DNA of 64,000 nt from an uncultured Candidatus Saccharimonas sp. (GTDB taxonomy: Bacteria > Patescibacteriota > Saccharimonadia > Saccharimonadales > AWTP1-31). Position numbers and translations under genes: made by a program. Numbering within the stretch: the stretch's first letter is position 1; every line of letters starts with the position of its first letter. The stretch covers positions 64,147 through 128,146 of the forward strand of contig CALRBE010000001.1 in the NCBI GenBank assembly GCA_943354005.1, in the 5' to 3' direction. Positions 1 through 64,000 of the stretch are shown here, piece by piece. Under the pieces are notes generated by a model. The model was not told the origin of the DNA and ran no database searches. It was given only the letters and a program-made list of their open reading frames with translations.

Positions 1-72
1 AGGGATCAGATCTTCTTCAATGGGAATAATGGGAAATTGCTCGTTATAATTTAAGGACTCATCTTCACTCAT
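1..72 (-). CDS. hypothetical protein, N-terminal fragment (continues beyond left edge)
   Basis: ATG at 72 on the minus strand, open to position 1 (MSEDESLNYNEQFPIIPIEEDLIP...). It lies 27 nt downstream of the receiver-domain gene. No recognisable motif. Confidence 0.25.
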   Translation of the reverse strand, partial: MSEDESLNYNEQFPIIPIEEDLIP

Positions 73-99
73 AAGGCGGCTCCAGTAATGTAAATCGTC

Positions 100-504
100 T
101 TAGACTGTAAGGTGGTGTTTAATCTTCTCAATAACATCTGAAATAACAACCTGTGATTTGACAAGATAGTCGTCTGCGCCGAGACTCATTGCACGTTCCT
201 TATCACTATCTTGACCTAGTGCCGATAGAACAACTATCTTAACTTTTGCTGTTTCAGGAGTGTTACGCATAATATCTAGGACTTCGAAGCCGCTTATTTT
301 TGGCATCATTATGTCTAAAATAACTAGGTTCGGTTTGTAGTCTATTGCAGATGCAAGTGCGTCTTCTCCATTTGAGACACGCTTAACATCGAATCCTTCG
401 GCCTGAAGCCGCTTTAGGTACACGCTAGCAAGCGCGTCGTCATCTTCTACTAGTAAAATTTTATGTGCGTTTGTTTCTGCGGGGTTTGAGTTTTGTTCAT
501 CCAT
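100..504 (-). CDS. single-domain response regulator (CheY-like receiver)
   Basis: 134 aa. Acidic pocket LLVEDDD, phospho-acceptor context LVILDIMMP, and conserved SA...K (LSALG...DDYLVK). No output domain. Confidence 0.85.
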   Translation of the reverse strand: MDEQNSNPAETNAHKILLVEDDDALASVYLKRLQAEGFDVKRVSNGEDALASAIDYKPNLVILDIMMPKISGFEVLDIMRNTPETAKVKIVVLSALGQDSDKERAMSLGADDYLVKSQVVISDVIEKIKHHLTV

Positions 505-558
505 ATAGCTTATGCTAATAGATTATAGCGTCTATTGCAAGTACTTCATCTAAAAAGC

Positions 559-2181
559 TTACTTTTTTAAACTAGCAATAAAACCTTGGAACATTGGATG
601 AGGTACATTTGGACGTGACAAGAATTCAGGGTGAAATTGACTAGCTATAAAAAATGGATGCTTCACTGCTTCGATCATTTCTACGAGTTTACCATCTGGT
701 GATTTACCAACAGCTTTAATGCCCCAGCTTTCATATTGAGATAAGTAAGCATTGTTTGCTTCATAGCGATGCCTATGTCTCTCAATAATTGAAGTTTTGC
801 CATAAATCTCTGCTGCGGCACTCTTCTTCTCTATTGAACATGGGTAATCTCCAAGTCGCATAGTACCACCAGTATTCTCTTTGCCAGACTGGCCGATCAT
901 AGTGTGGATTACTGGATCGGTTGTGTTTGGCGCAAATTCAGTAGAGTTAGCCTGGGTTACTCCATTATTTCTAGCAGCAGCGATAACTGCGACTTGCATA
1001 CCTAAGCAAAGTCCTAGGTAAGGAACCTTATTAGTAAGTGAATACTGGGCAGCAGCAATCTTGCCTTCAATTCCACGGCTACCGAATCCACCAGGAACAA
1101 CAATGCCGTCAAGATCCTTCAAGGCCTTTGTAGCTAATGTTTTAGTTTTTAGTGACTCTGCATCTACCCAGCTTATTTCTAGACCCACACCCTCGGCCCA
1201 AGAGCCCGCGCGTAATGCTTCAAACACCGACATATAGGTATCTTGGTTATCTAGATATTTCGCAACAACTCCAACGCGATAAGTCTTCTTTGGCGTAGCA
1301 ATAATTGAATCAACAAGCTTCTTCCAGGAATCATGCTTTGGTTTTTTAGCGTTTAGTTTGAGTTTTTTAACAATATATTCGCCGATACCCTGATCTTCAA
1401 GAGTTAAAGGCACTTCATATACAGTTCTCGCGTTTGGTAGTATTGCGATTCCAGCTTCAGGTACACCACAAAAATTACTGAGCTTCGTGCGAGTTTGTCC
1501 ATTTGTTGGAATCTCACTTCGTGCAACAAGGACATTAGGAAGTATTCCCATGCTTCTCAGGTCACGTACTGCATTTTGAGCAGGTTTAGTCTTTATTTCC
1601 TTACTTGTAGATAGATAAGGAAGGTAGACAACTTGTACGTACACGCAATTCTCTATTCCGACGACTGAACCAAGCTCACGAATTGCTTCAAAGAATGCAG
1701 GACTTTCATAATCACCAACAGTTCCTCCGATTTCAACAATATGTACGTCAAAACCTTTTCCGGCAGTAATGACGGCATCCATAATAGCATTCGTAAAATG
1801 GGGTACAACTTGAACAGTTTGGCCAAGAAACTTACCGGCACGCTCATCGTCAATAAGCTGACGCAATATTCTTCCGCTCATCACTGAACTATGACGAGTT
1901 AATTGCGTATTCAGGAAACGCTCATAATGACCAAGGTCTAAATCTGTTTCTGCTCCGTCTTTCGTAACGAAACATTCACCGTGCTCAGCAGGATTCAAAG
2001 TTCCAGCATCAACATTGATATAGGGATCTAGTTTTTGTATATTGACGGAAAGTCCGCGGGCCTTTAATATATTTCCGATTGAGGCGGCTGTTATTCCCTT
2101 CCCTAATCCGGACAATACACCACCCGTAACAAATACATACTTGACTGGCTTGGCCAACGTTTTATCCCTCTCTTTATACAT
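559..2181 (-). CDS. pyrG: CTP synthase
   Basis: 540 aa. N-terminal synthetase domain (VTGGVLSGLGKG) and C-terminal class-I glutamine amidotransferase with the GLCLGMQ nucleophile elbow and an HPEF motif. Confidence 0.95.
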   Translation of the reverse strand: MYKERDKTLAKPVKYVFVTGGVLSGLGKGITAASIGNILKARGLSVNIQKLDPYINVDAGTLNPAEHGECFVTKDGAETDLDLGHYERFLNTQLTRHSSVMSGRILRQLIDDERAGKFLGQTVQVVPHFTNAIMDAVITAGKGFDVHIVEIGGTVGDYESPAFFEAIRELGSVVGIENCVYVQVVYLPYLSTSKEIKTKPAQNAVRDLRSMGILPNVLVARSEIPTNGQTRTKLSNFCGVPEAGIAILPNARTVYEVPLTLEDQGIGEYIVKKLKLNAKKPKHDSWKKLVDSIIATPKKTYRVGVVAKYLDNQDTYMSVFEALRAGSWAEGVGLEISWVDAESLKTKTLATKALKDLDGIVVPGGFGSRGIEGKIAAAQYSLTNKVPYLGLCLGMQVAVIAAARNNGVTQANSTEFAPNTTDPVIHTMIGQSGKENTGGTMRLGDYPCSIEKKSAAAEIYGKTSIIERHRHRYEANNAYLSQYESWGIKAVGKSPDGKLVEMIEAVKHPFFIASQFHPEFLSRPNVPHPMFQGFIASLKK

Positions 2182-2250
2182 ATGATATTACCAGAATACG
2201 AGAGATCTTTAAAGCTCTATACGCAAAGTACAACAGATTATGATGCAACC

Positions 2251-3444
2251 TTACTGTGCTATAGCCGCATCAAGCTGAGGATCGCGACCAGCCTTTATGT
2301 CTTCTTTTGAAATCTCTACCTTCTTATCGGGCTGAATACCTTGTTTATCGATATTTTTACCGTTTGGTGTAAACCAGCGAGCAATAGTAACTTTTAGTAT
2401 TCCCCCGTTATCAAGGTTTTGTGGTTGTTGAACACTACCCTTACCGAAACTTTTAACTCCAATTAGTGTTGCAGCGTTATTGTCGCGCAATGCACCTGCC
2501 GTAATTTCACTTGCGCTGGCACTACCCTCATCGATTAATACAACTGTAGGTATTCCTAGGAGCGGTGAGCTTCCACGAGTCTTGTAAGTCTTAATGGTGA
2601 CACCATCGCGCCGTTCAGTAAGTACTGTCTTATCCTGCATCCAAAGACTTGAGACGTCGACTGAGGCGTCAAGGTAGCCGCCAGGGTTGCCTCGTAGATC
2701 AAGAATGACTCTCTTTACACCATCGGCTTTAAATTGCTCTGCGGCCTTACGTGCAAGCTCGGCAGTATCATCACCAAAGCGGATTATCTTCATATATCCA
2801 ATATTACCGTTAATTACTTTTGACTCGACGCTAGGAATGTTTATTTCTTCTCTCACAATATCAAATGATAGGTCTTCTTTTGCATCACGAATAACTCGAA
2901 GTTTAACGGTTGTCCCTTTTGGTCCTCGTATCTTATCAACTGCTTGATCGACTGAATATGCAGTTGAGTCTTTACCGTCGATCTCAACAATGACATCTCT
3001 TGGCTGTAAGCCAGCTTTTTTAGCAGGAAAACCGTCTACTGGAGATATAACAATAACGTTGCCCTGTTCGTTCTTTCCGAGATAAGCTCCAATACCCTCA
3101 AATGTACCATTTAGCTGACCGCTAAACTCCTCTGCTTCTGCAGGAGGAAGATACTCAGTATATGGATCACCGCTTGCAGCAACTAGACCCTTCTTTAGTC
3201 CATCCATCAGTTTATTAACGTCTAAGTCACCATCATATTTTGATCGTAGCTCGTCATAGACTCGTTCAACTTCAGCGTAGTTAAGATTGCTGGGAATATC
3301 TTTTTGAGTAGATGCCCTATTAGATCTGAAGTTCATCTGCCCAGAACCTAGCAACCAACCACCCATAAAAATTAGAACTACAATAATTACTTTTTTCGAT
3401 TTAGATAATTCAGTCTTTGGTTTATTTGTCTTAAATTCCTTCAC
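2251..3444 (-). CDS. carboxy-terminal processing protease (S41 family, PDZ-containing)
   Basis: 397 aa. N-terminal TM segment, PDZ segment (LQPRDVIVEIDGK), and S41 catalytic region (DEGSASASEI ... KGSVQ). Confidence 0.9.
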   Translation of the reverse strand: MKEFKTNKPKTELSKSKKVIIVVLIFMGGWLLGSGQMNFRSNRASTQKDIPSNLNYAEVERVYDELRSKYDGDLDVNKLMDGLKKGLVAASGDPYTEYLPPAEAEEFSGQLNGTFEGIGAYLGKNEQGNVIVISPVDGFPAKKAGLQPRDVIVEIDGKDSTAYSVDQAVDKIRGPKGTTVKLRVIRDAKEDLSFDIVREEINIPSVESKVINGNIGYMKIIRFGDDTAELARKAAEQFKADGVKRVILDLRGNPGGYLDASVDVSSLWMQDKTVLTERRDGVTIKTYKTRGSSPLLGIPTVVLIDEGSASASEITAGALRDNNAATLIGVKSFGKGSVQQPQNLDNGGILKVTIARWFTPNGKNIDKQGIQPDKKVEISKEDIKAGRDPQLDAAIAQ

Positions 3445-3518
3445 AGATACTCCTTAAATTGCATCACTTCTTATTATACTCCTCTACTGCCGCTACATAT
3501 CATTTGAATTTTAAATGT

Positions 3519-4673
3519 CTAATAACGACGTGTCTGAGTCGAGAGCTGACCTGTCAAATATGTATTGTACTCTGTGGTGTTAAAAGTACCATCCCCCACG
3601 GATTCTACATACATTGCATGACCCCAATATCCGCTAGTACTAATGGCTACGTCTCCTGGTTGCGGGGATCGTGATACAGTTACGCCCCTAGCGTATGCTG
3701 CGGCAACCCAATCTCTAGCATTACCATAGTACATTGGAGCTGAACGGCCTGAGGCTTCGACAGCCCAAGCTGTATATGATACACATTGTCGAGTGCAGTA
3801 TCCCCAACGGTCTGGTCCATCGTTATCAACACAGCCAGGTCCTGGACTCATGCCAAAGCCGGCATTGCGGTACGGATAATCATTCGGGTTTACTCCACGT
3901 GCATAACCTGGGAATCTTAAGAAGTAATAACCACCATCTGGATTGAAGTTTGCTCGGCGTTGAGATGCAATGAGGGAATCAATCTTAGACTGATTATCTT
4001 TAGTGCGTGAGTTAAAGTCATTTTGCTGACTTTGATTATAATTTAGCAAGTTTGACTGTTCGCTTCTACTATTATCAAGCGTAGCTTGTTGTGCCTGCTG
4101 TTCTTTGAGGAGTGCTTCAACTCCCTCTTTCTTGGCAACTAGTTCCTGTTTAAGCTGAGTAATCTTATCTACTGATTCTTTAATCTTATCCTTTACTGAG
4201 TTTCGGTACTGAGCTTTGTCTACATACTCACTAAGGTCCTTGCTTGATGCGAGCATCTCTATTGTTGAAATATCGCCTTCGAGATACATAGCTTTGATAT
4301 TTTTTCCAAGCAATGTCTTTTGTTTTGTAAGCTCTTTTTCGGCTTCTGTAATTTCGTTTTGAAGGCGCTCTTGCTCTTTAGTGCTGTTATTAATTTGTCC
4401 TTGTAAGGTATCTATTTGTGCTTTGAGTTTATTTATTGCGTCCGCATAACTAGTAGCTTCACTCGCAAGACGTGTAATAGCGTCCTGGAACTGACCATTC
4501 TCCTGCTGTAATGCATTAATCTTTTCCTGTACTGATTCTGCCCGTGCTTCTTGTACCCGCGGGATTATAGCAAACATCAAAATGAATATCGCAGCTACCA
4601 GTCCTACTGATCCGAATATCTTTTTTGATTTAGTTTTCAGTATATTTATTTTTTTCATCAATATACATATCAT
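3519..4673 (-). CDS. PcsB-like secreted peptidoglycan hydrolase (coiled coil plus C-terminal CHAP domain)
   Basis: N-terminal TM/signal, about 200 aa heptad-rich Q/E/K coiled coil, and a C-terminal CHAP domain with catalytic Cys (CTRQCVSYTAW) and His (YWGHAMYVESV). The more likely start is the internal MKKINILK at 4658. Confidence 0.8.
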   Translation of the reverse strand: MICILMKKINILKTKSKKIFGSVGLVAAIFILMFAIIPRVQEARAESVQEKINALQQENGQFQDAITRLASEATSYADAINKLKAQIDTLQGQINNSTKEQERLQNEITEAEKELTKQKTLLGKNIKAMYLEGDISTIEMLASSKDLSEYVDKAQYRNSVKDKIKESVDKITQLKQELVAKKEGVEALLKEQQAQQATLDNSRSEQSNLLNYNQSQQNDFNSRTKDNQSKIDSLIASQRRANFNPDGGYYFLRFPGYARGVNPNDYPYRNAGFGMSPGPGCVDNDGPDRWGYCTRQCVSYTAWAVEASGRSAPMYYGNARDWVAAAYARGVTVSRSPQPGDVAISTSGYWGHAMYVESVGDGTFNTTEYNTYLTGQLSTQTRRY

Positions 4674-4721
4674 ACCATGAAGTTTGCGGTATTGTACAGA
4701 TGCATAAGCACTTTAAGAATA

Positions 4722-5672
4722 CTATTTGCTTGACTTAAATTTGAGGTATCTTCGAGTTGCGATAAGTGAAGATATCGCACCGATTAAGACACCTACTACG
4801 AGCTGCAGGCCAAGGAATGCAAAGAAATGATCTTTAAAGTACGTATCTGAATAATCAATATCTAGTATTCCTAAGCTGCTTGCATCAAGGGTACGGGCCG
4901 ATATTGTGAATAATGCTTTAATTATAATAATTGACAAGACACCTGACACAAGACCATACAGAATACTTTCAACTATAAACGGCCCTCTAATAAAGTTGGT
5001 ACTTGCTCCTAATAGTCGCATAATTGTTAGCTCATCTCTTCGATTGAAAATTGCCATTTGTATTGTGTTAAAGATAATTAACATTGAAATAATTGCGAAA
5101 ATGATTATTCCGGCAATCCCAGCTTGCCTAAAGAAGTTCGTAGCACTCGTAATTTTATCAATAGCTTGCTTTCTATCACCAGAGTAAGATGTTTCATCTG
5201 ACTGCAGGGCTTTAATGTCCCCCTTTTCAAGATACGTTCGTATTTCTTCAATACGATTTGGGTCACGAGGCTTGATCTGTAGGCTTGCTGGTAGCGGATT
5301 ATCAGTCTGAGATATTGCGGTTAGTAGATCTGAGTTGCCAGCATTCTGTTGCTTATAAATAACAAGAGCTTGGTCCTTGCTAATATAAGTAACCCCTTCA
5401 ACATTTTCAAGACCTTTCAAATTATTAATTAATTCATCGCGCTGTTTATTTGTAACCGAATCATTAAGATAGACAGAGACATCAATTCGGTCAGTTATTT
5501 GCTGTATCGTATTTGCAAAAGTTGCGTTCGCAATAATTGAAAAAAGGATAATAGTCAGTGTGATGACCATTACTGCCATAGCTGCAATACCAAGCCATGC
5601 ATTTCTAACAAAGTTTATAAAACCTGTCTTAACTATACGTTTAAATACAACTGTGTTTTGCTTGACACTCAT
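4722..5672 (-). CDS. ftsX: cell division protein FtsX (ABC-permease-like)
   Basis: 316 aa. One N-terminal TM, a large extracytoplasmic domain, then three C-terminal TMs. 4-nt overlap with ftsE. Confidence 0.9.
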   Translation of the reverse strand: MSVKQNTVVFKRIVKTGFINFVRNAWLGIAAMAVMVITLTIILFSIIANATFANTIQQITDRIDVSVYLNDSVTNKQRDELINNLKGLENVEGVTYISKDQALVIYKQQNAGNSDLLTAISQTDNPLPASLQIKPRDPNRIEEIRTYLEKGDIKALQSDETSYSGDRKQAIDKITSATNFFRQAGIAGIIIFAIISMLIIFNTIQMAIFNRRDELTIMRLLGASTNFIRGPFIVESILYGLVSGVLSIIIIKALFTISARTLDASSLGILDIDYSDTYFKDHFFAFLGLQLVVGVLIGAISSLIATRRYLKFKSSK

Positions 5673-6349
5673 CCCTTGTACGCCGCTCCCGCCCGATCGC
5701 TAACAATACTTCCTGCTTCCATAGTAATGACTCGTCGCTTTAATTTATTTACAATTTCCTGGTTGTGGGTTGTGAGTATCACGGTTGTTCCAAATTTATT
5801 TATCTTTTCAAGAACCCTAATAACATCCCAAGCATGCTTTGGATCAAGATTTCCTGTTGGCTCATCAGCAATTAGTATGCGAGGTTGACGGACAATCGCC
5901 CTAGCAATTGCAACTCGTTGACGTTCACCACCAGAAAGTTCTTCAGGCATTCTTTTTTCTTTACCTTTTAATCCGACAATATCAAGCACACGTGGTACTG
6001 TGTTTTCTATTTCTTTATTGCCCATTCCAACTATTTCGAGAGCAAATGCCACGTTTTCAAATACAGTCTTATTTGGTAACAATTTAAAATCCTGGAAGAC
6101 TACACCTATTTTACGGCGCAGTAATGGTATTTCTTTATCTTTCAAAGTTTCGTAATCAATGCCGCCAACGATTATTTTTCCAGATGTAGGCTTTTCTTCT
6201 CGAGTAAGTAGCTTCAGTAGTGTTGACTTACCTGCTCCACTAGGACCTATGATAATAACGAATTCCTTGGGTTCAACATGTAGACTGATACGCTCTAGGG
6301 CTTGGCCGTTTTTATTATAAGTTTTTGTTACTCGATCTAATAGAATCAT
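5669..6349 (-). CDS. ftsE: cell division ATP-binding protein FtsE
   Basis: 226 aa. Walker A GPSGAGKST, ABC signature LSGGERQR, Walker B ILIADEPT. Immediately upstream of ftsX. Confidence 0.92.
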   Translation of the reverse strand: MILLDRVTKTYNKNGQALERISLHVEPKEFVIIIGPSGAGKSTLLKLLTREEKPTSGKIIVGGIDYETLKDKEIPLLRRKIGVVFQDFKLLPNKTVFENVAFALEIVGMGNKEIENTVPRVLDIVGLKGKEKRMPEELSGGERQRVAIARAIVRQPRILIADEPTGNLDPKHAWDVIRVLEKINKFGTTVILTTHNQEIVNKLKRRVITMEAGSIVSDRAGAAYKG

Positions 6350-6399
6350 ATGCTACACAGTATAGCAAAATGCTCACGCTTATTCACGTAAATAACTTA

Positions 6400-7485
6400 T
6401 TATTCGCCAAAAGTAGTTTCTAGGTAGGCGTCTATCAAAGGGTTGAGATTGCCATCTAGTACACTGTCGACATCGCTAGTTTCGTATCTACTTCTAAGAT
6501 CTTTGACTTGTTTATATGGATGAAGGACGTAGCTGCGTATTTGATTTCCCCACTCGGCAGAAGTATTAGGTCCTTTCAATTCGCTTAAATGCTCTTTATG
6601 CTGTTCTAATTGAAGCATGGCGAGTCTTGAGCGGAGTATTGTCATTGCAGTTTCTCTGTTTTGTAATTGTGAACGCTCATTCTGAATAGAAACAGTCACT
6701 CCAGTAGGAACATGGGTAACTCTAACAGCCGAATCAGTAGTATTAACGCTTTGTCCTCCATGGCCACCGGCTCTATAGACGTCAACCTTTAGTTCTTTAG
6801 GGTCTATTTCTAGATCGGAAGGTGTATCGATTTCAGGCATTACTTCAACTTTTGCAAAGCTAGTCTGTCTTAGGCTGTCAGAGTTAAAGGGACTCAGCCG
6901 AACGAGTCGGTGCACTCCGGCTTCTGAAGACAATTTACCATAGGCAAACGGACCAACAACTTCAAAAGTAGCACGCTTTAAGCCTGCCTCTTCTCCGGCA
7001 GCCTCTTCAATGAGTGTTACCGCGTAATTATCTTTTTCGGCCCACCTTAGGTACATACGGAGAAGCATTGACGTCCAGTCTTGGGCGTCAGTTCCGCCTG
7101 CCCCAGCTGATAATGTAACGACCGCATTATGGTTATCATATTTACCACTAAAACGGAGGTTTGATTTTAAGCTATTAAATAGTTCTTCGAGTTTTGTAGT
7201 CTGCACTTTAAGATCATCTGCTAGTGCATTGTCATTTAGGGCTAGCATATCGGATACATCGCTTATCTCTTTACCGAGTTGAATCCAAGGATCCGCCAGG
7301 GCCTTTAATGAAGCCTGTTTCTTCATAGTATCTTGCGCTGCTCGATTATCTGACCAAAAATCAGAGGCTGCAATTTGTTCATCGAGCTTTTCAATTTCTT
7401 TTACTGACTGCTCTATGTTCAATTTTTTAAACGCATTATCATACTGCGTTTGAAGTTGACTGATCTTCTTAACTATTTCTTCCAC
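6400..7485 (-). CDS. prfB: peptide chain release factor 2
   Basis: 361 aa. SPF tripeptide (RLSPFNS) and GGQ motif ([16 protein letters not shown]). Full length in a single frame. Confidence 0.95.
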   Translation of the reverse strand: MEEIVKKISQLQTQYDNAFKKLNIEQSVKEIEKLDEQIAASDFWSDNRAAQDTMKKQASLKALADPWIQLGKEISDVSDMLALNDNALADDLKVQTTKLEELFNSLKSNLRFSGKYDNHNAVVTLSAGAGGTDAQDWTSMLLRMYLRWAEKDNYAVTLIEEAAGEEAGLKRATFEVVGPFAYGKLSSEAGVHRLVRLSPFNSDSLRQTSFAKVEVMPEIDTPSDLEIDPKELKVDVYRAGGHGGQSVNTTDSAVRVTHVPTGVTVSIQNERSQLQNRETAMTILRSRLAMLQLEQHKEHLSELKGPNTSAEWGNQIRSYVLHPYKQVKDLRSRYETSDVDSVLDGNLNPLIDAYLETTFGE

Positions 7486-8762
7486 AATGGTGCTACCTTA
7501 TTTTGTAAATCACTCAAGAACTCTTCACTAGCATTTCCTAATGTTCCAATGCCCCAGATATTTTCAGAAAACAGTAGCTTACTGGTCTCAACTATTCCCT
7601 GTTTTGTTATAGCGGCTATACGTTCAGGCTCAGCGTAATAGTCATAAACAATTCCATCAAAGAAATACCTATAGCTATATCCATTGGCAGTGCCTGAAAC
7701 GGTTTGACCACTTCTCTGGTAGCGTCCTAATGCGTATTGCTTCGCAGCTTTAATATCTTCTGCTGAAATCTTGCCGGCAAACACTTGAGATAGCTCATGA
7801 ACCATAATGTCAAAAAGAGCTGGAGCATTTTGTGGCATGACTTGTGCACCGAACCACCAGTTACCACTATGCTCAGCTCGACTTACTCCACTGCTCATAC
7901 CGTATACTAAGCCTTTTTCACGAGCCGTTCCAAGGATCCTTGAATAGAGAGTTTCCGTAAGCATACTGTTGATTAGAGAGAGGTTATCATATTGGGCATC
8001 GTTAAGCTTTTGGTTCACAAAAGTATCCATGTAGAAATACAGGTTATCGACGGTTTCATTTTGGATATGCAGCGGTTGCTTAACAGCTCTAGGTGTCTCT
8101 TCGGGAAGATCAAAACGCCCTGTGCCTTTTGGTAGTTCAATTGACTCGAGCAATTTTGTAATAATATTTTTTCTACTTGCATTGATGTTACCGGCAATTA
8201 CAAATCGCATATTACTGCTTGTATGTGTTTTTTTATAGTGTTTGGTTATGTCGTCTAGTGTTACGTTACCCATTAACTTCAATCGTTCTTGATCTGTCTT
8301 AGCGTAGTATCCGTATTGTTCACGTAAAGCCAGGTTGAGGTGTCTAAAATGATTATTGCTTCGTGCAGTAAGCTCTTCTCTGACGTTACCAAACTCTGCA
8401 GCAAATTCCTCTGCTAGGAACAGAGGCTTTGTTATCGCAGTTAATAGTAGTCCGAAAACTCGGTCCCATTCAAAATCAGCACATTCTGCTTCGTAGATTA
8501 TGTCGTAGCTACCAGTTGAGGCATTAGAATAAGCTCCATTCTTTTCAAACTCAGCCTGAAAAGCTCTTGCCTTTGGAATAAGCTCATTTGCTCCAAGTAG
8601 CATATGTTCCATTATGTGGGCTGTTTCCCATTTTTCTGAAGTAACAAGATATTCTCCTGCTCTAAAGTTGCATTCGAATGTCATGACGCTCGCATCAGGA
8701 ACGTGAATAAGTAGCCCGGCGGTACCATTTTCTAATTTTATTTCTGTGACTGTATGTTTCAT
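7473..8762 (-). CDS. M16 family (pitrilysin/insulinase-like) zinc peptidase
   Basis: 429 aa. Inverted zinc motif HxxEH (AHIMEHMLLG) near the N-terminus and the two-lobed M16 length. Confidence 0.85.
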   Translation of the reverse strand: MKHTVTEIKLENGTAGLLIHVPDASVMTFECNFRAGEYLVTSEKWETAHIMEHMLLGANELIPKARAFQAEFEKNGAYSNASTGSYDIIYEAECADFEWDRVFGLLLTAITKPLFLAEEFAAEFGNVREELTARSNNHFRHLNLALREQYGYYAKTDQERLKLMGNVTLDDITKHYKKTHTSSNMRFVIAGNINASRKNIITKLLESIELPKGTGRFDLPEETPRAVKQPLHIQNETVDNLYFYMDTFVNQKLNDAQYDNLSLINSMLTETLYSRILGTAREKGLVYGMSSGVSRAEHSGNWWFGAQVMPQNAPALFDIMVHELSQVFAGKISAEDIKAAKQYALGRYQRSGQTVSGTANGYSYRYFFDGIVYDYYAEPERIAAITKQGIVETSKLLFSENIWGIGTLGNASEEFLSDLQNKVAPLWKK

Positions 8763-8808
8763 CTTGTGTTTGTATTTATGATTACGCCTCTACTTCTGAG
8801 GCCGCAAT

Positions 8809-11409
8809 CTATTTCCTTTTACCTTTTTTACGTCGTTGTCGCTCTGCCTTATGTGCTTTTTTACGTGACTTTTCAGTAACTTTCTTTTTTGTACCACCTT
8901 TTTTAGCGCCGGAACCCGAAAAGTCTTCTTCAGCAAATTCATCAGCTTCTATGATCCTATCCGCATTATCGACTGAAGATCGGGCTGCTAACGTTAGGTC
9001 AGTCTCAACAGGTTTTGCGCTGATTTCAGTAGGCTCAGCTGCAAATAATGATCTTATTACGTCATGACGTAATTCAGCCTGCATCGCCTCAAACATATAC
9101 TGTCCTTGACGTCGATACTCAACAAGAGGATCTCGCTGACCAACACTAATCCAATGAATTCCCTGGCGCAAGTGATCCATGTTTTCAAGGTGCTGCATCC
9201 AAAGATTATCAAGCAGCTGTAAGTAGATATCCCTTTCAACTTTACGCATTAGATCGCTGCCAAAAGCAGCTTCATGTTCTGCATATAAATTCATAACAGC
9301 AGTCTCAAGTGCTTTAGGGAATTTTTCTGCCGGTGAATCAAATAGTTTATCTAGGACTTTTTCACTAAACGGGAAGACTTCACGTAAAGATGCTTCGTAG
9401 AGATCAGTCGTAGAGAGTGGAGATTCTGCTAGTAACTTCGCTTCTTCTTCCAGATATAGCTTAATTCTCTTACTAATGTCAGGCTGCATAAGAATTTCAC
9501 GTCGCATTATGTACGTTGCTTTTCGGTGTCTGTTCATGACATCATCGTATTCAACGACATTCTTACGCTGATCAAAGTTATGACCTTCAACCTTCTTTTG
9601 TGCAGTTTCAAGACTCTTAGAAATTATTTTGTTTTCGATTGGTGTCTCGTCATCGACTTTCAATCTGTTCATAACGCTAGCGATGCGCTCTCCACCGAAA
9701 ATACGCATTAGATCATCTTCGGTGCTGACGAAGAACTGTGTGACACCAGGGTCACCCTGCCGCCCTGACCGTCCACGTAACTGGTTATCGATACGTCTTG
9801 ATTCATGTCTCTCAGAACCTAGAACGAAAAGTCCACCAAGTTCATGAACCTCTTCAGATAGTACAATGTCCGTACCACGACCGGCGATATTTGTGGCTAG
9901 CGTAACACTGCCTCGCTCACCTGCTTTAGCGACGATAGCTGCTTCTTTTTCATTATTCTTAGCATTCAGTAGTTGATACGGTACTTTTTGCTTTGAAAGT
10001 AGACGAGCAAGCTCTTCATTCTTCTCAATCGAAACTGTACCGATAAGCACAGGCTGTCCTTTTTCGTGTAGCATCTTTACTTCTCGAGCAATAGCCTTAA
10101 ACTTCCCTGCTTCCGTCTTATAGATTCTGTCTGCTCGGTCAATACGGGCTAAGCCTCGATTAGATGGAATATCTAATACATCAAGTTTGTAGATCTGGTG
10201 GAATTCTTCACTTTCTGTCTGAGCAGTACCGGTCATACCCGCAAGCTTTTCATAAAGTCGGAAATAGTTCTGGAAGCTAATCGTTGCAAGAGTCATAGAT
10301 TCTTCCTGAACTTCAACGCCTTCTTTTGCTTCAATTGCCTGGTGCAGACCTTCGTTATATCGCCGGCCCTTTAGTAATCGTCCAGTAAACTCATCGACAA
10401 TAACGACTTCACCTTCTGATGTAACAACATAATCCTTATCGCGCTTGAATAGTGCCTGAGCTTTTAGAGCTTGGTCGAGGTGATAAATGGTTCGAATGTT
10501 ATCACTTGCGTAAAGGTTATCGATTCCGAGCGCTTTTTCAATAAACTCAACGCCTTCATCGGTAAGCACAGAAGCCTTCTGCTTTTCATCAATTTCATAA
10601 TGCTTTTCTACCTTAAGCTGCCGTGCAACTTTAGAAAATTGTGAATATGCATTACCACTTGTCATTGCGGGAGCAGAAATAATAAGAGGGGTTCGTGCCT
10701 CATCGACAAGAATTGAGTCAACTTCGTCTACGATTGCAAAATGCAGATCACGTTGTCGAAGCTGTTCAACTTCACGAACCATGTTATCCCTCAAATAATC
10801 AAAGCCAAATTCATTATTAGTCCCATAAGTAACGTCTGCCGCGTAAGCCTGTTGTCTTGTACAAGGCTTAAGGTGAACTAATCGCTTATCATTATGCTTC
10901 TTATTCTCGAAAGCTTCATCGTAAATATAAGATTCATCAGCAATAATTACTCCAGTAGTCAGTCCTAGGTAGGCATATACTTGACCCATCCATCCTGCAT
11001 CGCGTTGAGCAAGGTAATCATTGACGGTAACGACGTGCACACCTTTACCGCTTAGGGCGTTTAGGTATACAGGAGCTGTTGCAACAAGTGTTTTTCCTTC
11101 ACCAGTCTTCATTTCGGCTACGTTGCTTTCGTGGAGCGCCATGCCTCCAATAAGCTGGACGTCAAAGTGACGCTGGCCAAGACTTCGTGATGCTGCTTCG
11201 CGAACTACTGCGAAGGCATCAGGCAGTATTTTATCAATTGATTCTTTATTAAGTCGCTCTTTTAAGATCTTCGTCTGCTCTTTAAGCTTAGATTCAGAAA
11301 GTTTTTCATATTTAGGTGCTAATGCATTAATTTCGGCTACTTTTTTTTGTAGTCGCTTAACTTTTTTTGCTTGAGGGTCGCCCAAGACTTTTTTGAAAAC
11401 TTTATTCAT
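8809..11409 (-). CDS. secA: preprotein translocase ATPase SecA
   Basis: 866 aa. Motor motifs (MKTGEGKT, DEVDSILVDEARTPLII, LATNIAGRGTDI). Lys/Arg-rich C-terminal tail without a Cys-rich zinc motif. Confidence 0.97.
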   Translation of the reverse strand: MNKVFKKVLGDPQAKKVKRLQKKVAEINALAPKYEKLSESKLKEQTKILKERLNKESIDKILPDAFAVVREAASRSLGQRHFDVQLIGGMALHESNVAEMKTGEGKTLVATAPVYLNALSGKGVHVVTVNDYLAQRDAGWMGQVYAYLGLTTGVIIADESYIYDEAFENKKHNDKRLVHLKPCTRQQAYAADVTYGTNNEFGFDYLRDNMVREVEQLRQRDLHFAIVDEVDSILVDEARTPLIISAPAMTSGNAYSQFSKVARQLKVEKHYEIDEKQKASVLTDEGVEFIEKALGIDNLYASDNIRTIYHLDQALKAQALFKRDKDYVVTSEGEVVIVDEFTGRLLKGRRYNEGLHQAIEAKEGVEVQEESMTLATISFQNYFRLYEKLAGMTGTAQTESEEFHQIYKLDVLDIPSNRGLARIDRADRIYKTEAGKFKAIAREVKMLHEKGQPVLIGTVSIEKNEELARLLSKQKVPYQLLNAKNNEKEAAIVAKAGERGSVTLATNIAGRGTDIVLSEEVHELGGLFVLGSERHESRRIDNQLRGRSGRQGDPGVTQFFVSTEDDLMRIFGGERIASVMNRLKVDDETPIENKIISKSLETAQKKVEGHNFDQRKNVVEYDDVMNRHRKATYIMRREILMQPDISKRIKLYLEEEAKLLAESPLSTTDLYEASLREVFPFSEKVLDKLFDSPAEKFPKALETAVMNLYAEHEAAFGSDLMRKVERDIYLQLLDNLWMQHLENMDHLRQGIHWISVGQRDPLVEYRRQGQYMFEAMQAELRHDVIRSLFAAEPTEISAKPVETDLTLAARSSVDNADRIIEADEFAEEDFSGSGAKKGGTKKKVTEKSRKKAHKAERQRRKKGKRK

Positions 11410-11514
11410 GAAATAACACTCCTCTGGAACTTGTCAGTAGTTGATATGGTATAGATTCTATTGTATCGCATTTATATGATACAGAGGAACGTAATTTTTA
11501 CTCTATTCACTTTA

Positions 11515-11886
11515 CTAGCTAGCCTGCGCAGGATCCCGTTTGAACTTATTCATAATTCTTTGGTGCAGGCGCTTAGTTCCGTGTGTTTCTTTATACTTAA
11601 TAATCTGGTTTTTTAATTTAGCTTCGACAACGTCAACTGCCGCAAACATATTAATTGTCGTCTCTTTAACGGTGATCGTATCATGTGGTAAATGTAATAT
11701 AACTTCAGCAGTACATTCAACACGAGTTTTAATTTTTTGTTCTTTTAGTTTGACATCAGCATGTGCTGATTCTCGTGCGTGCAATGGCATGTACTGGTCC
11801 ATTTTACCAATCTTCTTTAATACGTATTTCTTTAGGTCATCTGAAACTTCTGTGTGTATACCGCTAATCTCAATTTTTTGGATCAT
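11515..11886 (-). CDS. hpf: ribosome hibernation promoting factor (short HPF/RaiA family)
   Basis: 123 aa with a typical S30AE-family N-terminus (IEISGIHTEVSDDLKKYVLKKI). Sits upstream of secA, as in Bacilli. Confidence 0.85.
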   Translation of the reverse strand: MIQKIEISGIHTEVSDDLKKYVLKKIGKMDQYMPLHARESAHADVKLKEQKIKTRVECTAEVILHLPHDTITVKETTINMFAAVDVVEAKLKNQIIKYKETHGTKRLHQRIMNKFKRDPAQAS

Positions 11887-13178
11887 ATTTTTTCTTTTCC
11901 TCCCATAAATGGTTTTAATACTTCCGGAATCATCACGTCACCTTCTGGTGTCTGATAATTCTCAATAATCGCGATTAATGGACGCTGCGAAAAGACTGTC
12001 GCATCGTTCGTATGTAACAGTTCAACCTCGCCAGTTTCACGTCTTAATCGAGTCTTCATAGCTCGAGCTTGGTAATCTGTAATGTAATCTGCAGTATGAG
12101 TTTCTCGATATGTATTTTGAGATGGTAGCCAAGCTTCTATATCAACTCCTTTTGCATTAGGCCTACCAATATCAGCAGTACACTTCTCTAGTACGTGATA
12201 TGGCAACTTCAGTTGCTGCATGAGATACTCTTGCACTGCAACCAAAAATAAGTGCTCGTTAAGTGAGGTTTCGGGTGTCGTGAAACTTTCAATCTCAAGC
12301 TTATTGAATTGATGTAATCTAAAAATCCCTTCGGTGTCTTTTCCATATGTACCAGCTTCTTTTCGAAAAGCCGTGGTATAACCAATGTAACGAATTGGAA
12401 GCTCTTTTTCATCCAAGATTTCATTCATGTACATCGGAGCTATCGTGTGCTCTGCACTTGCATTCATCCATAGATCTTCATCTTCGAACTTGTATGTTTG
12501 TTCTTCTCTATTCAGTCTTCCTGTTGCCTCAAATACTTCTTTTTTAGCAACTGCTGGAGGTAACACAGGAATAAAAGGCTTGCTGCTCACTTGCAGGTCA
12601 TTCTCTGCGATGATTTGCTTCAATATTTCCTCATCTCCAAGTACGGCCATTCCGTATTGCCAGAGAGCAAACTCAAGACGAACTAAGTCTCCTTTTGTAT
12701 ATACAAAGCGGGCACCGGCAATTTTTACCGCTCGTTCTTTATCGAGCCAGCCTTTCGTCATCGCAATATCCGCATGATTCTTGGGCGTAAAATAGAACTC
12801 AGGCTTTTCGCCAACAGTTTTAATAACCTGGTTATCTGCTTCCGTCGTGCCAACAGGTACTGAATCAAGAGGCATATTTGGGACAGCTTTTAGAAGCGCT
12901 TGATATTCATGTTCCAATGGATCGAGTCTAGCTTCAATCTCAGTCAATTCATTTTTAATAGCTTTCCCGCGTTCAAGCTGCTCCATTGTAGGCTTACCGG
13001 CCTTTAAAGATGCGGCATGCTCGTTGCGGTCAGCTCGCAGGCTTTCGATCTGTGCAATCATTTTTTTGCGTTCAGTATCAATTTTTAATAACTGCCCCAC
13101 ATTGATTTCATATCCCTTTTGTGCGGCCTTTTCAGCTACAGTCTCAGGGTTGTCTCGAATTATCTGTATATCAATCAT
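11883..13178 (-). CDS. serS: seryl-tRNA synthetase
   Basis: 431 aa. N-terminal coiled-coil arm and class II motif 2 (TTAFRKEAGTYGKDTEGIFRLHQFNKLE). Confidence 0.95.
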   Translation of the reverse strand: MIDIQIIRDNPETVAEKAAQKGYEINVGQLLKIDTERKKMIAQIESLRADRNEHAASLKAGKPTMEQLERGKAIKNELTEIEARLDPLEHEYQALLKAVPNMPLDSVPVGTTEADNQVIKTVGEKPEFYFTPKNHADIAMTKGWLDKERAVKIAGARFVYTKGDLVRLEFALWQYGMAVLGDEEILKQIIAENDLQVSSKPFIPVLPPAVAKKEVFEATGRLNREEQTYKFEDEDLWMNASAEHTIAPMYMNEILDEKELPIRYIGYTTAFRKEAGTYGKDTEGIFRLHQFNKLEIESFTTPETSLNEHLFLVAVQEYLMQQLKLPYHVLEKCTADIGRPNAKGVDIEAWLPSQNTYRETHTADYITDYQARAMKTRLRRETGEVELLHTNDATVFSQRPLIAIIENYQTPEGDVMIPEVLKPFMGGKEKI

Positions 13179-13236
13179 ACCTACAGTATACGTTGCCTTA
13201 TGGTGTTATGCTAGGGAAAAGCTATGTAGAAATGGC

Positions 13237-14016
13237 CTACGAGCGCTTCTGCTTTAGCGCATCGAGTGTCAACATCGTTCTTTGTCTGGCGTATGAACAA
13301 AAATCACATTCCCCACCCATAGCTGCTGTACCTACTGCAGGCATATCGCCGTCCATGCATAATTTCATTTTCTTTAATGTTGGCTCAATCCAGGCGTCAT
13401 CTCCAACATATGGGATAATTTTAGTCTTAAACTCAACCTTATTAAAGAAACCGTCGAGATCCATTCGACCATTCGTATAAACGAAGTAGCCGGTGTCACT
13501 CACCTCGTAACCATTCTGTCTTAGTAGCCATTGGTAGACTTCTAACTGTCTTTTGTAGCTTATCTGCCAAGCCGCATCAATGCTTACTTCCCTATCCTTA
13601 GCTGTCGCCTTGTAGTCAACGACGATCATTTTACCGTCCTCGTCCATCCATAGATCGTCTATTGCACCGAATACATGCAAGTTTGTAGGCTTATGTATAA
13701 CCACAATACCAGTAAAGTTATGGCGCCATGTTTCAAGCTCATCATGCTTCATGGGCACAGCTTTAACCTTGTACTCCGTCATAAGTGGATGCGGCTCTGC
13801 TTTTATTCGGTAACTATCAAACTCTTTTTTAAAGAGTTCATCGATTGCTTTATTAATATTAAATGGCGGACTATTCGGCCGAGTAATCTTTAGGCGCACA
13901 TCTAGCCAGAAGCAACGCGGGCATTGCATAAATAGCTCTATCTTGCTTCTACTGACCTTAAATGGGCTTACTTGGCCAGGTTGATACGGCTGACTCCGCT
14001 CTCTCCAATAATTCAT
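13237..14016 (-). CDS. PD-(D/E)XK nuclease, Cas4/RecB-like with four-Cys cluster
   Basis: 259 aa. N-terminal SxSxxxxFxxCPRC, catalytic GAIDDL ... VVDYKAT (D...DxK), QLEVYQWLL (QxxxY), and C-terminal C...CDFC. Confidence 0.65.
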   Translation of the reverse strand: MNYWRERSQPYQPGQVSPFKVSRSKIELFMQCPRCFWLDVRLKITRPNSPPFNINKAIDELFKKEFDSYRIKAEPHPLMTEYKVKAVPMKHDELETWRHNFTGIVVIHKPTNLHVFGAIDDLWMDEDGKMIVVDYKATAKDREVSIDAAWQISYKRQLEVYQWLLRQNGYEVSDTGYFVYTNGRMDLDGFFNKVEFKTKIIPYVGDDAWIEPTLKKMKLCMDGDMPAVGTAAMGGECDFCSYARQRTMLTLDALKQKRS

Positions 14017-14020
14017 TGGC

Positions 14021-14704
14021 TTATTGTAACAGCCTTACGACAGAAGTAACTGCTGCAGTTTCAGCTCTAAGCGTAAAATCATGAATATTGAGATGGGCTA
14101 CAGAAAGATTATTGAAAAGCTCCTTTTCAGAATCAGACCAGCCACCCTCAGGGCCAATGAGCACACCTTGCGGTCCTTCACTAAGCTTAGCTCCTTCACT
14201 ATCCTGCTCACAAATAAACAGCTGGATCTTATCTTTATACTGTTCAATGGCCGCCTTAACGGGTAGCGGTTCACGAACGTTAGGGATATCGCTTCGTCCG
14301 CACTGTTCTGCTGCTTCGATAATAATCTTTTCTGCCCGCTGATGATTAAAGCCTGTCTTTTCAGACCGGTCTGCAATTAGAGGAATAAAATGGCTAACTC
14401 CAAGTTCACTACATTTCTGAAGTACCCAATCATTTTTATCTTTTTTGAGCAATGACCAGAAAAGGTAAAGATCTTTTTTGGGTAACTGTCTTTTGTAGTC
14501 AGTAATATGTTTAAGATGGGCTTCTTTCGGACTTATTTCTATAATTTCGTATAAACGGTCATGCTCTACTCCATCAAACAAAACTACCTGCTGACCGGGA
14601 CGAAAGCGTAGCACTTTGTTCCATTGATGCAGCTGCTCCGGCTGCTGAATCCAACAATCCTGCTCTAGCTTGATGTCTGGTGTATAAAATCGATGTATCT
14701 TCAT
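14021..14704 (-). CDS. rsmE: 16S rRNA (uracil1498-N3)-methyltransferase RsmE family
   Basis: 227 aa. HRFY N-terminus, PUA-like N-domain, and SPOUT C-domain motif LIGPEGGWSDSE. Confidence 0.85.
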   Translation of the reverse strand: MKIHRFYTPDIKLEQDCWIQQPEQLHQWNKVLRFRPGQQVVLFDGVEHDRLYEIIEISPKEAHLKHITDYKRQLPKKDLYLFWSLLKKDKNDWVLQKCSELGVSHFIPLIADRSEKTGFNHQRAEKIIIEAAEQCGRSDIPNVREPLPVKAAIEQYKDKIQLFICEQDSEGAKLSEGPQGVLIGPEGGWSDSEKELFNNLSVAHLNIHDFTLRAETAAVTSVVRLLQ

Positions 14705-15945
14705 TGTCTCTCTAGTATAACTAATGTTTCAATATGTGGTGTTTTTGGAAAAAAATTATACCCTGCAAAGCTTGAGATTTTATAACTATCTTTTAGTAAT
14801 GCAACATCCCGTGCTTGTGTCGCAGGATTACATGACAAATAACAAACAAGTGGAGGCTTAACGGACAGGATTCTTTCAATAACATCCCTATGTAGGCCAC
14901 TACGCGGTGGGTCAACAATAAGTGCTACATCTGATTCAATATACTGCAGTGCTTTCTCGGTGCTTGCGTGCACGACATCAATGTCTTGATTCCGTGCATT
15001 ATGATTAGCCATATCAATATTCGCTTTATCGAGTTCAACAAGTGTTTTTGTATTGCCGATTGCTAAACCAATTGTTCCTACGCCAGAGTACATATCCACT
15101 TTTTTAGTTTCATTTTTTGTAGCGTCGGCTATTTCTTTGAGGGCCATTTCAAAAACCGGTAAATTTACCTGGAAAAATCCACAAACGTCATATGTAATTG
15201 GTGTATTGTTTAGCTCGTCAGTAAGTGTAGTTGTCCCCTCTTGGTAGAGAAGTTTTGTAAGGACAGAAGCAGGACTCTTAGGGTTTGAATGATATACTTT
15301 GAGGCCTTTTATTACCTTAGGCTTCTTAAGCTCTACAAAAGTTTCAGGTTTTACGAATAAGGCGGCAACCACATCCCCGTTTTGGTCACATCTAAATATG
15401 ACTGATTTTAAATCGCCTGCACGAATCGTGTGGGTATTTAACTCTTTTAAAAATTCTTTAGCTGCTGAGTTTATCTGAGGGAGCGCTAATGCACTTTCTG
15501 TGACTATCTGTTTCTGGTGTGATCCGCGGTTAAAGAATGCATAATGAAGCCCGGTGTCATCTCCATAGAATGAGAACTCTATTTTATTTCGATAACCAAA
15601 TGGCACATTGTCTGAAAGCATTGAGAAATCTGGTAATTCCACGTGCTCTCTAGAAAATGTCTCGCTAACGATTAGTGCCTTTTGAATATTTTCATATTCT
15701 AAGTCCATGATTTGCCATGGTGATGTTGCAAGATAAATATCTTCTTTGGGCTCTATACGATGAGCTGAAGGACTTATTATTTCCTCTGCGATACCTTCGA
15801 CGAAGTCCTTCCTTGTTCTTGTGAGGCGCGCTCTTACGACCTCTCCAGGTAGAGCATTCCAGATGAATGCCTTTCGACCGTCTCCAATAACCCCCATACC
15901 TTGCCCGCCATGTACGAGCTTATGTATTGTCAGTTCTTCGGACAT
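14701..15945 (-). CDS. 23S rRNA (uracil-5)-methyltransferase, RlmD/RumA family
   Basis: 414 aa. N-terminal TRAM-like domain; FFQVN, DPPRSG and catalytic-Cys motif LSCNPATQARD. ATGA overlap with rsmE. Confidence 0.85.
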   Translation of the reverse strand: MSEELTIHKLVHGGQGMGVIGDGRKAFIWNALPGEVVRARLTRTRKDFVEGIAEEIISPSAHRIEPKEDIYLATSPWQIMDLEYENIQKALIVSETFSREHVELPDFSMLSDNVPFGYRNKIEFSFYGDDTGLHYAFFNRGSHQKQIVTESALALPQINSAAKEFLKELNTHTIRAGDLKSVIFRCDQNGDVVAALFVKPETFVELKKPKVIKGLKVYHSNPKSPASVLTKLLYQEGTTTLTDELNNTPITYDVCGFFQVNLPVFEMALKEIADATKNETKKVDMYSGVGTIGLAIGNTKTLVELDKANIDMANHNARNQDIDVVHASTEKALQYIESDVALIVDPPRSGLHRDVIERILSVKPPLVCYLSCNPATQARDVALLKDSYKISSFAGYNFFPKTPHIETLVILERQ

Positions 15946-15952
15946 AGATTAA

Positions 15953-16756
15953 TTAAGGACGAAGAGTTCCAGAGAATACTTGCCATGCAAGAAGTGATTT
16001 AGCAACAAGGCTTAAAATCATGTATGTGCGTTCTCCGTAAAGATAGTTAGACCATTTGCCAATTTTCTTATACTGAAGATACATGTTGATTGCAAAGGTG
16101 TTGAACAGTATGAATAGGCTTGCAAATATGAAGTAAACGAATGTTGGAATATCACCTGAACCATAAACGTTAGATCCAGTGACATAAATTGCAAAGATGA
16201 TCCAAGGAACTATTCCTGCAAGACATCCAACTTTGTAAGTAAACCATTTAACTTTCTTCTCACCCTGGTTCTGTAGCTCCATTGCTAGTCCCATAAGGTT
16301 CATAATAAGATCAAGGGCAAAGATCGCTACAATCGTAGATAGATCAGAGATTCCGCTCAATAGGCCGATTGCGACCATCATGATGCTGGCACTTATGCCA
16401 TATTCAATCCAGCGCGCCTTATTGATTCCTTTTTTAAGATCAGATTCATACGTTTTACGATAAACTGTTGCGATGATTGTATGTGCAATAGCTGATACGA
16501 TAAAGAAAGACGCAACTACGTAACCAAGATTAACGCTAAATATTGTACGTGTACCCATTGCCAGGATTGGTTTACCAGCTATTTCAGTTGCCAGTGTGTC
16601 CTGAGATAAAAACGTTGTGGTTATAGGCCATGTAACAGCCTTACTTAGCGCAATAACAGCTATAGCTTGTACTGCATGCAGCACGGCCATTGACTTGTTC
16701 CATTTAATTAATGATTGGATGGTGATTGGTTTGTTGGTTGATTTTTTAGATTTCAT
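15953..16756 (-). CDS. heliorhodopsin
   Basis: 267 aa from the ATG at 16756; the track ORF extends to 16852. Seven TM segments. By my recollection of heliorhodopsin 48C12 it is near-identical in blocks: VLHAVQAIAVIAL, ARWIEYGISASIMMVAI, GCLAGIVPWI, YLQYKKIGKWSNYLYGERTYMILSLVAKSLLAWQVFSGTL. The Schiff-base Lys of SLVAKS is encoded at 15998-16000. The counter-ion Glu (RWIEY) and both His residues are conserved. Confidence 0.9.
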   Translation of the reverse strand: MKSKKSTNKPITIQSLIKWNKSMAVLHAVQAIAVIALSKAVTWPITTTFLSQDTLATEIAGKPILAMGTRTIFSVNLGYVVASFFIVSAIAHTIIATVYRKTYESDLKKGINKARWIEYGISASIMMVAIGLLSGISDLSTIVAIFALDLIMNLMGLAMELQNQGEKKVKWFTYKVGCLAGIVPWIIFAIYVTGSNVYGSGDIPTFVYFIFASLFILFNTFAINMYLQYKKIGKWSNYLYGERTYMILSLVAKSLLAWQVFSGTLRP

Positions 16757-16762
16757 ACTAAA

Positions 16763-16798
16763 ACTATACCACATCCTGAACGCCGCTAATGGTATACT
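16763..16798. promoter_or_regulatory. divergent promoter pair (heliorhodopsin / sortase)
   Basis: Minus strand: TGgTATAGT (-10 at 16763-16768), then 6 nt, then the ATG at 16756. Plus strand: TGgTATACT (-10 at 16793-16798), then 10 nt, then the ATG at 16809. Both are extended -10 type with no Shine-Dalgarno sequence. Confidence 0.55.
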
Positions 16799-16808
16799 GA
16801 TGTAGAAT

Positions 16809-17537
16809 ATGACAAGAAAAAAAACAAAATCAGCTTCTATTATCCTTGGCAATAAAGGAAAGCTACTTACTAATACACCTCAAAAGAAAGCCCCTAATAC
16901 ACCCCGTTCTATCTGGCGGGCTTTTAAAAAAAGAAGTAAAAAATCAAAAATAATCATTGTTGGAGCTATTGTAATAGCAATAGCCAGCTTTATTTTATTA
17001 ATCCTACCGTACCTACCCCGCCTTAGCTACCTTATTCGAAAACCAAAAATAGATGCAAAGCCCTATAGTCAAGCTGCCGCAGATGCAAAACAAGGTTCTA
17101 CGAAAATTAGTGATGATGCAATCCAAAAGCTTAAAGGTAATAGACTAATTCTTCCATCAATTGGTGTAAACGCAGAGATCATAGATGGACGAGAAGTATA
17201 TGTAATTGGCAAAAACCAAGGTGTCTGGAGAGAGACTAAGAATATAGATCCTACAAAGGACGGCAATATCGTTCTTGCCGGACATCGCTTCTTATATACT
17301 GCTAATAGCGGAGGCTACTTTTATAATCTTCCCGAGCTTAAGCTAGGTAGCAAGATATATGTCCGATGGAAAGATACTGTCTACGAGTATGAGGTATACA
17401 ATACCAAGACTGTTCTTCCGACTCAGGTAGACATTAGAGATAAAGATCCAAAAGTTTCAAAGAAGTTAACAATGTATACATGCTACCCCTTAGGAAGCAC
17501 ATCGAAACGATACGTTGTTGAAGCAAAACAGTTATAA
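16809..17537 (+). CDS. sortase family transpeptidase
   Basis: 242 aa. N-terminal basic region plus TM. Catalytic His (VLAGHR), Cys (LTMYTCYP, TLxTC-like) and Arg (SKRYVVEA). Confidence 0.85.
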   Translation: MTRKKTKSASIILGNKGKLLTNTPQKKAPNTPRSIWRAFKKRSKKSKIIIVGAIVIAIASFILLILPYLPRLSYLIRKPKIDAKPYSQAAADAKQGSTKISDDAIQKLKGNRLILPSIGVNAEIIDGREVYVIGKNQGVWRETKNIDPTKDGNIVLAGHRFLYTANSGGYFYNLPELKLGSKIYVRWKDTVYEYEVYNTKTVLPTQVDIRDKDPKVSKKLTMYTCYPLGSTSKRYVVEAKQL

Positions 17538-18074
17538 CTAAGAGCGAATACGTGAAGCAAATTTTTTACGAAGCTTTTTGAGCTTTGGATTAATTATTAC
17601 TTGGCAGTAGGCAGATTCAGGATGCTGCGCAAAGAAATCCTGATGTTCTTGCTCAGCCATATAAAACGTCTGTAATGGAAGAATCTCAGTTACAATTGGA
17701 TCGTCCCAGACGGCTGAATTATCATTCATCGATTTTTCAGCTATGTTTTTTTGCTCTTCATTACTGTAAAGAATTATAGAACGATACTGTGTACCGACAT
17801 CGTTGCCCTGCTTGTTTAGTGTAGTAGGGTCATGTAGGGCCCAGAAAATATCAAGTAAATCTTTTAGCTTTATTTTGTCGGTATCAAAAGTTATTCTGAC
17901 AACCTCAGCATGCCCGGTTTCACCAGTACAAACTTGGTCATATGACGGGTCTTTGACATTACCTCCAGAATAACCTGTTTCTACGCTCAAAACGCCTTCA
18001 ATAAGGCGGTAGCCCGCATCAAGACACCAGGAGCATCCACCGCCGAGCACAATCGATTCCTTGTGTGCTGCCAT
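17538..18074 (-). CDS. msrA: peptide-methionine (S)-S-oxide reductase
   Basis: 178 aa. Active-site motif GGGCSWC and conserved HDPTTLNKQGNDVGTQYRS. Confidence 0.93.
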   Translation of the reverse strand: MAAHKESIVLGGGCSWCLDAGYRLIEGVLSVETGYSGGNVKDPSYDQVCTGETGHAEVVRITFDTDKIKLKDLLDIFWALHDPTTLNKQGNDVGTQYRSIILYSNEEQKNIAEKSMNDNSAVWDDPIVTEILPLQTFYMAEQEHQDFFAQHPESAYCQVIINPKLKKLRKKFASRIRS

Positions 18075-18078
18075 GGAT

Positions 18079-18381
18079 CTATTCCTCTACGCTTACATCT
18101 CGCCAAAAAGCAACGTAATTTGAAAAATCTTTTTTGACTCGCTCTATTGCTGAAGGTTTTGGACTTGGGTAGCTAAAGGCATTATCCTGACTTAAATGTT
18201 CCTTTTGCCCTACGTTAAAGTACTGACATTCGCCCTTCCATGGACAAGTATATGGAGTCGGGCTTTTATGTAAGTATTCTTTCTTAACAGACGAAGGTGG
18301 AAAATACCAGTTTCCTTCAATATATATAAGATCTTCCTTCTTTGCTTCAGCTATTACTATATTGTTCCAAATTGCTTTCAT
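18079..18381 (-). CDS. DUF427 domain protein
   Basis: 100 aa. Pattern IVIAEAKKEDLIYIEGNWYFPPSSV ... TCPWKGECQYFNV is typical of DUF427. Confidence 0.7.
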   Translation of the reverse strand: MKAIWNNIVIAEAKKEDLIYIEGNWYFPPSSVKKEYLHKSPTPYTCPWKGECQYFNVGQKEHLSQDNAFSYPSPKPSAIERVKKDFSNYVAFWRDVSVEE

Positions 18382-18406
18382 AAAACCCCTTTTTTATTAA
18401 TCTTAA

Positions 18407-19765
18407 TTATTCGGTTCGAAGTGCCTCTATAGGATCAAGCTTAGCAGCTTTACGTGCTGGTAATAGCCCTGCAAAAATAGCGACGAGAACGAGCAATACA
18501 ATGAGTATTGCTATCTGATTAGCCTTAAATATAAGGAGCTTCTGTGTGCCAAAATCTAATTTATTAGTAATCCATGGGTTTAATAATGTTCCCAATACGA
18601 CTGCAAGTCCTGAGCCAATAGCTCCTCCTAGAAAGCCAATCCAAGCTGCCTCGAAGCGGAATAATCGACTAACGTCCTTGCGACGCATTCCAAGCGCTTT
18701 CATGAGCCCTATCTCACGCGTCCGTTGAATGACACTGATGTACATAGTATTTACTACTCCAAAAACTGATGCAATTATCGCGATAAGACCAAAGGCTACA
18801 ACAATTGTCTTTAAGACATTAATAATTTGCGTCAGGAATTGCTGTGTCTCTTCAACGCTCTGAGAAACAAAACCATCTTTACTTAGTTGTTCCTGAACTT
18901 TTAGTAGATTGGCCTTATCCTCACCATCCTTTACCTTAACGTTAACTCTAGTATATTGCCGATACTGCGATGTTCCAGCCGTAGCGATATCATTCAGGTT
19001 TTTAGCAGCTTGCGTACTTATCTGCAACGATAGCTCTGTTCCAGGTTGAGCAGGCTCAGACTTCAAAACAGCAACTACCTTAAAAGGAACTAGTACTGTA
19101 CTCTTATCTCCAATCACCTCTGCATCTTGTAGGTTACGAGGAGCGGTACCTGTCTCAACGATCTGTGAACTCAAAGATTTCCTAATTGCTATGGTAAGTT
19201 CCTTGCCTATTGCACTTTGTGGGTCTTTGAAGCCAAGAGCTGATACGTAAGCTTCTGGCAGGAGCAATGAAGTGTTGTTAATTGGCTTAGGTATTGAACC
19301 TGCTAGTATCTCAGGATTGCGAGCAGGACTATAGTCCTGTATATTGGCTATGTACTTTTTTTGACCCGGGCGAGTAACGTACTGAACGTTAAGAATAACT
19401 CCTTCACGAACCTGTTCAACTAACGGGTACTTAAGAATCTTGTTTACATCCTGTTCTGTGACTTGCTTAACTTGAATTGGTGCACCGCTAGCAGAAGATA
19501 TAGACCCGAAAGAAGCATCATACTCTTGTGGCTTATTATTATCTCCACGACCAAATATAGTTTCGTCTTTAGCAACTAATAGCTCTGTAGGGTCAAAGTT
19601 ATTGCTAATGAGGCGATTTACATAGGATTGTGCACCGTTACTTGCAGCTAGTGTCATCGTAAGAGCAAAGGCCCCAACACCAATTGCCATTGCTGTTAAT
19701 AATGTTCGAGCTTTTGCTTGTTTTAAATTACGGGCGCTTCTTTGTGAGACATCAAAAATTTTCAT
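18407..19765 (-). CDS. ABC transporter permease, MacB/FtsX-like
   Basis: 452 aa. One TM, a ~270 aa extracytoplasmic domain, three C-terminal TMs, and the terminal motif PARKAAKLDPIEALR. Confidence 0.85.
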   Translation of the reverse strand: MKIFDVSQRSARNLKQAKARTLLTAMAIGVGAFALTMTLAASNGAQSYVNRLISNNFDPTELLVAKDETIFGRGDNNKPQEYDASFGSISSASGAPIQVKQVTEQDVNKILKYPLVEQVREGVILNVQYVTRPGQKKYIANIQDYSPARNPEILAGSIPKPINNTSLLLPEAYVSALGFKDPQSAIGKELTIAIRKSLSSQIVETGTAPRNLQDAEVIGDKSTVLVPFKVVAVLKSEPAQPGTELSLQISTQAAKNLNDIATAGTSQYRQYTRVNVKVKDGEDKANLLKVQEQLSKDGFVSQSVEETQQFLTQIINVLKTIVVAFGLIAIIASVFGVVNTMYISVIQRTREIGLMKALGMRRKDVSRLFRFEAAWIGFLGGAIGSGLAVVLGTLLNPWITNKLDFGTQKLLIFKANQIAILIVLLVLVAIFAGLLPARKAAKLDPIEALRTE

Positions 19766-19767
19766 TG

Positions 19768-20454
19768 CTATTTACTTACCTTTTTATTTTCGGCAAAGTG
19801 CACAACTTTTCCATCTTTTAATGTAATTCGGTATTGGCAGCGATCAGCAAGCTCATTATCATGAGTTACTACAATTAAAGTGTTCTTATTTAGTCTATTG
19901 AGCTTAAAAAGTAATTTTATGATCATTTCTCCAGTAGAGCTGTCTAGATTACCGGTTGGCTCATCCGCAAAAATTAGTTTTGGTTTGTTTACAATAGCCC
20001 GTGCGATTGCTAATCTCTGCTTCTGGCCACCAGAAAGGTTTCCTGCTTTAGCATCGATCTTATCTTTAAGTCCAACTTGTCCGAGAGCATCCTCTATCCT
20101 TATCTTTCGTTGACCTTCCTCGGCTATCTCAAGGGGTAATGATACGTTCTGATAGCAAGTCTGATTAGCCTCTACGAAGAAAGCTTGAAAAATGAAGCTC
20201 ATTTCAGTTGACCTAAATTTATCCATTTTACGACCTTTAAGCTTATGCAGCTCCTGATCGCCAATCATCACTGCGCCTGAGTCAGGATGGTCAAGACCAC
20301 TCATGATATGCATGAGTGTTGATTTTCCTGAACCGCTCTTCCCTACTATAGCTACAGTTGAGCCTTCAGGAATGCTAAAACTTACGTTACTTAGCGCCTT
20401 AAAAAGGCTATCTTTTTTACCATATGTTTTTACAATGTTTTTTACTGAAATCAT
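19768..20454 (-). CDS. ABC transporter ATP-binding protein (MacB/LolD-like)
   Basis: 228 aa. Walker A GKSGSGKST, signature LSGGQKQR, Walker B LIFADEPT. Confidence 0.9.
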   Translation of the reverse strand: MISVKNIVKTYGKKDSLFKALSNVSFSIPEGSTVAIVGKSGSGKSTLMHIMSGLDHPDSGAVMIGDQELHKLKGRKMDKFRSTEMSFIFQAFFVEANQTCYQNVSLPLEIAEEGQRKIRIEDALGQVGLKDKIDAKAGNLSGGQKQRLAIARAIVNKPKLIFADEPTGNLDSSTGEMIIKLLFKLNRLNKNTLIVVTHDNELADRCQYRITLKDGKVVHFAENKKVSK

Positions 20455-20492
20455 TAGTATAAGTATACCACTGGGGTAAATGAATCTATAAA

Positions 20493-22013
20493 CTATTTAG
20501 ATAGTTTAAGGTCTGGGTAGATAGTTTTAGTAACTTCATCGACTTCGCTACGTAGCTGAGGAAAAGGAACACCTTCTCTTGCAGATACATTTTCAAAAAT
20601 CCAAAATACACGCTCGCTAAAGCCCCAGCCACAAGCTGGTGGCATGCCATATTCGAGCATTTCAACATAATCAATATCGAGCATCATAGCTTCGTCGTCT
20701 CCAGCGTCACGCATGTTCTGTTGTTCTGTGAATCGATTAAGCTGATCAATAGGATCATTTAGCTCTGTAAATCCATTTCCAAGCTCACTACCCGCGATAA
20801 CTGGCTGGAATCTCTGTACTGTATCTGGATTTTCAGGGTTTATTTTAGCAAGTGGGCTAATGAATAGTGGTGTATTAATAAGCCAAACTGGTCCGGCTAC
20901 ATCTTTACGAATATTTTTCCATAGTTTATCGATTCCACGAGCCTTGTTTTCAGTCTGAGCTACTTCTAACTTATGGTCCTTTAGCGCACTCTTCACTTCA
21001 TCTAGTGTGCAGTTGAATACGTCAATACCGTATTTGTTTTTAATAACTTCAGCATAGTCCCATTGCTCCCAATCCTTAGATAGATCAACATCAAATTCAC
21101 CAATCTTAAATTTAAGAGTTCCGAAAGTCTTTTCAATTACGTGACGATACATATCCGTCATAAACGCGATCCCGTCCTGCCAGTCAGCGTATGCCCAATA
21201 CCACTCCATGGCTATGTGCTCAGGTAGATGCTCGTCAGTATAGTTTTCGTTCCTAAAGCGCGGACCAATGTCGTATACCTTATTGTAACCACCGCCAACT
21301 AATCGCTTAAGAGGCAGCTCATGACTGATTCGTAAGTAGAAGTCTTGATCAATAGCATCCATATGGGTCACGAAAGGATTAGCGTCAGCTCCTCCTGTTG
21401 TATGTTCTAGAACAGGAACATTAATTTCTATAAAATCATTTTTATTCAGAAAGTCTCTTGTAGCTTGCCAGAATTTAGATCGACGGATGAATCGATTATA
21501 GACGTCTTGATTAACGTTGGTATCTATATAACGTCGACGTAATCGTTCTTCTTTATTAGAAAACCCGTCTTGTGCAGTTGGCATTGGACGTAGGCTTTTT
21601 GAGAGTAACCGTAGTGAGTTCACAGTAATCGACTGTTCACCAGTTTTAGTTGTTGCAGCTATACCAGTAACCTCAATGAAGTCACCTGAATCTAGAAGGT
21701 TAATATTCTCAAACTTAAGCTCACTATTTAAGTAATCTACTTCCTGCATACTTGCTTCGTTAAGGAAAACTTGCATTGTAGCGTGCGCATCTTTGATAAC
21801 AATAAAGGCAATCTTTCCAAATTTTCGGATCGCAGTTATTCTACCGGCCGTTGTTACATTACTTCCCTTTTTTTCAAGTTCAGGATAGTTTGCAAGAACC
21901 TGAGATACTGCATGAGTTATTTGAGATTTAGCAGGGTATGGATTTATCCCGAGATTTTTTAAATCATCGAGTTTACGTAGTCTTTCGTTTCGTAGTTCTT
22001 TGAGTGTAGCCAT
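20493..22013 (-). CDS. lysS: lysyl-tRNA synthetase, class II
   Basis: 506 aa from MATLKELRNERLRKL at 22013; the track ORF starts 10 codons earlier. OB-fold anticodon-binding domain and class II core (GPRFRNENYTDEHLPE, GSELGNGFTELNDP). Confidence 0.95.
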   Translation of the reverse strand: MATLKELRNERLRKLDDLKNLGINPYPAKSQITHAVSQVLANYPELEKKGSNVTTAGRITAIRKFGKIAFIVIKDAHATMQVFLNEASMQEVDYLNSELKFENINLLDSGDFIEVTGIAATTKTGEQSITVNSLRLLSKSLRPMPTAQDGFSNKEERLRRRYIDTNVNQDVYNRFIRRSKFWQATRDFLNKNDFIEINVPVLEHTTGGADANPFVTHMDAIDQDFYLRISHELPLKRLVGGGYNKVYDIGPRFRNENYTDEHLPEHIAMEWYWAYADWQDGIAFMTDMYRHVIEKTFGTLKFKIGEFDVDLSKDWEQWDYAEVIKNKYGIDVFNCTLDEVKSALKDHKLEVAQTENKARGIDKLWKNIRKDVAGPVWLINTPLFISPLAKINPENPDTVQRFQPVIAGSELGNGFTELNDPIDQLNRFTEQQNMRDAGDDEAMMLDIDYVEMLEYGMPPACGWGFSERVFWIFENVSAREGVPFPQLRSEVDEVTKTIYPDLKLSK

Positions 22014-22078
22014 TAGATCACAGTATAACTTCTTTCGTGGCATCAGCCAAGAACAAGCTGTAGACTTAGCTCTGTTAT
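21984..22078. repeat. 95-bp direct repeat, copy 1 (lysS promoter, start and first 10 codons)
   Basis: Identical to 23006-23100 except one base (g at 22037 versus a at 23059). Contains TTGGCT-17-TATACT on the minus strand (22045-22050 and 22022-22027) and the lysS ATG at 22013. Confidence 0.9.
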
Positions 22079-22190
22079 CTTATAATGCGTTGTTTCTGCA
22101 GGTAAAATAATTTGTACAAATTCAGTAACCGAATCGGCAAAATCTTTTTCCAGTTCGTTTAAGCCATATTTGCTGAGTCAGTTTTTGGCA
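22075..22190 (-). pseudogene. decayed greA remnant with internal deletion
   Basis: An exact 17-mer, gcgttgtttctgcaggt, is shared with the greA 3' end. The segment ttcagtaaccgaatcggcaaaatctttttccagttcgtt closely matches the greA 5' region near 23487-23527. About 330 bp of greA is missing and there is no intact ORF. Confidence 0.6.
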
Positions 22191-22216
22191 AAAGAACTAT
22201 ATCGCACGGAATGCTA

Positions 22217-23035
22217 TCAGCTATTATTTACTATACCCAGTAAATCTTCGTGAATAACACCGTTAGAAATTATTACGCCTCCAGTTAGCTCCTCATTAAA
22301 ACGATGATCTAAACCTTTCGCATTCGTTAGTCTACCGCCAGCTTCCTCGACAATGAGTTTAACAGCCGCCATATCCCAAGGTTGGATTGTTTCTGGCCAG
22401 ATTGTACCATCAGATAGTCCTTGTGCGATAAGAACACCCTTGAAAACGCCGCCATGAATAATGTTTGTTTGGTAGGCTTCTTTCGCAAGTCGTTCATACA
22501 TAGCTTGTCTTGAGTAAAGCCACTTTAGACCTGTCGGGAATGCTAGCCAAGCCTCGCTCATTTTACGTGAGCTTACGTGTATTGGCTTACCGTCAAAATA
22601 TGCACCGCCATCTTTTGTCGCCCAGAAAATACCGCCATTGGCTAAGTCGCCAGCAACCGCCACTACGGGCTTGCCGTTTTCAACCAAAGCAAGTGAAAAC
22701 ATAAAAGTAGGCTCGCCCATAGAAAATGCAATCGTGCCGTCAATTGGGTCGCAAACCCATAAGTATTCTTTATCTGTTTGCCAAGATTTCTCTTCGCCCA
22801 AAACACCGTGCTCAGGAAAATGCTCTTTAACCTTATTAATAACCAGCTGATTAATTTTTTCATCAGCGATAGTAACGGGCGATGTGTCGCTCTTCGTCAC
22901 AAACTTTAAGTCAGTTTTGTAGTATTGCGAGCTTATTTTTCGGGCATCCTCGGCAACCATCTTGGCAAATTGCAGGGCGTCGTCGTATTTATTAATCTTT
23001 TGCCCTTCGTTTCGTAGTTCTTTGAGTGTAGCCAT
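22217..23035 (-). CDS. inositol monophosphatase family protein (SuhB/HisN-like) with a lysS-derived N-terminus
   Basis: 272 aa. Metal-binding GEE (VLGEEKS) and WVCDPIDGT motifs. The first 10 codons, MATLKELRNE, are nucleotide-identical to the lysS start. Confidence 0.85.
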   Translation of the reverse strand: MATLKELRNEGQKINKYDDALQFAKMVAEDARKISSQYYKTDLKFVTKSDTSPVTIADEKINQLVINKVKEHFPEHGVLGEEKSWQTDKEYLWVCDPIDGTIAFSMGEPTFMFSLALVENGKPVVAVAGDLANGGIFWATKDGGAYFDGKPIHVSSRKMSEAWLAFPTGLKWLYSRQAMYERLAKEAYQTNIIHGGVFKGVLIAQGLSDGTIWPETIQPWDMAAVKLIVEEAGGRLTNAKGLDHRFNEELTGGVIISNGVIHEDLLGIVNNS

Positions 23036-23100
23036 TAGATCACAGTATAACTTCTTTCATGGCATCAGCCAAGAACAAGCTGTAGACTTAGCTCTGTTAT
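23006..23100. repeat. 95-bp direct repeat, copy 2
   Basis: See copy 1; the offset is 1022 bp. It spans the greA stop codon (23097-23099), a promoter-like TTGGCT-17-TATACT, and the IMPase-family start at 23035. Confidence 0.9.
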
Positions 23101-23558
23101 GCTATATCAGTTATCTTGTAGTGCGTTGTTTCTGCAGGTGTGACAATTTCTACGTGTTCACCAACTTTTTTTCCGAGAAGCGCCATACCAATTGGAGATT
23201 CATCTGATATCTTGCCATTCATTGGATCTGCTTCAACAGTTCCAACAACTTGAAATGCTTTTACGCTACCCTTTTCGCTCTTCATTTTAACTGAAGATCC
23301 GATTTGAACTTTACTATCGCCCTTAGGCTTCTTAATGACTTCAACGTTTTGTAAGATATTTTCTATCTCAGATATGCGAGTCTCAGTACGTTCTTGTTCT
23401 TGACGTGCAGAACTATACTCAGCGTTCTCTGAAAGATCACCAAATTCACGTGCAGTTTTAATGCGCTCAGCTATTGGGCCACGTTCAGCAACCAAATCGG
23501 CAAACTCTTTTTCCAGTTCGTTGATGCCTTCTTGTGTTAATAAGTATTGTTTTTTCAT
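23097..23558 (-). CDS. greA: transcription elongation factor GreA
   Basis: 153 aa. N-terminal coiled coil with acidic tip (GDLSENAEY) and a C-terminal globular domain. Confidence 0.93.
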   Translation of the reverse strand: MKKQYLLTQEGINELEKEFADLVAERGPIAERIKTAREFGDLSENAEYSSARQEQERTETRISEIENILQNVEVIKKPKGDSKVQIGSSVKMKSEKGSVKAFQVVGTVEADPMNGKISDESPIGMALLGKKVGEHVEIVTPAETTHYKITDIA

Positions 23559-23609
23559 AATTTATTCCTCTATTTCATCTATTGAATGTCTATTTAGGTG
23601 CTGGCTCGA

Positions 23610-24869
23610 TTACGATCCTACTGTAGCCAGGTATTCTAGTATACCATCATTGTCGAGCATTTTATTATCGGATTCCGTTCTTGCTTTAAGCTCATGCTTT
23701 CCGCTCTGACAGGTCTTTTCGCTGACTACAATTCTGTATGGAATTCCCATAAGATCAGCGTCGGCAAATTTCTGTCCGGCACGGACGTCTCTATCATCGT
23801 AAAACACTTCAATGCCGCGTTTACGCATATCATCGTACAGTTTATCTGAAGCCTTTACCACTTCTACGTCCTCACTTAATCGTGCTAGGTAGACTTTTGC
23901 AGGAGCAATTTGTGCTGGCCACACTAAACCTTTATCGTCGGCAAGTTTTTCAGCAATAACTCCCATAAGTCTACTAACACCGATACCGTATGAACCAAGG
24001 TGGACAAATTTCTTATCTCCCTTTTCGTCAGTATAGGTTAAGTCCATTTGTTCACTCTTATCGGTGCCAAAGTTGAAGATGTTTGCTACTTCACTACTCT
24101 TTACTTTTTCAAGCTCATCGCGAGTGATACCAAGCTTCTGAAGAGTTTCATCGTCAAGCACTTCTTCATTAATCGCGATATTCTTCTTTCGATGAATGTA
24201 AATAATATCCTCACCGGTTTCACATACTGTCTGGAATTCATGACTAAACTTAGTGAATGATCCACCGCTCGCAAAAGTTACATATGTATCATCTCCGAGT
24301 CCAAGTCTTTCAAAAACACGTACGTAGGCATCCATTACACCGTTATAGATCTTGTCGTGTTGAGTAGCATCGATTGAAGCTGTATACATATCATTCATAA
24401 AAAACTCACGGCCTCGCATAATACCGCTCTTTGATCTTAGCTCATTGCGAAGCTTTGTCTGGAACTGATAGACATTCACTGGAAGATCCTTATAGCTACT
24501 GATAAATGGTTTCATCATTTCTATAATTGGCTCTTCGTGAGTCCAGCCAAGTCCAATTTCAGTTCCATCTTTTAATTTTGTCTTAAACCATACGTCAACA
24601 ACATCATCATTCCAGCGAGTTGTAACTTCCCATTTTTCTCGAGCTTGCAGGCTTGTCATAATGAGCTCCTGCCCACCAATGGCATTCATTTCCTCTCTAA
24701 TGATTGTTTTAATGTTTTCAATAACTTTAAGTCCTAGTGGAAGAAATGCGTAGACTCCAGCCATTTCTTTATGAATAAATCCTGCTTGAATCAATAGTTG
24801 AGCATTACGAGCAGTTTCATTTGCTGGTGCATTTTTTGTCGTTTTGGTAAAAAGTTGGCTTGCTTTCAT
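23610..24869 (-). CDS. proS: prolyl-tRNA synthetase (short form, apparently lacking the INS editing domain)
   Basis: 419 aa. Bacterial-type N-terminus (MKASQLFTKTTKNAPANETARNAQLLIQAGF), class II motifs and a C-terminal anticodon-binding domain. It is about 150 aa shorter than canonical bacterial ProRS. Confidence 0.88.
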   Translation of the reverse strand: MKASQLFTKTTKNAPANETARNAQLLIQAGFIHKEMAGVYAFLPLGLKVIENIKTIIREEMNAIGGQELIMTSLQAREKWEVTTRWNDDVVDVWFKTKLKDGTEIGLGWTHEEPIIEMMKPFISSYKDLPVNVYQFQTKLRNELRSKSGIMRGREFFMNDMYTASIDATQHDKIYNGVMDAYVRVFERLGLGDDTYVTFASGGSFTKFSHEFQTVCETGEDIIYIHRKKNIAINEEVLDDETLQKLGITRDELEKVKSSEVANIFNFGTDKSEQMDLTYTDEKGDKKFVHLGSYGIGVSRLMGVIAEKLADDKGLVWPAQIAPAKVYLARLSEDVEVVKASDKLYDDMRKRGIEVFYDDRDVRAGQKFADADLMGIPYRIVVSEKTCQSGKHELKARTESDNKMLDNDGILEYLATVGS

Positions 24870-24890
24870 GAATTCTCCTTAGTATGTATC

Positions 24891-25673
24891 TTACCTGACT
24901 TCGGCCGCCTTTGCGACAAAATGAGTACCGGACTTTCCGTCCATAATAATTTTAGGGTCTTTTTGTGCATTCCCAACGTATACGTCTATACCTGCACTCG
25001 CAGCACTAATAGCGGCCTCAACTTTTGCTGATATACCACCGGTGCCTTGACTGGATTGCTCTGATCGCATCTTAGCCATAGACCTTACTACTGACCAGTT
25101 TGTATGTCTGATACTTTCATATTCAGATTGATCATTTCGCTTAATACCACCCGAATCGTTTAATAAGCAAAGGGCCTTGGCGCCAATTGTTCGTGCGATA
25201 TGGGAGGCTAGACCATCGTTCTCGCCACCGTATTTAAGTAAAGCAAGTTCTTGAATACTTAGAGCATCATTCTCGTTACAAATTGGAATAATATCAGACT
25301 CCAATGATTGTCGTATAGACGAAACAACAACCGAACCCTCTTCAATATCATCTAGTTCTCGGTGCGTTACCAGTAATTGACCCGCAGCCCTACCAAAATA
25401 AGCCAAACTATCCTGCCAAGCACTTACTATTCGTCCACTACCCTGCATGGCAAATGATTGCTTGGAAGGCTCCAAATTGTCATTCTCACTATGTAGAGTC
25501 TCCCAATAGGCTTTTCCTGCTGCTACGGCTCCAGAACTGACAATAACGACACTATAATCATCCATGAGTGAATCAACGTAGTTAGAATATGTATAAAGAC
25601 GTGACATATCAATGCCTTCAGCATTAGTCACGGATGAAGATCCATATTTTAAAACTATTATTTCTTTTTCCAT
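24891..25673 (-). CDS. proB: glutamate 5-kinase-like amino acid kinase (no PUA domain)
   Basis: 260 aa. Blocks match ProB: VLKYGSSSV, VIVSSGAVAAGK, PICNENDALS, GENDGLAS, GTGGISAKVEAA. Confidence 0.78.
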   Translation of the reverse strand: MEKEIIVLKYGSSSVTNAEGIDMSRLYTYSNYVDSLMDDYSVVIVSSGAVAAGKAYWETLHSENDNLEPSKQSFAMQGSGRIVSAWQDSLAYFGRAAGQLLVTHRELDDIEEGSVVVSSIRQSLESDIIPICNENDALSIQELALLKYGGENDGLASHIARTIGAKALCLLNDSGGIKRNDQSEYESIRHTNWSVVRSMAKMRSEQSSQGTGGISAKVEAAISAASAGIDVYVGNAQKDPKIIMDGKSGTHFVAKAAEVR

Positions 25674-25690
25674 TATTATATTCCTAACAT

Positions 25691-25716
25691 TAAAAAATCG
25701 GTCCTGAGACCGATTT
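25691..25716 (-). terminator. rho-independent terminator
   Basis: Minus-strand hairpin aatcggtc-tcag-gaccgatt followed by a T-run. Downstream of the CPBP protease gene. Confidence 0.7.
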
Positions 25717-25818
25717 GTAAAATTTTGACATACAGACTCAAGCTTCAGGGTTATTGAAGTCGCGGGAACTGTCGTACAAAATTAATATTTATCATTTATA
25801 TATTATACCATGAAATTA

Positions 25819-26643
25819 TTATTTTGTTGTAAATACAAAGAGTGCTAGAAACGCGATGAAGTTCTTGAGCCCATGCAAAAAGATTGAGGCCCATAGACTG
25901 CCTGTTTTTTCCTTTAAGTAAATAAGGAATAGAGATAGGGTGAAGGTGTCTATTGCTGCGATCCATAAGAGAGGCGCGCCTGAACCGAATTGCAGGTGCG
26001 CAATTGCAAATAAGGCAGAGGTAATAAAAACTGCAAGGTAGCGATTCGTGCCTTTTTTAAGACCCGTATACAAGAATCCTCGTGCTATTGTCTCTTCGAG
26101 TAGCGGTGGTATTATCACTAGGCTAATAAACACGAGTGGCAGCTGGCTTCTACTAAGAGTATCGAAACCAACTTGCTGTTCTTGTTCGACGTTGAGTGAA
26201 GGTACGAAGGACTTTATAATGGAAACAAACGCTATATATACAGCGAAGTATGCGACCAAAGCACCGAGAGCATATGCAACGTCTTTTAGTTTTGGTGCCC
26301 GTGAATATCCAAGTTGTTTTAGTGAGGTACCCCGCTGCTTTAAAAAGAATATCAGCAAACCAATACTGACAGATGCCGTTAGTACTATGAATAAGAATTG
26401 GCCTATCGTATCATCGCTAAGCCAGTCCAGAACCTGCTTCTGTCCACCCCCTCCGAGACTTGCTAATACGTATGCTAGAAAACCTCCGATGATTTGTCCT
26501 GCAAAAAAAATAAATAGGGTAACGCTAACTGATTCAAGTGGTGAGTATGGAAACTTGCCATCGTCTTCCTTGCGACGGCGGGCAAAGGCAAAGATGCCAT
26601 ACAGAGCGAGGAGTAATATTGGAGTTAATAAGCTAAGCTTCAT
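25819..26643 (-). CDS. CPBP family intramembrane glutamic endopeptidase (CAAX/Abi)
   Basis: 274 aa polytopic membrane protein. Motifs EExxxR (LLEETIARGF), FxxxH (FAIAHL) and HxxxN (HGLKNF). Confidence 0.85.
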   Translation of the reverse strand: MKLSLLTPILLLALYGIFAFARRRKEDDGKFPYSPLESVSVTLFIFFAGQIIGGFLAYVLASLGGGGQKQVLDWLSDDTIGQFLFIVLTASVSIGLLIFFLKQRGTSLKQLGYSRAPKLKDVAYALGALVAYFAVYIAFVSIIKSFVPSLNVEQEQQVGFDTLSRSQLPLVFISLVIIPPLLEETIARGFLYTGLKKGTNRYLAVFITSALFAIAHLQFGSGAPLLWIAAIDTFTLSLFLIYLKEKTGSLWASIFLHGLKNFIAFLALFVFTTK

Positions 26644-26653
26644 AACTAACTCC

Positions 26654-27778
26654 TTAAAAGAATCTCTTTACATCAACGATTGTAATAATAACGAAGAGAA
26701 GCATTAAGACCGCAAAGCCAGACCCGTGAATCTTTTCTTCCATATCTTTAGTAAGTGGCTTTTTCATTACTCTAAATAGTAATGTTACGAAAAGTCTGCC
26801 TCCGTCAAGCGCAGGAATTGGAAGCGCGTTCATAATCGCAAGGGTTAGCGATATAATTGCAATAATCATAAGAATAAATTCGAACCCAAGCAAGCTGCCA
26901 TCTTTTAAGATCACAAATATACCTACAGGGCCAGAAACCTGTTTTGTTGCTTCACTGCCGTTACCTCTAAACAAATTAGCAACTAGTCCTCCAAGACCTT
27001 TCAATGTAGCTTCAGTAAATTGCTTAATGAGCCCAGCAGCAACAATAGGCGCAGACCAAGTTGAACGCTGTATTGTGTATTCTTGCGGCGAAATGCCCAA
27101 GTATCCTTTTGGATTGTCGGTATTTTTGCTTGCTTCAACTTCAGAGACTGTACGTAGCTTAGCCGGCACTTGCTGCTGTGTTCCATTGCGGACAATAGTG
27201 ATGCTTACATCCTTACCTGCGAACTTTTTCGTAACTTCTGGTAACTGTTCAGCATTAGCAATTTTTTGGACATCATTCGCAGCAGCTATTTCGACAACCC
27301 TATCCTGAAGCTGAAGACCAGCTTTTCCGGCTGGAGAATCTTCACTTACATTTCCGATTAGTACATCGTTTCGAATGACTTTCGTATCACTGGCAACCGT
27401 GTATTGCCCTTCTAGTATCTTCGGTATGCCGATGAGCGCGAGAAATGTAAGTAATATGAATGCAGTCAATAAATTCATACCAACTCCGGCAAGCATAATT
27501 TTAACTTTAGTCTTTAGTGGTGCAGCTCCAAAACTTCCCTTGGATGTGGCAGAATCATTTTCACCCTTTAATTTTACAAAGCCTCCTAGAGGAAGCCAAT
27601 TTATAGATAAAAGTAGGCCACTCTTAAGTTTTTTTGACCAGGCCATGGGAGGAAAACCAATTCCAAATTCTTCTACTTCAACTCCTCCTCGGCGAGCTGC
27701 TATAAAATGACCCCATTCATGGACTACAACGAGACTTACGAAAAGCAGTAAACCAATGACGAGTAAGAAAATTGCCAT
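26654..27778 (-). CDS. rseP: RIP metalloprotease RseP (site-2 protease, M50)
   Basis: 374 aa. HExxH (HEWGHF), central PDZ domain and NALPIPALDGG motif. Confidence 0.9.
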   Translation of the reverse strand: MAIFLLVIGLLLFVSLVVVHEWGHFIAARRGGVEVEEFGIGFPPMAWSKKLKSGLLLSINWLPLGGFVKLKGENDSATSKGSFGAAPLKTKVKIMLAGVGMNLLTAFILLTFLALIGIPKILEGQYTVASDTKVIRNDVLIGNVSEDSPAGKAGLQLQDRVVEIAAANDVQKIANAEQLPEVTKKFAGKDVSITIVRNGTQQQVPAKLRTVSEVEASKNTDNPKGYLGISPQEYTIQRSTWSAPIVAAGLIKQFTEATLKGLGGLVANLFRGNGSEATKQVSGPVGIFVILKDGSLLGFEFILMIIAIISLTLAIMNALPIPALDGGRLFVTLLFRVMKKPLTKDMEEKIHGSGFAVLMLLFVIITIVDVKRFF

Positions 27779-28479
27779 TAGGTTCCGAACCTTCTCTGAC
27801 GAATACTGTAAGCCTCTATTGCCTCGTCAAACATAGCTTCAGTGAATGCAGGCCAATGAGCCTCAGTAAAATATAATTCACTATAAGCTGCTCTCCAAAG
27901 CATAAAATTACTTAATCGCTGCTCGCCACTTGTCCGAATTAGAAGATCTATATCTGGAACCGATGGTTCATAGATATTGTTCGAGATATCATCAACCGTA
28001 ATTGTATCGGCTGTAGGGTTAGCGCGTAAGAACTTCGTCGCGGCGCTTGCGATTTCCTGTTTACCACCATAATTGAGGCATAGAAGTAGTGTTCCTGCTG
28101 TATTATTCTTAGTTTTTTCTTCGGCATCACGCATAGCTTTAAGTACATTAGGGCTTAGTTTTTCTTCTTCTCCCAGGAAACGAACACGAATATTTTGCTT
28201 ATTAAAGGAATCGACTTCATTTTTAGCTACCCATAGAAGTAACTTCATGAGGTAGTCAACTTCTTGCTGACTTCTTCCCCAGTTTTCGGTTGAAAATACA
28301 AAAGCAGATATAAAAGATGCGCCTTTTTTGAATGCGTATGTCGCCACTGTTTTCAAGGTTTCGTAGCCAGCCCTGTGTCCTTCAAGTTTTGGCAGATTTT
28401 TGGCCGCAGCCCAGCGCCGATTGCCATCAAGAATGATGCCAATATGTTGAGGAACTTTCGTTGAGGAAGCTGTTGTCAT
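27778..28479 (-). CDS. uppS: undecaprenyl diphosphate synthase
   Basis: 233 aa. Motifs ILDGNRRWA and RTSGEQRLSNFMLWR. Confidence 0.93.
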   Translation of the reverse strand: MTTASSTKVPQHIGIILDGNRRWAAAKNLPKLEGHRAGYETLKTVATYAFKKGASFISAFVFSTENWGRSQQEVDYLMKLLLWVAKNEVDSFNKQNIRVRFLGEEEKLSPNVLKAMRDAEEKTKNNTAGTLLLCLNYGGKQEIASAATKFLRANPTADTITVDDISNNIYEPSVPDIDLLIRTSGEQRLSNFMLWRAAYSELYFTEAHWPAFTEAMFDEAIEAYSIRQRRFGT

Positions 28480-28516
28480 TTGATCTATTATACTCGAATT
28501 GATATCTAATGCCGAA

Positions 28517-29080
28517 CTAGACGGTCATTATTTCTTGTTCTTTAGATTTTGCCATTTGATCTGCTGCTGCTCTGACTTTGTTCATAGCTTCATCGATCTG
28601 TGCAGCAAAACGTTTCGCGTCATCTTCTCCAATTTCTTTATCTTTTTTAGATTTATCAATAGCATCAAGTGCATCATGACGAATATTACGCATCGTTATC
28701 ATGCATTCTTCAAGTTTAGCTCCTACTTGCTTGCTGATATCACGACGTCGCTCTTCAGTTAGTGCTGGAATTGGAACACGAACAACTCGTCCATCGTCTG
28801 AAGGATTAAGCCCCAAAGATTGATTATCGCGGATTGCACTACTAATAGCTTGGATATTAGTAGGATCAAAAGGAGTTATTTGTAGTAGTTGAGCCTCTGG
28901 TGCAGAAACGTTTGCTACTTGGTTAAGAGGTGTTGGCGTACCATATGCTACTACGGTTACACTATCAAGCATGCTGGCTGTCGCACGACCAGTACGAAGC
29001 TTTGAAAGCTCACTTTTTAAGTGCTCTGATGCATTATTAAACTTTGTCTTTGCCTGTTCTACAGCTTGTTGAGGACTCAC
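28517..29080 (-). CDS. frr: ribosome recycling factor
   Basis: 187 aa with typical Frr sequence (LSKLRTGRATASMLD ... PIPALTEERRRD). Confidence 0.95.
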   Translation of the reverse strand: MSPQQAVEQAKTKFNNASEHLKSELSKLRTGRATASMLDSVTVVAYGTPTPLNQVANVSAPEAQLLQITPFDPTNIQAISSAIRDNQSLGLNPSDDGRVVRVPIPALTEERRRDISKQVGAKLEECMITMRNIRHDALDAIDKSKKDKEIGEDDAKRFAAQIDEAMNKVRAAADQMAKSKEQEIMTV

Positions 29081-29142
29081 ATATACTCCTTATTATTCTC
29101 TTCTAGTATAACACTTATGTGCACTTGTATTTTATTATACAA

Positions 29143-29177
29143 AACCACTCCGACCCCTAGAGGAAGAAGTGGTTATG
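29143..29177 (-). terminator. candidate terminator after tsf
   Basis: Minus strand: aaccact ... agtggtt stem enclosing a small inner stem, followed by ttttgt. Confidence 0.45.
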
Positions 29178-29196
29178 CGATTATTTTTTTATTTTA

Positions 29197-29793
29197 TTAG
29201 CTGACTTCGCCAAGTGCGATACGACTAAACCGTCGCACCACAATGTTCTCACCCATACGTGCGTTCGCATCTTTGACTAAACCACCTACGGTTAGGTCTG
29301 GATTCTTCACAAATGGCTGATCAAGTAAACATCGTTCTGCAAAATACTTTTTAAGCATGCCTTCGGCAATATTATCAAGCATTTTTTCTGGCTTGCCTTC
29401 TGCTTTTGCTTTTTCGCTAAATTCAGCTTTTTTCTCATTTCGAATGGCTTCTGGTACTTGTTCACTTGAAACATATTCAGGTGAAGCTGCTGCGATATGC
29501 ATTGCTAAATCCTTTACGAGATCAGCAAAATCATCAGTGCGAGCTACAAAATCAGTTTCACAGTTTACTTCTACGAGCACACCAATTCTTCCGTCGTGGT
29601 TGTAGGTGCCAATACTTCCGGCACGAGCTTCACGCTCACCGCGCTTTTCAGCTTTAGTAAGACCCTTTTTGCGCATTGCTTCAAGAGCCTTATCGAAATT
29701 ACCATCGGCTTCTTCAAGAGCTTTCTTTGCGTCAGTTAAACCAACTCCAGTAAGGCTCTTTAGTCGCTTAATATCTTCGATAGAAACTTTCAT
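29197..29793 (-). CDS. tsf: translation elongation factor Ts (short form)
   Basis: 198 aa. N-terminal UBA-like domain (LKSLTGVGLTDAKKALEEADGNFDKALEAMRKKG) and VEVNCETDFVA. Confidence 0.93.
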   Translation of the reverse strand: MKVSIEDIKRLKSLTGVGLTDAKKALEEADGNFDKALEAMRKKGLTKAEKRGEREARAGSIGTYNHDGRIGVLVEVNCETDFVARTDDFADLVKDLAMHIAAASPEYVSSEQVPEAIRNEKKAEFSEKAKAEGKPEKMLDNIAEGMLKKYFAERCLLDQPFVKNPDLTVGGLVKDANARMGENIVVRRFSRIALGEVS

Positions 29794-30525
29794 TTATGCT
29801 TCCCCTTCTTTTTTATCTTCACTCTTAGTACTTTTTTGCTTTGCTTTTCCTTCGTTAATAGCAGCTGTGATGTAATCAAGAATTAATTGGATAGTTTTAA
29901 TTGCATCGTCATTTGCCGGAATTGGAAAGTTTATATCGGTTGGATCTGCATTCGTATCAGCAATTGCGATTGTCTTAAGGCCAAGTTTCTTTGCTTCACG
30001 TAGTGCATTAGTTTCATTAATAACATCAACAACAAATACGGCACCAGGTCGTAGTGCAAGATCTTTGATTCCGCCGTAGAGAATGTTCATCTGTTCAATT
30101 TCTTCTTGGAATCGTTGTACTTCAAGCTTGTTGTACTTTGCGGCAAATGTACCGTTTTCCATGTTTGCTTCAAGATCCTTTAGGTGCTTTACTCGTTCAC
30201 CAATTGTTTTCTTGTTGGTAAGCATACCGCCAAGCCATCGTTCAGTAACGTAAGGCATCTGTACATCAACAGCAGCCTTCTTTACGATGTCCTTAGCTTG
30301 TCGTTTTGTACCAACAAATAGAATTTGCTTTCCTTCTGCGACAGTTTTTGTAATAAATGGCAACACTTCTTCAAGAGCCTCAACAGTTTTTGTGAGGTCA
30401 ATAATGTGTGTACCGTCTCGCTTACTATGAATGTAAGGAGCCATTTTTGGGTGCCATCGACTGGTTTTGTGACCAAAATGAGCGCCCGCCTGTAATAGAG
30501 CTTTGATGTCTACGTCTGTAGCCAT
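29794..30525 (-). CDS. rpsB: 30S ribosomal protein S2
   Basis: 243 aa. Motifs LLQAGAHFGHKTSRWHPKM and LFVGTKRQA. Confidence 0.97.
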   Translation of the reverse strand: MATDVDIKALLQAGAHFGHKTSRWHPKMAPYIHSKRDGTHIIDLTKTVEALEEVLPFITKTVAEGKQILFVGTKRQAKDIVKKAAVDVQMPYVTERWLGGMLTNKKTIGERVKHLKDLEANMENGTFAAKYNKLEVQRFQEEIEQMNILYGGIKDLALRPGAVFVVDVINETNALREAKKLGLKTIAIADTNADPTDINFPIPANDDAIKTIQLILDYITAAINEGKAKQKSTKSEDKKEGEA

Positions 30526-30631
30526 TTGATAAAATCCTTTCTCTTCGGAAGATCGATTACCTGATTACTGACCTACACGGTGCAGTACAGGAGGATTGTA
30601 TTCGATCACCTGCTTAATTATTTACTCTGTT

Positions 30632-30660
30632 ATTGTACCAGCTTACGGAGATATAAGCAA
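30632..30660 (-). promoter_or_regulatory. rpsB promoter (TTGCTT-17-TACAAT) preceding a structured ~100-nt leader
   Basis: Minus strand: -35 at 30655-30660 and -10 at 30632-30637, with a 17-nt spacer. Confidence 0.55.
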
Positions 30661-30700
30661 GAACATGGCTATGAATTAGTCACCTCTTAAAATATTACCA

Positions 30701-30729
30701 TTGACCAGAGGCCAACAGATGTGTATAAT
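30701..30729 (+). promoter_or_regulatory. rpmE promoter (TTGACC-17-TATAAT with extended TGTG)
   Basis: -35 ttgacc at 30701-30706 and -10 tataat at 30724-30729, preceded by tgtg. The ATG lies 12 nt after the -10. Confidence 0.7.
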
Positions 30730-30741
30730 TTGGCTTTGATT

Positions 30742-31071
30742 ATGAAGAAAGAATTACACCCAAAGAACTACCGGCTCGTGGTCTTCAAAGACCTTAATAA
30801 CGACGTCTTATTTTTGACAAAATCTACTGTCGCATCAAAGGAAACTATTAAGTGGGAAGATGGCAATGAATACCCACTAGTTACTGTGCATATCAGTAGC
30901 GCTTCTCATCCCTTCTTTACTGGTCAAGAGAAGATGATTGACATCGAAGGTCGAGTCGATCGCTTTAAGGCCCGTCAAGATGCTGCAGCTAAGCGCAAAG
31001 ATGCGACTCTTAGCAAAGCTAAGAAGGTTCGTGTTCGAAAAACTGCAGATATTGTCGAAGAATCTAAATAA
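30742..31071 (+). CDS. rpmE: 50S ribosomal protein L31, type B (Cys-less) with Lys-rich C-terminal extension
   Basis: Starts MKKELHPK; contains HPFFTG and has no CxxC. The track ORF begins at a GTG at 30721, which lies inside the promoter. Confidence 0.9.
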
Positions 31072-31086
31072 CGACTCCCTCATATA

Positions 31087-31122
31087 AAAGATCAGAATTC
31101 TCGGATTCTGATCTTTTATTTT
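31087..31122 (+). terminator. rho-independent terminator after rpmE
   Basis: 12-bp stem aaagatcagaat / attctgatcttt with loop tctcgg, followed by tatttta. Confidence 0.75.
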
Positions 31123-31138
31123 ATACTTAAGGAATACT

Positions 31139-32200
31139 ATGGATACCAAAGAACAAAGTCTACGCCAAGAATACACGGAACTTCAGAAACAGCTCGAAGA
31201 TCCAGCTATTTTTAGTACCAAGAAATATCCAAAGCTTGCGAAGCGATCAAATGAACTTGAAAAGATTATTGATCTTTATGAGAATAAGAAGCAGCTTAAA
31301 AATAATTTCGAAGAAGCTACCGTACTTTCAAGGGATGATGATCCTGAAATATCAGAAATGGCTAAAGAAGAACTTAAAAGCATTGAGGAAACATTACAAA
31401 AGACTAACGCTACCCTTGCTGAGTTATTGACACCAAAAGACCCTAACGATGAACGTGATGCTATTGTCGAAATTCGTGGCGCTGCAGGCGGAGATGAAGC
31501 GAGTCTATTTGCCGGTGATCTGTATCGTATGTACACACGTTGGAGCGAAAATAGAAATTTTAAAGTTGAATTAATAAGCGAAAGTCCCAGCGAAGTTGGT
31601 GGCTTTAAAGAAGTAGTTTTCGCAGTGCGAGGCATTGATGTCTATAAATACTTGAAGTTTGAGGCTGGAGTCCACCGAGTACAACGTGTACCAAGCACTG
31701 AATCTCAAGGACGTATTCATACGAGTACTGTCACAGTCTCTGTATTACCTGAAGCTGAAGAGACTGATATCGAGATAAACCCTGGTGATTTGCGTATAGA
31801 CGTGTACCGCAGCAGTGGTCATGGTGGACAGAGCGTCAACACGACTGACTCTGCAGTACGAATTAATCATATTCCTTCAGGTCTAGTTGTTACTTGCCAG
31901 GATGAAAAATCTCAGATCAAGAATAAAGATAAGGCTATGGGAGTTCTAAGATCTCGCCTACTTCAAATTAAAATTGATGAAGAACAGAAACAACTTTCAG
32001 ACGCACGAAAAAAACTTATAGGCTCAGGTGACCGTAGCGAAAAAATCCGAACTTATAACTTTCCTCAAGATCGTATTACCGATCACCGCATAGGTTTTAG
32101 TCGGAGCAATATCCCTGCCGCTTTAAACGGCGACATTGATGATCTTTGCGATGCTCTTCAGACATATGAGCAAGACCTGATTCATGATGAAAATAAATAA
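31139..32200 (+). CDS. prfA: peptide chain release factor 1
   Basis: 353 aa. PxT tripeptide (RVPSTES) and GGQ ([10 protein letters not shown]). Confidence 0.95.
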
Positions 32201-32996
32201 TTGGCTTCAAGCAAGTAAGTCCCGGCTTGAAGAATCTGGAAATACGTCTTCTCGTCTTGATTGTCTTATCCTACTAGAAATGATACTAAAAAAAGATAGG
32301 AGCATGATTCTTGCACATCTTGACGATGAACTCACCCAAGACCAGCAAGCAGAATTGAACATCCTGCTCACTCGTCGCCTACAACATGAACCAATCGCGT
32401 ATATTCGGGGATACTCTGAATTTTATGGACGAAATTTCTTTGTATCCCCTGCTGTACTCGTTCCAAGACCAGAAAGTGAAACTATTATTACAATATTAAA
32501 GACCCTACACTTACCTAAAAACCCAAATATTGCGGATGTCGGCACAGGTTCTGGAGCCCTAGCAGTATCTGCAAGCATCGAGCTACCACTTGCAACCGTT
32601 GATGCATACGATATTAGCGAGGGTGCACTACATATTGCCCGTAAAAATGCCGCTAAAATAGGAGTTGTCGTTCATTTTACAAAGCAAGATCTACTTTCTA
32701 GACCTCTCGCCGTGTATGACGTAGTTATTGCAAACTTACCATATGTGTCCACAGAACAAACAATATCGCCTGACACGAAGCATGAGCCAGTCATAGCCCT
32801 ATTTTCGGACGATGACGGGCTGGCACATATCAAAAGATTGTTTACTCAATTAAATGATAAAGTCGTTGCTAAGAATGGATATTTACTGATTGAAGCTGAG
32901 CCTAGGCAGCATGAACGAATAATCAGTGAAGGATTAAGCCATGGTTTTAAACTTACTAAAACAGAAGGCTTTATCCTTTTATTTCAGAAGCCGTAG
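32184..32996 (+). CDS. prmC: release factor glutamine N5-methyltransferase PrmC/HemK
   Basis: 270 aa. SAM motif DVGTGSGA and NPPY-type motif IANLPYV. Overlaps the prfA end. Confidence 0.88.
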
Positions 32997-32997
32997 T

Positions 32998-33744
32998 CTA
33001 AAGTTTTCCGCTCCAATCAGAGAACGTTAAGACGATAATTATAATTGCAATCATGATAAATATTATCTGACGACGGAGCAAGACCGATACTCTATCGGTC
33101 TTTTCAAGGAAATACATACCGCCCAGACCTGAACCCAGTACAGATAGCAAGAGCGCTGGCTGAGCTACAGGACCATAGAATAATAGCCAGTGGCAGCTAA
33201 TCCATACAAGTGCAGCACTGAAATACGCCCACACGCCTCCAAGATAGCGAGACATCCCTTCTTCGAAAATTGCAAAAAAATGTCGAGCACAGTTATAGGT
33301 GATTATCCAAGCACCAATAACAAGTACATAAATGGGCGCATCACCCCATGCTATAAATAAAGCCACCAGGCCAAGAGCCTGGCTTATTAAAGCCTGCGCG
33401 GATACTCCAATGATCGAATCGAGTGGCTTAATTACAAGAAGCCAGAATCCATAGATGACAGCCCATACTAGCTGTACCATTTGCGATCCACTACTAGCCA
33501 TACAAATAAGAACAGCGATTCCAAATATGATGTCTACAGCATTGACTCGAATGTTCGCCGCCCAGTGTCTAGGCTTAACAGCAAACATTCGCCACTTACT
33601 TAATAGAATGATGGCTACAGCAATTTGTACAAAGTTTAGACGTACTGCCACAAAAACAATTGCAGGTAATAGACAAGTTAAAACGATATGTATGAAGTGT
33701 GAAAAGCCTGCTGCAGGCTTAATTTTTGCTGTTATTTGTCTCAT
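32998..33744 (-). CDS. polytopic membrane protein of unknown function
   Basis: 248 aa with about 7-8 hydrophobic helices. No motif I can name. Confidence 0.55.
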   Translation of the reverse strand: MRQITAKIKPAAGFSHFIHIVLTCLLPAIVFVAVRLNFVQIAVAIILLSKWRMFAVKPRHWAANIRVNAVDIIFGIAVLICMASSGSQMVQLVWAVIYGFWLLVIKPLDSIIGVSAQALISQALGLVALFIAWGDAPIYVLVIGAWIITYNCARHFFAIFEEGMSRYLGGVWAYFSAALVWISCHWLLFYGPVAQPALLLSVLGSGLGGMYFLEKTDRVSVLLRRQIIFIMIAIIIIVLTFSDWSGKL

Positions 33745-33845
33745 ATTGTTCTTCTAGTATATCAAATATCTTGTATTCGTTATACAGTTCGTAAAATCTA
33801 CTAATAGAGTGCATGTTCCACTGAAATACTCTATAGTTAAGAGGT

Positions 33846-34541
33846 ATGGATAATGAACAAAAAGATCAAAAAATAAATACCGTTCAAGCGGCACCGCCAG
33901 TTCCTTCAGAACAGACCGTTAGTGGCATTAGCTTGGTCATGGAACAACCCGATGATCAGGAAGACGAGGAAGAAACGCAAAAAAATAATGTAAAAAGCAT
34001 TCTTTCAACGATCGCTATACTTATAATTGCGCCCCTCGTAGCAGTACTCTTAACACTATTCGTATTTCAATCATATGAAGTAGATGGACCAAGCATGGAA
34101 ACTACACTACAAAATCGTGACCGTCTCATTGTTAACAAATTACCCAAGACGATTTCCAAGATTACACGTCGTCAGTATCTACCAAAACGTGCCGATATTA
34201 TCATCTTTAACCTCGATGAAGGTTTACAAGGAAAACGTCAACTTATTAAACGTGTCATGGCACTACCTGGTGAAAGAATTACAGTTAAAGATAACAAGGT
34301 GACGGTGTATAACGAGGAAAACCCGCAAGGCTTTAACCCGGATAGTGCACCCTATGGCAGCGTCATTACCTCTACACCTGGTGATATTGATCTTGTTGTC
34401 CCCGAAGGGTCTATTTTCGTATGCGGAGATAATAGACCCAATAGTCTAGACTCACGAGCATTTGGCCCGGTATCACTTGATGAAGTTGTCGGAAAACTAT
34501 CACTTCGATTATACCCTTTTAATAAGAGTCAGAGTTTCTAG
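33846..34541 (+). CDS. lepB: signal peptidase I
   Basis: 231 aa. Acidic N-terminal tail, one TM, Ser box GPSMETTL, Lys box KRVMALPGE, and GDNRPNSLDSR. Confidence 0.9.
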   Translation: MDNEQKDQKINTVQAAPPVPSEQTVSGISLVMEQPDDQEDEEETQKNNVKSILSTIAILIIAPLVAVLLTLFVFQSYEVDGPSMETTLQNRDRLIVNKLPKTISKITRRQYLPKRADIIIFNLDEGLQGKRQLIKRVMALPGERITVKDNKVTVYNEENPQGFNPDSAPYGSVITSTPGDIDLVVPEGSIFVCGDNRPNSLDSRAFGPVSLDEVVGKLSLRLYPFNKSQSF

Positions 34542-34544
34542 ATA

Positions 34545-35405
34545 CTATTGTTTCTTAGAAATAAAATTTACAATTCGTTTCAGCTCAGTGTCGTTCTTAA
34601 ATCCGATTTCTAGCTTACCGCCCTTGGCGGTACGCTTAAGTGATACTTTGGTCTTAAGAATTTTAGTGAGCTTTTCAGTCTGAGGCGAAACTGTTGCAAC
34701 CTTCTTGATCGCCGATGCTGAAGTTGAAGTACCTTTTTTATGGGCCACAACATATCTCTCTGCCTGTCGTACTGACCATTCGTTCTTGATTATCAGCTGG
34801 AGTAGTACTAGCTGGTCTTTTTCATCTTTAAGCGCCAGGATAGTACGTGCGTGCCCTTCTGTGATCTTTTTATCACCAAGGGCTTCTATTGCTTGTTTTG
34901 GTAGCTGGAGTAGCCGAGCTGTATTCTGTACTGTTACTGCAGCCTTACCTAAGCGACTACCGATCGTTATATAATCGAGACTAAATTGATCGTGTAGATA
35001 CTGGATTGATGCAGCCTGTTCCAGCGGGGAGAGATTAACACGCTGGACGTTCTCTACGAGAGCTAATTCTAATCTTTCAAGCTGCTTAGACGATCGGCTA
35101 ACGGCCGGTACAGTCTTTAAGCCTGCTATTTTTGCGGCTCTCCATCGGCGCTCACCAGCAATAATGTAATACTTGTCATTATTTGGTGTCACAACAAGAG
35201 GTTGCAGAATGCCGTGTTGCTTTATAGAGTCCGCTAGCTCTTGGAGTGCTTTCTCATCAAAGTGCAAGCGAGGTTGTTCAGGGTTGGGTTCGAGCAATGA
35301 AATATCGATTTTCTTTATGCGCTCGTCTTCTGAAGCTAAAATTGATGAATCAAAGTTCTTTGGTATAAGCGAATCGAATCCTCGACCTAATTTATTATTT
35401 TGCAC
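34545..35405 (-). CDS. parB: chromosome partitioning protein ParB
   Basis: 286 aa. Motifs GRGFDSLIP and the arginine patch IIAGERRWRAAK, plus an HTH. Confidence 0.92.
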   Translation of the reverse strand: MQNNKLGRGFDSLIPKNFDSSILASEDERIKKIDISLLEPNPEQPRLHFDEKALQELADSIKQHGILQPLVVTPNNDKYYIIAGERRWRAAKIAGLKTVPAVSRSSKQLERLELALVENVQRVNLSPLEQAASIQYLHDQFSLDYITIGSRLGKAAVTVQNTARLLQLPKQAIEALGDKKITEGHARTILALKDEKDQLVLLQLIIKNEWSVRQAERYVVAHKKGTSTSASAIKKVATVSPQTEKLTKILKTKVSLKRTAKGGKLEIGFKNDTELKRIVNFISKKQ

Positions 35406-36153
35406 GTTCTTCGATCTCCTTTGCTAGACTCTTGTAACTACGAGCTCCTTTAGACCACTTATCATGTTCCAGAATTGATTTACCGAAACTTGGAGCCTCT
35501 GCGAGCCTGACATTACGCGGAATAACTGTATTAAATAACTTTTGTCCGAAGTGTTTCTTCACTTCAGCCATAACTTGCTCCGACAATGACGTCCGACTGT
35601 CATACATAGTCATAACGATACCAAGAAGTTCTAGGTTAGTGTTTAAACCTTGTCGTACTCTCTGGATTACGTCTAGTAATTGACCTAGTCCCTCAAGCGC
35701 GTAATATTCCGCCTGTACTGGAACAAGTACAAGGTTAGCCGCCGTTAAAGCGTTCAGACTTAGTAGACCAAGGGATGGTGGGCAATCGATAAGAATATAA
35801 TCATAAGAGATAGTGTCGAGTGACTCTTTAAGGCGGAATTCTCTTCGTTCTTCAATTGCTAGGTCAACTTCTGCAGCTGCCAATTGTGAATTAGTCGGTA
35901 AAATATGTAGCCCAGCAAGTGAGGTATCTTTAATGATATGTGCGACGTTGACAGTACCAAACAAGACATCATATGTGGTGTTCTCTAGAGATTGTTTATC
36001 AATACCTAGACCACTCGTAGCATTACCTTGGGGATCAAGGTCAACGATAAGAATTGAGTGGCCAAGCTTTGCCAAATAGGCAGCAACATTAATTGTTGTT
36101 GTTGTCTTACCTACTCCACCCTTTTGGTTTAATATTGCGATCGTTTTAGACAT
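35395..36153 (-). CDS. parA: chromosome partitioning ATPase ParA/Soj
   Basis: 252 aa with the deviant Walker A NQKGGVGKTT. Confidence 0.93.
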   Translation of the reverse strand: MSKTIAILNQKGGVGKTTTTINVAAYLAKLGHSILIVDLDPQGNATSGLGIDKQSLENTTYDVLFGTVNVAHIIKDTSLAGLHILPTNSQLAAAEVDLAIEERREFRLKESLDTISYDYILIDCPPSLGLLSLNALTAANLVLVPVQAEYYALEGLGQLLDVIQRVRQGLNTNLELLGIVMTMYDSRTSLSEQVMAEVKKHFGQKLFNTVIPRNVRLAEAPSFGKSILEHDKWSKGARSYKSLAKEIEERAK

Positions 36154-36216
36154 TTTTCTCTCTGGTTATGGTTACTACTAGACTACCATAACAGCGGTGG
36201 TTATACCACCTTTCAG

Positions 36217-36253
36217 GCAAAAAAATAGAGGAGTCCATAAAGACTCCTCTATT
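36217..36253 (-). terminator. rho-independent terminator after rplU
   Basis: Minus-strand 12-bp stem aatagaggagtc / gactcctctatt followed by a T7 run. Confidence 0.8.
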
Positions 36254-36275
36254 GAATTATTACTACAATATTATC

Positions 36276-36581
36276 TTATGAAATCTTTGTAATTTTAATT
36301 ACAGACTTATGTTGGCGGTGACCGTGTATTTTATGAACACGCTTCTTTGCCTTATAACGGATAGCAAGCACTTTATCTCCAAGAATTTCCTTCTCGATAA
36401 CTTCTGCTGTGACTGTACTGTCCTTAACTTCAGGTGTACCAACGTTGACTTTGTCTCCGTCAATAACTAGGAGTGGCGTAAAGTTTACTTTTGATTCATC
36501 GCCCAATAGCTCAACTTCAAGAGTGAGTCCTTCTGTTACGATGTATTGTTTACCGCCTGTAGCGATTACTGCTTTTTTCAT
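36276..36581 (-). CDS. rplU: 50S ribosomal protein L21
   Basis: 101 aa. Typical L21 N-terminus (AVIATGGKQYIV) and HGHRQ. Confidence 0.95.
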   Translation of the reverse strand: MKKAVIATGGKQYIVTEGLTLEVELLGDESKVNFTPLLVIDGDKVNVGTPEVKDSTVTAEVIEKEILGDKVLAIRYKAKKRVHKIHGHRQHKSVIKITKIS

Positions 36582-36658
36582 TTATAGTATCTCTTTCGAA
36601 AAATGTTACAGATTAGATCATACCAAATTATTCCACCTCTGTAAAGGGGTTATGGAAC

Positions 36659-39544
36659 TTATCTCTCAAGAGAGATAATAAGTTTCATTCCTTCAACCTG
36701 CACTTCGCTACTATGAGTGTATTCTATGTGCTTCAGATCAATCTGTGTTGCAAGTGTTTCTTCTGCTACGATTTTGCCTAGTTTTTCCATTGCATCCTTA
36801 AGTAATGCCTCACTAGAAGAGAGTGACAGTTTTATTCGGTCATCGACTTGTAATTCAGCTTTTTTCCGAGCATTCTGTACTTGTCGAATAACTTCACGAA
36901 TCAGTCCTTCTCGTCTTAATTCAGCATTTAATGAAGTATCAATCTCGGCGTGTATCTCAGTTTCAGGATTAGACTCCTTTATAACTTTGACTTCTTTAAC
37001 GTTAAGTTCTTCGGCAATTATTTCAATTAATTCGGGTGCTAGATCGCTTACTCCATGAACTGTAACCTTCTTTAATGGCTGGCGAACTTTTATACCTGCT
37101 GATGCTCGCTGTGAAAGACCCTGGTTAATTAGATCTCGCACTATCTGCATATGCTGAATGGAAAGTTCGTTAATGTGTCCGGTTTTTGGCCAATCGAGTA
37201 GATGCACTGATTCACCGCCTGTGAGTAGTCTGTAAAGTTCCTCGGCTAAGAAAGGTGTAAATGGCGCCATAATTGTTGAAAGCTGAGTCAGAACATAATG
37301 TAGAGTCCGATATGCATTATTCTTATCTTCTGTCTCATCGCTTTTCCAAAATCTTCGACGACTACGGCGTACATACCAGTTGCTAGCGTCATCAATGAAT
37401 GGCAATAAAGGTTTCATAGCATTAGGGATGTCATATTCATCCATATGCTTTTCTACTTCACTCGTGAGCTGGTGTACCCTACTTATTATCCAAATATCTA
37501 GTGGATTGGTGCACTCTTCAGAAGGATCTTCATGCGCGCCCTTCCACTCCCAGCCATCCACTTCTGCGTACATAGTAAAGAAGTCATACATATTCCATAT
37601 CATAGATAGTTTTCGAGCAACATCTCCGACCTCTTTATCTTGCAAAGCGAAGTCTTCACCATTCAGTAAAGGACTTGAGCTTAGAAGAAAACGTAAACTA
37701 TCTGCCGAGAACTTATCCATTAATTCATTTGGATCAGTGTAGTTCCCATAACTCTTACTCATCTTACGACCATCATTGCCTGCGACATTTCCAGTTACAA
37801 TAACGTTCTTAAATGAGTTGCCTCCAAAAAGAGCCACACTCATTGAATGCATATAGTAGAACCACGCCCGCACCTGCCCAATATATTCAACAATAAAATC
37901 TCCAGGATAGTTTTGTTCGAATTTAGCTTTATTCTCGAATGGGTAATGAAACTGCGCAAAAGGCATACTGCCTGCTTCGAACCAACTATCTAATACTTTA
38001 TCGATACGTTCGTAATGAACTCCATCTATATCAAAAGTAATGTCATCAATCCAAGGTCGGTGATAGTCCTTTAATTCCTTTCCGGATAATTCCTTGAGTT
38101 CTACGTAACTTCCAACGACTCTTACGTGCTCCTTACCGGCCTTATCAGTACCCTTCCAGACGGGCATAGCAGTCGCCCAGAAACGATCACGGGAGATATT
38201 CCAATCAGGTGCTTGTTCAATAGTTTTTGCAAATCTACCGTTCTTAACATGCTCCGGAAACCAGTTAATATTACTATTTTTCTTAAGCATAGCATCACGC
38301 TGTGAATCTATATCCATAAACCAGCTAGGATGCGCACGGTACATTAGTCTAGTGCCGCAACGATGACAATGCGGATAACTATGTCGATAATAGTCAATCT
38401 TCCAAACTATTCCTTGTTCCTTTAATTCTTTAGCTATGGGCTTATTTACTTCCCAGACGTTCTGCCCAAGCCATTCACCCTCCGTATAATCACCGTTAGC
38501 GTCTAGAACGTGAACGACAGGAATCTTATGCTCTCTAGCTAGTGCAAAGTCCTCTTCGCCGTAGGCTGGAGCAATATGAACGACTCCAGTACCACTTTCA
38601 GTCGTAACGTAGTCAGCATTCCAGATCTTATGTGCTCCTGCTCCACGGTCTTTAGATAATGGTATATAGCTTTTGCCAATAAGTTCCTTGCCCTTAAATG
38701 TGCGGACTTTTTTGTAGGTTAGCGTATTATGTTTTTCGTCTGTTAATACTTTATCTATTAAATCATCTGCAATTATCAATTTCTCGCCGTCTATAACGAC
38801 TTCTGTGTAGTCAATATCTTCATTTAGAGCTAATGCTGTATTGGCCAATAATGTCCACGGGGTTGTGGTCCAAGCCAGTAAAGAAGCGTCGTTGTCTGTA
38901 AGCTTAAATTTTACGTACACACTTGGGTCAGTTACATCCTGATAGGCGCCAGCATCCATCGTCACTTCAGCCTTAGATAGTGGCGTAGCGTCAAGTGTAC
39001 AATACATAAGGACTTTTTCACCCTCGTAGATTTTGCCTTTTTCGTAAAGCTCTTTAAAAGCCCACCATACTGACTCCATATAGTCTTTGTCCATGGTCTT
39101 ATAGGCACCCTTGAAGTCTACCCAGCGACCAATACGGTCAACAGTGTCTTCCCATTCACTACTTGTCTGAACCATATTTTCGCGGCAAGCTACAATATAC
39201 TTTTCTATTCCGTATTCCAAAACCTCTTCTCGGCTATGGATACCTAATTTCTTTTCGGTAAATCTTTCTGCCGGCAAACCATGACAATCCCAACCCCATA
39301 CTCGTTCGACTCGCTTACCTTTCATTGTTTGGTAACGTGGAACTACATCTTTAATAATTGAGCTAAGTAGTGTGCCGTGATGCGGAGAACCACTAATAAA
39401 AGGAGGGCCGTCGTAAAATACATAGGCATTATCTTGAGGCCTATTCGCAACAGATTTTTCAAATGTCTTGTTTAGTTTCCAATCAGCAACAAGGGCTCGT
39501 TCATACTCGAGTGCTCGACGTCGGGTTCCTGCTTTAAATTTCAT
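36659..39544 (-). CDS. ileS: isoleucyl-tRNA synthetase
   Basis: 961 aa. HIGH-type motif (SPHHGT), CP1 editing motif (TTPWTLLAN) and KMSKS (RKMSKSYGN). Confidence 0.97.
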   Translation of the reverse strand: MKFKAGTRRRALEYERALVADWKLNKTFEKSVANRPQDNAYVFYDGPPFISGSPHHGTLLSSIIKDVVPRYQTMKGKRVERVWGWDCHGLPAERFTEKKLGIHSREEVLEYGIEKYIVACRENMVQTSSEWEDTVDRIGRWVDFKGAYKTMDKDYMESVWWAFKELYEKGKIYEGEKVLMYCTLDATPLSKAEVTMDAGAYQDVTDPSVYVKFKLTDNDASLLAWTTTPWTLLANTALALNEDIDYTEVVIDGEKLIIADDLIDKVLTDEKHNTLTYKKVRTFKGKELIGKSYIPLSKDRGAGAHKIWNADYVTTESGTGVVHIAPAYGEEDFALAREHKIPVVHVLDANGDYTEGEWLGQNVWEVNKPIAKELKEQGIVWKIDYYRHSYPHCHRCGTRLMYRAHPSWFMDIDSQRDAMLKKNSNINWFPEHVKNGRFAKTIEQAPDWNISRDRFWATAMPVWKGTDKAGKEHVRVVGSYVELKELSGKELKDYHRPWIDDITFDIDGVHYERIDKVLDSWFEAGSMPFAQFHYPFENKAKFEQNYPGDFIVEYIGQVRAWFYYMHSMSVALFGGNSFKNVIVTGNVAGNDGRKMSKSYGNYTDPNELMDKFSADSLRFLLSSSPLLNGEDFALQDKEVGDVARKLSMIWNMYDFFTMYAEVDGWEWKGAHEDPSEECTNPLDIWIISRVHQLTSEVEKHMDEYDIPNAMKPLLPFIDDASNWYVRRSRRRFWKSDETEDKNNAYRTLHYVLTQLSTIMAPFTPFLAEELYRLLTGGESVHLLDWPKTGHINELSIQHMQIVRDLINQGLSQRASAGIKVRQPLKKVTVHGVSDLAPELIEIIAEELNVKEVKVIKESNPETEIHAEIDTSLNAELRREGLIREVIRQVQNARKKAELQVDDRIKLSLSSSEALLKDAMEKLGKIVAEETLATQIDLKHIEYTHSSEVQVEGMKLIISLER

Positions 39545-39775
39545 TTTTTCTCCTTAATAAAAAATCACTTCTCTTGTCTGCCAGAATCCTTAATAGGACG
39601 GTACCATCTGGCTTCCAAAAGAAGTGATTCTTTTAGCTCTTAGTCATAAGTATTACGCTACCTTTTGCGTCAGATTCTACTCTTTACATATGTAAATTTC
39701 TTTCTGCTACGCCTGAACGAATCATTTATATGGTTGATGGCCATTTATCTCATTAATAGAGAGCGTATGTGTAAT
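39545..39775 (-). promoter_or_regulatory. T-box-like leader (tRNA-Ile sensing) upstream of ileS
   Basis: Minus-strand RNA contains helix GCCAGA/UCUGGC (39607-39612 and 39580-39585). This encloses a 7-nt bulge UGGUACC (39600-39606) and a small helix GUCC/GGAU with a 6-nt loop, which is the T-box antiterminator geometry. Outside it lies stem AAUCACUUCU / AGAGAAGUGAUU followed by U6 (39559-39564), then SD AAGGAG and the ATG. AUC-A specifier candidates are at 39626-39628 and 39736-39738. Confidence 0.6.
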
Positions 39776-39779
39776 TTTT

Positions 39780-39808
39780 ACTATAGCTTACTCTCTCTAT
39801 AGTATCAA
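39780..39808 (-). promoter_or_regulatory. ileS leader promoter (TTGATA-17-TATAGT)
   Basis: Minus strand: -35 at 39803-39808 and -10 at 39780-39785, with a 17-nt spacer. Confidence 0.6.
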
Positions 39809-39810
39809 GG

Positions 39811-40074
39811 CTAATCTTGGGTGTAATAAGATACATCATCCATTAACGGTAGGGCTGGTCCCTGCCATAACTTTAGTAGTCTGTTCTGAGAGTCTACTGC
39901 TAAAATAGCTGGGTATTGGACGACATCGTAGAGCGTTGCCAAATAAGCTCCTTCACGAGATTCAAGACTTATAAGCTCAATATCGTGAGACATTTGTCGA
40001 GCAAAATCTCTTGCGTACTCTTCAACACTTCGTGAATGTTCAGAATTTGGATGATAGATTATAAATACGCGCAT
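39811..40074 (-). CDS. small hypothetical protein (possibly thioredoxin-like fold, no Cys)
   Basis: 87 aa ORF between nrdJ and the ileS leader. No catalytic motif recognised. Confidence 0.5.
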   Translation of the reverse strand: MRVFIIYHPNSEHSRSVEEYARDFARQMSHDIELISLESREGAYLATLYDVVQYPAILAVDSQNRLLKLWQGPALPLMDDVSYYTQD

Positions 40075-40114
40075 TGATTATATTTTACCATAAGCTTCAA
40101 ATGACAACGGACTT

Positions 40115-40144
40115 AAAAGGCCCTTGAGTAATCAAGGGCCTTTT
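40115..40144 (-). terminator. hairpin terminator after nrdJ
   Basis: 13-bp stem aaaaggcccttga / tcaagggcctttt with loop gtaa, flanked by A/T runs. Confidence 0.7.
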
Positions 40145-40163
40145 ATTACTTGTCGGCTAAATA

Positions 40164-42899
40164 CTAGCTACAGCCAGTCGTACTTCCGCAAGCAGTACAC
40201 ACATAACAACTACCCGCTCTTTGCGTTTGGTTGCCACAGCTATAACATAACGGCGCTGTATCATCTGTACTTTTTGTCTTAGTTCGTTCAGCACTTTGCG
40301 TAGTAACTGATTCTTCTACTGTTTGCTCAGCAATTTTTACTGGCTCTTCTAGTAGGCTCGTTTGTATATCAGGCATATCGTCAAGTGACGCTAGACCTAA
40401 CTCAAGACGATCATCAAATGATAGATAATCAAGTGCAAGTCGTCTGACTATGTAATCAGTGATAGAACTTGCAGTCCTGATCTCAACATCGTCAGTGATT
40501 CCTGCCGGTGCGAAGCTTGTTCCTCGTAGTGTTTTTACGAAGCTCTTAAGTGGGACACCGTATTGCAGGCCATGGCTAACGCTAATTGCGAACGAGTCCA
40601 TAAGTCCTGATAGTGTTGATCCCTGCTTAGATACATTAATGAACAGCTCGCCAGGCGTACCATCCTCATATTCACCGATAGTGAAGAAGCCGCTAAGATC
40701 CGCGATATGGAACTTGTAGGTGCTGCTCTTGCGTCGTTTTGGTAGCAATCTTCGGACTGTTCCCTTGACCAATATCTTTTCATCTAGAGACTTGACGCTA
40801 ACCTCTTTATCTTCGCCTTCTTTTTTAGCCATACTGAGTGGCTGACCAACCTTACAGTTGTCTCGATAAACTGCAACGGCCTTAATTCCCATTTTCCAAG
40901 AATCGATGTGAAGCTGCTCAATATCTTCAACTGTTGCTTCCTCTGGCATGTTAACTGTCTTACTTATAGCTCCAGATAGGAATGGCTGTACTGATGCCAT
41001 CATCTTAACGTGGCCTAGGTAATGAATTGAGTTATCGCCCATTGAACATGCGAAGACTGAACGGTGTTCCTTCTTTAGATGCGGCGCACCAGTAATTGTC
41101 TTTTCAGTATCAATGAATGCAACGATCTCATCAGCTTGCTTCTTTGTGTATCCTAAAGCATCAAGAGCTCTTGGAACAGTCTGGTTAACGATATGCATTG
41201 TTCCACCACCAACTAGCTTCTTAACCTTCACAAGGCCAAGATCGGGCTCAATACCAGTAGTGTCACAGTCCATCATTAGACCAATTGTTCCAGTAGGAGC
41301 TAGAACGGTTGCTTGTGCATTGCGTACGCCGTGCAACTGACCTAGTTCAACAGCTTCATCCCACGCGTTAGCAGCAGCGCTTAAAAGGTCCTCAGAAACG
41401 AGACTGGCGTCTATTTCAGATACTGCACTTCGATGCTTCTTAAGTACGCGAATCATTCCCTCTTGATCCTTATGAAAACCTGCGAATGGTCCAACGCGTC
41501 GAGCCATACGTGCACTTGTAGCATAAGCCTGTCCGGTCATTAGTGCAGTAATTGCAGCTGCCTGTGCGCGACCTTCAGCTGAATCATATGGCAAGCCTTG
41601 CGCCATTAGTAGTGCGCCAAGATTTGCGTATCCCAATCCTAATTCACGATATGCCTTTGCGTTCTTAGTGATGCGTTCAGTTGGATATTCTGAGTATCCA
41701 ACAAGGATTTCTTGTGCTGTAATTAGTAATTCTACAGTGTGTTTGAATGATTCGATATCAAATGTATGATCATCGTTTAGATATTTCAATAAGTTAATGC
41801 TCGCAAGGTTACATGCAGAGTCATCAAGGTGCATATATTCACTACATGGATTAGATCCATTTATTCGACCAGCGTTTGGTGTCGTGTGCCAGTCGTTAAT
41901 AGTAGTGTCAAATTGCATTCCCGGATCAGCACATTCCCAGGTTGCTTCAGCAAATTGTCTAAAGATATCTCGTGCTTTGACAGTCTTTACAACTACTCCG
42001 CTCGTAACAGACTTAAGATCCCAATCTGCACCGTCTTCAACTGCTTGCATGAATTCATCTGTTACACGCATTGAGTTGTTGGCGTTCTGATATTGCACTG
42101 AGAATGAGTCTTTACCGTCGAGGCTCATGTCAAAACCTGCTTCTTGAAGCGCTCGAGTTTTACGCTCTTCAATAGCCTTACACCAGATAAACTCTTCTAC
42201 GTCAGGATGGTCTGAATTTAGAATAACCATTTTTGCCGCTCTTCGTGTCTTGCCACCACTTTTAATTGCTCCTGCTGAAGCATCTGCACCGCGCATGAAG
42301 CTTAGTGGGCCTGAGGCTGTTCCAGCACTTTTCCCAAGTGTTTCGGCAGATGAACGGATTGTGCTTAGGTTAATTCCAGATCCGGAACCGCCCTTAAAGA
42401 TCATACCTTCTTCTTTATACCAGTTTAAAATTGCAGGCATAGTATCTTCAACGGAAAGAATGAAACATGCGCTTGCTTGTTGAGCTCGACCTGGAGCGCC
42501 AATATTAAACCAGACAGGAGAATTAAATGCTGCTCGCTGTGTAGCCAGTATATATTTCAGCTCTTCTGTGAAATCTTCGACTTCTGTTGATGTCTCGAAA
42601 TAACCTTCTTGAAGTCCTTGTCGTGCAACAGTATCAACGACACGGTCAATTAAGTCACGTAGTGAGGACTCGCGACTCTTTGCTCCAGGCGTACCTGTAA
42701 AATATTTTTGTGCGACAATATTGATCGAATTTAACGACCAAGTGTCAGGAAATTCGACGTTTTTCTGTTCGAAAACTGGCTTATCAAGCACAGGGTTCTT
42801 AATAATTGAATCTGTTTTGATCCATTTTACAGAATCATAGCCCTTTGTTTTAGGCTGAGTAAATAGCCTCCTGCGTCCCAGGATTGTTGTTTGTCCCAT
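40164..42899 (-). CDS. nrdJ: class II (adenosylcobalamin-dependent) ribonucleotide reductase
   Basis: 911 aa. Typical NrdJ N-terminus (FPDTWSLNSINIVAQKYF), catalytic region (NPCSEY) and Cys-rich C-terminal tail (CYSCGN...CYVCTACGSTTGC). Confidence 0.92.
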   Translation of the reverse strand: MGQTTILGRRRLFTQPKTKGYDSVKWIKTDSIIKNPVLDKPVFEQKNVEFPDTWSLNSINIVAQKYFTGTPGAKSRESSLRDLIDRVVDTVARQGLQEGYFETSTEVEDFTEELKYILATQRAAFNSPVWFNIGAPGRAQQASACFILSVEDTMPAILNWYKEEGMIFKGGSGSGINLSTIRSSAETLGKSAGTASGPLSFMRGADASAGAIKSGGKTRRAAKMVILNSDHPDVEEFIWCKAIEERKTRALQEAGFDMSLDGKDSFSVQYQNANNSMRVTDEFMQAVEDGADWDLKSVTSGVVVKTVKARDIFRQFAEATWECADPGMQFDTTINDWHTTPNAGRINGSNPCSEYMHLDDSACNLASINLLKYLNDDHTFDIESFKHTVELLITAQEILVGYSEYPTERITKNAKAYRELGLGYANLGALLMAQGLPYDSAEGRAQAAAITALMTGQAYATSARMARRVGPFAGFHKDQEGMIRVLKKHRSAVSEIDASLVSEDLLSAAANAWDEAVELGQLHGVRNAQATVLAPTGTIGLMMDCDTTGIEPDLGLVKVKKLVGGGTMHIVNQTVPRALDALGYTKKQADEIVAFIDTEKTITGAPHLKKEHRSVFACSMGDNSIHYLGHVKMMASVQPFLSGAISKTVNMPEEATVEDIEQLHIDSWKMGIKAVAVYRDNCKVGQPLSMAKKEGEDKEVSVKSLDEKILVKGTVRRLLPKRRKSSTYKFHIADLSGFFTIGEYEDGTPGELFINVSKQGSTLSGLMDSFAISVSHGLQYGVPLKSFVKTLRGTSFAPAGITDDVEIRTASSITDYIVRRLALDYLSFDDRLELGLASLDDMPDIQTSLLEEPVKIAEQTVEESVTTQSAERTKTKSTDDTAPLCYSCGNQTQRAGSCYVCTACGSTTGCS

Positions 42900-43058
42900 A
42901 ATAGTACCCTCACTATATTGTTATATTTGTTGTTTTTGTTAGAGCCCCAAAACCTATTACTCTCACAATAGGTTTCGTATTCTCCCCTCCAGCCTCTGGT
43001 GTATGATCGATTATACACACACAAGAGTCCAAGGGGGAGACGTCAAAAAAACTACGTT

Positions 43059-43535
43059 CTATTTTTTTTGACGACTGTCTGGTTTTTGACCTCGAATTTG
43101 CGATAACTCCCTCTCGAATCCGGCAATATCCTTAAATCGCCGATACACACTTGCAAATCGCACATAAGCTACTTCGTTTAGTGGAGCGAGCTTATCCATA
43201 ACGATTTGGCCAATAGTGTTAGTCGAAAACTCTGTTTCATTACGATTATGTAGCTCATGCTCGACATCTGAGACCAGATTATCAAGTTCTACGCGTGAAA
43301 CAGGAGTCTTATCGCACGCACGGTAAAGGCCTGCAAGAAGCTTTTCCCTAGAAAAGAGCTGTTGTGTCCCATCGTTCTTAATAACGATCAGCTGCGGCCT
43401 TTCAATACGCTCATAGGTCGTAAATCGGAATCCGCAATGTAAACATGCTCGCCGTCTTCGAATAGCTGCGCCTTCAGCAACATCGCGCGACTCAATCACC
43501 TTTGTGTCTAGCTGCTGGCATTGACTACATTTCAT
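43059..43535 (-). CDS. nrdR: transcriptional repressor NrdR
   Basis: 158 aa. Zinc ribbon CSQC...CLHC and an ATP-cone domain. Confidence 0.95.
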   Translation of the reverse strand: MKCSQCQQLDTKVIESRDVAEGAAIRRRRACLHCGFRFTTYERIERPQLIVIKNDGTQQLFSREKLLAGLYRACDKTPVSRVELDNLVSDVEHELHNRNETEFSTNTIGQIVMDKLAPLNEVAYVRFASVYRRFKDIAGFERELSQIRGQKPDSRQKK

Positions 43536-43584
43536 TGTTATCTTCCCTTCGTGTTCAATCTTAACGTACTATTGCTAATGCCGG

Positions 43585-43640
43585 TCACTACATATAGCGT
43601 ATATGCTTATTATCATAGCCCTACAAGTAGCGTTTTACAA
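43585..43640 (-). promoter_or_regulatory. nrdR promoter with two NrdR-box-like 16-mers
   Basis: Plus-strand 16-mers tcactacatatagcgt (43585-43600) and gccctacaagtagcgt (43618-43633) share 12 of 16 positions, with centres 33 bp apart. Minus-strand TTGTAA-17-TATGAT (43635-43640 and 43612-43617) overlaps them. Confidence 0.5.
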
Positions 43641-43692
43641 GCATATTGTCGCTGTAATTTTTAACACAAATTTTCAGATACCACTCTTAATT

Positions 43693-44994
43693 CTAAGAAG
43701 TTAAATCATCGTCTTTTTGTGAACGTCGCTTCTTTAAACGACGTAAAAATGACGGCTTTTCTAGTTCTGCTTCTTCCGCTTCTGATCCTGCAACAGGATC
43801 ATGCTGTGAATCGTCGTTATCGTGACCTTGATCTATAGACCAAATATTGGGAACTACGGCATCTGAACGGAAATCATGTGAAGTATCTTCTGATTGTGAA
43901 TGCTGATCTAAATCCATACTTATTGAAGATACATCTGTTTCGACGTGTGGCACTGGATGACTTTTCTGAATCTCTTGAGAAATTTGTTCGTTACTAGATG
44001 ATGAGCGTTTTGCAAAGTATGTTTCGTCAAATCCGGTTGCAACAACCGTGATGATAATCTCGCCTTCAAGTTCTGGATTGATAGTTGCACCAAAGATGAT
44101 GTTAGCGTCAGGGTCTGCAGCTGCTGTAATTGTTTCAGCCGCAGTATTTATTTCATGCATCGCAATGTCGTTGCCGCCAATAATGTTAAAGAGGACTCCT
44201 CTAGCACCGTCGATGGACACTTCAAGTAATGGAGACTCGATTGCCTGTTGAGCTGCTTGAATAGCTCGATTCTCTCCGCTTGCTCGTCCAATACCCATAA
44301 GTGCTGATCCAGCGTTACTCATAACAGTCCGTACATCGGCAAAGTCAAGGTTCACTAGTCCATGAACAGTGATAAGGTCTGATATACCTTGAACACCTTG
44401 GCGTAGTACATCATCGGCAACCTTAAAGGCTTCTAATAGTGGTGTCTGTCGATCAATAGTCTGCAATAGCCTGTCATTAGGAATAATTATTAGGGTATCA
44501 ACTTTATCACGAAGATTAGCTATAGCTATATCTGCATTCTTACGTCGCTTTTCACCTTCAAATGCAAATGGCTTTGTTGCAAAAGCAACGACCAGGATTC
44601 CCATCTCTTTTGCTGCAGCAGCAACAACATGTCCTGCACCGCTACCGGTACCTCCGCCGGCACCAAGTGTGATGAATACCATATCGGCTCCATCAATGGC
44701 TTTTTTGATATCATCAATTGATTCAACGGCTGCTTTTTCTCCAACGGAAGGATTAGCGCCTGCTCCAAGTCCGCGAGTTGCGTCTTTTCCAATGTGTATT
44801 TTAGTAGAAGCTTTTGAATGGTGTAGTGCCTGTGCATCAGTATTGACTACAATAAACTCAACGCCGTCAACGCCTGCTTCAATCATGCGATTAACTGCAG
44901 CACCTCCGGCGCCACCAACACCAATTACTTTAATTCTGGCAAATGTTTCTATTTCTGGAGCGACTTGTGGCATAGTTATTGTCCTTGAACTCAT
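43693..44994 (-). CDS. ftsZ: cell division GTPase FtsZ
   Basis: 433 aa. Tubulin signature [11 protein letters not shown] and an acidic disordered C-terminal linker. Confidence 0.97.
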
Positions 44995-45103
44995 TCTTTA
45001 TTACATGAAAAGTATACTTCAATATAGCATACGTATCAATGAGCAACTTTATAGTCGACATATTGCATGCGATAAACAGCGGGTATAATAATTGTATACG
45101 GTT

Positions 45104-46339
45104 TTATTTTTTGAACTTTTTTAGTAGTCCCGATATCATTCCAAATACGCCTTCAGTTGGCTGTCCTGGCTGCTGCTCGACATCTGCGTTCCCAATTAAC
45201 ATGTCTAATTCCATCAAGCCGACTGCTGTACTGTAAGCCGGATCCTGTACCGCGTCCATAAGACCAGACACGGGCTGAAGCTTTCCAACTCGCGCTGCTA
45301 ATTCTAGTTTTTCTTTAGTAAAATCTGCTAACCCAGGAAGCTTTGCAGTACCACCGACTAACACGACTCCTCCAGGTAGTTTTCGTGACTTATGTATCTT
45401 CTTTAGTTCTTTGTCGACGTATTCAAGCATTTCTTCAACACGCGATTCAATAATCATCTGTACAAGCTCTGCGTCAAATTCGTGGCGGTTCTTATGCAGA
45501 ATAATAGATAAACGGCCAGACTTGGCGTGTTTACCGAGTCCACCATGCTGCAACTTAACGTGTTCCGCTACATCAAGATCTGTTTTTAAGCCTATAGCCA
45601 AATCATTTGTAATATTTGTGCCTCCCAATGGTAAAACTGCCACATGTTGCACTTCGCCTTCTTCTAAGACTACTAGGTTAGTCGTCCCTGCTCCTATATC
45701 TAGTAAAACAGTTCCAGATTCCTTTTGCTGCCTATTAAGTACCGCTTCGGCACTTGCTATACTAGAAATCGTAAATCGTGTAGGCATAACATTCGATTTT
45801 TCTAGTACTAGATTAATATTTCGCATAGAAGGTATTGATCCAGTAACTATATGGGTATCGACTTCAAGCCTTACGCCCTGCATTCCTACTGGATCCTTAA
45901 TATTATCTTGTCCATCTAGGCGATAATTTTTTGCAAATATCTGAATTATGTCTCTATTTGGTGGTAACTTCACTATGGTAGCTGCTTCTTCAACGCGATA
46001 CCTGTCTTCTGAAGTTATTTCTCTATTAGCGGCACTTATTGCGATAACGCCACGAGAATTCATTCCAATGACTTGGCTACTATTAACATTAACCGTTGCA
46101 CGAGGTACGTGTACGCCTGAGACTCTTTCTGCTTCTGTTATTGCTTGTACTACGGCATCAACAACTTCATCAATACGAACAACCGAACCTTTACGCATAC
46201 CGGTATTTGGAGAGCTGCCGTAGCCGATAACAGAGAGTATTGGCATATCCTTATCTGTTTCAAGCATACCAATCACGCAGCGTACTGTACTAGTACCTAA
46301 ATCAAGTCCGAAATAATGTTGTGGAGTTTGTTCGCGCAT
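45104..46339 (-). CDS. ftsA: cell division protein FtsA
   Basis: 411 aa with an actin/HSP70-like fold (FGLDLGTS ... DIGAGTT). Immediately upstream of ftsZ. Confidence 0.93.
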   Translation of the reverse strand: MREQTPQHYFGLDLGTSTVRCVIGMLETDKDMPILSVIGYGSSPNTGMRKGSVVRIDEVVDAVVQAITEAERVSGVHVPRATVNVNSSQVIGMNSRGVIAISAANREITSEDRYRVEEAATIVKLPPNRDIIQIFAKNYRLDGQDNIKDPVGMQGVRLEVDTHIVTGSIPSMRNINLVLEKSNVMPTRFTISSIASAEAVLNRQQKESGTVLLDIGAGTTNLVVLEEGEVQHVAVLPLGGTNITNDLAIGLKTDLDVAEHVKLQHGGLGKHAKSGRLSIILHKNRHEFDAELVQMIIESRVEEMLEYVDKELKKIHKSRKLPGGVVLVGGTAKLPGLADFTKEKLELAARVGKLQPVSGLMDAVQDPAYSTAVGLMELDMLIGNADVEQQPGQPTEGVFGMISGLLKKFKK

Positions 46340-46379
46340 TTAGTTAGTATACCGCTTGTCCTTAGTACTCACAAGATAG

Positions 46380-47135
46380 TTACAGTGCTGTCAGGATTTC
46401 GAAACCTGTCTTTGTTATTAGTACAGTATGTTCAAAATGTGCGGCAAGGGTCTGATCGCTTGTCTTAATCGTCCATCCATCACTTTCGGTATAGACAGCA
46501 TGACCGCCCATAGTTGCCATTGGCTCGATGGCAATTGTCATTCCTTCTTTGAGTTTCATCCCTGTATTAGCGCGTCCATAATTGGGTATATTTGGGTCCT
46601 CATGTAGCTCATGCCCAACACCGTGACCTACAAGATCCCGTACAATACCTAACTTATGTTCTGTCAACACATCTTCTATGGCACTTGCAATTGTTCCAAC
46701 CTGAACACCATCTTTTAATGTATTTATGCCGGCAAGCAGTGATGCTTCGGTCGCATCAACCAGCTTTTGTTTAGGTGAGTTACTTCTTTCTCCAACAATA
46801 ACGCTAATTGCGGCGTCTGTAATCATACCGTCAACTTTGACTCCAAAATCGAGACTTACGATATCTCCATTGCTAATTATGCGATCTTTACTGGGAATCC
46901 CGTGTACAACTTCATCATTCAGAGAAATACAAATAACATCCGGGAAGCCGTAATAACCTAGGAAAGCTGGCTTTCCGCCAAGCGTCTTAAGTTTTTCTGC
47001 TGCCAGATCTGCGATTTCTTTTGTTGTCATACCGGTGCGAATAGTTTTTTTAAGATACGCAAGAACTGTTGCGAGTTGCTTACCGCTTTCACGCATTGAT
47101 TTTATTTCTGCCGGGGTTTTGACTCGTGTAAGCAT
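46380..47135 (-). CDS. map: methionine aminopeptidase, type I
   Basis: 251 aa. Metal ligands in conserved contexts (DIVSLDFG, DAA, GHGVG, IEP, EHT). Confidence 0.95.
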   Translation of the reverse strand: MLTRVKTPAEIKSMRESGKQLATVLAYLKKTIRTGMTTKEIADLAAEKLKTLGGKPAFLGYYGFPDVICISLNDEVVHGIPSKDRIISNGDIVSLDFGVKVDGMITDAAISVIVGERSNSPKQKLVDATEASLLAGINTLKDGVQVGTIASAIEDVLTEHKLGIVRDLVGHGVGHELHEDPNIPNYGRANTGMKLKEGMTIAIEPMATMGGHAVYTESDGWTIKTSDQTLAAHFEHTVLITKTGFEILTAL

Positions 47136-47140
47136 TGTAA

Positions 47141-47677
47141 TTAGGCCGACTTGACTGCGTTTATGATATCTTCGTGCACTTTTTTAACGTCTTGATTACC
47201 ATCTATTGTAAAGACTGGTACTAATGAACTTTTGAATTGTTCAAGAATTGGCTTCACGGTTTGATCATATTCAACGAAACGAGCAGATATTGAATCAACG
47301 ATGTCGTCGGGACGACCACGTGATAATAGTCGGTTTTTTGCTGTTTCTTTTGAAATCTCAATATGGATTACGGCTGTTCCATGTAGCTGTCCATGCTTTA
47401 TTTGGCCAATAAGCCAATCGGCTTGTGCGGCAGTTCTAGGAAAACCATCGATGATAAACTCTTCGTGAGAATTAATCACTGTAAACATTTTCTGTACCAA
47501 TGAAATAATGTCTTTATCGCTTAATAATTTTCCAGCTGTCATATCCTTTCGGCGCTCACCTGAGACTAACATGCGCAAGAATTCCCCAGTAGAAAGCCAT
47601 GGCAGAGCAAGATCATCTGCTAGCATTCGCCCCTGAACACTTTTTCCAGAGCCGGCTACTCCCATAAATACTATCAT
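47141..47677 (-). CDS. adk: adenylate kinase (short, lid-less type)
   Basis: 178 aa. P-loop GVAGSGKS, and DGFPRT. Confidence 0.82.
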   Translation of the reverse strand: MIVFMGVAGSGKSVQGRMLADDLALPWLSTGEFLRMLVSGERRKDMTAGKLLSDKDIISLVQKMFTVINSHEEFIIDGFPRTAAQADWLIGQIKHGQLHGTAVIHIEISKETAKNRLLSRGRPDDIVDSISARFVEYDQTVKPILEQFKSSLVPVFTIDGNQDVKKVHEDIINAVKSA

Positions 47678-48129
47678 TGTGCCAATTGGTCCTTTACTAG
47701 ACGAGCTATAAGCGCTCCGTCTGCGTTACCCTTACTTGCTGATTTAACTGCGCCAATAATTTGTCCCGTTTTTTGAGGAGTAGGATCGTCTATTTTTGCT
47801 ATCTCTACTTTTACAAGCTCTAATACTTTATCTTCAGAAAGCTGTTCTGGTAAATACGCTTCGATAATTGATTTTTCAGTAAGTTCAGATTCTGCTCGCT
47901 CCTTATTGCCACCCTGGATATACAAATCGGCACTTTCTTGTCTTTTTTTTGCCTCTTTTTGCATTATAGATGTAACGGTCTGCTCATCAAGTCCTTCATC
48001 CCTTTTACCCGCAGCTACTTCAGCATATAGAATACTGCTCTTAAGTCCGCGTAAGGTCGTGACGCGCTCTTTTTCTCCGGCTAACATTGCAGTTTTAATA
48101 TCGACTTCGATTGTTGCTTTAATGCTCAT
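47674..48129 (-). CDS. GatB/YqeY domain-containing protein
   Basis: 151 aa. Typical YqeY sequence (IKTAMLAGEKERVTTLRGLKSSI ... EAYLP). Confidence 0.85.
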   Translation of the reverse strand: MSIKATIEVDIKTAMLAGEKERVTTLRGLKSSILYAEVAAGKRDEGLDEQTVTSIMQKEAKKRQESADLYIQGGNKERAESELTEKSIIEAYLPEQLSEDKVLELVKVEIAKIDDPTPQKTGQIIGAVKSASKGNADGALIARLVKDQLAQ

Positions 48130-48244
48130 ATAAATCTAGTGTACCACGCTCTTAAATTATCAGACACTGAGTCTGTAAAACCTATTAATAATTACTGCTA
48201 GACCAATCCTAGATGAGGTCGACACAGAATACGTTAATACTTAT

Positions 48245-48460
48245 TTAGCGAATACCAAGTTTGAGCTTATTGACTTTAATAGCTTTGCGTTCACGGCGAA
48301 CTATAGCTTTTTTGCGTCGCTCTACTTTACTTATTGGCTTTTCGAAGTGCTGTGCTTGCTTAGCAATTGCCAATACGCCTGACTGCTGTACTTTGCGGTT
48401 AAAGCGTCGGAGTAGGTTCTCAAAGGATTCTTTTGAATCTTTACGTGTTACTTGAATCAT
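48245..48460 (-). CDS. rpsU: 30S ribosomal protein S21
   Basis: 71 aa, basic, with ESFENLLRRFNRKV. Confidence 0.93.
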   Translation of the reverse strand: MIQVTRKDSKESFENLLRRFNRKVQQSGVLAIAKQAQHFEKPISKVERRKKAIVRRERKAIKVNKLKLGIR

Positions 48461-48512
48461 AGTTTAAAATTATACTCTAACAGAGAGAATACTGCAAGCA
48501 GATCTTTTGATA

Positions 48513-48800
48513 TTACACATTTGTCTTTTTTTGGTTGAGTCTTTGAGACTTTAGGACAATGCTTTGCAGTTCTTTAAAAATGGCAAATTGTTTATTTGTA
48601 TGATAGATCTTTGTATTGCCTTGTTTCTCAGAAATAAGGAAACCGATTTTTTCTAATCTTTTAAGTTCACGCTGGATATTACCCGCATCTTCTTTAATCA
48701 ACTTAGCTAGACCCCGAACATGGGTCTTAAAATCGGGATACTTCGCGTATACAACGATTATCTTTCGGCGAACTCTTGAGGTTATAAATACATCTAACAT
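48513..48800 (-). CDS. small winged-helix transcriptional regulator (ArsR/MarR-like)
   Basis: 95 aa. HTH-like segment GLAKLIKEDAGNIQRELKRLEKIGFL. Divergent from priA. Confidence 0.6.
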   Translation of the reverse strand: MLDVFITSRVRRKIIVVYAKYPDFKTHVRGLAKLIKEDAGNIQRELKRLEKIGFLISEKQGNTKIYHTNKQFAIFKELQSIVLKSQRLNQKKTNV

Positions 48801-48897
48801 AAGCTTTTTTATTGTTATTAGAACAACGTATTACAAAGTATATATGCACTTTTAGTAGATTTCAAGTTCTATATTTTTTTATAGCTATACTGTAGAT

Positions 48898-50838
48898 ATG
48901 TATTTCTACGAAGTAGCCGTAACCACAAATACTTATCACGGTAAGGAATTACTGACGTATAGTAGCAATGACCAATTAAAGATTGGTAATATAGTTCTCG
49001 TTCCTGTGCGGTCTAAGGATAGTTCTGCTGTCGTTATCAAAGAGGTCAAAAAGCCAGCGTTTAATACTAAGGGTGTTATCCGCGTATTAACAGAACGGCC
49101 TATTCCAAAAGACAGCATAGCCTTCATGCGTTGGTTACAAGGCTATTATCCTTCAACACTGAGTGTCGCTGCATCTCAAATTATCAGCACAAACTTATCT
49201 CTAAAAAAAGATAATCAAGCTGTCACTTTTGAGCCGCATTCTCAAAAAATAGTTGAGGCGCCTAAGCTAACACAAGAACAACAACAGGCTTATAACGAAA
49301 TGGTGCGTGGCGAAAAATCGAGTTTTATTCTTCATGGTGATACCGGTACGGGTAAAACAAGAGTCTATATTGAACTCGCCAAAAAAGTACTTGGAGATGG
49401 TAAAAACGTTATTATACTAACACCTGAAATAGGACTGACGTCACAATTAGCTTCTAGCATTAAAAGCCATCTAGCTAATAATGTTATCGTACTACATTCA
49501 AATTTAACTCCTCGAGAGCGCCGCATAATATGGCTAGGTTGTTTATATTCTGATAAGCCTATTATTATTATAGGTCCTCGTTCTGCCCTTTTTGCACCAC
49601 TGTCAAATATTGGCCTAGTCGTCATAGATGAATTTCATGATGCTGCCTATAAACAAGAGCAGGCGCCTTATTATAATGCTCTACGTGTTGCTGCTTCGCT
49701 CGCTAACATTCATCATGCTCTACTAGTTTACGGATCTGCTACGCCACCAGTTACTGAATACTACTTTGCAGAGAGAAAGCTGATCCCAATTCTAAGGATG
49801 CAGAAGACTGCAAAGAACCAAACTACCAAGACCGAGACAAAAATAGTCAATGCTAGAGATAGAACACTTTACGTTAAAGATCCTTTCCTTTCTGATACCC
49901 TGCTTGCAACAATTAAAAATGCCTTAGCAAATAAAGAACAGTCTCTTGTATTTCTGAATAGGAGAGGTACAGCCCGGATTGTTATGTGTCAGGATTGTGA
50001 TTGGCAGGCATTGTGTCCAAGATGTGACCTTCCGCTTACATATCATGGTGATTCGCATAGTATTAGATGTCACACCTGTGGTTATAAAGATAAGACTCCT
50101 CTAAGCTGTCCCGAATGTAATAGTAACGAAATACTATTTAAAAGCATTGGTACTAAATCAATCGAGCAGCAACTTAAAAAAATATTTCCAGATGCGCGAG
50201 TTCAGAGATTTGATACTGACAATACTAAGGCTGAGGCTTTTGCTCAGCATTATAACAATGTCGTTAAAGGTAACGTCGATATTTTAGTTGGAACACAGCT
50301 TCTCGTAAAAGGCCTCGACCTTCCAAAGTTAAGTGTTGTTGGTGTTGTTGCGGCAGATAGTAGCCTTTATTTCCCTGACTATACTGCAGAAGAGCAAACC
50401 TATCAGATTCTTTCCCAGGTTATTGGGAGAGTGGCCCGTGGGCATAGATCTGGTACGGTCATCGTTCAAACCTATAATCCAGATGGTGCGGCCCAAAAAG
50501 CAGCTTTAACAAAAAATTGGGATGTATTTTATAAACAGCAACTGAAAGAACGTAGCGAATTCTTATTTCCACCATTTTGCTTTATTCTAAAGATTTCCTG
50601 TTCAAGAAAGTCTCAGAATGCAGCTATGGAAGCGATCCTAAAAACTAAGCGGATCATAGAAGGGCTTGCAGTTAAAGCAGCAATCATTGGCCCGGCTCCT
50701 CGCTTTAATGAACGTGCCCAGGGTATGTACCAATGGCAGCTTATTGTGAAATCAAAGAGTCGCATTGATTTATTGAGTATTATAGAACGCTTACCGGCAA
50801 ATACGCATTATGACATTGACCCCTCTAATCTGTTATAA
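48898..50838 (+). CDS. priA: primosomal protein N' (PriA helicase)
   Basis: 646 aa. Walker A GDTGTGKT, DEFH box, and a four-CxxC zinc-binding insertion (CQDC..CPRC..CHTC..CPEC). TATACT-N6-ATG at 48886-48900. Confidence 0.93.
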   Translation: MYFYEVAVTTNTYHGKELLTYSSNDQLKIGNIVLVPVRSKDSSAVVIKEVKKPAFNTKGVIRVLTERPIPKDSIAFMRWLQGYYPSTLSVAASQIISTNLSLKKDNQAVTFEPHSQKIVEAPKLTQEQQQAYNEMVRGEKSSFILHGDTGTGKTRVYIELAKKVLGDGKNVIILTPEIGLTSQLASSIKSHLANNVIVLHSNLTPRERRIIWLGCLYSDKPIIIIGPRSALFAPLSNIGLVVIDEFHDAAYKQEQAPYYNALRVAASLANIHHALLVYGSATPPVTEYYFAERKLIPILRMQKTAKNQTTKTETKIVNARDRTLYVKDPFLSDTLLATIKNALANKEQSLVFLNRRGTARIVMCQDCDWQALCPRCDLPLTYHGDSHSIRCHTCGYKDKTPLSCPECNSNEILFKSIGTKSIEQQLKKIFPDARVQRFDTDNTKAEAFAQHYNNVVKGNVDILVGTQLLVKGLDLPKLSVVGVVAADSSLYFPDYTAEEQTYQILSQVIGRVARGHRSGTVIVQTYNPDGAAQKAALTKNWDVFYKQQLKERSEFLFPPFCFILKISCSRKSQNAAMEAILKTKRIIEGLAVKAAIIGPAPRFNERAQGMYQWQLIVKSKSRIDLLSIIERLPANTHYDIDPSNLL

Positions 50839-50850
50839 TACTTATAAGCT

Positions 50851-51432
50851 ATGTCTAAAGTTAACAAAGATTCTATAATCACACTACCGAATTTGCACCT
50901 TCGTCAAAGGTCAAAAAAAGTCGGTATTATTAATGATGATATTAAAAAAATTATCGACGACATGGAGCTTGCTGTAATCGATTGGGACAAGAGTCGAGCG
51001 CACGAAGTCACTGTAGCTTTGGCCGCAGTGCAGATTGATAGCCTACTTAGACTAGTAATTATTCGAGATGATTTCGATCATGGCACACCGGCTAAATATA
51101 CTGCTTTGATAAATCCTGAAATCATGAAATATGAAGGTGAAATTGAATATGATTATGAAGGCTGCCTCAGCATAAGGTCAGTATATGGGTATGTACCTAG
51201 GCACTCAAAAATACGCGTTAAGGCTCGTGATTTAGATGGTAAAGAGATTCGTTTGAATGCAACTGGCTTCTTAAGCAGAGTTATCCAACATGAGGTTGAC
51301 CATACGAATGGTAAACTTTTTGTTGACCATATAAAACATGCGGAAGATGCTTTTTATAAACTAACTAATAAGGGTGATCTGGTTGAATTAGATTATGAAA
51401 AAGATATCAAAAACAGTCGTATTCTTTGGTAG
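50851..51432 (+). CDS. def: peptide deformylase
   Basis: 193 aa. Motifs VALAAVQ, EGCLS and HEVDH. Confidence 0.93.
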   Translation: MSKVNKDSIITLPNLHLRQRSKKVGIINDDIKKIIDDMELAVIDWDKSRAHEVTVALAAVQIDSLLRLVIIRDDFDHGTPAKYTALINPEIMKYEGEIEYDYEGCLSIRSVYGYVPRHSKIRVKARDLDGKEIRLNATGFLSRVIQHEVDHTNGKLFVDHIKHAEDAFYKLTNKGDLVELDYEKDIKNSRILW

Positions 51433-52309
51433 CGGACCTGTTGCCGCCGAAAGCTTAAAAAGACTCAATGAAGACTTTACGATTGAGGCCGTCATTACAA
51501 AGCCTAAGGCTCCTCACCATAAAGGCCCGGTTCCTGTCGTAGAACTAGCAGAATCCCTTGGTCTTGATATATACACTGCGGATTCAAAAACTGCCCTCGA
51601 CAGCATCTTTGATGCCCAACATTTTAATAGTGACGTGGCAATACTAATAGATTTTGGCATCATCGTTTCAAGGAAAGTCATAGACTACTTTAGCCTCGGA
51701 ATTATAAATAGTCATTTTTCAATTTTACCCGAGTGGAGAGGTGCTGATCCAATCACCTTTGCACTACTCTCAGGCCAGGAGAAAACAGGAGTTAGTCTTA
51801 TGATTCTAGTCGAAAAAATGGATGAAGGACCACTGTTACATTTTGAAGAGGTTGGAATACCTAGTTCGTATGATAATCCCCAATTAACTCAAGCTCTTAT
51901 CGAGTGCAGTAACTCATTATTAAGCCAGGTTATGCCTAAGTATATTAAAGGTGATATTAAACCATTCACCCAAGCTAAAACCGGGAGAAAAGTCTCTTAC
52001 TCAAGGAAAATATCTACACTGGACTCAAGACTTGATTTCACTAAAACCGCTGAAACTCTAGAAAGAGAAATCAGAGCCTACATCGGGTGGCCTGGCAGCA
52101 AAATAGAGTTAAAAGATAAAAATATAATCATCACTAAAGCACATATAACAAATGAATACGTTAAGCCAGGAAATTTTGAAATCCAAAATAAAAATGTACT
52201 TCTAGTAGGTACAAGTTCTACAGCATTATCAATAGACGAACTAAAACCAGCCGGAAAAAATAATATGGATGCTAGATCATTCCTTGCAGGAAATACGCAT
52301 CTACTATAA
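51395..52309 (+). CDS. fmt: methionyl-tRNA formyltransferase
   Basis: 304 aa. Formyltransferase core (INSHFSILPEWRGADP). Follows def. Confidence 0.93.
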   Translation: MKKISKTVVFFGSGPVAAESLKRLNEDFTIEAVITKPKAPHHKGPVPVVELAESLGLDIYTADSKTALDSIFDAQHFNSDVAILIDFGIIVSRKVIDYFSLGIINSHFSILPEWRGADPITFALLSGQEKTGVSLMILVEKMDEGPLLHFEEVGIPSSYDNPQLTQALIECSNSLLSQVMPKYIKGDIKPFTQAKTGRKVSYSRKISTLDSRLDFTKTAETLEREIRAYIGWPGSKIELKDKNIIITKAHITNEYVKPGNFEIQNKNVLLVGTSSTALSIDELKPAGKNNMDARSFLAGNTHLL

Positions 52310-52314
52310 TACCT

Positions 52315-52638
52315 TTAAGCAACAGTGTTTTGAGAAGCTGCGATAATTTGTGGGGCTGTTGTTTTAATCTCGCCTTTTAGCGTATCGAGCTCTACTGCAA
52401 CAACATTCTTGTAATCCGGAAAATTAGATTCGAGCCATTTCAAAGCACCAGTGTCGTCGCTCTTATCAATAAAACCTTCGAATGTTTCGAGCTGTTCATC
52501 ACTCATTTTTTGTGCAAGCTTCATTCCAACACGCATCTCTAATGTCTCATAAATATGGTTAAGCATTCTATTCTTTTCTTCAGAGGGCAGCGCACCTAGC
52601 CCTAATTCTATAAGTAAATTATTATCGAGTTTAAACAT
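52315..52638 (-). CDS. small acidic hypothetical protein
   Basis: 107 aa. No motif I can name with confidence. Downstream of the 437-aa tail-anchored protein. Confidence 0.5.
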   Translation of the reverse strand: MFKLDNNLLIELGLGALPSEEKNRMLNHIYETLEMRVGMKLAQKMSDEQLETFEGFIDKSDDTGALKWLESNFPDYKNVVAVELDTLKGEIKTTAPQIIAASQNTVA

Positions 52639-52685
52639 TCCTTATTACTCCTCATTTTGTATAGTAATATTCTAACAGAAAATCG

Positions 52686-53999
52686 CTAGAAAAGAGTATG
52701 TATTGCTAGAAAAATAAGGGCCCCGACTATTGCGCCCAATGCACCTGCCGATGCAGCGTGACTTGAGGCTCCAGATTTTTGCATCTCACGAACAGCACGT
52801 GTAAGAGTAGTCTTGCCTTTATTATTTAGTTCACTTTGACTTTTACCGATGCTCAATTCCATGTTCTTACGTTCAATTTCGGATAAAGGTATAAATTTTG
52901 TATTCACACTGCTTCCTGGCTCATCTTTTACTTCATGCCGCCGTTCAAAAGCAAATTCATTAGTAATCGTGCTCTTTTTTAATTCATTGACCTTTTTTAG
53001 GGTTTTATCAAATGAAGAGAGACGGTCAATCTCTTTACGACTTTCCATGATTAAGGCCTCTCTCATGTCTTGCTCTTGTTGATGAGCTTCTGATACTTTT
53101 ATCATTTTTTCAGTACTTAGTTTAGGATCTACTTCTTTTTTAACGTTGTGTTTCTTACTTTCATTTATTGATTCAATCTGTTTACTTTGTGTAGGAGTCT
53201 CTCTTTCGATAGACTTCTTTAATATATAATGTTGTTTTTCTGACTCTACTATTTTAGACTCTAGATCCTTACGAAGCTCTTCTTGTTTCCTATTTTGGAC
53301 CTTTATCTCTTTATCGTGTATTTTTTTAATGTGCTTTTTTTGTTCTTTCTTTTCAAAGTACTTATCGGAAAAACTGGGTGCCTTGGGACTTATTTTAGCT
53401 TCCTGAATATATTGAGGGCTACTATTGGATTCCTGCACTGCAACTGGCCTTACAGCATTAGCGTCAATTGTGTGAATAAATTCATTATTCATTGTCGATC
53501 TTCGGAGAATAGCTAATACACTTTCGGGGTCTTTTGATGCTACAGTATCTTCCACTTTTTTTTCTGCAGATAATACTTTTTCTTTTTTTGGTTCTATTGC
53601 TTCGTTATCGTCGGGCGCTTCAATGTCATTAATCTGATCGTCAATGTTAACTTCATATATATGCGGGGCCTCCGCATTTAGCGACGGCTCTTTAGCCGGC
53701 GAATCACTCCTAACTGTTTCAAGGACTGGCAGAAACGGTCTCATTCTTTTTCTTAAACGTAAAAATCGTTTTTGGTATCTTTTTACATTTTCGCTACTAT
53801 CTTTGTATTCACTTGAAGTTTCATCATCTTCATCGTCTTCTTCATCTTCATCGGATTCCTTACCACTCATAAGGTATTCGGATTTTCTCATTCTTAATCT
53901 GCGCCATATTCTACTATATGAATCACTAGTAGGTTGTTCAATATCCGGATGTGGCAGGATACCTTCTTCATTGTCGTTATTTCGTGGAGCGTCTTCCAT
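52686..53999 (-). CDS. tail-anchored, highly charged low-complexity/coiled-coil protein
   Basis: 437 aa. Acidic runs (DEDEEDDEDDE), long K/E-rich helical stretches, and a single C-terminal TM (GALGAIVGALIFLAIHTLF). No enzymatic motif. Confidence 0.6.
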   Translation of the reverse strand: MEDAPRNNDNEEGILPHPDIEQPTSDSYSRIWRRLRMRKSEYLMSGKESDEDEEDDEDDETSSEYKDSSENVKRYQKRFLRLRKRMRPFLPVLETVRSDSPAKEPSLNAEAPHIYEVNIDDQINDIEAPDDNEAIEPKKEKVLSAEKKVEDTVASKDPESVLAILRRSTMNNEFIHTIDANAVRPVAVQESNSSPQYIQEAKISPKAPSFSDKYFEKKEQKKHIKKIHDKEIKVQNRKQEELRKDLESKIVESEKQHYILKKSIERETPTQSKQIESINESKKHNVKKEVDPKLSTEKMIKVSEAHQQEQDMREALIMESRKEIDRLSSFDKTLKKVNELKKSTITNEFAFERRHEVKDEPGSSVNTKFIPLSEIERKNMELSIGKSQSELNNKGKTTLTRAVREMQKSGASSHAASAGALGAIVGALIFLAIHTLF

Positions 54000-54010
54000 G
54001 AGAATTTTCC

Positions 54011-55774
54011 TTAGAGCTGTCTTGCTACACTCTCTCGCGTAAAGAAGGTAATCGTATCATCCTCTTGTAAATCTATACGTTGACTAGTGATAACTGTCAT
54101 TCCGCACATCTCACCCTCAAATACCTCTTTAGTGTCTTGAGGGCCGCGTCTCAGGTTAGTAACCTCTACTTCACCGAGATCTTCTTTTCCTCTAGTTATT
54201 TTTGCAAGCGATGGAGCCGTTAGTTTGCCTGACTTTACTTCTCCACCACAAATTACTTCTGTTTTAGAAGTTTTAAATATACCCTTTACTGTCAGCTTGC
54301 CCGTTTCTTTTTCAACAATTTCAGGAGCTAGAAGTTTTGTAAGTTCTTTACTTACGTCATCTATCAATTCATATATTATGCTATACAATCGAACGCTTAC
54401 TTTATCTCGAGAAACAAGGCGTTTTATGTCGGTTGGAAGTTCAACGTTAAAGCCGTATACGGTAGCCCCTGAAGTATGTGCAAGATGGGCATCACTTTCG
54501 TTTACTGACCCGATTCCGCTACTAACTATCCTAACGACAACTTCTTCATTATCAAGACTTTTAATACTATCGATTACTGAAGTCAATGAACCCTGGACGT
54601 CTGCCTTTATAATTACTGGAAATTCGGTTATTTGGTTAGACCTGTTAATGAGTCTGATTAGTTCACCACTACCAATATCTTGATTACTTCCGTCTTCTTT
54701 TCTTTGACGACCTACAGTTTGAGCCTTAGATCGTGCCGTTTTCTCATCTTTAACAATTTCAAACTCATCACCAAATTGTGGCAGCAGCTTAAAGCCAGTA
54801 ATAATTACAGGTGTTGATGGGAGGGCCTCAACAAGAGGTTTACCTGTAGTAGATTCAAGATTACGAATCTTTGCATATGTATTACCTGCAACTATATAAT
54901 CCCCGCTCTTAATGGTACCTTCGTCTATCAGGCAAATTGCGACTGGTCCACGTCCTTTTTCCATGTGGGCTTCAATAATAAGTCCAGTTGCCGGTACATT
55001 TACATCAGCCTTTAATTCTTCAACATCAGCAACTAGCAAGACCATGTCGAGCAGTTCAGGTATGCCTACCTTTGTTTTTGCGGATACCTCAACAACTACA
55101 GTATCTCCTCCCCATTCTTCAACAAGTAAATCTTGTTCGGCTAGTTGTTGTTTGAGCTGAGGAACATTTGCACCTTCTTTGTCTATTTTGTTAATAGCAA
55201 CAATAATCTTTACGCCTGCTTTTCTTGCGAAACGTATTGCCTCAATAGTCTGAGGTTTAACTCCGTCATCTGCTGCAACTACAATAATAACTAGATCAGT
55301 TAGTAGTGCTCCGTGTTCTCGCAAGGCTGCAAATGCCTCGTGACCAGGTGTGTCAAGAAAGGTAATTTGTCGATCTTTATGAGAGATTTGATATGCAGAT
55401 ATATGCTGAGTAATGCCACCGGCTTCACCTTTTGCGATGTCCGCTTCTCTAATTGCATCAAGAAGGCTTGTCTTTCCATGGTCAACGTGTCCCATTACAG
55501 CGACTACAGGAGGTCGGTTTTCACCCTTTTGGTTTGCCTTACGCTTTTCGCGCACCACTAAATCAATTACTTCTTTTTTCTTTGTAAGTTCAATGTCTAG
55601 GCCAAGTTCACCTACGAGAATTTGAGCAGTATCAAAATCAATCCGCTCATTTACGGTAGCAAGAACGCCGTTTTTCATTAGCTCACCAATGAGCTTTGAA
55701 ACTGGCAGCATAAGTTTTTCAGCAAGAGCGCCTACGGTGATTTGTTCTTCTACTTCAATGATTCTCTCTGCCAT
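54011..55774 (-). CDS. infB: translation initiation factor IF-2 (short N-terminus)
   Basis: 587 aa with GTPase motifs GHVDHGKT, DTPGH and NKID. Confidence 0.95.
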   Translation of the reverse strand: MAERIIEVEEQITVGALAEKLMLPVSKLIGELMKNGVLATVNERIDFDTAQILVGELGLDIELTKKKEVIDLVVREKRKANQKGENRPPVVAVMGHVDHGKTSLLDAIREADIAKGEAGGITQHISAYQISHKDRQITFLDTPGHEAFAALREHGALLTDLVIIVVAADDGVKPQTIEAIRFARKAGVKIIVAINKIDKEGANVPQLKQQLAEQDLLVEEWGGDTVVVEVSAKTKVGIPELLDMVLLVADVEELKADVNVPATGLIIEAHMEKGRGPVAICLIDEGTIKSGDYIVAGNTYAKIRNLESTTGKPLVEALPSTPVIITGFKLLPQFGDEFEIVKDEKTARSKAQTVGRQRKEDGSNQDIGSGELIRLINRSNQITEFPVIIKADVQGSLTSVIDSIKSLDNEEVVVRIVSSGIGSVNESDAHLAHTSGATVYGFNVELPTDIKRLVSRDKVSVRLYSIIYELIDDVSKELTKLLAPEIVEKETGKLTVKGIFKTSKTEVICGGEVKSGKLTAPSLAKITRGKEDLGEVEVTNLRRGPQDTKEVFEGEMCGMTVITSQRIDLQEDDTITFFTRESVARQL

Positions 55775-55817
55775 TTTGCGATCCTATCTTATGCTACTGC
55801 CCGATACAGCTGCCCTT

Positions 55818-56894
55818 TTATTTATTTTCCTTGAGACTTAGTGCAATTTTACGTGCGTCTGTATCAATATCAATGACTTTGAATTGTTTCTTTTCATTTA
55901 GCTGGAAGATTTTTTCAGGATCGGCGCTATCGTCGTCACTCATTTCAGAGACGTGTACAAGTGCTTCAACTGAGGGACTAAGCTGTACGAATGCACCAAA
56001 TGGTGTAATCCGAGTAACTTTTCCTTCAACTGATGAACCTTTAGTAAAAGCTTTTACTTCTTGTAACCATGGGTCCTCAGTCATTTGTTTCATACTCAAA
56101 GATAGTCGATCCTTATCGATAGCAATAATCTTTGCTTTAATGTCTTGGCCGTTCTTCACGTATTTACGTGGATCTTCAACGCGTTCCCAAGATATTTCAG
56201 AAATATGCACAAGACCTTCGATACCATCGACATTAACGAATGCACCAAAATCGATAACTCCAGTAACGACACCTTCGACTTCGTCTCCAACTTTTAATTC
56301 AGAGAAACGTGATTGCATATCATCTTTAATAGCTTCTTTTTCGGAAAAGATTAGCTTATTGTCTTTACGGCTAACATCTAAGACGCGGACTCTAAGTACC
56401 TGCCCAATTAGAGCATTAAGCTTTTGTAAGATTTCATCTTTATCGGCACCTGAAACGCGAGGGTAATGTCCTGCTGCAAGTTGTGAAACTGGCAAGAAGC
56501 CACGAATACCTTCAAGCTCAACAAGTAGTCCACCGCGATTAGCGTCATAAGGACTGATCTCAATAATTTCTTGATCCTCGAACGCACGCTGTAGTTCATC
56601 CCATCCGCGATCCTTAACTGCACGCTTCATGCTAAGTAAAGCATATCCTTCGTCCATTTCTGGGTCTACAACACTAGTTGTAACCTTTTCACCAACTTCT
56701 AGTTTTTGACCAAAACCAATTTCTCGACGCATAACTACGCCGACGCCATTTGCGCCTAAGTCGAGCCATACCTCGTGTTTACGTACTGAAGTGATAGCCC
56801 CGTCGACTACGTCTCCAACTTTTAATTGTTTTATGTCACTAGATGCAAGTAAGTCATCCATTGTGAGTGTATTGTTTTTTGACATGAATTTCAT
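55818..56894 (-). CDS. rpsA: 30S ribosomal protein S1 (four S1 domains)
   Basis: 358 aa. Four repeats of the S1 OB-fold pattern (G..V.G.V......GAFV......G..H.SE). The start may be the MSKNN 3 codons in. Confidence 0.9.
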   Translation of the reverse strand: MKFMSKNNTLTMDDLLASSDIKQLKVGDVVDGAITSVRKHEVWLDLGANGVGVVMRREIGFGQKLEVGEKVTTSVVDPEMDEGYALLSMKRAVKDRGWDELQRAFEDQEIIEISPYDANRGGLLVELEGIRGFLPVSQLAAGHYPRVSGADKDEILQKLNALIGQVLRVRVLDVSRKDNKLIFSEKEAIKDDMQSRFSELKVGDEVEGVVTGVIDFGAFVNVDGIEGLVHISEISWERVEDPRKYVKNGQDIKAKIIAIDKDRLSLSMKQMTEDPWLQEVKAFTKGSSVEGKVTRITPFGAFVQLSPSVEALVHVSEMSDDDSADPEKIFQLNEKKQFKVIDIDTDARKIALSLKENK

Positions 56895-57046
56895 GCCTCC
56901 TTATATACTGCGGCAACTCGTAAGCTGTTATTCCGATCAGATTTACTTATATTATACTCTTTTTCTTCTCTGTAATCAAGATGTTAGACGGCACAGTAAT
57001 CTGCATAAGCCTTTTTTGATATCACTTTCTGGCCTATACTATTATT

Positions 57047-57862
57047 ATGTACTTGGCGGTAGACATTGGAGGGACTAAAACATTACTGGCAGCTTTTACG
57101 CAAAGCGGTAAAATTCATGCATCCCGTAAATTTGATACCCCAAAGATTTATGCTCAGTTCCTAAAATTGCTTGCAGAGAATGTTGCAGCTCTAGATTGTG
57201 ATTTTTTAAGCGGAGTCGTAGCGGCTCCTGGAAAAATTAATCGCGATATTGGTGTAGTACTGGCATTTGGTAATTTAGATTGGAAAAATATTCCCCTGCG
57301 TGATGATGTCGAGGATATAGCACATTGCCCAATGCATGTTGAAAACGATACAAAATTGGCAGGATTGTCTGAAGCAATTTATATCAAAGATGAGTTTAAA
57401 AAGGTACTATACATAACAATTAGCACTGGTATTAATAGCGCTCTTATTGTAAATGGTGTTATCGACAAAGATCTTATTGATAGCGAAAGTGGTGACATGC
57501 TTTTTGAATATGAGGGCAAACTACAAAAATGGGAAAGCTTTGCTTCTGGTAGAGCGATAGTTCAAAAATACGGGAAAAGGGCCAGCGAGATCACTAGTAA
57601 AAAGGATTGGGTAGTAATATCACGTAACATTGCTGTGGGCCTTATTAATCTTATCGCAGTTATACAGCCAGATATTGTAGTAATTGGAGGTGGAGTAGGA
57701 AGTCATTTTAAAAAATTTCAGGCTCCCCTGCATGATCGCCTTAAAAAACTTGAACTGCCTCTAGTTCCTATACCTCCAGTTCGAGGAGCTCGCAGGCCAG
57801 AAGAAGCAGTGATATTTGGTTGTTACTATCTAGCGAAATCATACGATGAAAAACATAATTGA
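57047..57862 (+). CDS. ROK family sugar kinase (glucokinase-like)
   Basis: 271 aa. Motifs LAVDIGGTK and ENDTKLAGLSE, and a GGG loop. TATACT-N6-ATG at 57035-57049. Confidence 0.82.
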   Translation: MYLAVDIGGTKTLLAAFTQSGKIHASRKFDTPKIYAQFLKLLAENVAALDCDFLSGVVAAPGKINRDIGVVLAFGNLDWKNIPLRDDVEDIAHCPMHVENDTKLAGLSEAIYIKDEFKKVLYITISTGINSALIVNGVIDKDLIDSESGDMLFEYEGKLQKWESFASGRAIVQKYGKRASEITSKKDWVVISRNIAVGLINLIAVIQPDIVVIGGGVGSHFKKFQAPLHDRLKKLELPLVPIPPVRGARRPEEAVIFGCYYLAKSYDEKHN

Positions 57863-58322
57863 TACAATTCGTAATGATTTTAAACACCTGAACTTTGTTG
57901 AAGATGAGATATTTTTTTGGTCACCTAAGAACCAAGAAGTTCATTTTAGGAAAAACCCTACGTCTGAAGCTGATGTCTGGAGATTACTTCACGAAATTGG
58001 CCATGCTGTACTAGATCATAAAAGATATAATCTTGATATAAACCTGCTTCACCTAGAGATAGCTGCTTGGGAAGAGGCAAAGAGGAATTCTGGAAGATAT
58101 GGGATGATTATCTCAGAGGATCATATACAAGATTGCCTCGATACATATCGAGATTGGCTTTATAAACGGAGTACATGTCCAGATTGCTTGAATACTAGTC
58201 TGCAAAATACCAGTAATTCGTACAATTGCTTTAACTGTAATAATTCGTGGAAAGTCTCTGCATCAAGAACATGCAGAACTTATCGAAAAAAACAAAAAGC
58301 CTCTGCAATAGAGGCTTTTTGA
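57846..58322 (+). CDS. SprT/ImmA-like zinc metallopeptidase with C-terminal zinc ribbon
   Basis: 158 aa. HExxH (LHEIGHAVLDH) and CPDC...CFNC. 17-nt overlap with the ROK kinase gene. Confidence 0.55.
   Translation: MKNIIDTIRNDFKHLNFVEDEIFFWSPKNQEVHFRKNPTSEADVWRLLHEIGHAVLDHKRYNLDINLLHLEIAAWEEAKRNSGRYGMIISEDHIQDCLDTYRDWLYKRSTCPDCLNTSLQNTSNSYNCFNCNNSWKVSASRTCRTYRKKQKASAIEAF
58295..58320. terminator. bidirectional hairpin terminator between convergent genes
   Basis: aaaaagcctct-gcaa-tagaggcttttt, with an A-run and a T-run on either side. Confidence 0.75.
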
Positions 58323-58338
58323 AAAGTACTACTAATAC

Positions 58339-58536
58339 TTAGGCTTCGCTTTTAGTGCGTCGAGAAATTCGTCCGCCCTTTGCGCCAGCGATACGAGCTA
58401 GCTCACGATTAGCGTAAAATCCACCGGTCTTACCCTTTTTTCCACCTTTAGCACCGATTTTTGCATAAAAATCAGAACCGTACTTTGTTTTATTAGTTGT
58501 TGCAGCTGCTTTGCCGCCTGCTTTTGTTCCAGCCAT
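58339..58536 (-). CDS. KGG-repeat general stress protein (YciG/GsiB-like)
   Basis: 65 aa, Gly/Lys-rich, with repeated KGG and GAKGG motifs. Confidence 0.72.
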   Translation of the reverse strand: MAGTKAGGKAAATTNKTKYGSDFYAKIGAKGGKKGKTGGFYANRELARIAGAKGGRISRRTKSEA

Positions 58537-58583
58537 AGTCTAGGCCTCCCTATTTAAATAATGCCCCACCCAGACTCTGTTGT

Positions 58584-58623
58584 TAAATAAAAAAGGGGTG
58601 CACGCATAAATACGAGTACCCCT
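58584..58623 (-). terminator. rho-independent terminator
   Basis: Minus-strand stem aggggtac/gcacccct (one G-U pair) followed by ttttttattt. Confidence 0.6.
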
Positions 58624-58697
58624 CTATTCACTTTCAGAATTACGCTTATGATATCACTTCTTTATGCTAATGTCAATAACAATACTTAATATTGTTA

Positions 58698-59063
58698 TTA
58701 TTGCTTCTTACCACGGATAGTATCAATGATAGGGTCTGCGTTTCTTAAGTATTTTCGCTCAATAATCCTAGTTAACCCATATTCTACTCTAGCAGCTATA
58801 CCCTTTATTCCACCACCTTCAATATCGTCCTGAAGTAATGCAACGCGTGCTACTGCTCTAGCTGCAACGTTAAATTTTGCATCTGCATGCTGGGCTTTAA
58901 CTAATGCCTCAGGCGATCCGTCTCCTAAGTTTAAAGGCAATATAGTATCGTCATTATTACTTTCTAAATCGACACCGCCCTTATCTGCTGCGTATATTCT
59001 ACCTGCAGCGAAAGTTATTGCCTGCGAATAATTTACAAATTCATCGTCATTTTGTTTTACCAT
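58698..59063 (-). CDS. hypothetical protein
   Basis: 121 aa ORF directly downstream of the rRNA operon terminator. No recognisable motif. Confidence 0.5.
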   Translation of the reverse strand: MVKQNDDEFVNYSQAITFAAGRIYAADKGGVDLESNNDDTILPLNLGDGSPEALVKAQHADAKFNVAARAVARVALLQDDIEGGGIKGIAARVEYGLTRIIERKYLRNADPIIDTIRGKKQ

Positions 59064-59132
59064 AACATATACTATACGCCATTTGGCTTAATATTGTTAA
59101 TGTAATAATGCTTTCTACTGATGCGAGATAGC

Positions 59133-59167
59133 TAATAAAAGAAAAAGCCTCCCATTAAGGAGGCTTT
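59133..59167 (-). terminator. rRNA operon terminator
   Basis: Minus-strand 9-bp stem aaagcctcc / ggaggcttt followed by tttttctttt. Immediately 3' of the 5S rRNA. Confidence 0.8.
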
Positions 59168-59175
59168 GACTATAA

Positions 59176-59291
59176 TTCGGCACCGTGCTATTTTCCCAGG
59201 GCTTGATGACCCAAGTATTGTAACCGCTGCAAGGCTTAACTTCTGTGTTCGGTATGGGAACAGGTGTCTCCCTCGCGCCATGGGCACCGAC
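59176..59291 (-). rRNA. rrf: 5S ribosomal RNA
   Basis: The reverse complement contains the universal CCCAUACCGAACACAGAAGUUAAGC block. The terminal helix UCGGUGCC/GGUGCCGA includes two G-U pairs. Ends are accurate to about 3 nt. Confidence 0.9.
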
Positions 59292-59732
59292 TATCGAAAA
59301 CTACGTCTATGTAGTTTTCGCATGTCGGTGTCCATACGAGTGTTTATATATAAGTTATCTAAGACAAACTGTGCTATCAATACTGATATGCACCAAAAAC
59401 TAGCCAATTGTCTATTCCAGATAAAGTGTGCAAGCACACAATATCTGGAGTCATAAAAAGTCAATGCACCTATTAGTACGCTTCGGCTCAATACGTTGCC
59501 GCACTTTCACCTTGCGCCTATCAACCTGATCGTCTTTCAGGGGTGTCATAGGGAAATCTAATCTTGAGGTCAGTTTCGCGCTTAATATGCTTTCAGCGCT
59601 TATCTATTCCGCACTTAGCTACCCAACAATGCTCTTGGTAGAACAATTGGTACACCAGCGGTGCGTCCACTCCGGTCCTCTCGTACTAGGAGCAGATCCT
59701 CTCAAATTTCCTGACGTCCACAGCGGATATAA

Positions 59733-59803
<71 letters not shown>

Positions 59804-59817
59804 AAGGTGCTCCCCCT

Positions 59818-59852
<35 letters not shown>

Positions 59853-60433
59853 AGCGCCGTCTATGTGAACTATTGGGCGCTATAAGCCTGTTATCCCCGG
59901 CGTAACTTTTATCCGATAGCGCTGTCGATACCACTCTCATGTACGAATGTACGGACAGCGGAAAACTTACTCCCACTTTCGTGCCTGATTGGCTTGTAGG
60001 CCTCACAGTCAAGCTGGCTTATGCGTATGCACTATCGATTCGATTTCCATCCGAATCTAGCCAACCTTTGAACGCCTCCGCTACTCTTTAGGAGGCAACC
60101 GCCCCAGTTAAACTACCCACCAGACACGGTCCCGGAACCAGTACACACTCACGAGTAAAAACTCATGAACATATAATGGTCCCGGTAAGAATAAAACTAC
60201 AACAAGGGTGGTATTTCACTGATGACTCCACACTAGCTAGCGCTAGAGCTTCAAAGTCTCCCACCTATCCTACACATGTTGCAGCTCGATCCAATGTCAA
60301 GCTGTAGTAAAGCTGCACGGGGTCTTTTCGTCCTGCTGCGGACAGACGGCATCTTTACCGTCAATGCACTTTCACCGAGCTCTTCGTTGAGACAGTACCC
60401 ATATCATTACTCCATTCGTGCGGGTCAGAACTT

Positions 60434-61133
60434 CATTTTAGTTAGCTGTTCGTTTCCAAACAGATCAGACTATCTTTTCATCTCGCCAAAATTTTTAGGA
60501 GGTCTTCTTGTGTATTGCGTCGTGTTCCAGATTCATTCATTAGATAACTCTTCTGAATAATCTGCTCAAGATAATCATGATTTAGGTGTTTTGACTGATG
60601 AATCAGTTCACACACTTCAGTGAAAATCTTAAAATCACGCGCTTTACTGGTTCGTAATGGATATTTCTTAAAATGCGGGATAATCCTTCTCTCTAAATCG
60701 CCTATCGAACGTACCTCATATCGGTACATCTGATCGCGTTTACTGAAACGAATCGCACCACATCCGAAATAGGTATGAATATCTTTCAATACCTGAAGGC
60801 TGCGTTTGTTTTGAGCTATCGAAAAACTGGGTCGAACTTCTATTCCTGTTTTAAGTTTCGCTCGCCGGTTAAAACTAACCGAAAAACAACCTTCTCCATC
60901 TGCAAATCCTGTTATATACCAAGAAAACTCCGTGAATTCCTTTTTGGGACGAGAGCCAACGTATTGTACATTTTGTTTCATATGTACCTCTCCTTTCGGA
61001 TCAGTCGTTACGGCTTCCATTCATAAGAATGATTGCCACGGGATTGTCTTAATATCTTGTTAGATATCGTAGATTTCCCCGTTATTAGTTGGTTTACTCT
61101 TAACAAATCGCTTTGTTAATCAGGCAATTCTTT
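60434..61133 (-). mobile_element. group I intron in 23S rRNA (inserted after the E. coli U1951 equivalent)
   Basis: Removing 60434-61133 restores GUCAGGU|AAGUUCUGACCCGCACGAAUGG (E. coli GUCGGGUAAGUUCCGACCUGCACGAAUGG). The 5' exon ends in U. Intron GCCUG (61121-61125) can pair with exon CAGGU to form P1 with the U-G wobble. The intron ends in G (60434). Confidence 0.9.
60478..60981 (-). CDS. LAGLIDADG homing endonuclease (single-motif, intron-encoded)
   Basis: 167 aa from MKQNVQY at 60981, preceded by a strong SD AAAGGAGAGG; the track ORF starts at 61020. LAGLIDADG motif WYITGFADGEGCF. I-CreI-like size. Confidence 0.9.
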   Translation of the reverse strand: MKQNVQYVGSRPKKEFTEFSWYITGFADGEGCFSVSFNRRAKLKTGIEVRPSFSIAQNKRSLQVLKDIHTYFGCGAIRFSKRDQMYRYEVRSIGDLERRIIPHFKKYPLRTSKARDFKIFTEVCELIHQSKHLNHDYLEQIIQKSYLMNESGTRRNTQEDLLKILAR

Positions 61134-62702
61134 ACCTGACAAGGAATTTCGCTACCTTAGGACGGTTATAGTTACCGCCGCCGTTCACCGGGGCTTCAGT
61201 TCGCACCGTGAAGCGCTCCCCTTAACCTTCCGGCACTGGGCAGGAGTCAGCCCCTATACATCCACTTTCGTGTTAGCAGAGACCTGTGTTTTTGGTAAAC
61301 AGTTGCATGGGTTCTTTAGCTGCGGCCCCGCCACATTATCTACCACGATAACGGGCTTGCTGGGGTCAGCTTTCTTTTCTGATATGAAATATCGTATTCT
61401 CAAATTGCTCGTTTATACAGGCTCAATTAAGAAGTTAATAACTTAATTGAACTACTGTTTGTTTCCTGAAAAGAAAACTGGCAAGCCACTTGTCATAAAC
61501 AAAGTGGCGGGGCAGACCTTATCCCGAAGTTACGGTCGCTGTATTGCCGAGTTCCTTAACGAAGAATCACTCGTACGCCTTGGTCTACTCGACCTGAGCA
61601 CCTGTGTCGGTTTGCGGTACGGATAACTATGTACATAAGTTTGAAAGCTTTTCTGGTCAGCACTCTCGGAGGAATCGGCCCTAATGGGCCTTTCATTCGT
61701 AGTTGTTACGCTACTTAGACGGATATAACCATGAACCCGCTCCTCCTAACATGCCGCGCACTTCAAACAATACAAAGCTAGTACGGGAATATTAACCCGT
61801 TGTCCATCGCCTACGCTACGCGCCTCGGCTTAGGACCGACTAACCCTGGGACGATTATCGTTGCCCAGGAAACCTTGCTCTTTCGGCGGGCAGGATTCTC
61901 ACCTGCCTTATGGTTACTCATTCCAACATTCTCACTTGATAACGCTCCACCGAACCTCGCAGTTCGACTTCAACGCAGATATCAACGCTCCTCTACCGCT
62001 CATATAAATACAAGCTCGCAGCTTCGGTAATACACTTTAGCCCCGTTACATTTTCCGCGCAAGATCTCTTGACTAGTGAGCTGTTACGCACTCTTTAAAT
62101 GAATGGCTGCTTCTAAGCCAACATCCTAGTTGTCCAAGAAATCTCACCTCGTTTCCCACTGAGTGTATATTTAGGGACCTTAGCTGGCGATCTGGGCTGT
62201 TTCCCTTTTGAGCACGGAGCTTAGCCCCCGTGTTCTAACTGCCGTAGTTCCGCATATGGTATTCGTAGTTTGTCAAGGGTGGGTAACCTTGCGGCCCCCA
62301 GTCCAAAACAGAGCTCTACCCCCATATGTTACCGTACGACGCTAGCCCTAAAGCTATTTCGAGGAGAACCAGCTATCTCCAGGTTCGATTGGCATTTCAC
62401 CGCTAACCACAGGTCATCCGGGCATGTTGCAATATGCTACGGTTCGGTCCTCCACGCAGTTTTACCTGCGCTTCAACCTGCCCATGGTTAGGTCACCTGG
62501 TTTCGGGTCTAATCGCTAGTACTCGGTCGGCCTATTCAGCCTCGCTTTCACTACGCCTCCATCAAATGACTTAGGCTTGCACTAGCAATTAACTCGTTGG
62601 ATCGTTCTACAAAAAGCACGCAGTCACCGGACAAGCCGGCTCCTACTCCTTGTACGCACACAATTTCAGGTTCTATTTCACTCCCCTTCCGGGGTTCTTT
62701 TT

Positions 62703-62733
<31 letters not shown>

Positions 62734-63605
62734 ATCGTAAGATATATTTAGCCTTGGAGGGTGGTCCCCCCAGATTCAGTCAGAGTTTCACGTGTTCCGA
62801 CCTACTCGACAACGTATGAGACAAAACCTTAAGTTTTGCTATTCGCAGAACACAAGGTTCTGCCTCATAACTTACAAATATAAGGTTTGCAACGCTTAAC
62901 ATACCGGGCTATCACCGTCTTTGGCGCACCTTTCCAGGTGCTTCTGCTCGCATTGCAAATTTCTTACCTTATGTACGCTAATGGTAGCGCGTACCCCCAC
63001 TACAGATAACTGATAAATCAGTGATCTGTACTGGTTTTTTGTAATGTCACAACCCCCTATACACATTCGTCTACCAACTTATCCATTAGGCAATAAATTA
63101 CCAGATGGAAGTCTATAAGGTTTGGGCTCTTCCGGTTTCGCTCGCCACTACTTCCGGAATCGTTGTTTACTTTCTCTTCCTCGGGGTACTAAGATGTTTC
63201 AGTTCCCCCGGTTACCGCTCTCCTGGCCTATATATTCAGCCAAGCGCAGATAGACATTACTCTACCTAGGTTTCCCCATTCGGAAATCTTCGGTTCATAG
63301 CTTGTTAGCAGCTCCCCGAAGCTTATCGCAGCTTTCTACGTCCTTCATCGGTATCTTACGTCAAGGCATCCTTTGTGTGCGCTTGAGTAACTTTTTATGC
63401 ACTGACAATTGACTAGTTATTGGTAAACACCAATTACTATTGTGATACAAAACGTATCACATGCCGTTTGTCTTAAATTTACTTATTTCTTCAACTAAAT
63501 TGTTAAGTTACGAACTCAAAGGAATCCACCGATTTATTCCCACTTCCTTGAGTTTACACTGATGACTTTTTCGGGCCACGTGTCTAAACTCAAAGATACC
63601 AACAC

Positions 63606-63634
63606 AGTTTATCAGTAATAACAGAGGCGGTCAA
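63606..63634 (-). promoter_or_regulatory. candidate internal promoter ahead of 23S (TTGACC-17-TAAACT)
   Basis: Minus strand: -35 at 63629-63634 and -10 at 63606-63611, with a 17-nt spacer. Lies in the 390-bp tRNA-Ala/23S spacer. Confidence 0.4.
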
Positions 63635-63755
63635 GCCTATAATGATGCAATATTTGCTACAACTTTACCCCTTGAAGTGTTTGTCTTAATTCAAACATGA
63701 CTTTTGGGGCTGTAATTATCAATGGTATGACCATAATATAAGGTGTTCTATAAAG

Positions 63756-63785
63756 AAAAAGACTCATGATATCATGAGTCTTTTT
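63756..63785 (-). terminator. terminator-like perfect hairpin directly after tRNA-Ala
   Basis: Perfect palindrome gactcatg-atat-catgagtc flanked by A5 and T5. In the minus sense it is followed by tttttcttta. It starts 4 nt after the tRNA-Ala CCA. Confidence 0.6.
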
Positions 63786-63788
63786 CTA

Positions 63789-63865
63789 TGGTGGAGCAAC
63801 GGGGACTCGAACCCCGGACCCCCTGCTTGCAAAGCAGGTGCTCTAGCCAACTGAGCTATTGCCCC
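63789..63865 (-). tRNA. tRNA-Ala (UGC), CCA encoded
   Basis: The reverse complement folds as a cloverleaf. Acceptor GGGGCAA/UUGCUCC has the G3-U70 pair. Anticodon loop is UUUGCAA and the T-loop is GGUUCGAGUCC. Confidence 0.95.
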
Positions 63866-63878
63866 ATATAAAAGTTCT

Positions 63879-63955
63879 TGGTGGGCGATGAGGGACTCGA
63901 ACCTCCGACCTCGTCATTATCAGTGACGCGCTCTAACCAGCTGAGCTAATCGCCC
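63879..63955 (-). tRNA. tRNA-Ile (GAU), CCA encoded
   Basis: Reverse complement: GGGCGAUUAGCUCAGCUGGUUAGAGCGCGUCACUGAUAAUGACGAGGUCGGAGGUUCGAGUCCCUCAUCGCCCACCA. Anticodon GAU, discriminator A73. Confidence 0.95.
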
Positions 63956-64000
63956 GAATTATTCTTGTTGCAGACTACGCTTTTTCTATAAGGTACAACC

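Follow-up and report, generated by a model that had tools for sequence, protein, structure and literature searches.

A heliorhodopsin gene in a facultative slot of a conserved Saccharimonadia gene array

Introduction

The heliorhodopsins (HeRs) of solved structure include TaHeR from the Thermoplasmatales archaeon SG8-52-1 (PDB 6is6, 7u55) and 48C12 (PDB 6su3), the founding member, which is of actinobacterial source. The organism that bears TaHeR has no retinal pathway, and the protein takes up external retinal fast; rhodopsin-bearing Saccharibacteria are likewise without blh (PMC9296517). Among metagenome-assembled genomes (MAGs) of the CPR, 80 HeRs carrying the motif SLVAK have been reported in Saccharimonadia (Chiriac et al. 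2022, PMC9166423). Both the occurrence of HeRs in Saccharimonadia and the absence of retinal synthesis there are already published (PMC9166423, PMC9296517). The working paradigm of the field is that HeRs regulate the products of co-transcribed genes, and the partners include glutamine synthetase, photolyase and the ABC exporter OmrDE (PMC11109279).

Here we describe a HeR gene found in a 64-kb stretch of DNA (hereafter the window) from an uncultured Candidatus Saccharimonas sp. The window HeR shares the organism class and the SLVAK retinal motif with the HeRs from the Saccharimonadia MAGs, whereas the conserved genomic slot, the promoter and the Lys-less orthologues presented below were not described in that study (PMC9166423). 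As in the HeR-partner operons, the gene is followed, after a gap of <10 nt, by a co-directional and likely co-transcribed enzyme gene. Nevertheless, this neighbour, which encodes an RlmD-like methyltransferase, lies outside the ten recurrent partner groups (PMC11109279), and its adjacency to HeR is not kept even within the class. The best explanation of the whole, to which we assign a probability of roughly 0.8, is a canonical Saccharimonadia HeR with its own leaderless promoter, scavenged retinal and inherited neighbours.

Results and Discussion

An intact heliorhodopsin

The original prediction called the ORF a clear heliorhodopsin, and profile searches and alignments bear this out: judged by its sequence, it is a full-length, intact and canonical member of the family (Table 1). 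In the Pfam scan of the window ORFs, the protein matched the Heliorhodopsin profile PF18761 over positions 1–242 of 242 (E 3.9e-91; 305.1 bits vs 26.7), and it scored 307.8 bits against the NCBIfam HeR equivalog NF038020 (cut-off 100). A longer ORF with a TTG start extends to 16852; the homologue alignments begin at residue 1 of the 267-aa form.

The best solved relative is TaHeR (6is6, E 1.4e-68), which aligns over residues 7–267, and 48C12 (6su3, E 2.4e-52) is more distant. The blocks RW(V/I)EY and GC(I/L)AGIVPWI and the TM7 helix, likened to 48C12 in the original prediction, do match 48C12 nearly residue for residue; it is TaHeR, though, that stands closest among the solved proteins, with near-identical TM7 and C-terminal sequences. 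The predicted Schiff-base Lys, the Ser four residues earlier, the counter-ion Glu and both His all align with their counterparts in 48C12 and TaHeR, and the SxxxK motif in TM7 (S249-L-V-A-K253) corresponds to S237/K241 of 48C12 and the equivalent Ser and Lys of TaHeR. These five residues are kept without exception in the window HeR and its 120 closest database relatives (120/120). The window HeR differs from the archaeal TaHeR in the loops TM1-TM2 and TM5-TM6, which are 6 and 5 residues longer, respectively. Topology prediction yielded seven hydrophobic segments, with 20 Lys and Arg residues in the loops on the N-terminal side vs 3 on the other side. Under the positive-inside rule, this bias predicts a cytoplasmic N-terminus, i.e., the inverted topology.

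The best-matching loci all belong to Saccharibacteria or Saccharimonadales MAGs, so that the reduced genome type suspected earlier proves to be that of Saccharibacteria. The exact sequence was absent from the protein collection, in which the closest cluster (98% identical) carries no name; relatives of 58–73% identity bear the NCBI title 'heliorhodopsin HeR [Candidatus Saccharibacteria bacterium]'.

Table 1. Features of the HeR locus, numbered from the first nucleotide of the window
Feature	Position	Strand	Basis or remark
-10 hexamer TATACT, 6 nt before SerRS ATG	13185..13190	(-)	putative start of SerRS-HPF-SecA unit
Stand-alone PD-(D/E)XK nuclease (PDDEXK_1), Cas4-like	13237..14016	(-)	PF12705, E 1.5e-13
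RsmE-family 16S rRNA m3U methyltransferase	14021..14704	(-)	PF04452 + PF20260 (SPOUT + PUA domains)
Extended -10 element TGTTACAAT, 6 nt before nuclease ATG, inside RsmE 3' end	14023..14031	(-)	putative leaderless promoter
RumA/RlmD-family RNA m5U methyltransferase	14701..15945	(-)	Pfam (TRAM + tRNA_U5-meth_tr)
HeR, 267 aa, ATG at 16756	15953..16756	(-)	PF18761, NF038020, alignments with TaHeR and 48C12
HeR Schiff-base Lys253	codon 15998-16000	(-)	aligns with 48C12 K241
HeR Ser249	codon 16010-16012	(-)	aligns with 48C12 S237
HeR counter-ion Glu118	codon 16403-16405	(-)	aligns with 48C12 E107
HeR His92	codon 16481-16483	(-)	aligns with second conserved His (48C12 H80)
HeR His27	codon 16676-16678	(-)	aligns with 48C12 H23
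Extended -10 element TGGTATAGT, 6 nt before HeR ATG	16763..16771	(-)	putative HeR promoter
Extended -10 element TGGTATACT, 10 nt before sortase ATG	16790..16798	(+)	putative divergent promoter
Sortase, divergent from HeR	16809..17537	(+)	PF04203, E 1.5e-23; TIGR01076
MsrA	17538..18074	(-)	PF01625, E 3e-60
DUF427 protein	18079..18381	(-)	PF04248, E 2.2e-20

Retinal supply

As originally noted, the window contains no blh- or crt-type gene: the Pfam scan of all 60-odd ORFs in the 64 kb returned no match to the Blh, Crt and polyprenyl-synthase families, and UppS is the sole prenyl enzyme. As the window spans 64 kb, the view that this organism cannot make retinal relies on what has been published about the genomes of relatives. 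If the organism makes no retinal, the chromophore would have to be scavenged from a host or the environment, as has been argued for the type-1 rhodopsins of Saccharibacteria and shown for uptake by TaHeR. By analogy with TaHeR and 48C12, the window HeR would bind all-trans-retinal and undergo a slow photocycle with no ion pumping, and may serve as a light sensor or regulator that acts via its cytoplasmic loops.

Neighbouring genes

The ORFs lie exactly where the original prediction placed them, with the 4-nt overlap of RsmE and the RlmD-like gene, the divergent sortase and the converging MsrA gene all present. Small corrections apply to the spacing, as the gap between the HeR stop and the RlmD start is 7 nt instead of 8 and the nuclease gene follows RsmE after 4 nt instead of 5. 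The nuclease holds five Cys residues, not four (CxxC near the N-terminus, a single Cys, and CxxC near the C-terminus).

The gene next to HeR can be assigned by its sequence to the RumA family of m5U RNA methyltransferases and is a putative RlmD, its scores being below the equivalog levels (TIGR00479, 150.8 bits, cut-off 183.55; NF009639, 117.7 vs 458). RsmE scored 138.2 bits vs 41 for the subfamily model TIGR00046 and stayed under the cut-offs of all equivalog models. RlmD acts on U1939 of 23S rRNA (m5U), and RsmE on U1498 of 16S rRNA (m3U). The nuclease is Cas4-like in fold family only. The PADLOC Cas4 profile gave E 4.7e-11 and TIGR00372 (cas4) 36.9 bits (cut-off 65); as the latter score falls short, with no CRISPR array in the 64-kb window and no cas families among its ORFs, we rejected the identity with a true Cas4. 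Members of the nuclease cluster are labelled Cas4 by JGI and 'PD-(D/E)XK nuclease family protein' by NCBI.

On the other side of HeR, the divergent sortase is restricted to the nearer relatives of the window (18/80 HeR-anchored loci). Upstream of the HeR slot, the conserved neighbours are MsrA, convergent with the sortase, and the DUF427 protein.

Promoters and transcription units

The motif TRTGnTATAGT-N6-ATG before HeR is kept in 16 of 18 close relatives and differs by one base in the other two; outside this element, the intergenic region is not conserved among the 18. A -10 element only 6 nt before the ATG implies a leaderless promoter, and we infer from the conserved motifs that an extended -10 promoter belonging to HeR itself drives the synthesis of a leaderless mRNA. 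The -10 elements of HeR and the sortase stand back to back in the 52-nt spacer, the latter reading GTATAsCAyT on the HeR strand and being kept in most relatives with the divergent sortase. Motifs of the same kind precede the nuclease gene (72% of 130 PDDEXK starts for the extended form, 84% for the -10 alone) and SerRS (78% of 102 starts), and suggest that both genes have conserved leaderless promoters of their own. RsmE has a weak -10 (TATACT + 9 nt + ATG). Across the class, promoter motifs were found at 44–48% of HeR starts and 38% of MsrA starts, and at 2–16%, 0–21% and 3–12% of those of RlmD, RsmE and HAD, respectively (background 0.9–3.6%). Within the window, a -10 hexamer lies 4–9 nt upstream of 16/60 gene starts vs 2.6% of all ATG triplets. 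A generic sigma-70 scan did not call these putative promoters.

Motif and terminator scans of the 7-nt HeR-RlmD junction found neither a promoter motif nor a terminator-like site between 15953 and 15945. As RlmD also has no promoter motif of its own, co-transcription of HeR and RlmD is likely; the HeR transcript would most likely run on into the RlmD-like gene and then probably into RsmE. The operon originally proposed is likely for HeR and RlmD, and the nuclease appears to be served by its own conserved promoter. RlmD and RsmE, with their own motifs so rare in the class, would usually ride on the promoter of an upstream gene, often that of HeR. Transcripts from MsrA may also read through into HeR, antisense across the sortase gene.

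Gene order across the class

Our synteny sample comprised 160 related Saccharimonadia loci, including 80 anchored on HeR and 39 anchored on PDDEXK in which 3 kb or more of upstream sequence was available, all from one class. The order common to the class is MsrA-[HeR]-[HAD]-RlmD-[RsmE]-PD-(D/E)XK-SerRS-HPF-SecA, and this backbone was found in ~65 of the 80 HeR-anchored loci, and the nuclease adjoins SerRS in 51 of the 80. Among the PDDEXK-anchored loci, HeR occupies the same slot in 26/39, and the array is present without HeR in the other 13. A HeR-less example is locus L153, in which MsrA ends at 5540 and is followed by HAD (5550–6149), RlmD (from 6191) and the PDDEXK gene (from 7447); similar arrays were found in L130, L131, L132, L147 and L155. 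The presence of HeR is independent of that of RlmD (13/26 HeR-bearing vs 8/13 HeR-less loci, p = 0.73) and RsmE (5/26 vs 1/13, p = 0.64). The gene directly after HeR is also variable, being HAD in 50, RlmD in 21, RsmE in 10, PDDEXK in 2, ABC in 2 and others in 25 (n = 113 loci). The HeR-RlmD gap spans 6–222 nt, and the join is tight only in the closest relatives of the window. A hot spot of lineage-specific genes lies in the interval from MsrA to PDDEXK.

According to the original prediction, a tight link of HeR to genes for RNA modification and a nuclease would be an unusual setting for light sensing. The comparison does not support this reading, since the order is conserved class-wide yet occurs also without HeR, and the neighbour varies: most likely, the RNA methyltransferases and the nuclease adjoin HeR because the gene order was inherited, and do not make up a dedicated light-response module, the HeR slot being facultative. 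In the window lineage, the HAD hydrolase gene that usually comes after HeR would have been lost, which would have brought RlmD next to HeR, and a sortase gene would have been inserted upstream in the opposite direction.

Alternative explanations

Light-activated HeR might bind and modulate the co-transcribed RlmD, RsmE and/or nuclease, or a shared promoter might tie ribosome modification to light. The precedent of HeRs regulating the products of operon neighbours (PMC11109279), the recurrence of the order HeR ... RlmD-RsmE in many loci, the junction free of promoter and terminator motifs and the paucity of promoter motifs at RlmD and RsmE are all in line with such coupling. Nevertheless, we regard it as very improbable: RlmD is directly downstream in just 21/113 loci, and 3.5 kb of other genes lie between HeR and RlmD in L012 and L015; the array stays intact without HeR, with no dependence in co-occurrence; ~15 HeRs of the same family reside in unrelated contexts without these genes; the nuclease carries its own conserved promoter; and RNA methyltransferases and PD-(D/E)XK nucleases appear in neither published survey of HeR neighbourhoods (PMC8612252, PMC11109279). 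Since all compared loci come from one class, the shared order as such neither proves nor disproves functional coupling, and the same caveat holds for MsrA, a methionine sulfoxide reductase, which together with HeR could provide protection against light or oxidative stress, as proposed for monoderm and CPR HeRs (PMC8612252, PMC9166423). In 32/79 HeR-anchored loci, MsrA is found at position -1 or -2, and 23/26 HeR-bearing PDDEXK-anchored loci have it, but so do 9/13 HeR-less ones (p = 0.19). With a promoter motif of its own being common at MsrA (38%) and an oppositely oriented sortase between the two genes in the window, we consider this stress role rather unlikely.

A recent horizontal acquisition of HeR, specific to this genome and inserted into one of its housekeeping operons, is hardly credible. 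The facultative slot (26/39 loci) and its location in a region rich in lineage-specific genes would permit such an insertion, but deeply diverged Saccharimonadia have HeR in this very slot (25–89% identity), the promoter motif of HeR is conserved, and the local GC content (0.38–0.41) is no different from that of the whole window. A further alternative, that HeR has a mainly retinal-independent role in scaffolding or regulation at the membrane, modulated by light at most, arises because orthologues in the same slot lost the Schiff-base Lys and yet persist. Among the HeR homologues of PDDEXK-anchored loci, 16/33 are without the Lys, usually together with the Glu and His, and one clade of 33 protein clusters is uniformly devoid of the Lys, Glu and His residues. 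The dN/dS ratios of Lys-less pairs, 0.085 and 0.17, are low (median of Lys-bearing pairs, 0.17), although all are rough as dS is near saturation, and the predicted cytoplasmic loops retain their conserved motifs (RW; GKW..Y.YGER). Against this alternative, the invariance of His, His, Glu, Ser and Lys in the window HeR and all 120 closest relatives suggests that retinal chemistry is under strong selection in the window lineage, and we deem a mainly retinal-independent role improbable here. A canonical HeR with scavenged retinal and inherited neighbours is the reading that we prefer.

Lys-less orthologues in the HeR slot

Lys-less HeR orthologues occupy the same slot in several other lineages and are under purifying selection; these lineages come from contigs of uncertain habitat, and their orthologues are still full-length despite the loss of the Schiff-base Lys, the counter-ion and both His. 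It is attractive, albeit an unlikely proposition, to speculate that the Saccharimonadia HeR slot has a core job without retinal, and that it encodes a constitutive membrane regulator, of which the window HeR is the light-modulated version, working via the conserved cytoplasmic loops. If this is the case, candidate partners are the HAD hydrolase, the most frequent downstream product, which is lost here, or, in the window lineage, the co-transcribed RlmD-like enzyme.

Heliorhodopsin identity and retinal supply

The reading frame originally predicted to encode a heliorhodopsin (HeR) is real, with start, end and strand in agreement, and its identity was borne out by profile searches. The protein covers the whole of the Pfam profile PF18761 (E = 3.9e-91) and scores 307.8 bits against the NCBIfam equivalog NF038020, for which the cut-off is 100. 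It also aligns end to end with two HeRs of solved structure, TaHeR (PDB 6is6, E = 1.4e-68) and 48C12 (PDB 6su3, E = 2.4e-52); 48C12 had been taken as the reference, but the closest solved relative is TaHeR. All residues claimed for the chromophore site were recovered, as Lys253 aligns on the Schiff-base lysine K241 of 48C12, Ser249 on S237, the counter-ion Glu118 on E107, His27 on H23 and His92 on the second conserved histidine. A hydropathy scan gave seven segments, with 20 Lys and Arg residues in the N-terminal-side loops versus 3 in the opposite loops, which predicts a cytoplasmic N terminus. This inverted topology is the expectation for the heliorhodopsin family. The alignments show an intact chromophore site; the inverted topology is predicted.

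An exact-sequence look-up of the 267-aa HeR found no identical entry, while that of the adjacent methyltransferase returned only a 10.9-kb Logan contig beginning inside HeR. The HeR query matched 6360 database clusters at E ≤ 1e-10, and the best 80 of 251 confirmed relatives in species-representative genomes were all from Saccharibacteria or Saccharimonadales MAGs. Saccharimonadia HeRs have already been reported (80 occurrences with an SLVAK motif; PMC9166423) and relatives are already labelled heliorhodopsin HeR by NCBI, so that this is a known kind of gene in a known host group. One more intact HeR in a Saccharibacteria genome auxotrophic for retinal is an ordinary finding in this field, of a sort already documented.

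As originally predicted, the window contains no retinal-biosynthesis gene: a Pfam scan of all substantial window ORFs detected no Blh, Crt or trans-prenyl synthase family, and UppS was the sole prenyl enzyme. A retinal or carotenoid enzyme hidden among unannotated membrane ORFs was rejected, one of these ORFs being a CAAX protease; another, which encodes a 248-aa protein with several hydrophobic stretches and has an extended -10 element 11 nt 5' of its start, was rejected as a rhodopsin or Blh by profile search and has no Pfam match. Blh is absent from rhodopsin-bearing Saccharibacteria, and their type-1 rhodopsins load external retinal within seconds, as does TaHeR (PMC9296517). We infer that the retinal for this HeR must be imported. 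By analogy with characterised relatives, all-trans-retinal would be bound covalently to Lys253 with Glu118 as counter-ion, the photocycle would be slow and without ion transport, and the protein would signal via its cytoplasmic loops.

Coordinates of features (window positions unless a related locus is named)
Feature	Position	Strand	Remark
HeR	15953-16756	-	ATG at 16756; 267 aa
Lys253 codon	15998-16000	-	
RlmD	14701-15945	-	
RsmE	14021-14704	-	
PD-(D/E)XK nuclease	13237-14016	-	
Sortase	16809-17537	+	
MsrA	17538-18074	-	
DUF427	18079-18381	-	
MacB-type ABC transporter genes	18407-20454		
Example -10 sites	16763-16771, 14023-14031, 13185-13190, 20462-20470, 6359-6367, 48138-48146	-	
101-nt direct repeat	21984-22084, 23006-23106		97% identical, 1022 nt apart
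Accompanying repeat	22071-22129, 23107-23165		
Inositol-monophosphatase-family gene	22217-23035		
LysRS start	22013		probable true ATG
CAAX protease	25819-26643		
Hydrophobic protein	32998-33744	-	248 aa
23S rRNA gene	59452-63397	-	3946 nt
LAGLIDADG ORF	60478-61020	-	PF00961, E 7e-29
L026 HAD hydrolase gene	10815-11444		~206 aa
L014 first HeR	10001-10804		
L014 second HeR	10864-11784		
L146 Lys-less HeR	8593-9342		
L153 MsrA	end 5540		HeR-less locus
L153 HAD hydrolase gene	5550-6149		
L153 RlmD	from 6191		
L153 nuclease	from 7447		

Conserved gene order around the HeR slot

The gene following HeR encodes a protein with TRAM and m5U methyltransferase domains of the RumA/RlmD family (hereafter RlmD), as proposed, although its score is below the RlmD equivalog cut-off. 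RsmE, the divergent sortase and MsrA (convergent with the sortase) are present as described. The close spacing of the operon junctions held, with exact gaps of 7 nt (HeR-RlmD) and 4 nt (RsmE-nuclease) instead of 8 and 5 nt. The nuclease is indeed of the PD-(D/E)XK type with weak similarity to Cas4, but has five cysteines, not four. A role of the nuclease in CRISPR or defence was rejected, as the Cas4 score is below the cut-off, a search of the window found no CRISPR array, and there was no other PADLOC match.

Neither published survey of HeR neighbourhoods lists RNA methyltransferases or PD-(D/E)XK nucleases (PMC8612252, PMC11109279), and the original prediction regarded their tight link to HeR as an unusual light-sensing context. 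We located 18 window flanking proteins in 80 HeR-anchored Saccharimonadia loci and clustered all ORFs of those loci. About 65 of the 80 have one order in common, ProRS-GreA-LysRS-(ABC-MacB)-DUF427-MsrA-(sortase)-HeR-(HAD)-(RlmD)-(RsmE)-PDDEXK-SerRS-HPF-SecA-M16-PrfB, and ~15 HeRs lie in unrelated contexts. For a set independent of HeR, 80 metagenome loci were fetched via the nuclease, and the 39 with at least 3 kb upstream were used. A HeR homologue occupies the same slot in 26 of these and is missing in 13, which keep the remaining array, as exemplified by L153. RlmD was found in 13/26 loci with HeR and 8/13 without (p = 0.73), and RsmE in 5/26 and 1/13, respectively (p = 0.64). The idea that the gaps of the HeR-less loci might conceal a divergent HeR was rejected, as a HeR profile from 114 sequences matched none; these gaps contain the HAD gene. 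Recent horizontal insertion of HeR was also rejected on the basis of no compositional anomaly and class-wide use of the slot. These comparisons are most simply explained if HeR has long occupied, on a facultative basis, one slot of a housekeeping array found throughout the class. The original interpretation is supported only in part, as the methyltransferase and nuclease surroundings are inherited order rather than a conserved functional link, with the array kept without HeR and the presence of RlmD and RsmE independent of it. These neighbours should not be taken as a clue to heliorhodopsin function.

Under the partner-in-operon paradigm (PMC11109279), RlmD would be the HeR partner here, but the comparative gene-order data argue against a specific HeR-RlmD link. 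In compact CPR genomes, genes can be spaced as tightly as in an operon purely through inherited order, which calls for caution with the 'neighbour equals partner' approach to heliorhodopsins. A function of HeR in oxidative stress (PMC8612252, PMC9166423) would fit the conserved neighbour MsrA; nevertheless, MsrA is also found in 9 of the 13 HeR-less loci, so that the idea has no support beyond synteny.

Gene directly after HeR in all 113 HeR-bearing loci
Next gene	Loci	Gap
HAD hydrolase	50	median ~8 nt
RlmD	21	6-222 nt; tight only in the window's nearest relatives
RsmE	10	1-36 nt
PD-(D/E)XK nuclease	2	27 and 129 nt
ABC ATPase	2	62 and 85 nt
Other or none recognised	25	
Contig end	3	

The commonest next gene, for a HAD-family hydrolase (e.g., in L026), is hardly ever preceded by a promoter motif of its own and stays put in loci without HeR. 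It was looked for in the window and is absent; its loss in the window's lineage may have placed RlmD beside HeR. In L071 and L074, MacB-type ABC transporter genes lie directly 3' of HeR, and the window has them 2 kb upstream. This adjacency recalls the published pairing of HeR with an ABC transporter (PMC11109279), albeit the published transporter is of a different type.

Predicted promoters and transcription units

A generic sigma-70 and terminator scan of 13000-18500 assigned no promoter to HeR, and none of its terminator candidates was convincing. For promoters it was superseded by a comparative alignment of HeR upstream regions, in which 18 close relatives share one conserved element, TRTGnTATAGT with the ATG 6 nt further on, in otherwise unalignable spacers. 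By sequence and position it would be an extended -10 box driving a leaderless transcript. The opposite-strand element, TGGTATACT, then 10 nt and an ATG, would serve the sortase.

We defined the motif as a -10 hexamer (TAyAnT), often extended (TGn), lying 4-9 nt 5' of the start codon. It precedes 16 of 60 window gene starts versus 2.6% of all ATG triplets, and five of the seven occurrences of the extended form in the whole window are at annotated starts. The closeness of the motif to the start at many genes implies that leaderless transcripts may be widespread. Comparison of 160 Saccharimonadia loci shows this pattern to be conserved for individual genes, which gives a map of transcription units.

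Gene starts with the -10 motif in 160 loci
Gene	Starts with motif
PDDEXK	72-84%
SerRS	78%
LysRS	58%
HeR	44-48%
ABC ATPase	40-61%
MsrA	38%
RsmE	0-21%
RlmD	2-16%
HAD	3-12%
GreA, HPF, SecA, M16	0-10%
Random windows (background)	0.9-3.6%

In the window, no motif precedes RlmD, RsmE has a weak element (TATACT + 9 nt), and candidate elements precede the nuclease (TGTTACAAT + 6 nt) and SerRS (TATACT + 6 nt). Because RlmD lacks its own element and no terminator-like hairpin was found between these genes in the 13000-18500 scan, HeR likely heads a transcript including RlmD, and this transcript probably includes RsmE as well. The co-transcription originally proposed is accordingly likely for RlmD, and the nuclease, like SerRS, has its own predicted transcription start. 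The leaderless, extended -10 promoter type makes this transcription map testable.

Orthologues lacking the Schiff-base lysine

The Schiff-base lysine is missing in 16 of 33 same-slot HeR homologues from the nuclease-anchored loci (e.g., L086, L090, L099, L100, L104, L115, L118, L126, L127, L128, L146 and L148), with Q, R, T, A, M, V, I or S in its place. The counter-ion Glu and both His are also gone from most of these homologues, and the TM7 frame GER.Y..LS..A.…AWQ.F.G.L.P nevertheless aligns cleanly. A search from the L146 protein revealed a clade of 33 protein clusters (P0137-P0169), 48-99% identical and uniformly without these residues, some members of which NCBI labels 'heliorhodopsin HeR'. 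The residues H-H-E-S-K are found in all 120 closest relatives of the window HeR, which itself keeps all of them, and our reading of it is unaffected by the Lys-less orthologues.

The dN/dS values of 0.085 (L127/L146) and 0.17 (L115/L099) versus a Lys-bearing median of 0.17, with dS near saturation, indicate that the Lys-less orthologues are under purifying selection. Nearest-neighbour identities and Fitch parsimony on an NJ tree (at least six changes) suggest that the lysine was lost independently at least four to six times. We found no description of Lys-less HeRs in the searchable literature, where reports of Lys-less forms concern type-1 rhodopsins only (e.g., Rh-noK and FArhodopsins). A retinal-independent core role of the protein family in this slot is conceivable, and the natural orthologues without the lysine, found at a fixed position in the genome, would allow a light-independent role of heliorhodopsins to be addressed directly by experiment. 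Of the results, these orthologues and the map of leaderless promoters merit further work. One Saccharibacteria MAG (L014) carries tandem HeR genes, the first canonical with the lysine and the second divergent, having Arg in place of the Lys and Asp at the counter-ion site.

Other features of the window

Housekeeping genes follow one another along the window, nearly all on the minus strand; among them are those for CTP synthase, FtsEX, release factors, SecA, five aminoacyl-tRNA synthetases, class II ribonucleotide reductase, FtsZ/FtsA and IF2. Its 23S rRNA gene exceeds the 2925-position model and has within it an ORF encoding a LAGLIDADG homing endonuclease, the insert most likely being an intron plus its endonuclease. 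Introns with endonucleases are known in CPR rRNA genes.

A 101-nt direct repeat flanks the inositol-monophosphatase-family gene on both sides and contains a LysRS promoter-like element and the first ten LysRS codons (MATLKELRNE). Because this gene was found in the window only, among 80 related loci, it has the appearance of an insertion that duplicated its target, and the ATG at 22013 is probably the true LysRS start.

Follow-up and report, generated by a model that had tools for sequence, protein, structure and literature searches.

An inositol-monophosphatase-family (IMPase) gene lying between greA and lysS in this Saccharibacteria species is probably driven by a second copy of the lysS promoter, which supplies an accessory, startless IMPase body with a promoter, a start codon and the first ten codons of lysS. 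In the history that we propose from sequence comparison, the ancestral order would have been proS-greA-lysS, with lysS read from a promoter TTGGCT-17-TATACT that leaves 8 nt between its -10 box and the ATG, and with no Shine-Dalgarno (SD) sequence. A rearrangement would then have duplicated a segment of 553 bp or more that begins at the greA start codon, or slightly ahead of it, and ends with lysS codon 10, and the IMPase body would have landed between the copies, joined in frame after lysS codon 10. The IMPase would draw on the upstream module for its promoter, for a 5'-terminal start codon on the mRNA and for ten LysRS residues, while the downstream copy would leave the essential lysS intact. 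Later, the redundant second greA decayed by substitutions, a stop codon and deletions of ~330 bp and 14 nt, the latter between 5-nt repeats. The route could have been tandem duplication with trimming, capture of DNA at a junction, or single-crossover integration; no intermediate arrangement was found among the loci compared.

The duplicated module, the chimeric gene and the greA remnant

All genes and modules described here lie on the minus strand of the window, by which we mean the whole 64-kb stretch of DNA analysed. Its longest direct repeat is a pair of 95-nt copies, R_A (21984-22078) and R_B (23006-23100). An earlier note had reported 95-bp direct repeats with one mismatch, and local alignment returns the same length and the same mismatch position (+ strand 22037 G versus 23059 A); a repeat search pairs 21984-22084 with 23006-23106 (101 nt, 97% identity). 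A 42-nt core pattern of the repeat matches at the two copies only, with 0 matches expected from 100 shuffles. Between 21900 and 23700, the only sigma-70-like sites are the two copies of TTGGCT-17-TATACT (23072-23044 and 22050-22022), each with 8 nt between TATACT and an ATG. R_B runs from the 3' end of intact greA (stop codon 23099-23097) through the -35 TTGGCT (23072-23067) and the -10 TATACT (23049-23044) to an ATG (23035-23033) and the ten lysS-derived codons (23035-23006) that open the IMPase ORF. R_A comprises the native lysS promoter (-35 at 22050-22045, -10 at 22027-22022), its ATG (22013-22011) and lysS codons 1-10. Both ORFs open with MATLKELRNE, continuing as GQKINKYDD in the IMPase and as RLRKLDD in LysRS. 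The site scan, the ORFs and Pfam thereby uphold the note's further description, in which each copy carries the same promoter, 8-nt spacing, ATG and MATLKELRNE, the downstream copy leading into lysS and the upstream copy being fused in frame to an IMPase-family body. The note also placed the end of greA, with its TAA, in each copy. This is true of R_B, which holds the real greA stop; in R_A the TAA is the same letters only, out of frame in the greA remnant, whose true end was removed by the 14-nt deletion. The locus shows the arrangement by which promoter capture is recognized structurally: one resident promoter is present twice, once in its native place and once ahead of a gene that relatives lack or carry at another site.

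The gene behind R_A, lysS (20493..22013, 506 aa), encodes a class II lysine--tRNA ligase with Pfam tRNA_anti-codon and tRNA-synt_2 domains, scoring 476 bits against NCBIfam NF001756 (cut-off 468) and 424.8 bits against TIGR00499, just below the cut-off of 427.6. The chimeric ORF behind R_B (22217..23035, 272 aa) takes codons 1-10 from lysS, and codons 11-272 (22217-23005) form the IMPase body. Pfam PF00459 (Inositol_P) matches its residues 20-270 with E=4e-42 and 145 bits (gathering cut-off 27). The metal-binding and catalytic motifs EE, DPxDGT and WDxAA are present, and a 50-sequence alignment shows no variation at E81, E82, D96, P97, D99, G100, T101, D221 and A223. The protein falls below every NCBIfam equivalog cut-off (HisN histidinol-phosphatase, CysQ, SuhB and FBPase/IMPase); the best is HisN, at 159 bits versus a cut-off of 275, with the others further below. 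Its codons differ from those of strain L094 by 14 synonymous and 7 non-synonymous changes. These data indicate purifying selection on the chimeric IMPase, with its function kept.

The nearest non-chimeric homologue of the IMPase is 67% identical. Orthologues among the 60 best matches have a short N-terminus of their own, M-x(3-12)-Y(D/E)xEL.FAK, and in matches to solved IMPase structures the alignment starts no earlier than query residue 13. Canonical in-frame starts of the chimeric ORF are limited to ATG1 and M26, and initiation at M26 would delete the nearly invariant helix residues L21/F23/A24; on this reading the IMPase body has no start of its own and needs the captured one. Four orthologues examined lie in four different gene contexts, two of them adjoined by large serine recombinases (HD-NUDIX-IMPase-DUF1045 in L010 and IMPase-DUF1045 in L008), and these comparisons mark the IMPase as an accessory gene. 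Composition, considered as a sign of horizontal transfer, is only mildly deviant (GC z=1.15, rank 4/59; GC3 z=1.48), which fits horizontal acquisition and a move from elsewhere in the genome alike. Searches of the window by tblastn gave no match to the orthologues' neighbors (HD, NUDIX, DUF1045, recombinase, primase, DUF87, PRK and CorA) and no second IMPase copy.

Upstream of the chimeric gene lies intact greA (23097..23558, 153 aa), with Pfam domains GreA_GreB_N and GreA_GreB and 176 bits against NCBIfam NF001263 (cut-off 145). The remnant (22079..22195) is a greA pseudogene in which a 5' part (about codons 1-25) is joined to a 3' part (about codons 134-149). Its ATG has become TTG, it contains an in-frame TGA, ~330 bp are gone, and beside R_A there is the 14-nt deletion, flanked by 5-nt ATAAC repeats. 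It shares with resident greA an exact 18-mer and 39 nt at 92% identity, along with families of 76 nt at 75% and 59 nt at 78%, and the local score lies well above chance (z=8.7 against 500 dinucleotide shuffles). Its alignable cores differ from greA at 12/89 positions (~13%). These substitutions fall 5/2/5 over the codon positions, so the remnant would have decayed in place and is no diverged functional allele. A foreign origin was rejected, as BLASTN against the greA genes of 80 species matched the resident species' greA only. The proposal that 3' and 5' greA sequence survives here minus ~330 bp is therefore borne out, as is the decay of a redundant copy, for which the best matches to resident greA, the unbiased substitutions, the stop and the deletions all speak.

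The layout of the module suggests why so much of lysS was captured. Leaderless genes are recognized by a -10-like box that precedes the start codon by ~10 nt and by the lack of an SD (PMC3160421), and both ATGs here have TATACT 8 nt before them. Of 80 Saccharibacteria species, 63 have a -10-like hexamer whose end lies 7-11 nt upstream of the lysS ATG, and an SD-like motif precedes lysS in only 8/80 versus 52/75 for greA; the same leaderless signature (-10 near the ATG, no SD) is found at 15 of the 59 genes in the window. The lysS mRNA thus looks leaderless or nearly so, which would explain why promoter and start codon had to be captured together. Since a leaderless start codon is itself the ribosome entry signal, the smallest unit able to activate a gene would be the promoter plus the first codons, and an N-terminal fusion would follow. 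Judging by titles and abstracts in the library searched, we found no paper that addresses leaderless initiation in Saccharibacteria or CPR.

Age and upkeep of the module

The near-identity of the two modules had been put down to recent origin or gene conversion. Recent origin does not fit: the whole structure is common to strain L094, which comes from another study and is 2.8% diverged, and the remnant cores are ~13% diverged with deletions, so that the duplication event is, on these comparisons, old. Conversion stands in part, as some exchange between the copies is indicated, yet selection appears to be the main cause. In the closest species (L013, with a LysRS 87% identical), greA is followed by a ~60-nt spacer and lysS with the same promoter and start module. 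Between this genome and L013, identity is 97% from the -35 to the ATG and 97% in codons 1-10, 64% over the 28 nt before the -35, and 68-78% in flanking coding DNA. Among the strains, no copy has a polymorphism in the -35, the -10 or the ATG, and the sole change in codons 1-10 is synonymous. These data make it more likely that near-identity stems mainly from purifying selection, with some exchange between the copies on top.

The alternative that ongoing gene conversion or recombination between the copies is the main cause, which would leave the core event unchanged, is the less likely account, although several patterns point its way. CCAC occurs in R_A of the window, L004 and L095, yet in R_B of L094 and L096; CTA/CTC segregates in R_B, with CTC in R_A and the outgroup; and R_A of the window has GC like R_B where 13 other contigs have AA. 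Moreover, two R_A sites 32 nt apart occur in all four combinations if R_B or the ancestral state is counted, which requires either recombination or recurrent mutation, and the two copies of the window are identical over the 28 nt that show no constraint between species. However, in most strains these 28 nt differ at 2 sites, a proportion similar to that of the remnant cores (2/28 versus 12/89, Fisher p=0.51), and there is 1 difference in the constrained 67 nt (p=0.007), as expected under selection. Recurrent mutation is plausible at one site, which has three alleles, and conversion is not required because the module is 97% conserved even between species. Within the preferred reading, constraint on the IMPase-side copy may be weaker than on the lysS copy, since the IMPase-side module of L094 differs from that of the window at 7/95 sites, approximately the synonymous rate.

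It is improbable that the upstream module is a passive leftover, with the IMPase expressed by read-through from greA and started at M26, leaving the ten codons untranslated. This account would accommodate three observations: the stretch from greA to the IMPase has no predicted terminator, the ATG of M26 is in frame, and R_B is more variable among strains than R_A. However, it would sacrifice the nearly invariant L21, F23 and A24, no SD-like motif precedes M26, and every strain keeps an open frame from ATG1 into the body. The unchanged -35, -10 and ATG of all copies, together with the purely synonymous variation in codons 1-10, likewise argue for a module in use, as does the occurrence of the same signature on about a quarter of the genes in the window.

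Population evidence and the ancestral locus

The species was found only in ENA, NCBI and Logan sources. Contigs assembled from separate samples of one project (15 or more), an NCBI MAG and a Logan contig from another study all have the order greA-R-IMPase-remnant-R-lysS; some of these contigs span one repeat copy and others both. Variants specific to each copy are consistent across contigs (GC versus AA, CTA versus CTC), and the upstream flanks of the copies differ. Short contigs L005, L006, L007 and L093 break in or at the repeat, which therefore does disturb short-read assembly and gives some grounds to suspect a chimeric join or collapsed repeat with no true duplication. Given the agreement across two sequencing projects, the copy-specific variants and flanks, and a repeat of 95 nt that is shorter than usual read lengths, we regard a mis-assembly as highly implausible. 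Among contigs matching the identical greA, none has greA directly adjoining lysS; a look-up with the exact LysRS gave one contig only, beginning at the lysS ATG. An apparent 21-nt deletion in the IMPase of L103 proved to be a scaffold gap of Ns and no real allele.

Contigs L095 and L004, as assembled, apparently carry two tandem units. This raises the tentative idea, which we consider somewhat less probable than its opposite, that the 1022-bp unit of module, IMPase and greA remnant, bounded by the 95-nt repeats, is a naturally amplifying cassette, and that the leaderless promoter and start act as a portable switch for acquired startless genes in Saccharibacteria. Unequal crossover between the repeats would then change IMPase copy number in the lake population, most contigs having one copy and L095 and L004 two. 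If so, the locus would show, as a snapshot from the field, how an ultra-small CPR bacterium with a reduced genome domesticates a gene by 'capture, then amplify', and, if the copy-number variation is real, it could serve for studying how genes amplify in populations of uncultivated CPR bacteria.

The locus in relatives sets the direction of the event. proS (23610..24869) is the upstream member of a conserved block whose order, proS-greA-lysS, is kept in 77/80 Saccharibacteria species, with a gap of at most 150 nt in 48. In none of the 80 species does an IMPase lie between greA and lysS, and none of the 80 loci has a second lysS start (searched as the first 30 nt of lysS with up to 4 mismatches); species L050 has a distant IMPase-family match (30% identity) downstream of lysS. 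This synteny supports the earlier note's ancestral greA-lysS junction, with adjacency and no IMPase as the probable ancestral state. The LysRS N-terminus MATLKELR(D/N)ERLRKL is nearly invariant in the 80 species, and among the 60 best IMPase matches MATLKELRNE is confined to a 97%-identical strain variant, which supports an origin of this prefix in LysRS and its transfer to the IMPase. The reverse polarity, in which the IMPase first owned the promoter and N-terminus and lysS acquired both, has only the symmetry of the repeat in its favor and can be dismissed: the LysRS N-terminus and the spacing from -10 to ATG are conserved in 80 species with no IMPase between greA and lysS, and the prefix is absent from the other IMPase orthologues among those 60 matches.

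Relation to known systems

Promoter capture by duplication is already known as a process, and the locus is a clear natural example of it rather than a new kind of system. In E. coli, promoter capture by tandem duplication or by deletion at microhomologies activates a silent or transferred gene (PMC6614815; follow-up PMC11111574), and Cit+ of the long-term evolution experiment is a promoter-capture case as cited in PMC6614815. As in those experiments, a rearrangement would have put a resident promoter before a promoterless gene, duplication spares the resident gene, and the resulting direct repeats permit further amplification. Unlike them, the Saccharibacteria event appears natural, fixed and old, in an uncultivated freshwater species; what was captured extends through the start codon and ten codons, which yields a protein fused in frame; and a decayed second greA records the extent of the duplication. 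Fixed natural captures are rarely so legible, the scar here being that second greA.

Leaderless genes with a -10 box beside the ORF have been described (PMC3160421), including in Deinococcus-Thermus (PMC12340547) and Mycobacterium (PMC3898074). The module resembles them, as judged here from sequence alone, in its TANNNT/TATACT box ~12-14 nt (from the first T) before the ATG and its lack of an SD. Duplication of a leaderless module driving a second gene was not found in the leaderless literature searched. In genomes with leaderless mRNAs, promoter and start would be captured jointly, forcing an N-terminal fusion, and our comparisons add evidence that lysS and about a quarter of the window's genes look leaderless in Saccharibacteria.

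Chimeric genes at duplication junctions are known mostly from eukaryotes, e.g. the tandem duplications of Drosophila (PMC4069613). The IMPase gene resembles these in that the 5' end of one gene is fused to the body of another and redundant DNA decays. The innovation-amplification-divergence model offers a further parallel. Unlike the junction chimeras, the fused part here is only ten residues long, and this fusion most likely serves expression rather than the gain of a protein domain.

Organization of the duplicated greA-lysS junction

Every gene at the locus is encoded on the minus strand. In the direction of transcription, an amino-acid-kinase-family gene (25673-24891), proS (24869-23610) and greA (23558-23097) are followed by the repeat copy R_B (23100-23006), an inositol-monophosphatase (IMPase)-family ORF (23035-22217; Pfam PF00459, E=4e-42), a greA fragment (about 22195-22079), the repeat copy R_A (22078-21984) and lysS (22013-20493). 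The two copies form the longest direct repeat of the 64-kb window. Their alignment agrees with the 95 nt and single mismatch recorded in an earlier note (plus strand, G at 22037 vs A at 23059), with similarity extending to 101 nt at 97%; a 42-nt core occurs at these two sites only, with 0 expected in shuffles. As that note also described, both copies carry TTGGCT-17-TATACT, 8 nt, and then ATG GCT ACA CTC AAA GAA CTA CGA AAC GAA (MATLKELRNE). Past codon 10, R_A reads on into LysRS (RLRKLDDLKNLG...) and R_B into the IMPase-family protein (GQKINKYDDALQFAK...). The two predicted module promoters are the only sigma-70-like sites on either strand of 21900-23700, an interval in which no terminator-like sites were found. 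Among close strains, a promoter-spacer site, CCA[T/C/A]GAAAG (window 23059 and 22037), has three alleles and varies in both copies; when the base is T, a TGA closes an upstream in-frame ATG, and with C or A a 10-codon extension opens, for which gene callers give a 282-aa IMPase or a 516-aa LysRS.

Between the IMPase stop and R_A, the resident greA is matched in two pieces (approximately codons 1-25 and 134-149), among them a perfect 18-mer and 39 nt at 92%. The local score lies 8.7 standard deviations over dinucleotide shuffles, confirming as above chance the previously proposed remnant, from which ~330 bp of greA is absent. BLASTN against greA of 80 species returned the resident species' gene as the only match. 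Since the alignment extends as far as the start of greA (TTATGAAAAAA vs TTTTGCCAAAA), the segment that was duplicated reached from the greA ATG, or a point shortly upstream of it, to lysS codon 10, a length of 553 bp or more. What is left is a dead pseudogene: it lacks an ATG, contains an in-frame TGA, and has a 14-nt deletion with flanking ATAAC repeats adjoining R_A. Its substitutions over codon positions 1/2/3 (5/2/5) are distributed as under neutral decay, not as in a diverged working allele.

The exact IMPase and GreA proteins recur in many contigs from different samples of one ENA project, in an NCBI MAG and in Logan assemblies, and all contigs of sufficient length carry greA-R-IMPase-remnant-R-lysS. 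A contig from a separate study, whose IMPase has a nucleotide divergence of 2.8%, shares the greA end, R_B, fusion junction and remnant start, and copy-specific variants were seen in 13 contigs (R_A = ACAGAAATAAG vs R_B = ACAGAGCTAAG). Breaks at the repeat, seen in some short contigs, are in keeping with its 95-nt length. The agreement of independent contigs across samples and studies, together with the copy-specific variants, rules out an assembly artefact, and the duplicated structure first noticed in the sequence stands.

Elsewhere in the window, a 23S rRNA match (59452-63397, minus strand) is 3946 nt long where the model has 2925 nt, implying ~1 kb of inserted sequence within the gene, possibly an intervening sequence or intron; such elements have been reported for CPR bacteria. 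A 5S rRNA lies at 59175-59291 and two tRNAs at 63792-63955. The counterpart of the window below ~16800 in two contigs of this species contains, according to the precomputed gene table, a heliorhodopsin-family gene (PF18761; L001:10968-11441, L003:7118-7591) downstream of a sortase gene, a few kb from the locus.

Origin of the module and of the IMPase gene

The LysRS N-terminus, MATLKELR(D/N)ERLRKL, varies very little across 80 species, and the order proS-greA-lysS is conserved, with the end of greA no more than 150 nt from lysS in 48 of 77 species. None of the 80 species has an IMPase gene between greA and lysS, as the ancestral adjacency proposed in the earlier note would predict, and in none is the lysS start duplicated; a distant IMPase-family match (30% identity) lies downstream of lysS in L050. 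In the closest other species (L013; LysRS 87% identical), greA is followed after ~60 nt by lysS with the same promoter. Among 6838 IMPase homologues, the MATLKELRNE prefix recurs only in one 97%-identical strain variant. The next best homologues are at most 67% identical, and the 60 with N-termini listed each begin with a short M-x(3-12)-Y(D/E)xEL.FAK of their own. Four IMPase orthologues occupy four unrelated contexts, two of which adjoin large serine recombinases (L010, L008). Conservation on the lysS side and absence of the prefix on the IMPase side indicate that the module is native to lysS; combined with the varied orthologue contexts, the same comparisons mark the IMPase gene as accessory and as having come without its own start.

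In both recombinase-adjoining contigs the IMPase belongs to a run of genes with overlapping ends: HD-NUDIX-IMPase-DUF1045 near a primase-like gene (L010:5317-8417), and IMPase-DUF1045 near a DUF87 gene (L008:4335-8405). These arrangements may represent a mobile cassette for nucleotide or phosphoester metabolism, whose other members the IMPase gene of the window has lost. The greA-lysS spot is itself variable across the class, with 300-2800 bp of extra spacer DNA in 25 of 77 species, comprising unrelated, species-specific ORFs (among them L014, L018, L021, L023, L029, L038, L039, L043, L047, L048, L054, L056, L058, L062, L066, L077, L079, L083, L084 and L090).

Age and conservation of the captured module

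Over its alignable cores, the remnant shows 12 differences from greA in 89 positions, and the structure is shared by the 2.8%-diverged strain; the event is therefore not recent, contrary to one of two explanations previously offered for the near-identity of the modules. It predates the split from that strain. Relative to L013, the stretch from -35 to ATG and lysS codons 1-10 are each 97% identical, against 64% for the 28 nt preceding -35 and 68-78% for flanking coding DNA, a contrast that places two-thirds of the repeat under strong purifying selection. In most strains, R_A and R_B differ at 2 of 28 unconstrained positions, a rate indistinguishable from that of the remnant (Fisher p=0.51), and at 1 of 67 constrained positions (p=0.007). 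No polymorphism was found in the -35, -10 or ATG across all strains and both copies, and the sole change within the ten codons is synonymous. Selection thus accounts for most of the module identity. The other proposed explanation, gene conversion, may hold in part. CCAC is found in R_A in some strains but in R_B in others, R_B is polymorphic for CTA/CTC, GC of the R_B type stands in the window's R_A where R_A of other contigs has AA, and all four combinations of two R_A sites lying 32 nt from each other occur, counting the ancestral state. These patterns are signs of exchange between the copies, and conversion would be a contributor to their identity rather than its main cause.

In one strain, greA codons 11-15 carry five substitutions in ~15 nt (L003 ~280-300; GGCATAACTGAGCTTGAA vs GGCATCAACGAACTGGAA), a pattern that importing a short tract by recombination from a diverged lineage would leave. 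One scaffold (L095:3001-6462; ERZ19568474 scaffold_1557) reads greA-R-IMPase-remnant-R-IMPase-remnant-R-lysS, with two tandem 1022-nt units of module, IMPase and greA remnant that differ by one base, inside R; a contig from another sample (L004:1-1172; ERZ18669278 scaffold_28864) opens with remnant-R-IMPase. The odds are about even between a real unequal crossover between the 95-nt repeats and a de Bruijn assembler loop through the repeat in a mixed-strain sample, although the R_A allele of both contigs (AA with C) is seen in no single-copy contig, which mildly favors a real variant.

The only canonical in-frame starts of the chimeric ORF are ATG1 and M26, and initiation at M26 would cost the first helix its nearly invariant L21, F23 and A24. 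Alignments to solved IMPase structures start at residue 13 or later, placing the ten added residues in a variable N-terminal tail. Metal-binding and catalytic residues are invariant, the junction frame is open in every strain, and the 14 synonymous versus 7 non-synonymous codon differences from the diverged strain argue for purifying selection on the chimera. All NCBIfam equivalog models fall below cut-off (best HisN, 159 bits vs 275), so none of them names a substrate for it.

Probable leaderless layout and candidate routes of capture

The -10 box of lysS ends 8 nt before the ATG, with no Shine-Dalgarno (SD) motif. Of the 80 species, 63 have a -10-like hexamer whose end lies 7-11 nt ahead of the lysS ATG; SD-like motifs precede lysS in 8 of 80 species versus greA in 52 of 75, and no -10 box was found in that position before greA. 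Within the window, a TATACT-like box precedes 15 of 59 putative genes, its end 6-11 nt from the ATG, and 14 of the 15 have no SD-like motif (examples start at 6349, 13178, 14016, 14704, 16809, 20454, 28479, 33744, 46339, 48129, 48898, 50851 and 57047). A -10 box near the ORF without an SD is a published signature of leaderless genes (PMC3160421). These data suggest that leaderless mRNAs are common in this Saccharibacteria genome; the titles and abstracts searched yielded no paper on the subject for the group. In leaderless transcripts, initiation is signaled by the 5'-terminal start codon itself. A body without a start therefore needs promoter and ATG together, and their joint acquisition entails an N-terminal fusion. 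The leaderless layout would thereby account for the need for fusion, and the sequence comparisons support the core of the earlier reading, a capture of promoter and N-terminus.

The structure requires a duplication and two new junctions, lysS codon 10/IMPase body and IMPase 3' end/greA start region. The IMPase may have inserted upstream, followed by tandem duplication ending in lysS codon 10 and trimming by deletion; tandem duplication with deletion trimming has been observed in E. coli experiments (PMC6614815). Alternatively, a short tandem duplication could have captured an IMPase fragment at its junction, or a circle already bearing greA-lysS' beside IMPase could have integrated by a single crossover. 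Neither an intermediate genome nor an IMPase donor was found among the genomes compared, and composition does not settle the matter. Overall, the locus is a well-documented case, found in nature, of a process already known, promoter capture accompanied by chimeric gene formation, and not a new kind of system.

Follow-up and report, generated by a model that had tools for sequence, protein, structure and literature searches.

A probable LAGLIDADG-bearing group I intron at site L1951 in the 23S rRNA gene of a Candidatus Saccharibacteria genome

What interrupts the 23S rRNA gene of this genome, and could the insert be a mobile intron that removes itself from the transcript? The gene lies in the window, the whole stretch of 64,000 nt that was analysed. 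It belongs to the single rRNA operon of a genome of Ca. Saccharibacteria, one of the CPR bacteria, in which a first-pass annotation of the DNA had called rRNA introns recurrent. We consider it highly probable (about 0.88) that the insert is a mobile group I intron of the subgroup IA type after the U1951 equivalent, which would splice itself and home by means of a LAGLIDADG homodimer. Splicing, cleavage, the target and present mobility are what we infer from the comparisons below.

In the cmscan alignment, the gene presents an insert of about 700 nt after ...CUUGUCAGGUAA. Read on the minus strand, the 5' exon finishes with ...GTCAGGT at 61134. The insert runs from 61133 to 60434 and ends in ...AAAATG, and the 3' exon begins with AAGTTCTGACC at 60433. 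Owing to an AA repeat, the placement of the cut is ambiguous by 2 nt. Among the possible cuts, only the boundary of the first-pass annotation gives U at position -1 together with G as the last intron base. Eight related genomes carry the uninterrupted GTCAGGTAAGTTCTGACC at this position, in an empty-site sequence GTC[A/G]GGTAAGTTC[T/C]GACC. The junction reading and these eight empty sites bear out the earlier claim of an insert of exactly 700 nt (60434-61133), whose removal gives GUCAGGU-AAGUUCUGACC.

The exon base U61134 aligns with the T preceding the cut in E. coli GGGT/AAGTTCC. This T is nt 1950 in the annotated E. coli 23S copy of 2903 nt. Counted from the H69 loop, with landmark numbers that we take to be the conventional ones, the insertion base is presumably 1951 in E. 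coli numbering. The counterpart of E. coli 23S U1951 is the last base before the insertion; this site is called L1951, and it falls within the GUCAGGUAAGUUCUGAC hairpin, in its loop. H69 itself is uninterrupted in the host 23S (cmscan alignment). The alignment and the count from H69 agree with the U1951 site proposed before, and the name L1951 is consistent with the table in PMC1995217. The site had also been described as already known. It appears as L1951 for Coxiella burnetii in that table and as "1952" in the main text of a CPR survey (PMC11270868). The host 23S also has other short insertions, which are not introns. Coordinates are collected in Table 1.

Table 1. Host gene, intron, ribozyme elements and endonuclease gene (window positions; pairing percentages and pairs changed on both sides come from 40 aligned introns)
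Feature	Position	Strand	Remarks
23S rRNA gene (host)	59452..63397	(-)	3946 nt vs 2925-position model; RF02541, 2466.6 bits, model 1-2925
Group I intron (probable), site L1951	60434..61133	(-)	700 nt; first base A 61133, terminal omega G 60434; from cmscan insert, empty sites, RF00028, covariation
P1 exon strand UCAGGU	61134..61139	(-)	93.3% of cells paired; U61134 (5' splice-site U) with G61125; one pair GC:23/AU:17
P1 internal guide sequence GCCUGA	61120..61125	(-)	pairs with exon UCAGGU
P10 intron strand GAAUU	61126..61130	(-)	with 3' exon AGUUC 60428-60432; hand pairing; 72.5% paired; weakly supported, because 0 pairs changed on both sides
P2 hairpin	61100..61119	(-)	8 bp, GCGA (GNRA) loop; 94.2% paired; both-side changes in 8/8 pairs
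P3 5' strand	61086..61092	(-)	92.1% paired; both-side changes in 4/7 pairs
P3 3' strand	60956..60963	(-)	within ORF, codons 7-9
P4-P5-P5a domain	61038..61082	(-)	P4 61077-61082 with 61038-61043; P5/P5a 61047-61073
P6/P6a hairpin	61012..61037	(-)	P6 98.3% paired; P6a 54%, lengths vary in alignment
P7 5' strand GACUG	61002..61006	(-)	pseudoknotted with 60468-60472; 99% paired; 4/5 pairs never vary
P7 3' strand UAGUC	60468..60472	(-)	inside conserved ...GAUAGUCUGAUC element
P7.1 hairpin UCC GAAA GGA	60991..61000	(-)	89.2% paired; both-side changes in 2/3 pairs
P7.2 hairpin GUACAU...AUGUAC	60966..60987	(-)	start codon in loop; 86.6% paired; both-side changes in 6/6 pairs
P8 5' strand	60947..60954	(-)	85.5% paired; both-side changes in 6/7 pairs; P8 encloses almost the entire ORF
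P8 3' strand	60481..60487	(-)	last ORF codons
P9 hairpin	60446..60463	(-)	7 bp, GAAA loop; 78.4% paired; both-side changes in 7/7 pairs
Homing-endonuclease gene (putative)	60478..60981	(-)	167 aa, single LAGLIDADG_1 domain; UGA stop in J8/7
LAGLIDADG motif ITGFADGEGCF	60883..60915	(-)	residues 23-33

The family of the insert was approached by profile search and by covariation. With cmscan, RF00028 matched over its full length (model 1-253). The score was 26.6 bits (E 1.7e-4 on 1 kb), below the gathering score of 50. The Infernal check suggested by the first-pass annotation succeeded in the extent of the match and fell short in its score. This score is reduced because a 504-nt ORF lies inside P8 and an insert with P7.1/P7.2 is present.

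We drew P1 to P10 by hand, including the P3/P7 pseudoknot and P7.1/P7.2, and compared the drawing with an alignment of 40 homologous introns from the L1951 site. In the drawn structure, 85.3% of 3028 cells were paired, versus 35.3-42.1% with the partners slid; this comparison is biased toward the drawing, because the structure was derived from the window's own sequence. Changes on both sides were seen in 53 of the 78 pairs. For each of five measures, the observed value was reached by none of 500 shuffles. Compensatory changes are present in each of P2, P3, P4, P5, P7.1, P7.2, P8, and P9. More precisely, P4 is 95.8% paired with both-side changes in 4/6 pairs, and P5/P5a is 74.4% paired with 9/10. 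The sequences ACGACU and AUAGUC are invariant in the 40 introns. The group I core that the earlier reading expected can be folded: P3-P4-P6 and P7-P3-P8, with the P3/P7 pseudoknot, show pairing, and P3, P4, P6, and P8 show compensatory changes.

The splice sites follow the same pattern. The exon-final U pairs with a G of the guide as a U·G wobble in 40/40 introns, and the terminal G, the omega G at 60434 in the window, is invariant (40/40). The first-pass annotation had named the exon-final U, the wobble inside P1 (GCCUG, 61125-61121, with exon CAGGU) and the intron-final G, and its other statements about the sequence hold as well. The guide also tracks its exon. The base at exon position -4 and its guide partner are complementary in all 61 readable junctions, out of 81 loci (A-U 25, G-C 24, U-A 12). 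The covariation of P1-P9 in the 40 introns and this tracking support the identity as a group I intron much more strongly than the RF00028 match does.

P7.1 and P7.2 lie between P7 and the 3' strand of P3, and these elements are among the features that define group I classes (PMC3984707). Because both are present, we assign the intron to the subgroup IA type by its drawn structure. Two other kinds of insert were considered. A short RNase III-type intervening sequence is ruled out by the ribozyme core, and a group II intron by the lack of a match to the insert.

Assembled contigs of two metatranscriptome and two DNA runs were mapped along the whole 23S gene. In the DNA, two other public runs each gave a contig, of 915 and 913 nt, that crosses the whole intron and its two junctions without a break (60247-61161 and 60249-61161), with 0 and 8 differences. 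These contigs bear on a chimeric join of a foreign intron into the 23S during assembly or binning. Metagenome bins are often mis-assembled at rRNA genes, the relevant 23S part is absent from 29 of 41 related assemblies, and one of them (G024) breaks at the insertion site. Nevertheless, the continuous DNA contigs, a genome of the same genus with an intron of identical length (700 nt) at the identical base, and a guide that matches the organism's own exon variant (A at -4) make such an artefact scarcely credible.

The RNA runs were less informative. In run X15, one contig joins 60431 to 61132 and skips 700 nt (depth 63.1); this is a weak hint, since its shorter side has only 20 letters and an intron-less relative is a possible source. 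No joint skipping 700 nt was found in the two DNA runs. Pieces of the intron occur in both RNA libraries (X15, 243 nt, depth 6.6; X16, 222 nt, depth 2.1). The depth in X15 is comparable to that of long exon contigs with zero differences (6.9-14.8), and since all four runs consist of assembled contigs, depth is no guide to how exon and intron rank. Further joints connect 60331 to 61284, 61303 to 61511 or 61600, and 61622 to 62071 or 62079; they come from other organisms without the 23S expansion segments of this lineage. Depletion of the intron from RNA is not seen in these reads, DNA carry-over is possible, and we count them neither for nor against splicing.

The insert might then stay unspliced. 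It could be kept in the mature 23S, as the title of a work cited in PMC11270868 reports for the Simkania L1931 intron, or it could be excised by RNases without ligation, leaving a 23S in fragments, as short intervening sequences do. The intron pieces in the RNA libraries, at a depth similar to the zero-difference exon contigs, and the short non-intron insertions in the same gene would suit this explanation. However, upkeep of the fold would be implausible without splicing, given the 53 compensated pairs of 78, an invariant P7, and the constant U·G and terminal G. The guide follows the changes of the exon at every readable junction. The site falls in the conserved H69-H71 region, and 700 extra bases would hardly be tolerated there. 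Finally, rRNA insertions of CPR bacteria are removed from transcripts according to the main text of PMC11270868, which cites Brown et al. We regard an unspliced insert as very improbable, and self-splicing remains our preferred reading.

One intact ORF lies in the intron: it begins in the P7.2 loop, crosses P3' and P8, and ends in J8/7. It is the 167-aa, single-motif LAGLIDADG frame (60981-60478) that had been noted before. The protein matches PF00961 (LAGLIDADG_1) with 101.3 bits against a cut-off of 23.1 (E 6.4e-29; profile 1-102 of 102). The comparison with curated LAGLIDADG families that had been advised leaves it a clear member of this one, with score, motif and acidic residue in agreement. 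Residues G25, D28, G29, E30, and G31 (G-x-x-D-G-E-G) are invariant in 42 homologues, and E30 is presumed, by analogy, to be the metal-binding catalytic acid. Among six close ORFs, dN/dS was 0.09-0.20 in 15/15 pairs, which indicates purifying selection on the intact frame. A collection of genomes yielded 511 confirmed relatives of the protein. The suggestion of a new endonuclease specificity is better worded as an uncharacterised specificity within a large existing family.

The AlphaFold model (pLDDT 89.9) shows the order alpha-beta-beta-alpha-beta-beta-alpha (H14-30, E31-39, E47-57, H59-72, E76-80, E85-90, H93-106). Its best solved structural match in Foldseek was I-TnaI (5gkk; TM 0.77/0.87, 35% identity), followed by I-Vdi141I. 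As a homodimer, the prediction scored 0.74, versus 0.30 for the best of three controls. This mark was passed by 20/30 proteins solved as one-chain pairs and by 1/23 solved as single chains. Contact agreement between runs was >=97%, the pLDDT of the partner was >=85, and the interface consists of residues 17-30, the LAGLIDADG helix. The predictions point to the LAGLIDADG_1 fold with a dimer through the motif helix, and they may merely reproduce relatives and like complexes that have already been solved.

The start of the ORF coincides with the ribozyme. The sequence AAAGGAGAGG stands 5 nt ahead of the ATG. Its Shine-Dalgarno-like part, GGAGAGG (60987-60993), is made up of the 3' strand of P7.1 and the bases that follow it, and it is kept throughout the intron family. 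The strong Shine-Dalgarno sequence of the first-pass annotation does exist before the ATG; it is, however, a ribozyme element in the first place. The codon at the usual start of the family is ACG here (T17), so translation relies on the upstream AUG in the P7.2 loop. An alternative start at ATG 61020 (a 180-aa frame) was rejected, as it lies within P6a and has no Shine-Dalgarno sequence.

The distribution of the intron was read in the 12 of 41 related assemblies that contain the relevant part of the 23S. Three have an insert of 700-708 nt at the identical place, eight are empty, and one is cut by a contig end. The presence of the intron is patchy, with 3 carriers and 8 empty genomes among 11 readable ones. 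Beyond these relatives, the homologues come from Saccharibacteria, from further CPR phyla, and from MAG contigs with non-CPR labels (Thiomargarita, Saprospiraceae and Acidimicrobiia, among others). Some MAG labels probably belong to mis-binned short contigs, such as a 3.3-kb "Gammaproteobacteria" contig whose exons are of the Saccharibacteria type. The 80 loci kept all map to this one region of the 23S, and at least one L1951 flank is recognisable in 79 of them. This pattern points to L1951 as a homing site in wide use. The protein tree is a quick build with several long branches, and we read from it only that its Saccharibacteria-labelled enzymes are not one group; they require at least 4 label changes on starred branches.

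These data bear on whether the protein still acts. The intron may splice while its protein has ceased to work as a homing endonuclease, either because it serves as a maturase or because it is decaying, and the element would then be only vertically inherited in the lineage. Some LAGLIDADG proteins are maturases. The typical start of the family has been lost (ACG at codon 17), and at least one homologue has a stop inside its ORF, so decay does occur in the family. The closest relatives in the protein tree are all labelled Saccharibacteria and form one cluster, which fits vertical descent in the clade. Against this, the frame is unbroken, GGAGAGG is followed 5 nt later by an AUG in that frame, and the motif and E30 do not vary. 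The low dN/dS argues in the same direction, although a maturase would fit it too. The patchy occurrence and the repeated label changes among Saccharibacteria proteins speak for movement. Present-day mobility is nevertheless indistinguishable from old vertical inheritance with losses, because each genome has one rRNA operon and only the 12 assemblies are informative. On balance, we find the loss of endonuclease activity unlikely and prefer the working homing enzyme.

The working enzyme and the self-splicing intron would act as follows. Once transcribed, the intron would fold into the P1-P10 ribozyme. The guide GCCUGA would pair with exon UCAGGU, setting the U·G wobble at the 5' splice site, which an external guanosine would attack. 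The terminal G (60434) would then dock in the P7 site, and the exons would be ligated, with the assistance of P10, into a continuous 23S rRNA. Two copies of the LAGLIDADG protein would join as a homodimer and cleave the 23S site where the intron is missing. This target codes for an rRNA hairpin and is for that reason partly palindromic. Finally, an intron-bearing copy would serve as the template for repair, and the intron would be copied into the cut site.

Several known systems resemble this one. In the CPR survey (Tsurumaki et al. 2024, PMC11270868), 23S insertions at position "1952" carry LAGLIDADG_1 ORFs. By the main text of that work, the window's intron shares with them the gene, the site class, the approximate size, the group-I-like Rfam match, the single-domain LAGLIDADG_1 ORF and the CPR host. 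The enzyme tested there, I-ShaI, belongs to a different site (23IS7), and the main text gives neither a secondary structure nor an enzyme for the 1952 site. The window's genome or its sister genomes may already be listed in the supplements. Ca. Saccharibacteria were exceptional in the survey: 64 of their 66 rRNA insertions were short, without an intron or endonuclease gene. The insertion in the window departs from this norm.

Likewise, the table of Haugen et al. 2007 (PMC1995217) has an entry for Coxiella burnetii at L1951: a 720-nt intron whose LAGLIDADG ORF codes for 157 aa. By these table entries alone, both are bacterial 23S introns at L1951, of 700 vs 720 nt, with a single-motif LAGLIDADG protein of 167 vs 157 aa. 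The host differs, since C. burnetii is a gammaproteobacterial intracellular pathogen, and its second intron, at L1917, is absent in the window.

Among enzymes, I-TnaI (170 aa) is of the same size class (Foldseek E 3.7e-14, phmmer E 1.7e-26). From its name and the Thermotoga entries in PMC1995217, we take it to come from the Thermotoga 23S L1931 intron. Its DNA target differs because its insertion site differs. The strongest PDB sequence matches are I-OnuI, I-LtrI, and I-SmaMI, each half of which aligns to the whole window protein (E 5.6e-43 to 1e-31). The I-OnuI family consists of fused two-domain monomers of ~300 aa, from fungal mitochondria, with asymmetric sites, whereas the window protein has one domain and needs a second copy of itself as partner. 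The archaeal enzyme I-DmoI is said to cut the homologous archaeal 23S hairpin; the literature found, outside subscription journals, states no target site for it within the 23S. The Coxiella L1951 intron is reportedly self-splicing and of subgroup IA3.

A more speculative reading joins the start codon with the fold. In it, the Saccharibacteria clade lost the usual start (ATG to ACG), and translation moved into the ribozyme, with the 3' strand of P7.1 as Shine-Dalgarno sequence and the AUG in the P7.2 loop. Folding of the core and translation would then be mutually exclusive and form an RNA switch, and the enzyme would be tuned to its target. We think this combination improbable as a whole. If true, only intron RNA that is unfolded or excised would yield the enzyme. 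P7.2, P3, and P8, and not the protein, would set the first ~17 codons. The tuning would be to the Saccharibacteria-type target (A at -4), and the enzyme would co-evolve with the guide.

The element is a selfish one of an already known kind, and the window's intron adds a member to it. For annotation, the intron explains a "23S" of 3.9 kb, a gene that rRNA-based tools will mis-handle. In our literature search, outside subscription journals, no L1951-site enzyme turned up with a biochemical description, and for this reason such enzymes could supply meganucleases that target a highly conserved stretch of bacterial rDNA. According to the main text of the sole systematic survey (PMC11270868), the host phylum is nearly free of introns of this type. 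The intron offers a well-resolved example, with a secondary structure backed by covariation, of a class that has been catalogued but little dissected: the endonuclease-bearing group I introns in the 23S of CPR bacteria.

The 23S rRNA gene near the right end of the window carries a block of about 700 nt, which interrupts ...CUUGUCAGGUAA[..]UCUGACCCGCACGAAUGG in the cmscan alignment. On the RNA strand, the 5' exon ends in ...GUCAGGU at 61134 and the 3' exon restarts with AAGUUCUGACC. Three equivalent cuts are possible because of an AA repeat at the junction. Only one of them gives U at -1 and G at the end of the intron, and with it the limits proposed in the first-pass annotation (60434-61133) are exact. 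The genome holding the window (G000) comprises 752 kb in 10 contigs, is 98.5% complete and contains this region once. In E. coli, the exon U aligns to the final T of GGGT, just before AAGTTCC, nucleotide 1950 of the 2903-nt annotated copy. Counting from the H69 loop gives the conventional 1951 already assigned to the site, and the name (L1951) agrees with the table in Haugen et al. 2007 (PMC1995217).

Coordinates of the rRNA operon, the intron and its reading frame
Feature	Coordinates	Strand	Remarks
Two tRNAs	63792-63955	minus	rRNA operon, right end of the window
23S rRNA	59452-63397	minus	3946 nt vs 2925-position model
5S rRNA	59175-59291	minus	same operon as the 23S
Intron insert	A61133 to G60434	minus	700 nt, read on the RNA strand
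Homing-endonuclease ORF	60981-60478	minus	167 aa

The length of the 23S gene is explained by the intron and short expansions together. An AT-rich insertion of 164 nt (61337-61500, minus) takes the place of 3 positions in the bacterial model (1763/1764). Saccharibacteria are reported to have short non-intron rRNA insertions, and this is probably one of them. In the read runs, contigs from other organisms pass over it (joints 61303 to 61511 or 61600). Domain I has three further expansions on the minus strand, ~63069-63112 (~44 nt), 62968-63037 (~70 nt) and 62787-62856 (70 nt, 7 positions in the model), at model positions of about 282, 312 and 424.

Part of the stretch is present in 21 public runs, six on record as RNA; two RNA and two DNA runs were compared with the whole 23S gene. 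Each DNA run yields a contig (915 and 913 nt) that spans the intron with its two junctions. In RNA run X15, a contig skips exactly 700 nt, but its shorter side has only 20 letters, so it is at most a weak hint of splicing. Both RNA runs also contain pieces of the intron at low depth.

We surveyed occupancy with a 200-nt 5' exon probe in 41 related genomes, G000 included. Just 12 contain the 23S intron region; the other 29 have no assembled rRNA and are uninformative about the intron. The insert is at the identical base in G000 and the same-genus G001 (700 nt each), and in G035, from another family (708 nt). Eight genomes (G003, G011, G018, G024, G027, G030, G033 and G039) have the uninterrupted GTC[A/G]GGTAAGTTC[T/C]GACC, and in G019 a contig end truncates the site. 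This patchy presence, three with and eight without, fits either gain by homing or repeated loss.

Some of these genomes show further peculiarities. The G024 assembly breaks a few bases before L1951: contig C2 stops at 125526 in ...GAAATTCCTTGTC, and C3 (118626-118683) has the uninterrupted site. A mixed population of intron-plus and intron-minus copies could be the cause. G001 has three extra 23S fragments (contigs C53, C14 and C66; loci L020, L023 and L024), 74-78% identical to the probe. The exons are of the E. coli type, GUCGGGU, in the two that extend far enough (L020, L023), which suggests a bin with foreign rRNA contigs. In G035, two more LAGLIDADG ORFs (L006 and L007; C8 112112-112489 and 119163-119630; 38% and 25% identity) lie ~5.3 kb upstream and ~0.9 kb downstream of its L1951 intron, so several introns are likely in its rRNA operon. 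In G033, with L1951 empty, a distant LAGLIDADG ORF ~0.8 kb further down the 23S (L005, C1 5466-5816, 25% identity, E 2.1e-6) suggests an intron at another site.

The Rfam group I model (RF00028) matches over its full length (model 1-253), yet at 26.6 bits it stays below the gathering score of 50 (E 1.7e-4, 1-kb stretch). We therefore tested our own hand-drawn structure. Relatives of the encoded protein were sought in one genome per species; 511 were confirmed and the best 80 kept. A strict pattern found both L1951 flanks in 39 of these 80 loci. The remaining 41 comprise 40 in which one or both L1951 flanks are recognisable with variant exon letters, and L043, where only downstream 23S words occur. 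The P1-P10 drawing was projected on the alignment of the window intron with the 39 strict-flank introns. Standard pairs fill 85.3% of 3028 cells, against 35.3-42.1% with every 3' partner slid 1-3 columns, controls over which a structure drawn from the window's own sequence has an advantage. Compensatory changes are independent of that bias, and 53 of 78 pairs changed on both sides. The observed value was reached by none of 500 shuffles, in any of five measures.

Pairing and both-side changes per helix in the 40 aligned introns
Helix	Cells paired	Pairs with both-side changes
P2	94.2%	8/8
P3	92.1%	4/7
P4	95.8%	4/6
P5/P5a	74.4%	9/10
P6	98.3%	1/3
P7	99.0%	0/5 (four pairs invariant)
P7.1	89.2%	2/3
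P7.2	86.6%	6/6
P8	85.5%	6/7
P9	78.4%	7/7

The weak helices are P6a (54% paired, variable lengths) and P10 (72.5%, zero compensatory changes). The cleanest test of the fold is the covariation of exon and guide in P1. The exon base at -4 from the splice site is A, G or U depending on the host. Among 81 loci (the best 80 of 511 and the window), 61 have a readable 5' junction, and in all 61 the guide base pairs with it (A-U 25, G-C 24, U-A 12). The hallmarks described before, an exon U in a U-G pair of P1 and a last-base G, recur throughout: the splice-site U·G and the terminal G are each present in 40/40 aligned introns. Two hairpins, P7.1 and P7.2, lie between P7 and the P3 3' strand; such hairpins are the mark of subgroup IA. 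Both belong to the peripheral features that define group I intron classes in PMC3984707.

The ORF and the ribozyme are interlocked. P8 encloses nearly the entire ORF, and the stop UGA is in J8/7, shortly 5' of AUAGUC, the invariant P7 sequence. Translation of most members of the family begins at an ATG within the 5' part of the P8 insert; the window has ACG there (T17). The sole in-frame start upstream of T17 in the window is an AUG in the P7.2 loop. The strong SD previously proposed, GGAGAGG, is indeed 5 nt before this AUG. However, it is the P7.1 3' strand plus junction and is kept even in introns with a downstream start; it is therefore a ribozyme element in the first place. The initial ~17 codons overlap P7.2, P3 and P8, and the predicted N-terminal disorder fits this overlap. 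ORFs extending into core helices were noted earlier in cyanobacterial rRNA introns (PMC1995217).

The LAGLIDADG identity of the protein is firm (PF00961 LAGLIDADG_1, 101.3 bits vs a cut-off of 23.1, whole profile covered). G25, D28, G29, E30 and G31 are invariant in 42 homologues, E30 being presumably the catalytic acid. Six close ORFs give dN/dS values of 0.09-0.20 in 15/15 pairs. The AlphaFold model (pLDDT 89.9) has the order alpha-beta-beta-alpha-beta-beta-alpha, with residues 1-14 disordered. Among solved structures, the single-domain I-TnaI (5gkk; 35% identity) ranks first, followed by I-Vdi141I and halves of the I-OnuI/I-LtrI family. A two-copy prediction scored 0.74, a pass, against 0.30 for the best of 3 controls; the mark is reached by 20/30 proteins solved as one-chain pairs and 1/23 solved as single chains. 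Contact agreement between runs was at least 97%, partner pLDDT at least 85, and the predicted interface is symmetric (residues 17-30). Because solved LAGLIDADG dimers exist, this indicates likeness to them rather than proof. Since the empty site GTCAGGTAAGTTCTGAC specifies a hairpin in the rRNA, it is an inverted repeat (GTCAG...CTGAC, 7-bp centre). Such a partly symmetric site would suit a putative homodimeric enzyme. The homologous ORF in a Peribacteria-labelled MAG (L034:1201-1692) has one in-frame stop, a sign of gene decay or else of a coding quirk.

In a quick tree of 81 proteins (the best 80 of 511 and the window), the window protein pairs with L025 (support 96), nested in a group of Saccharibacteria-labelled loci. 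This label changes at least 4 times on starred branches and 8 times by parsimony. Other rows are labelled many CPR phyla and non-CPR MAGs (including Thiomargarita, Saprospiraceae, Acidimicrobiia and Gemmatimonadota), some on very short contigs with possible binning errors. One 3.3-kb contig labelled Gammaproteobacteria (L029) has a 700-nt L1951 intron, an enzyme 74% identical to the window's and GUCAGGU Saccharibacteria-type exons. A mis-binned CPR contig is more likely here than transfer.

In Tsurumaki et al. 2024 (PMC11270868), 82% of CPR 23S genes have insertions, and 45% of 23S insertions are classed as group I introns. LAGLIDADG_1 ORFs concentrate there at 1917, 1931, 1952, 2593, 2604 and 2657. 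For Ca. Saccharibacteria, 64/66 insertions are short, without introns or endonuclease genes. I-ShaI, the enzyme tested there, has another site, 23IS7. The Coxiella burnetii L1951 intron has 720 nt and a 157-aa LAGLIDADG ORF (Haugen et al. 2007, PMC1995217), against 700 nt and 167 aa in the window. In the texts covered by our searches, the L1951-site enzyme family is still uncharacterised. Overall, the observation in the first-pass annotation is confirmed, and its interpretation is supported. The kind of element is already known, and the novelty is modest. This member occurs in Saccharibacteria, a phylum believed nearly free of such introns, and comes with a structure backed by covariation.
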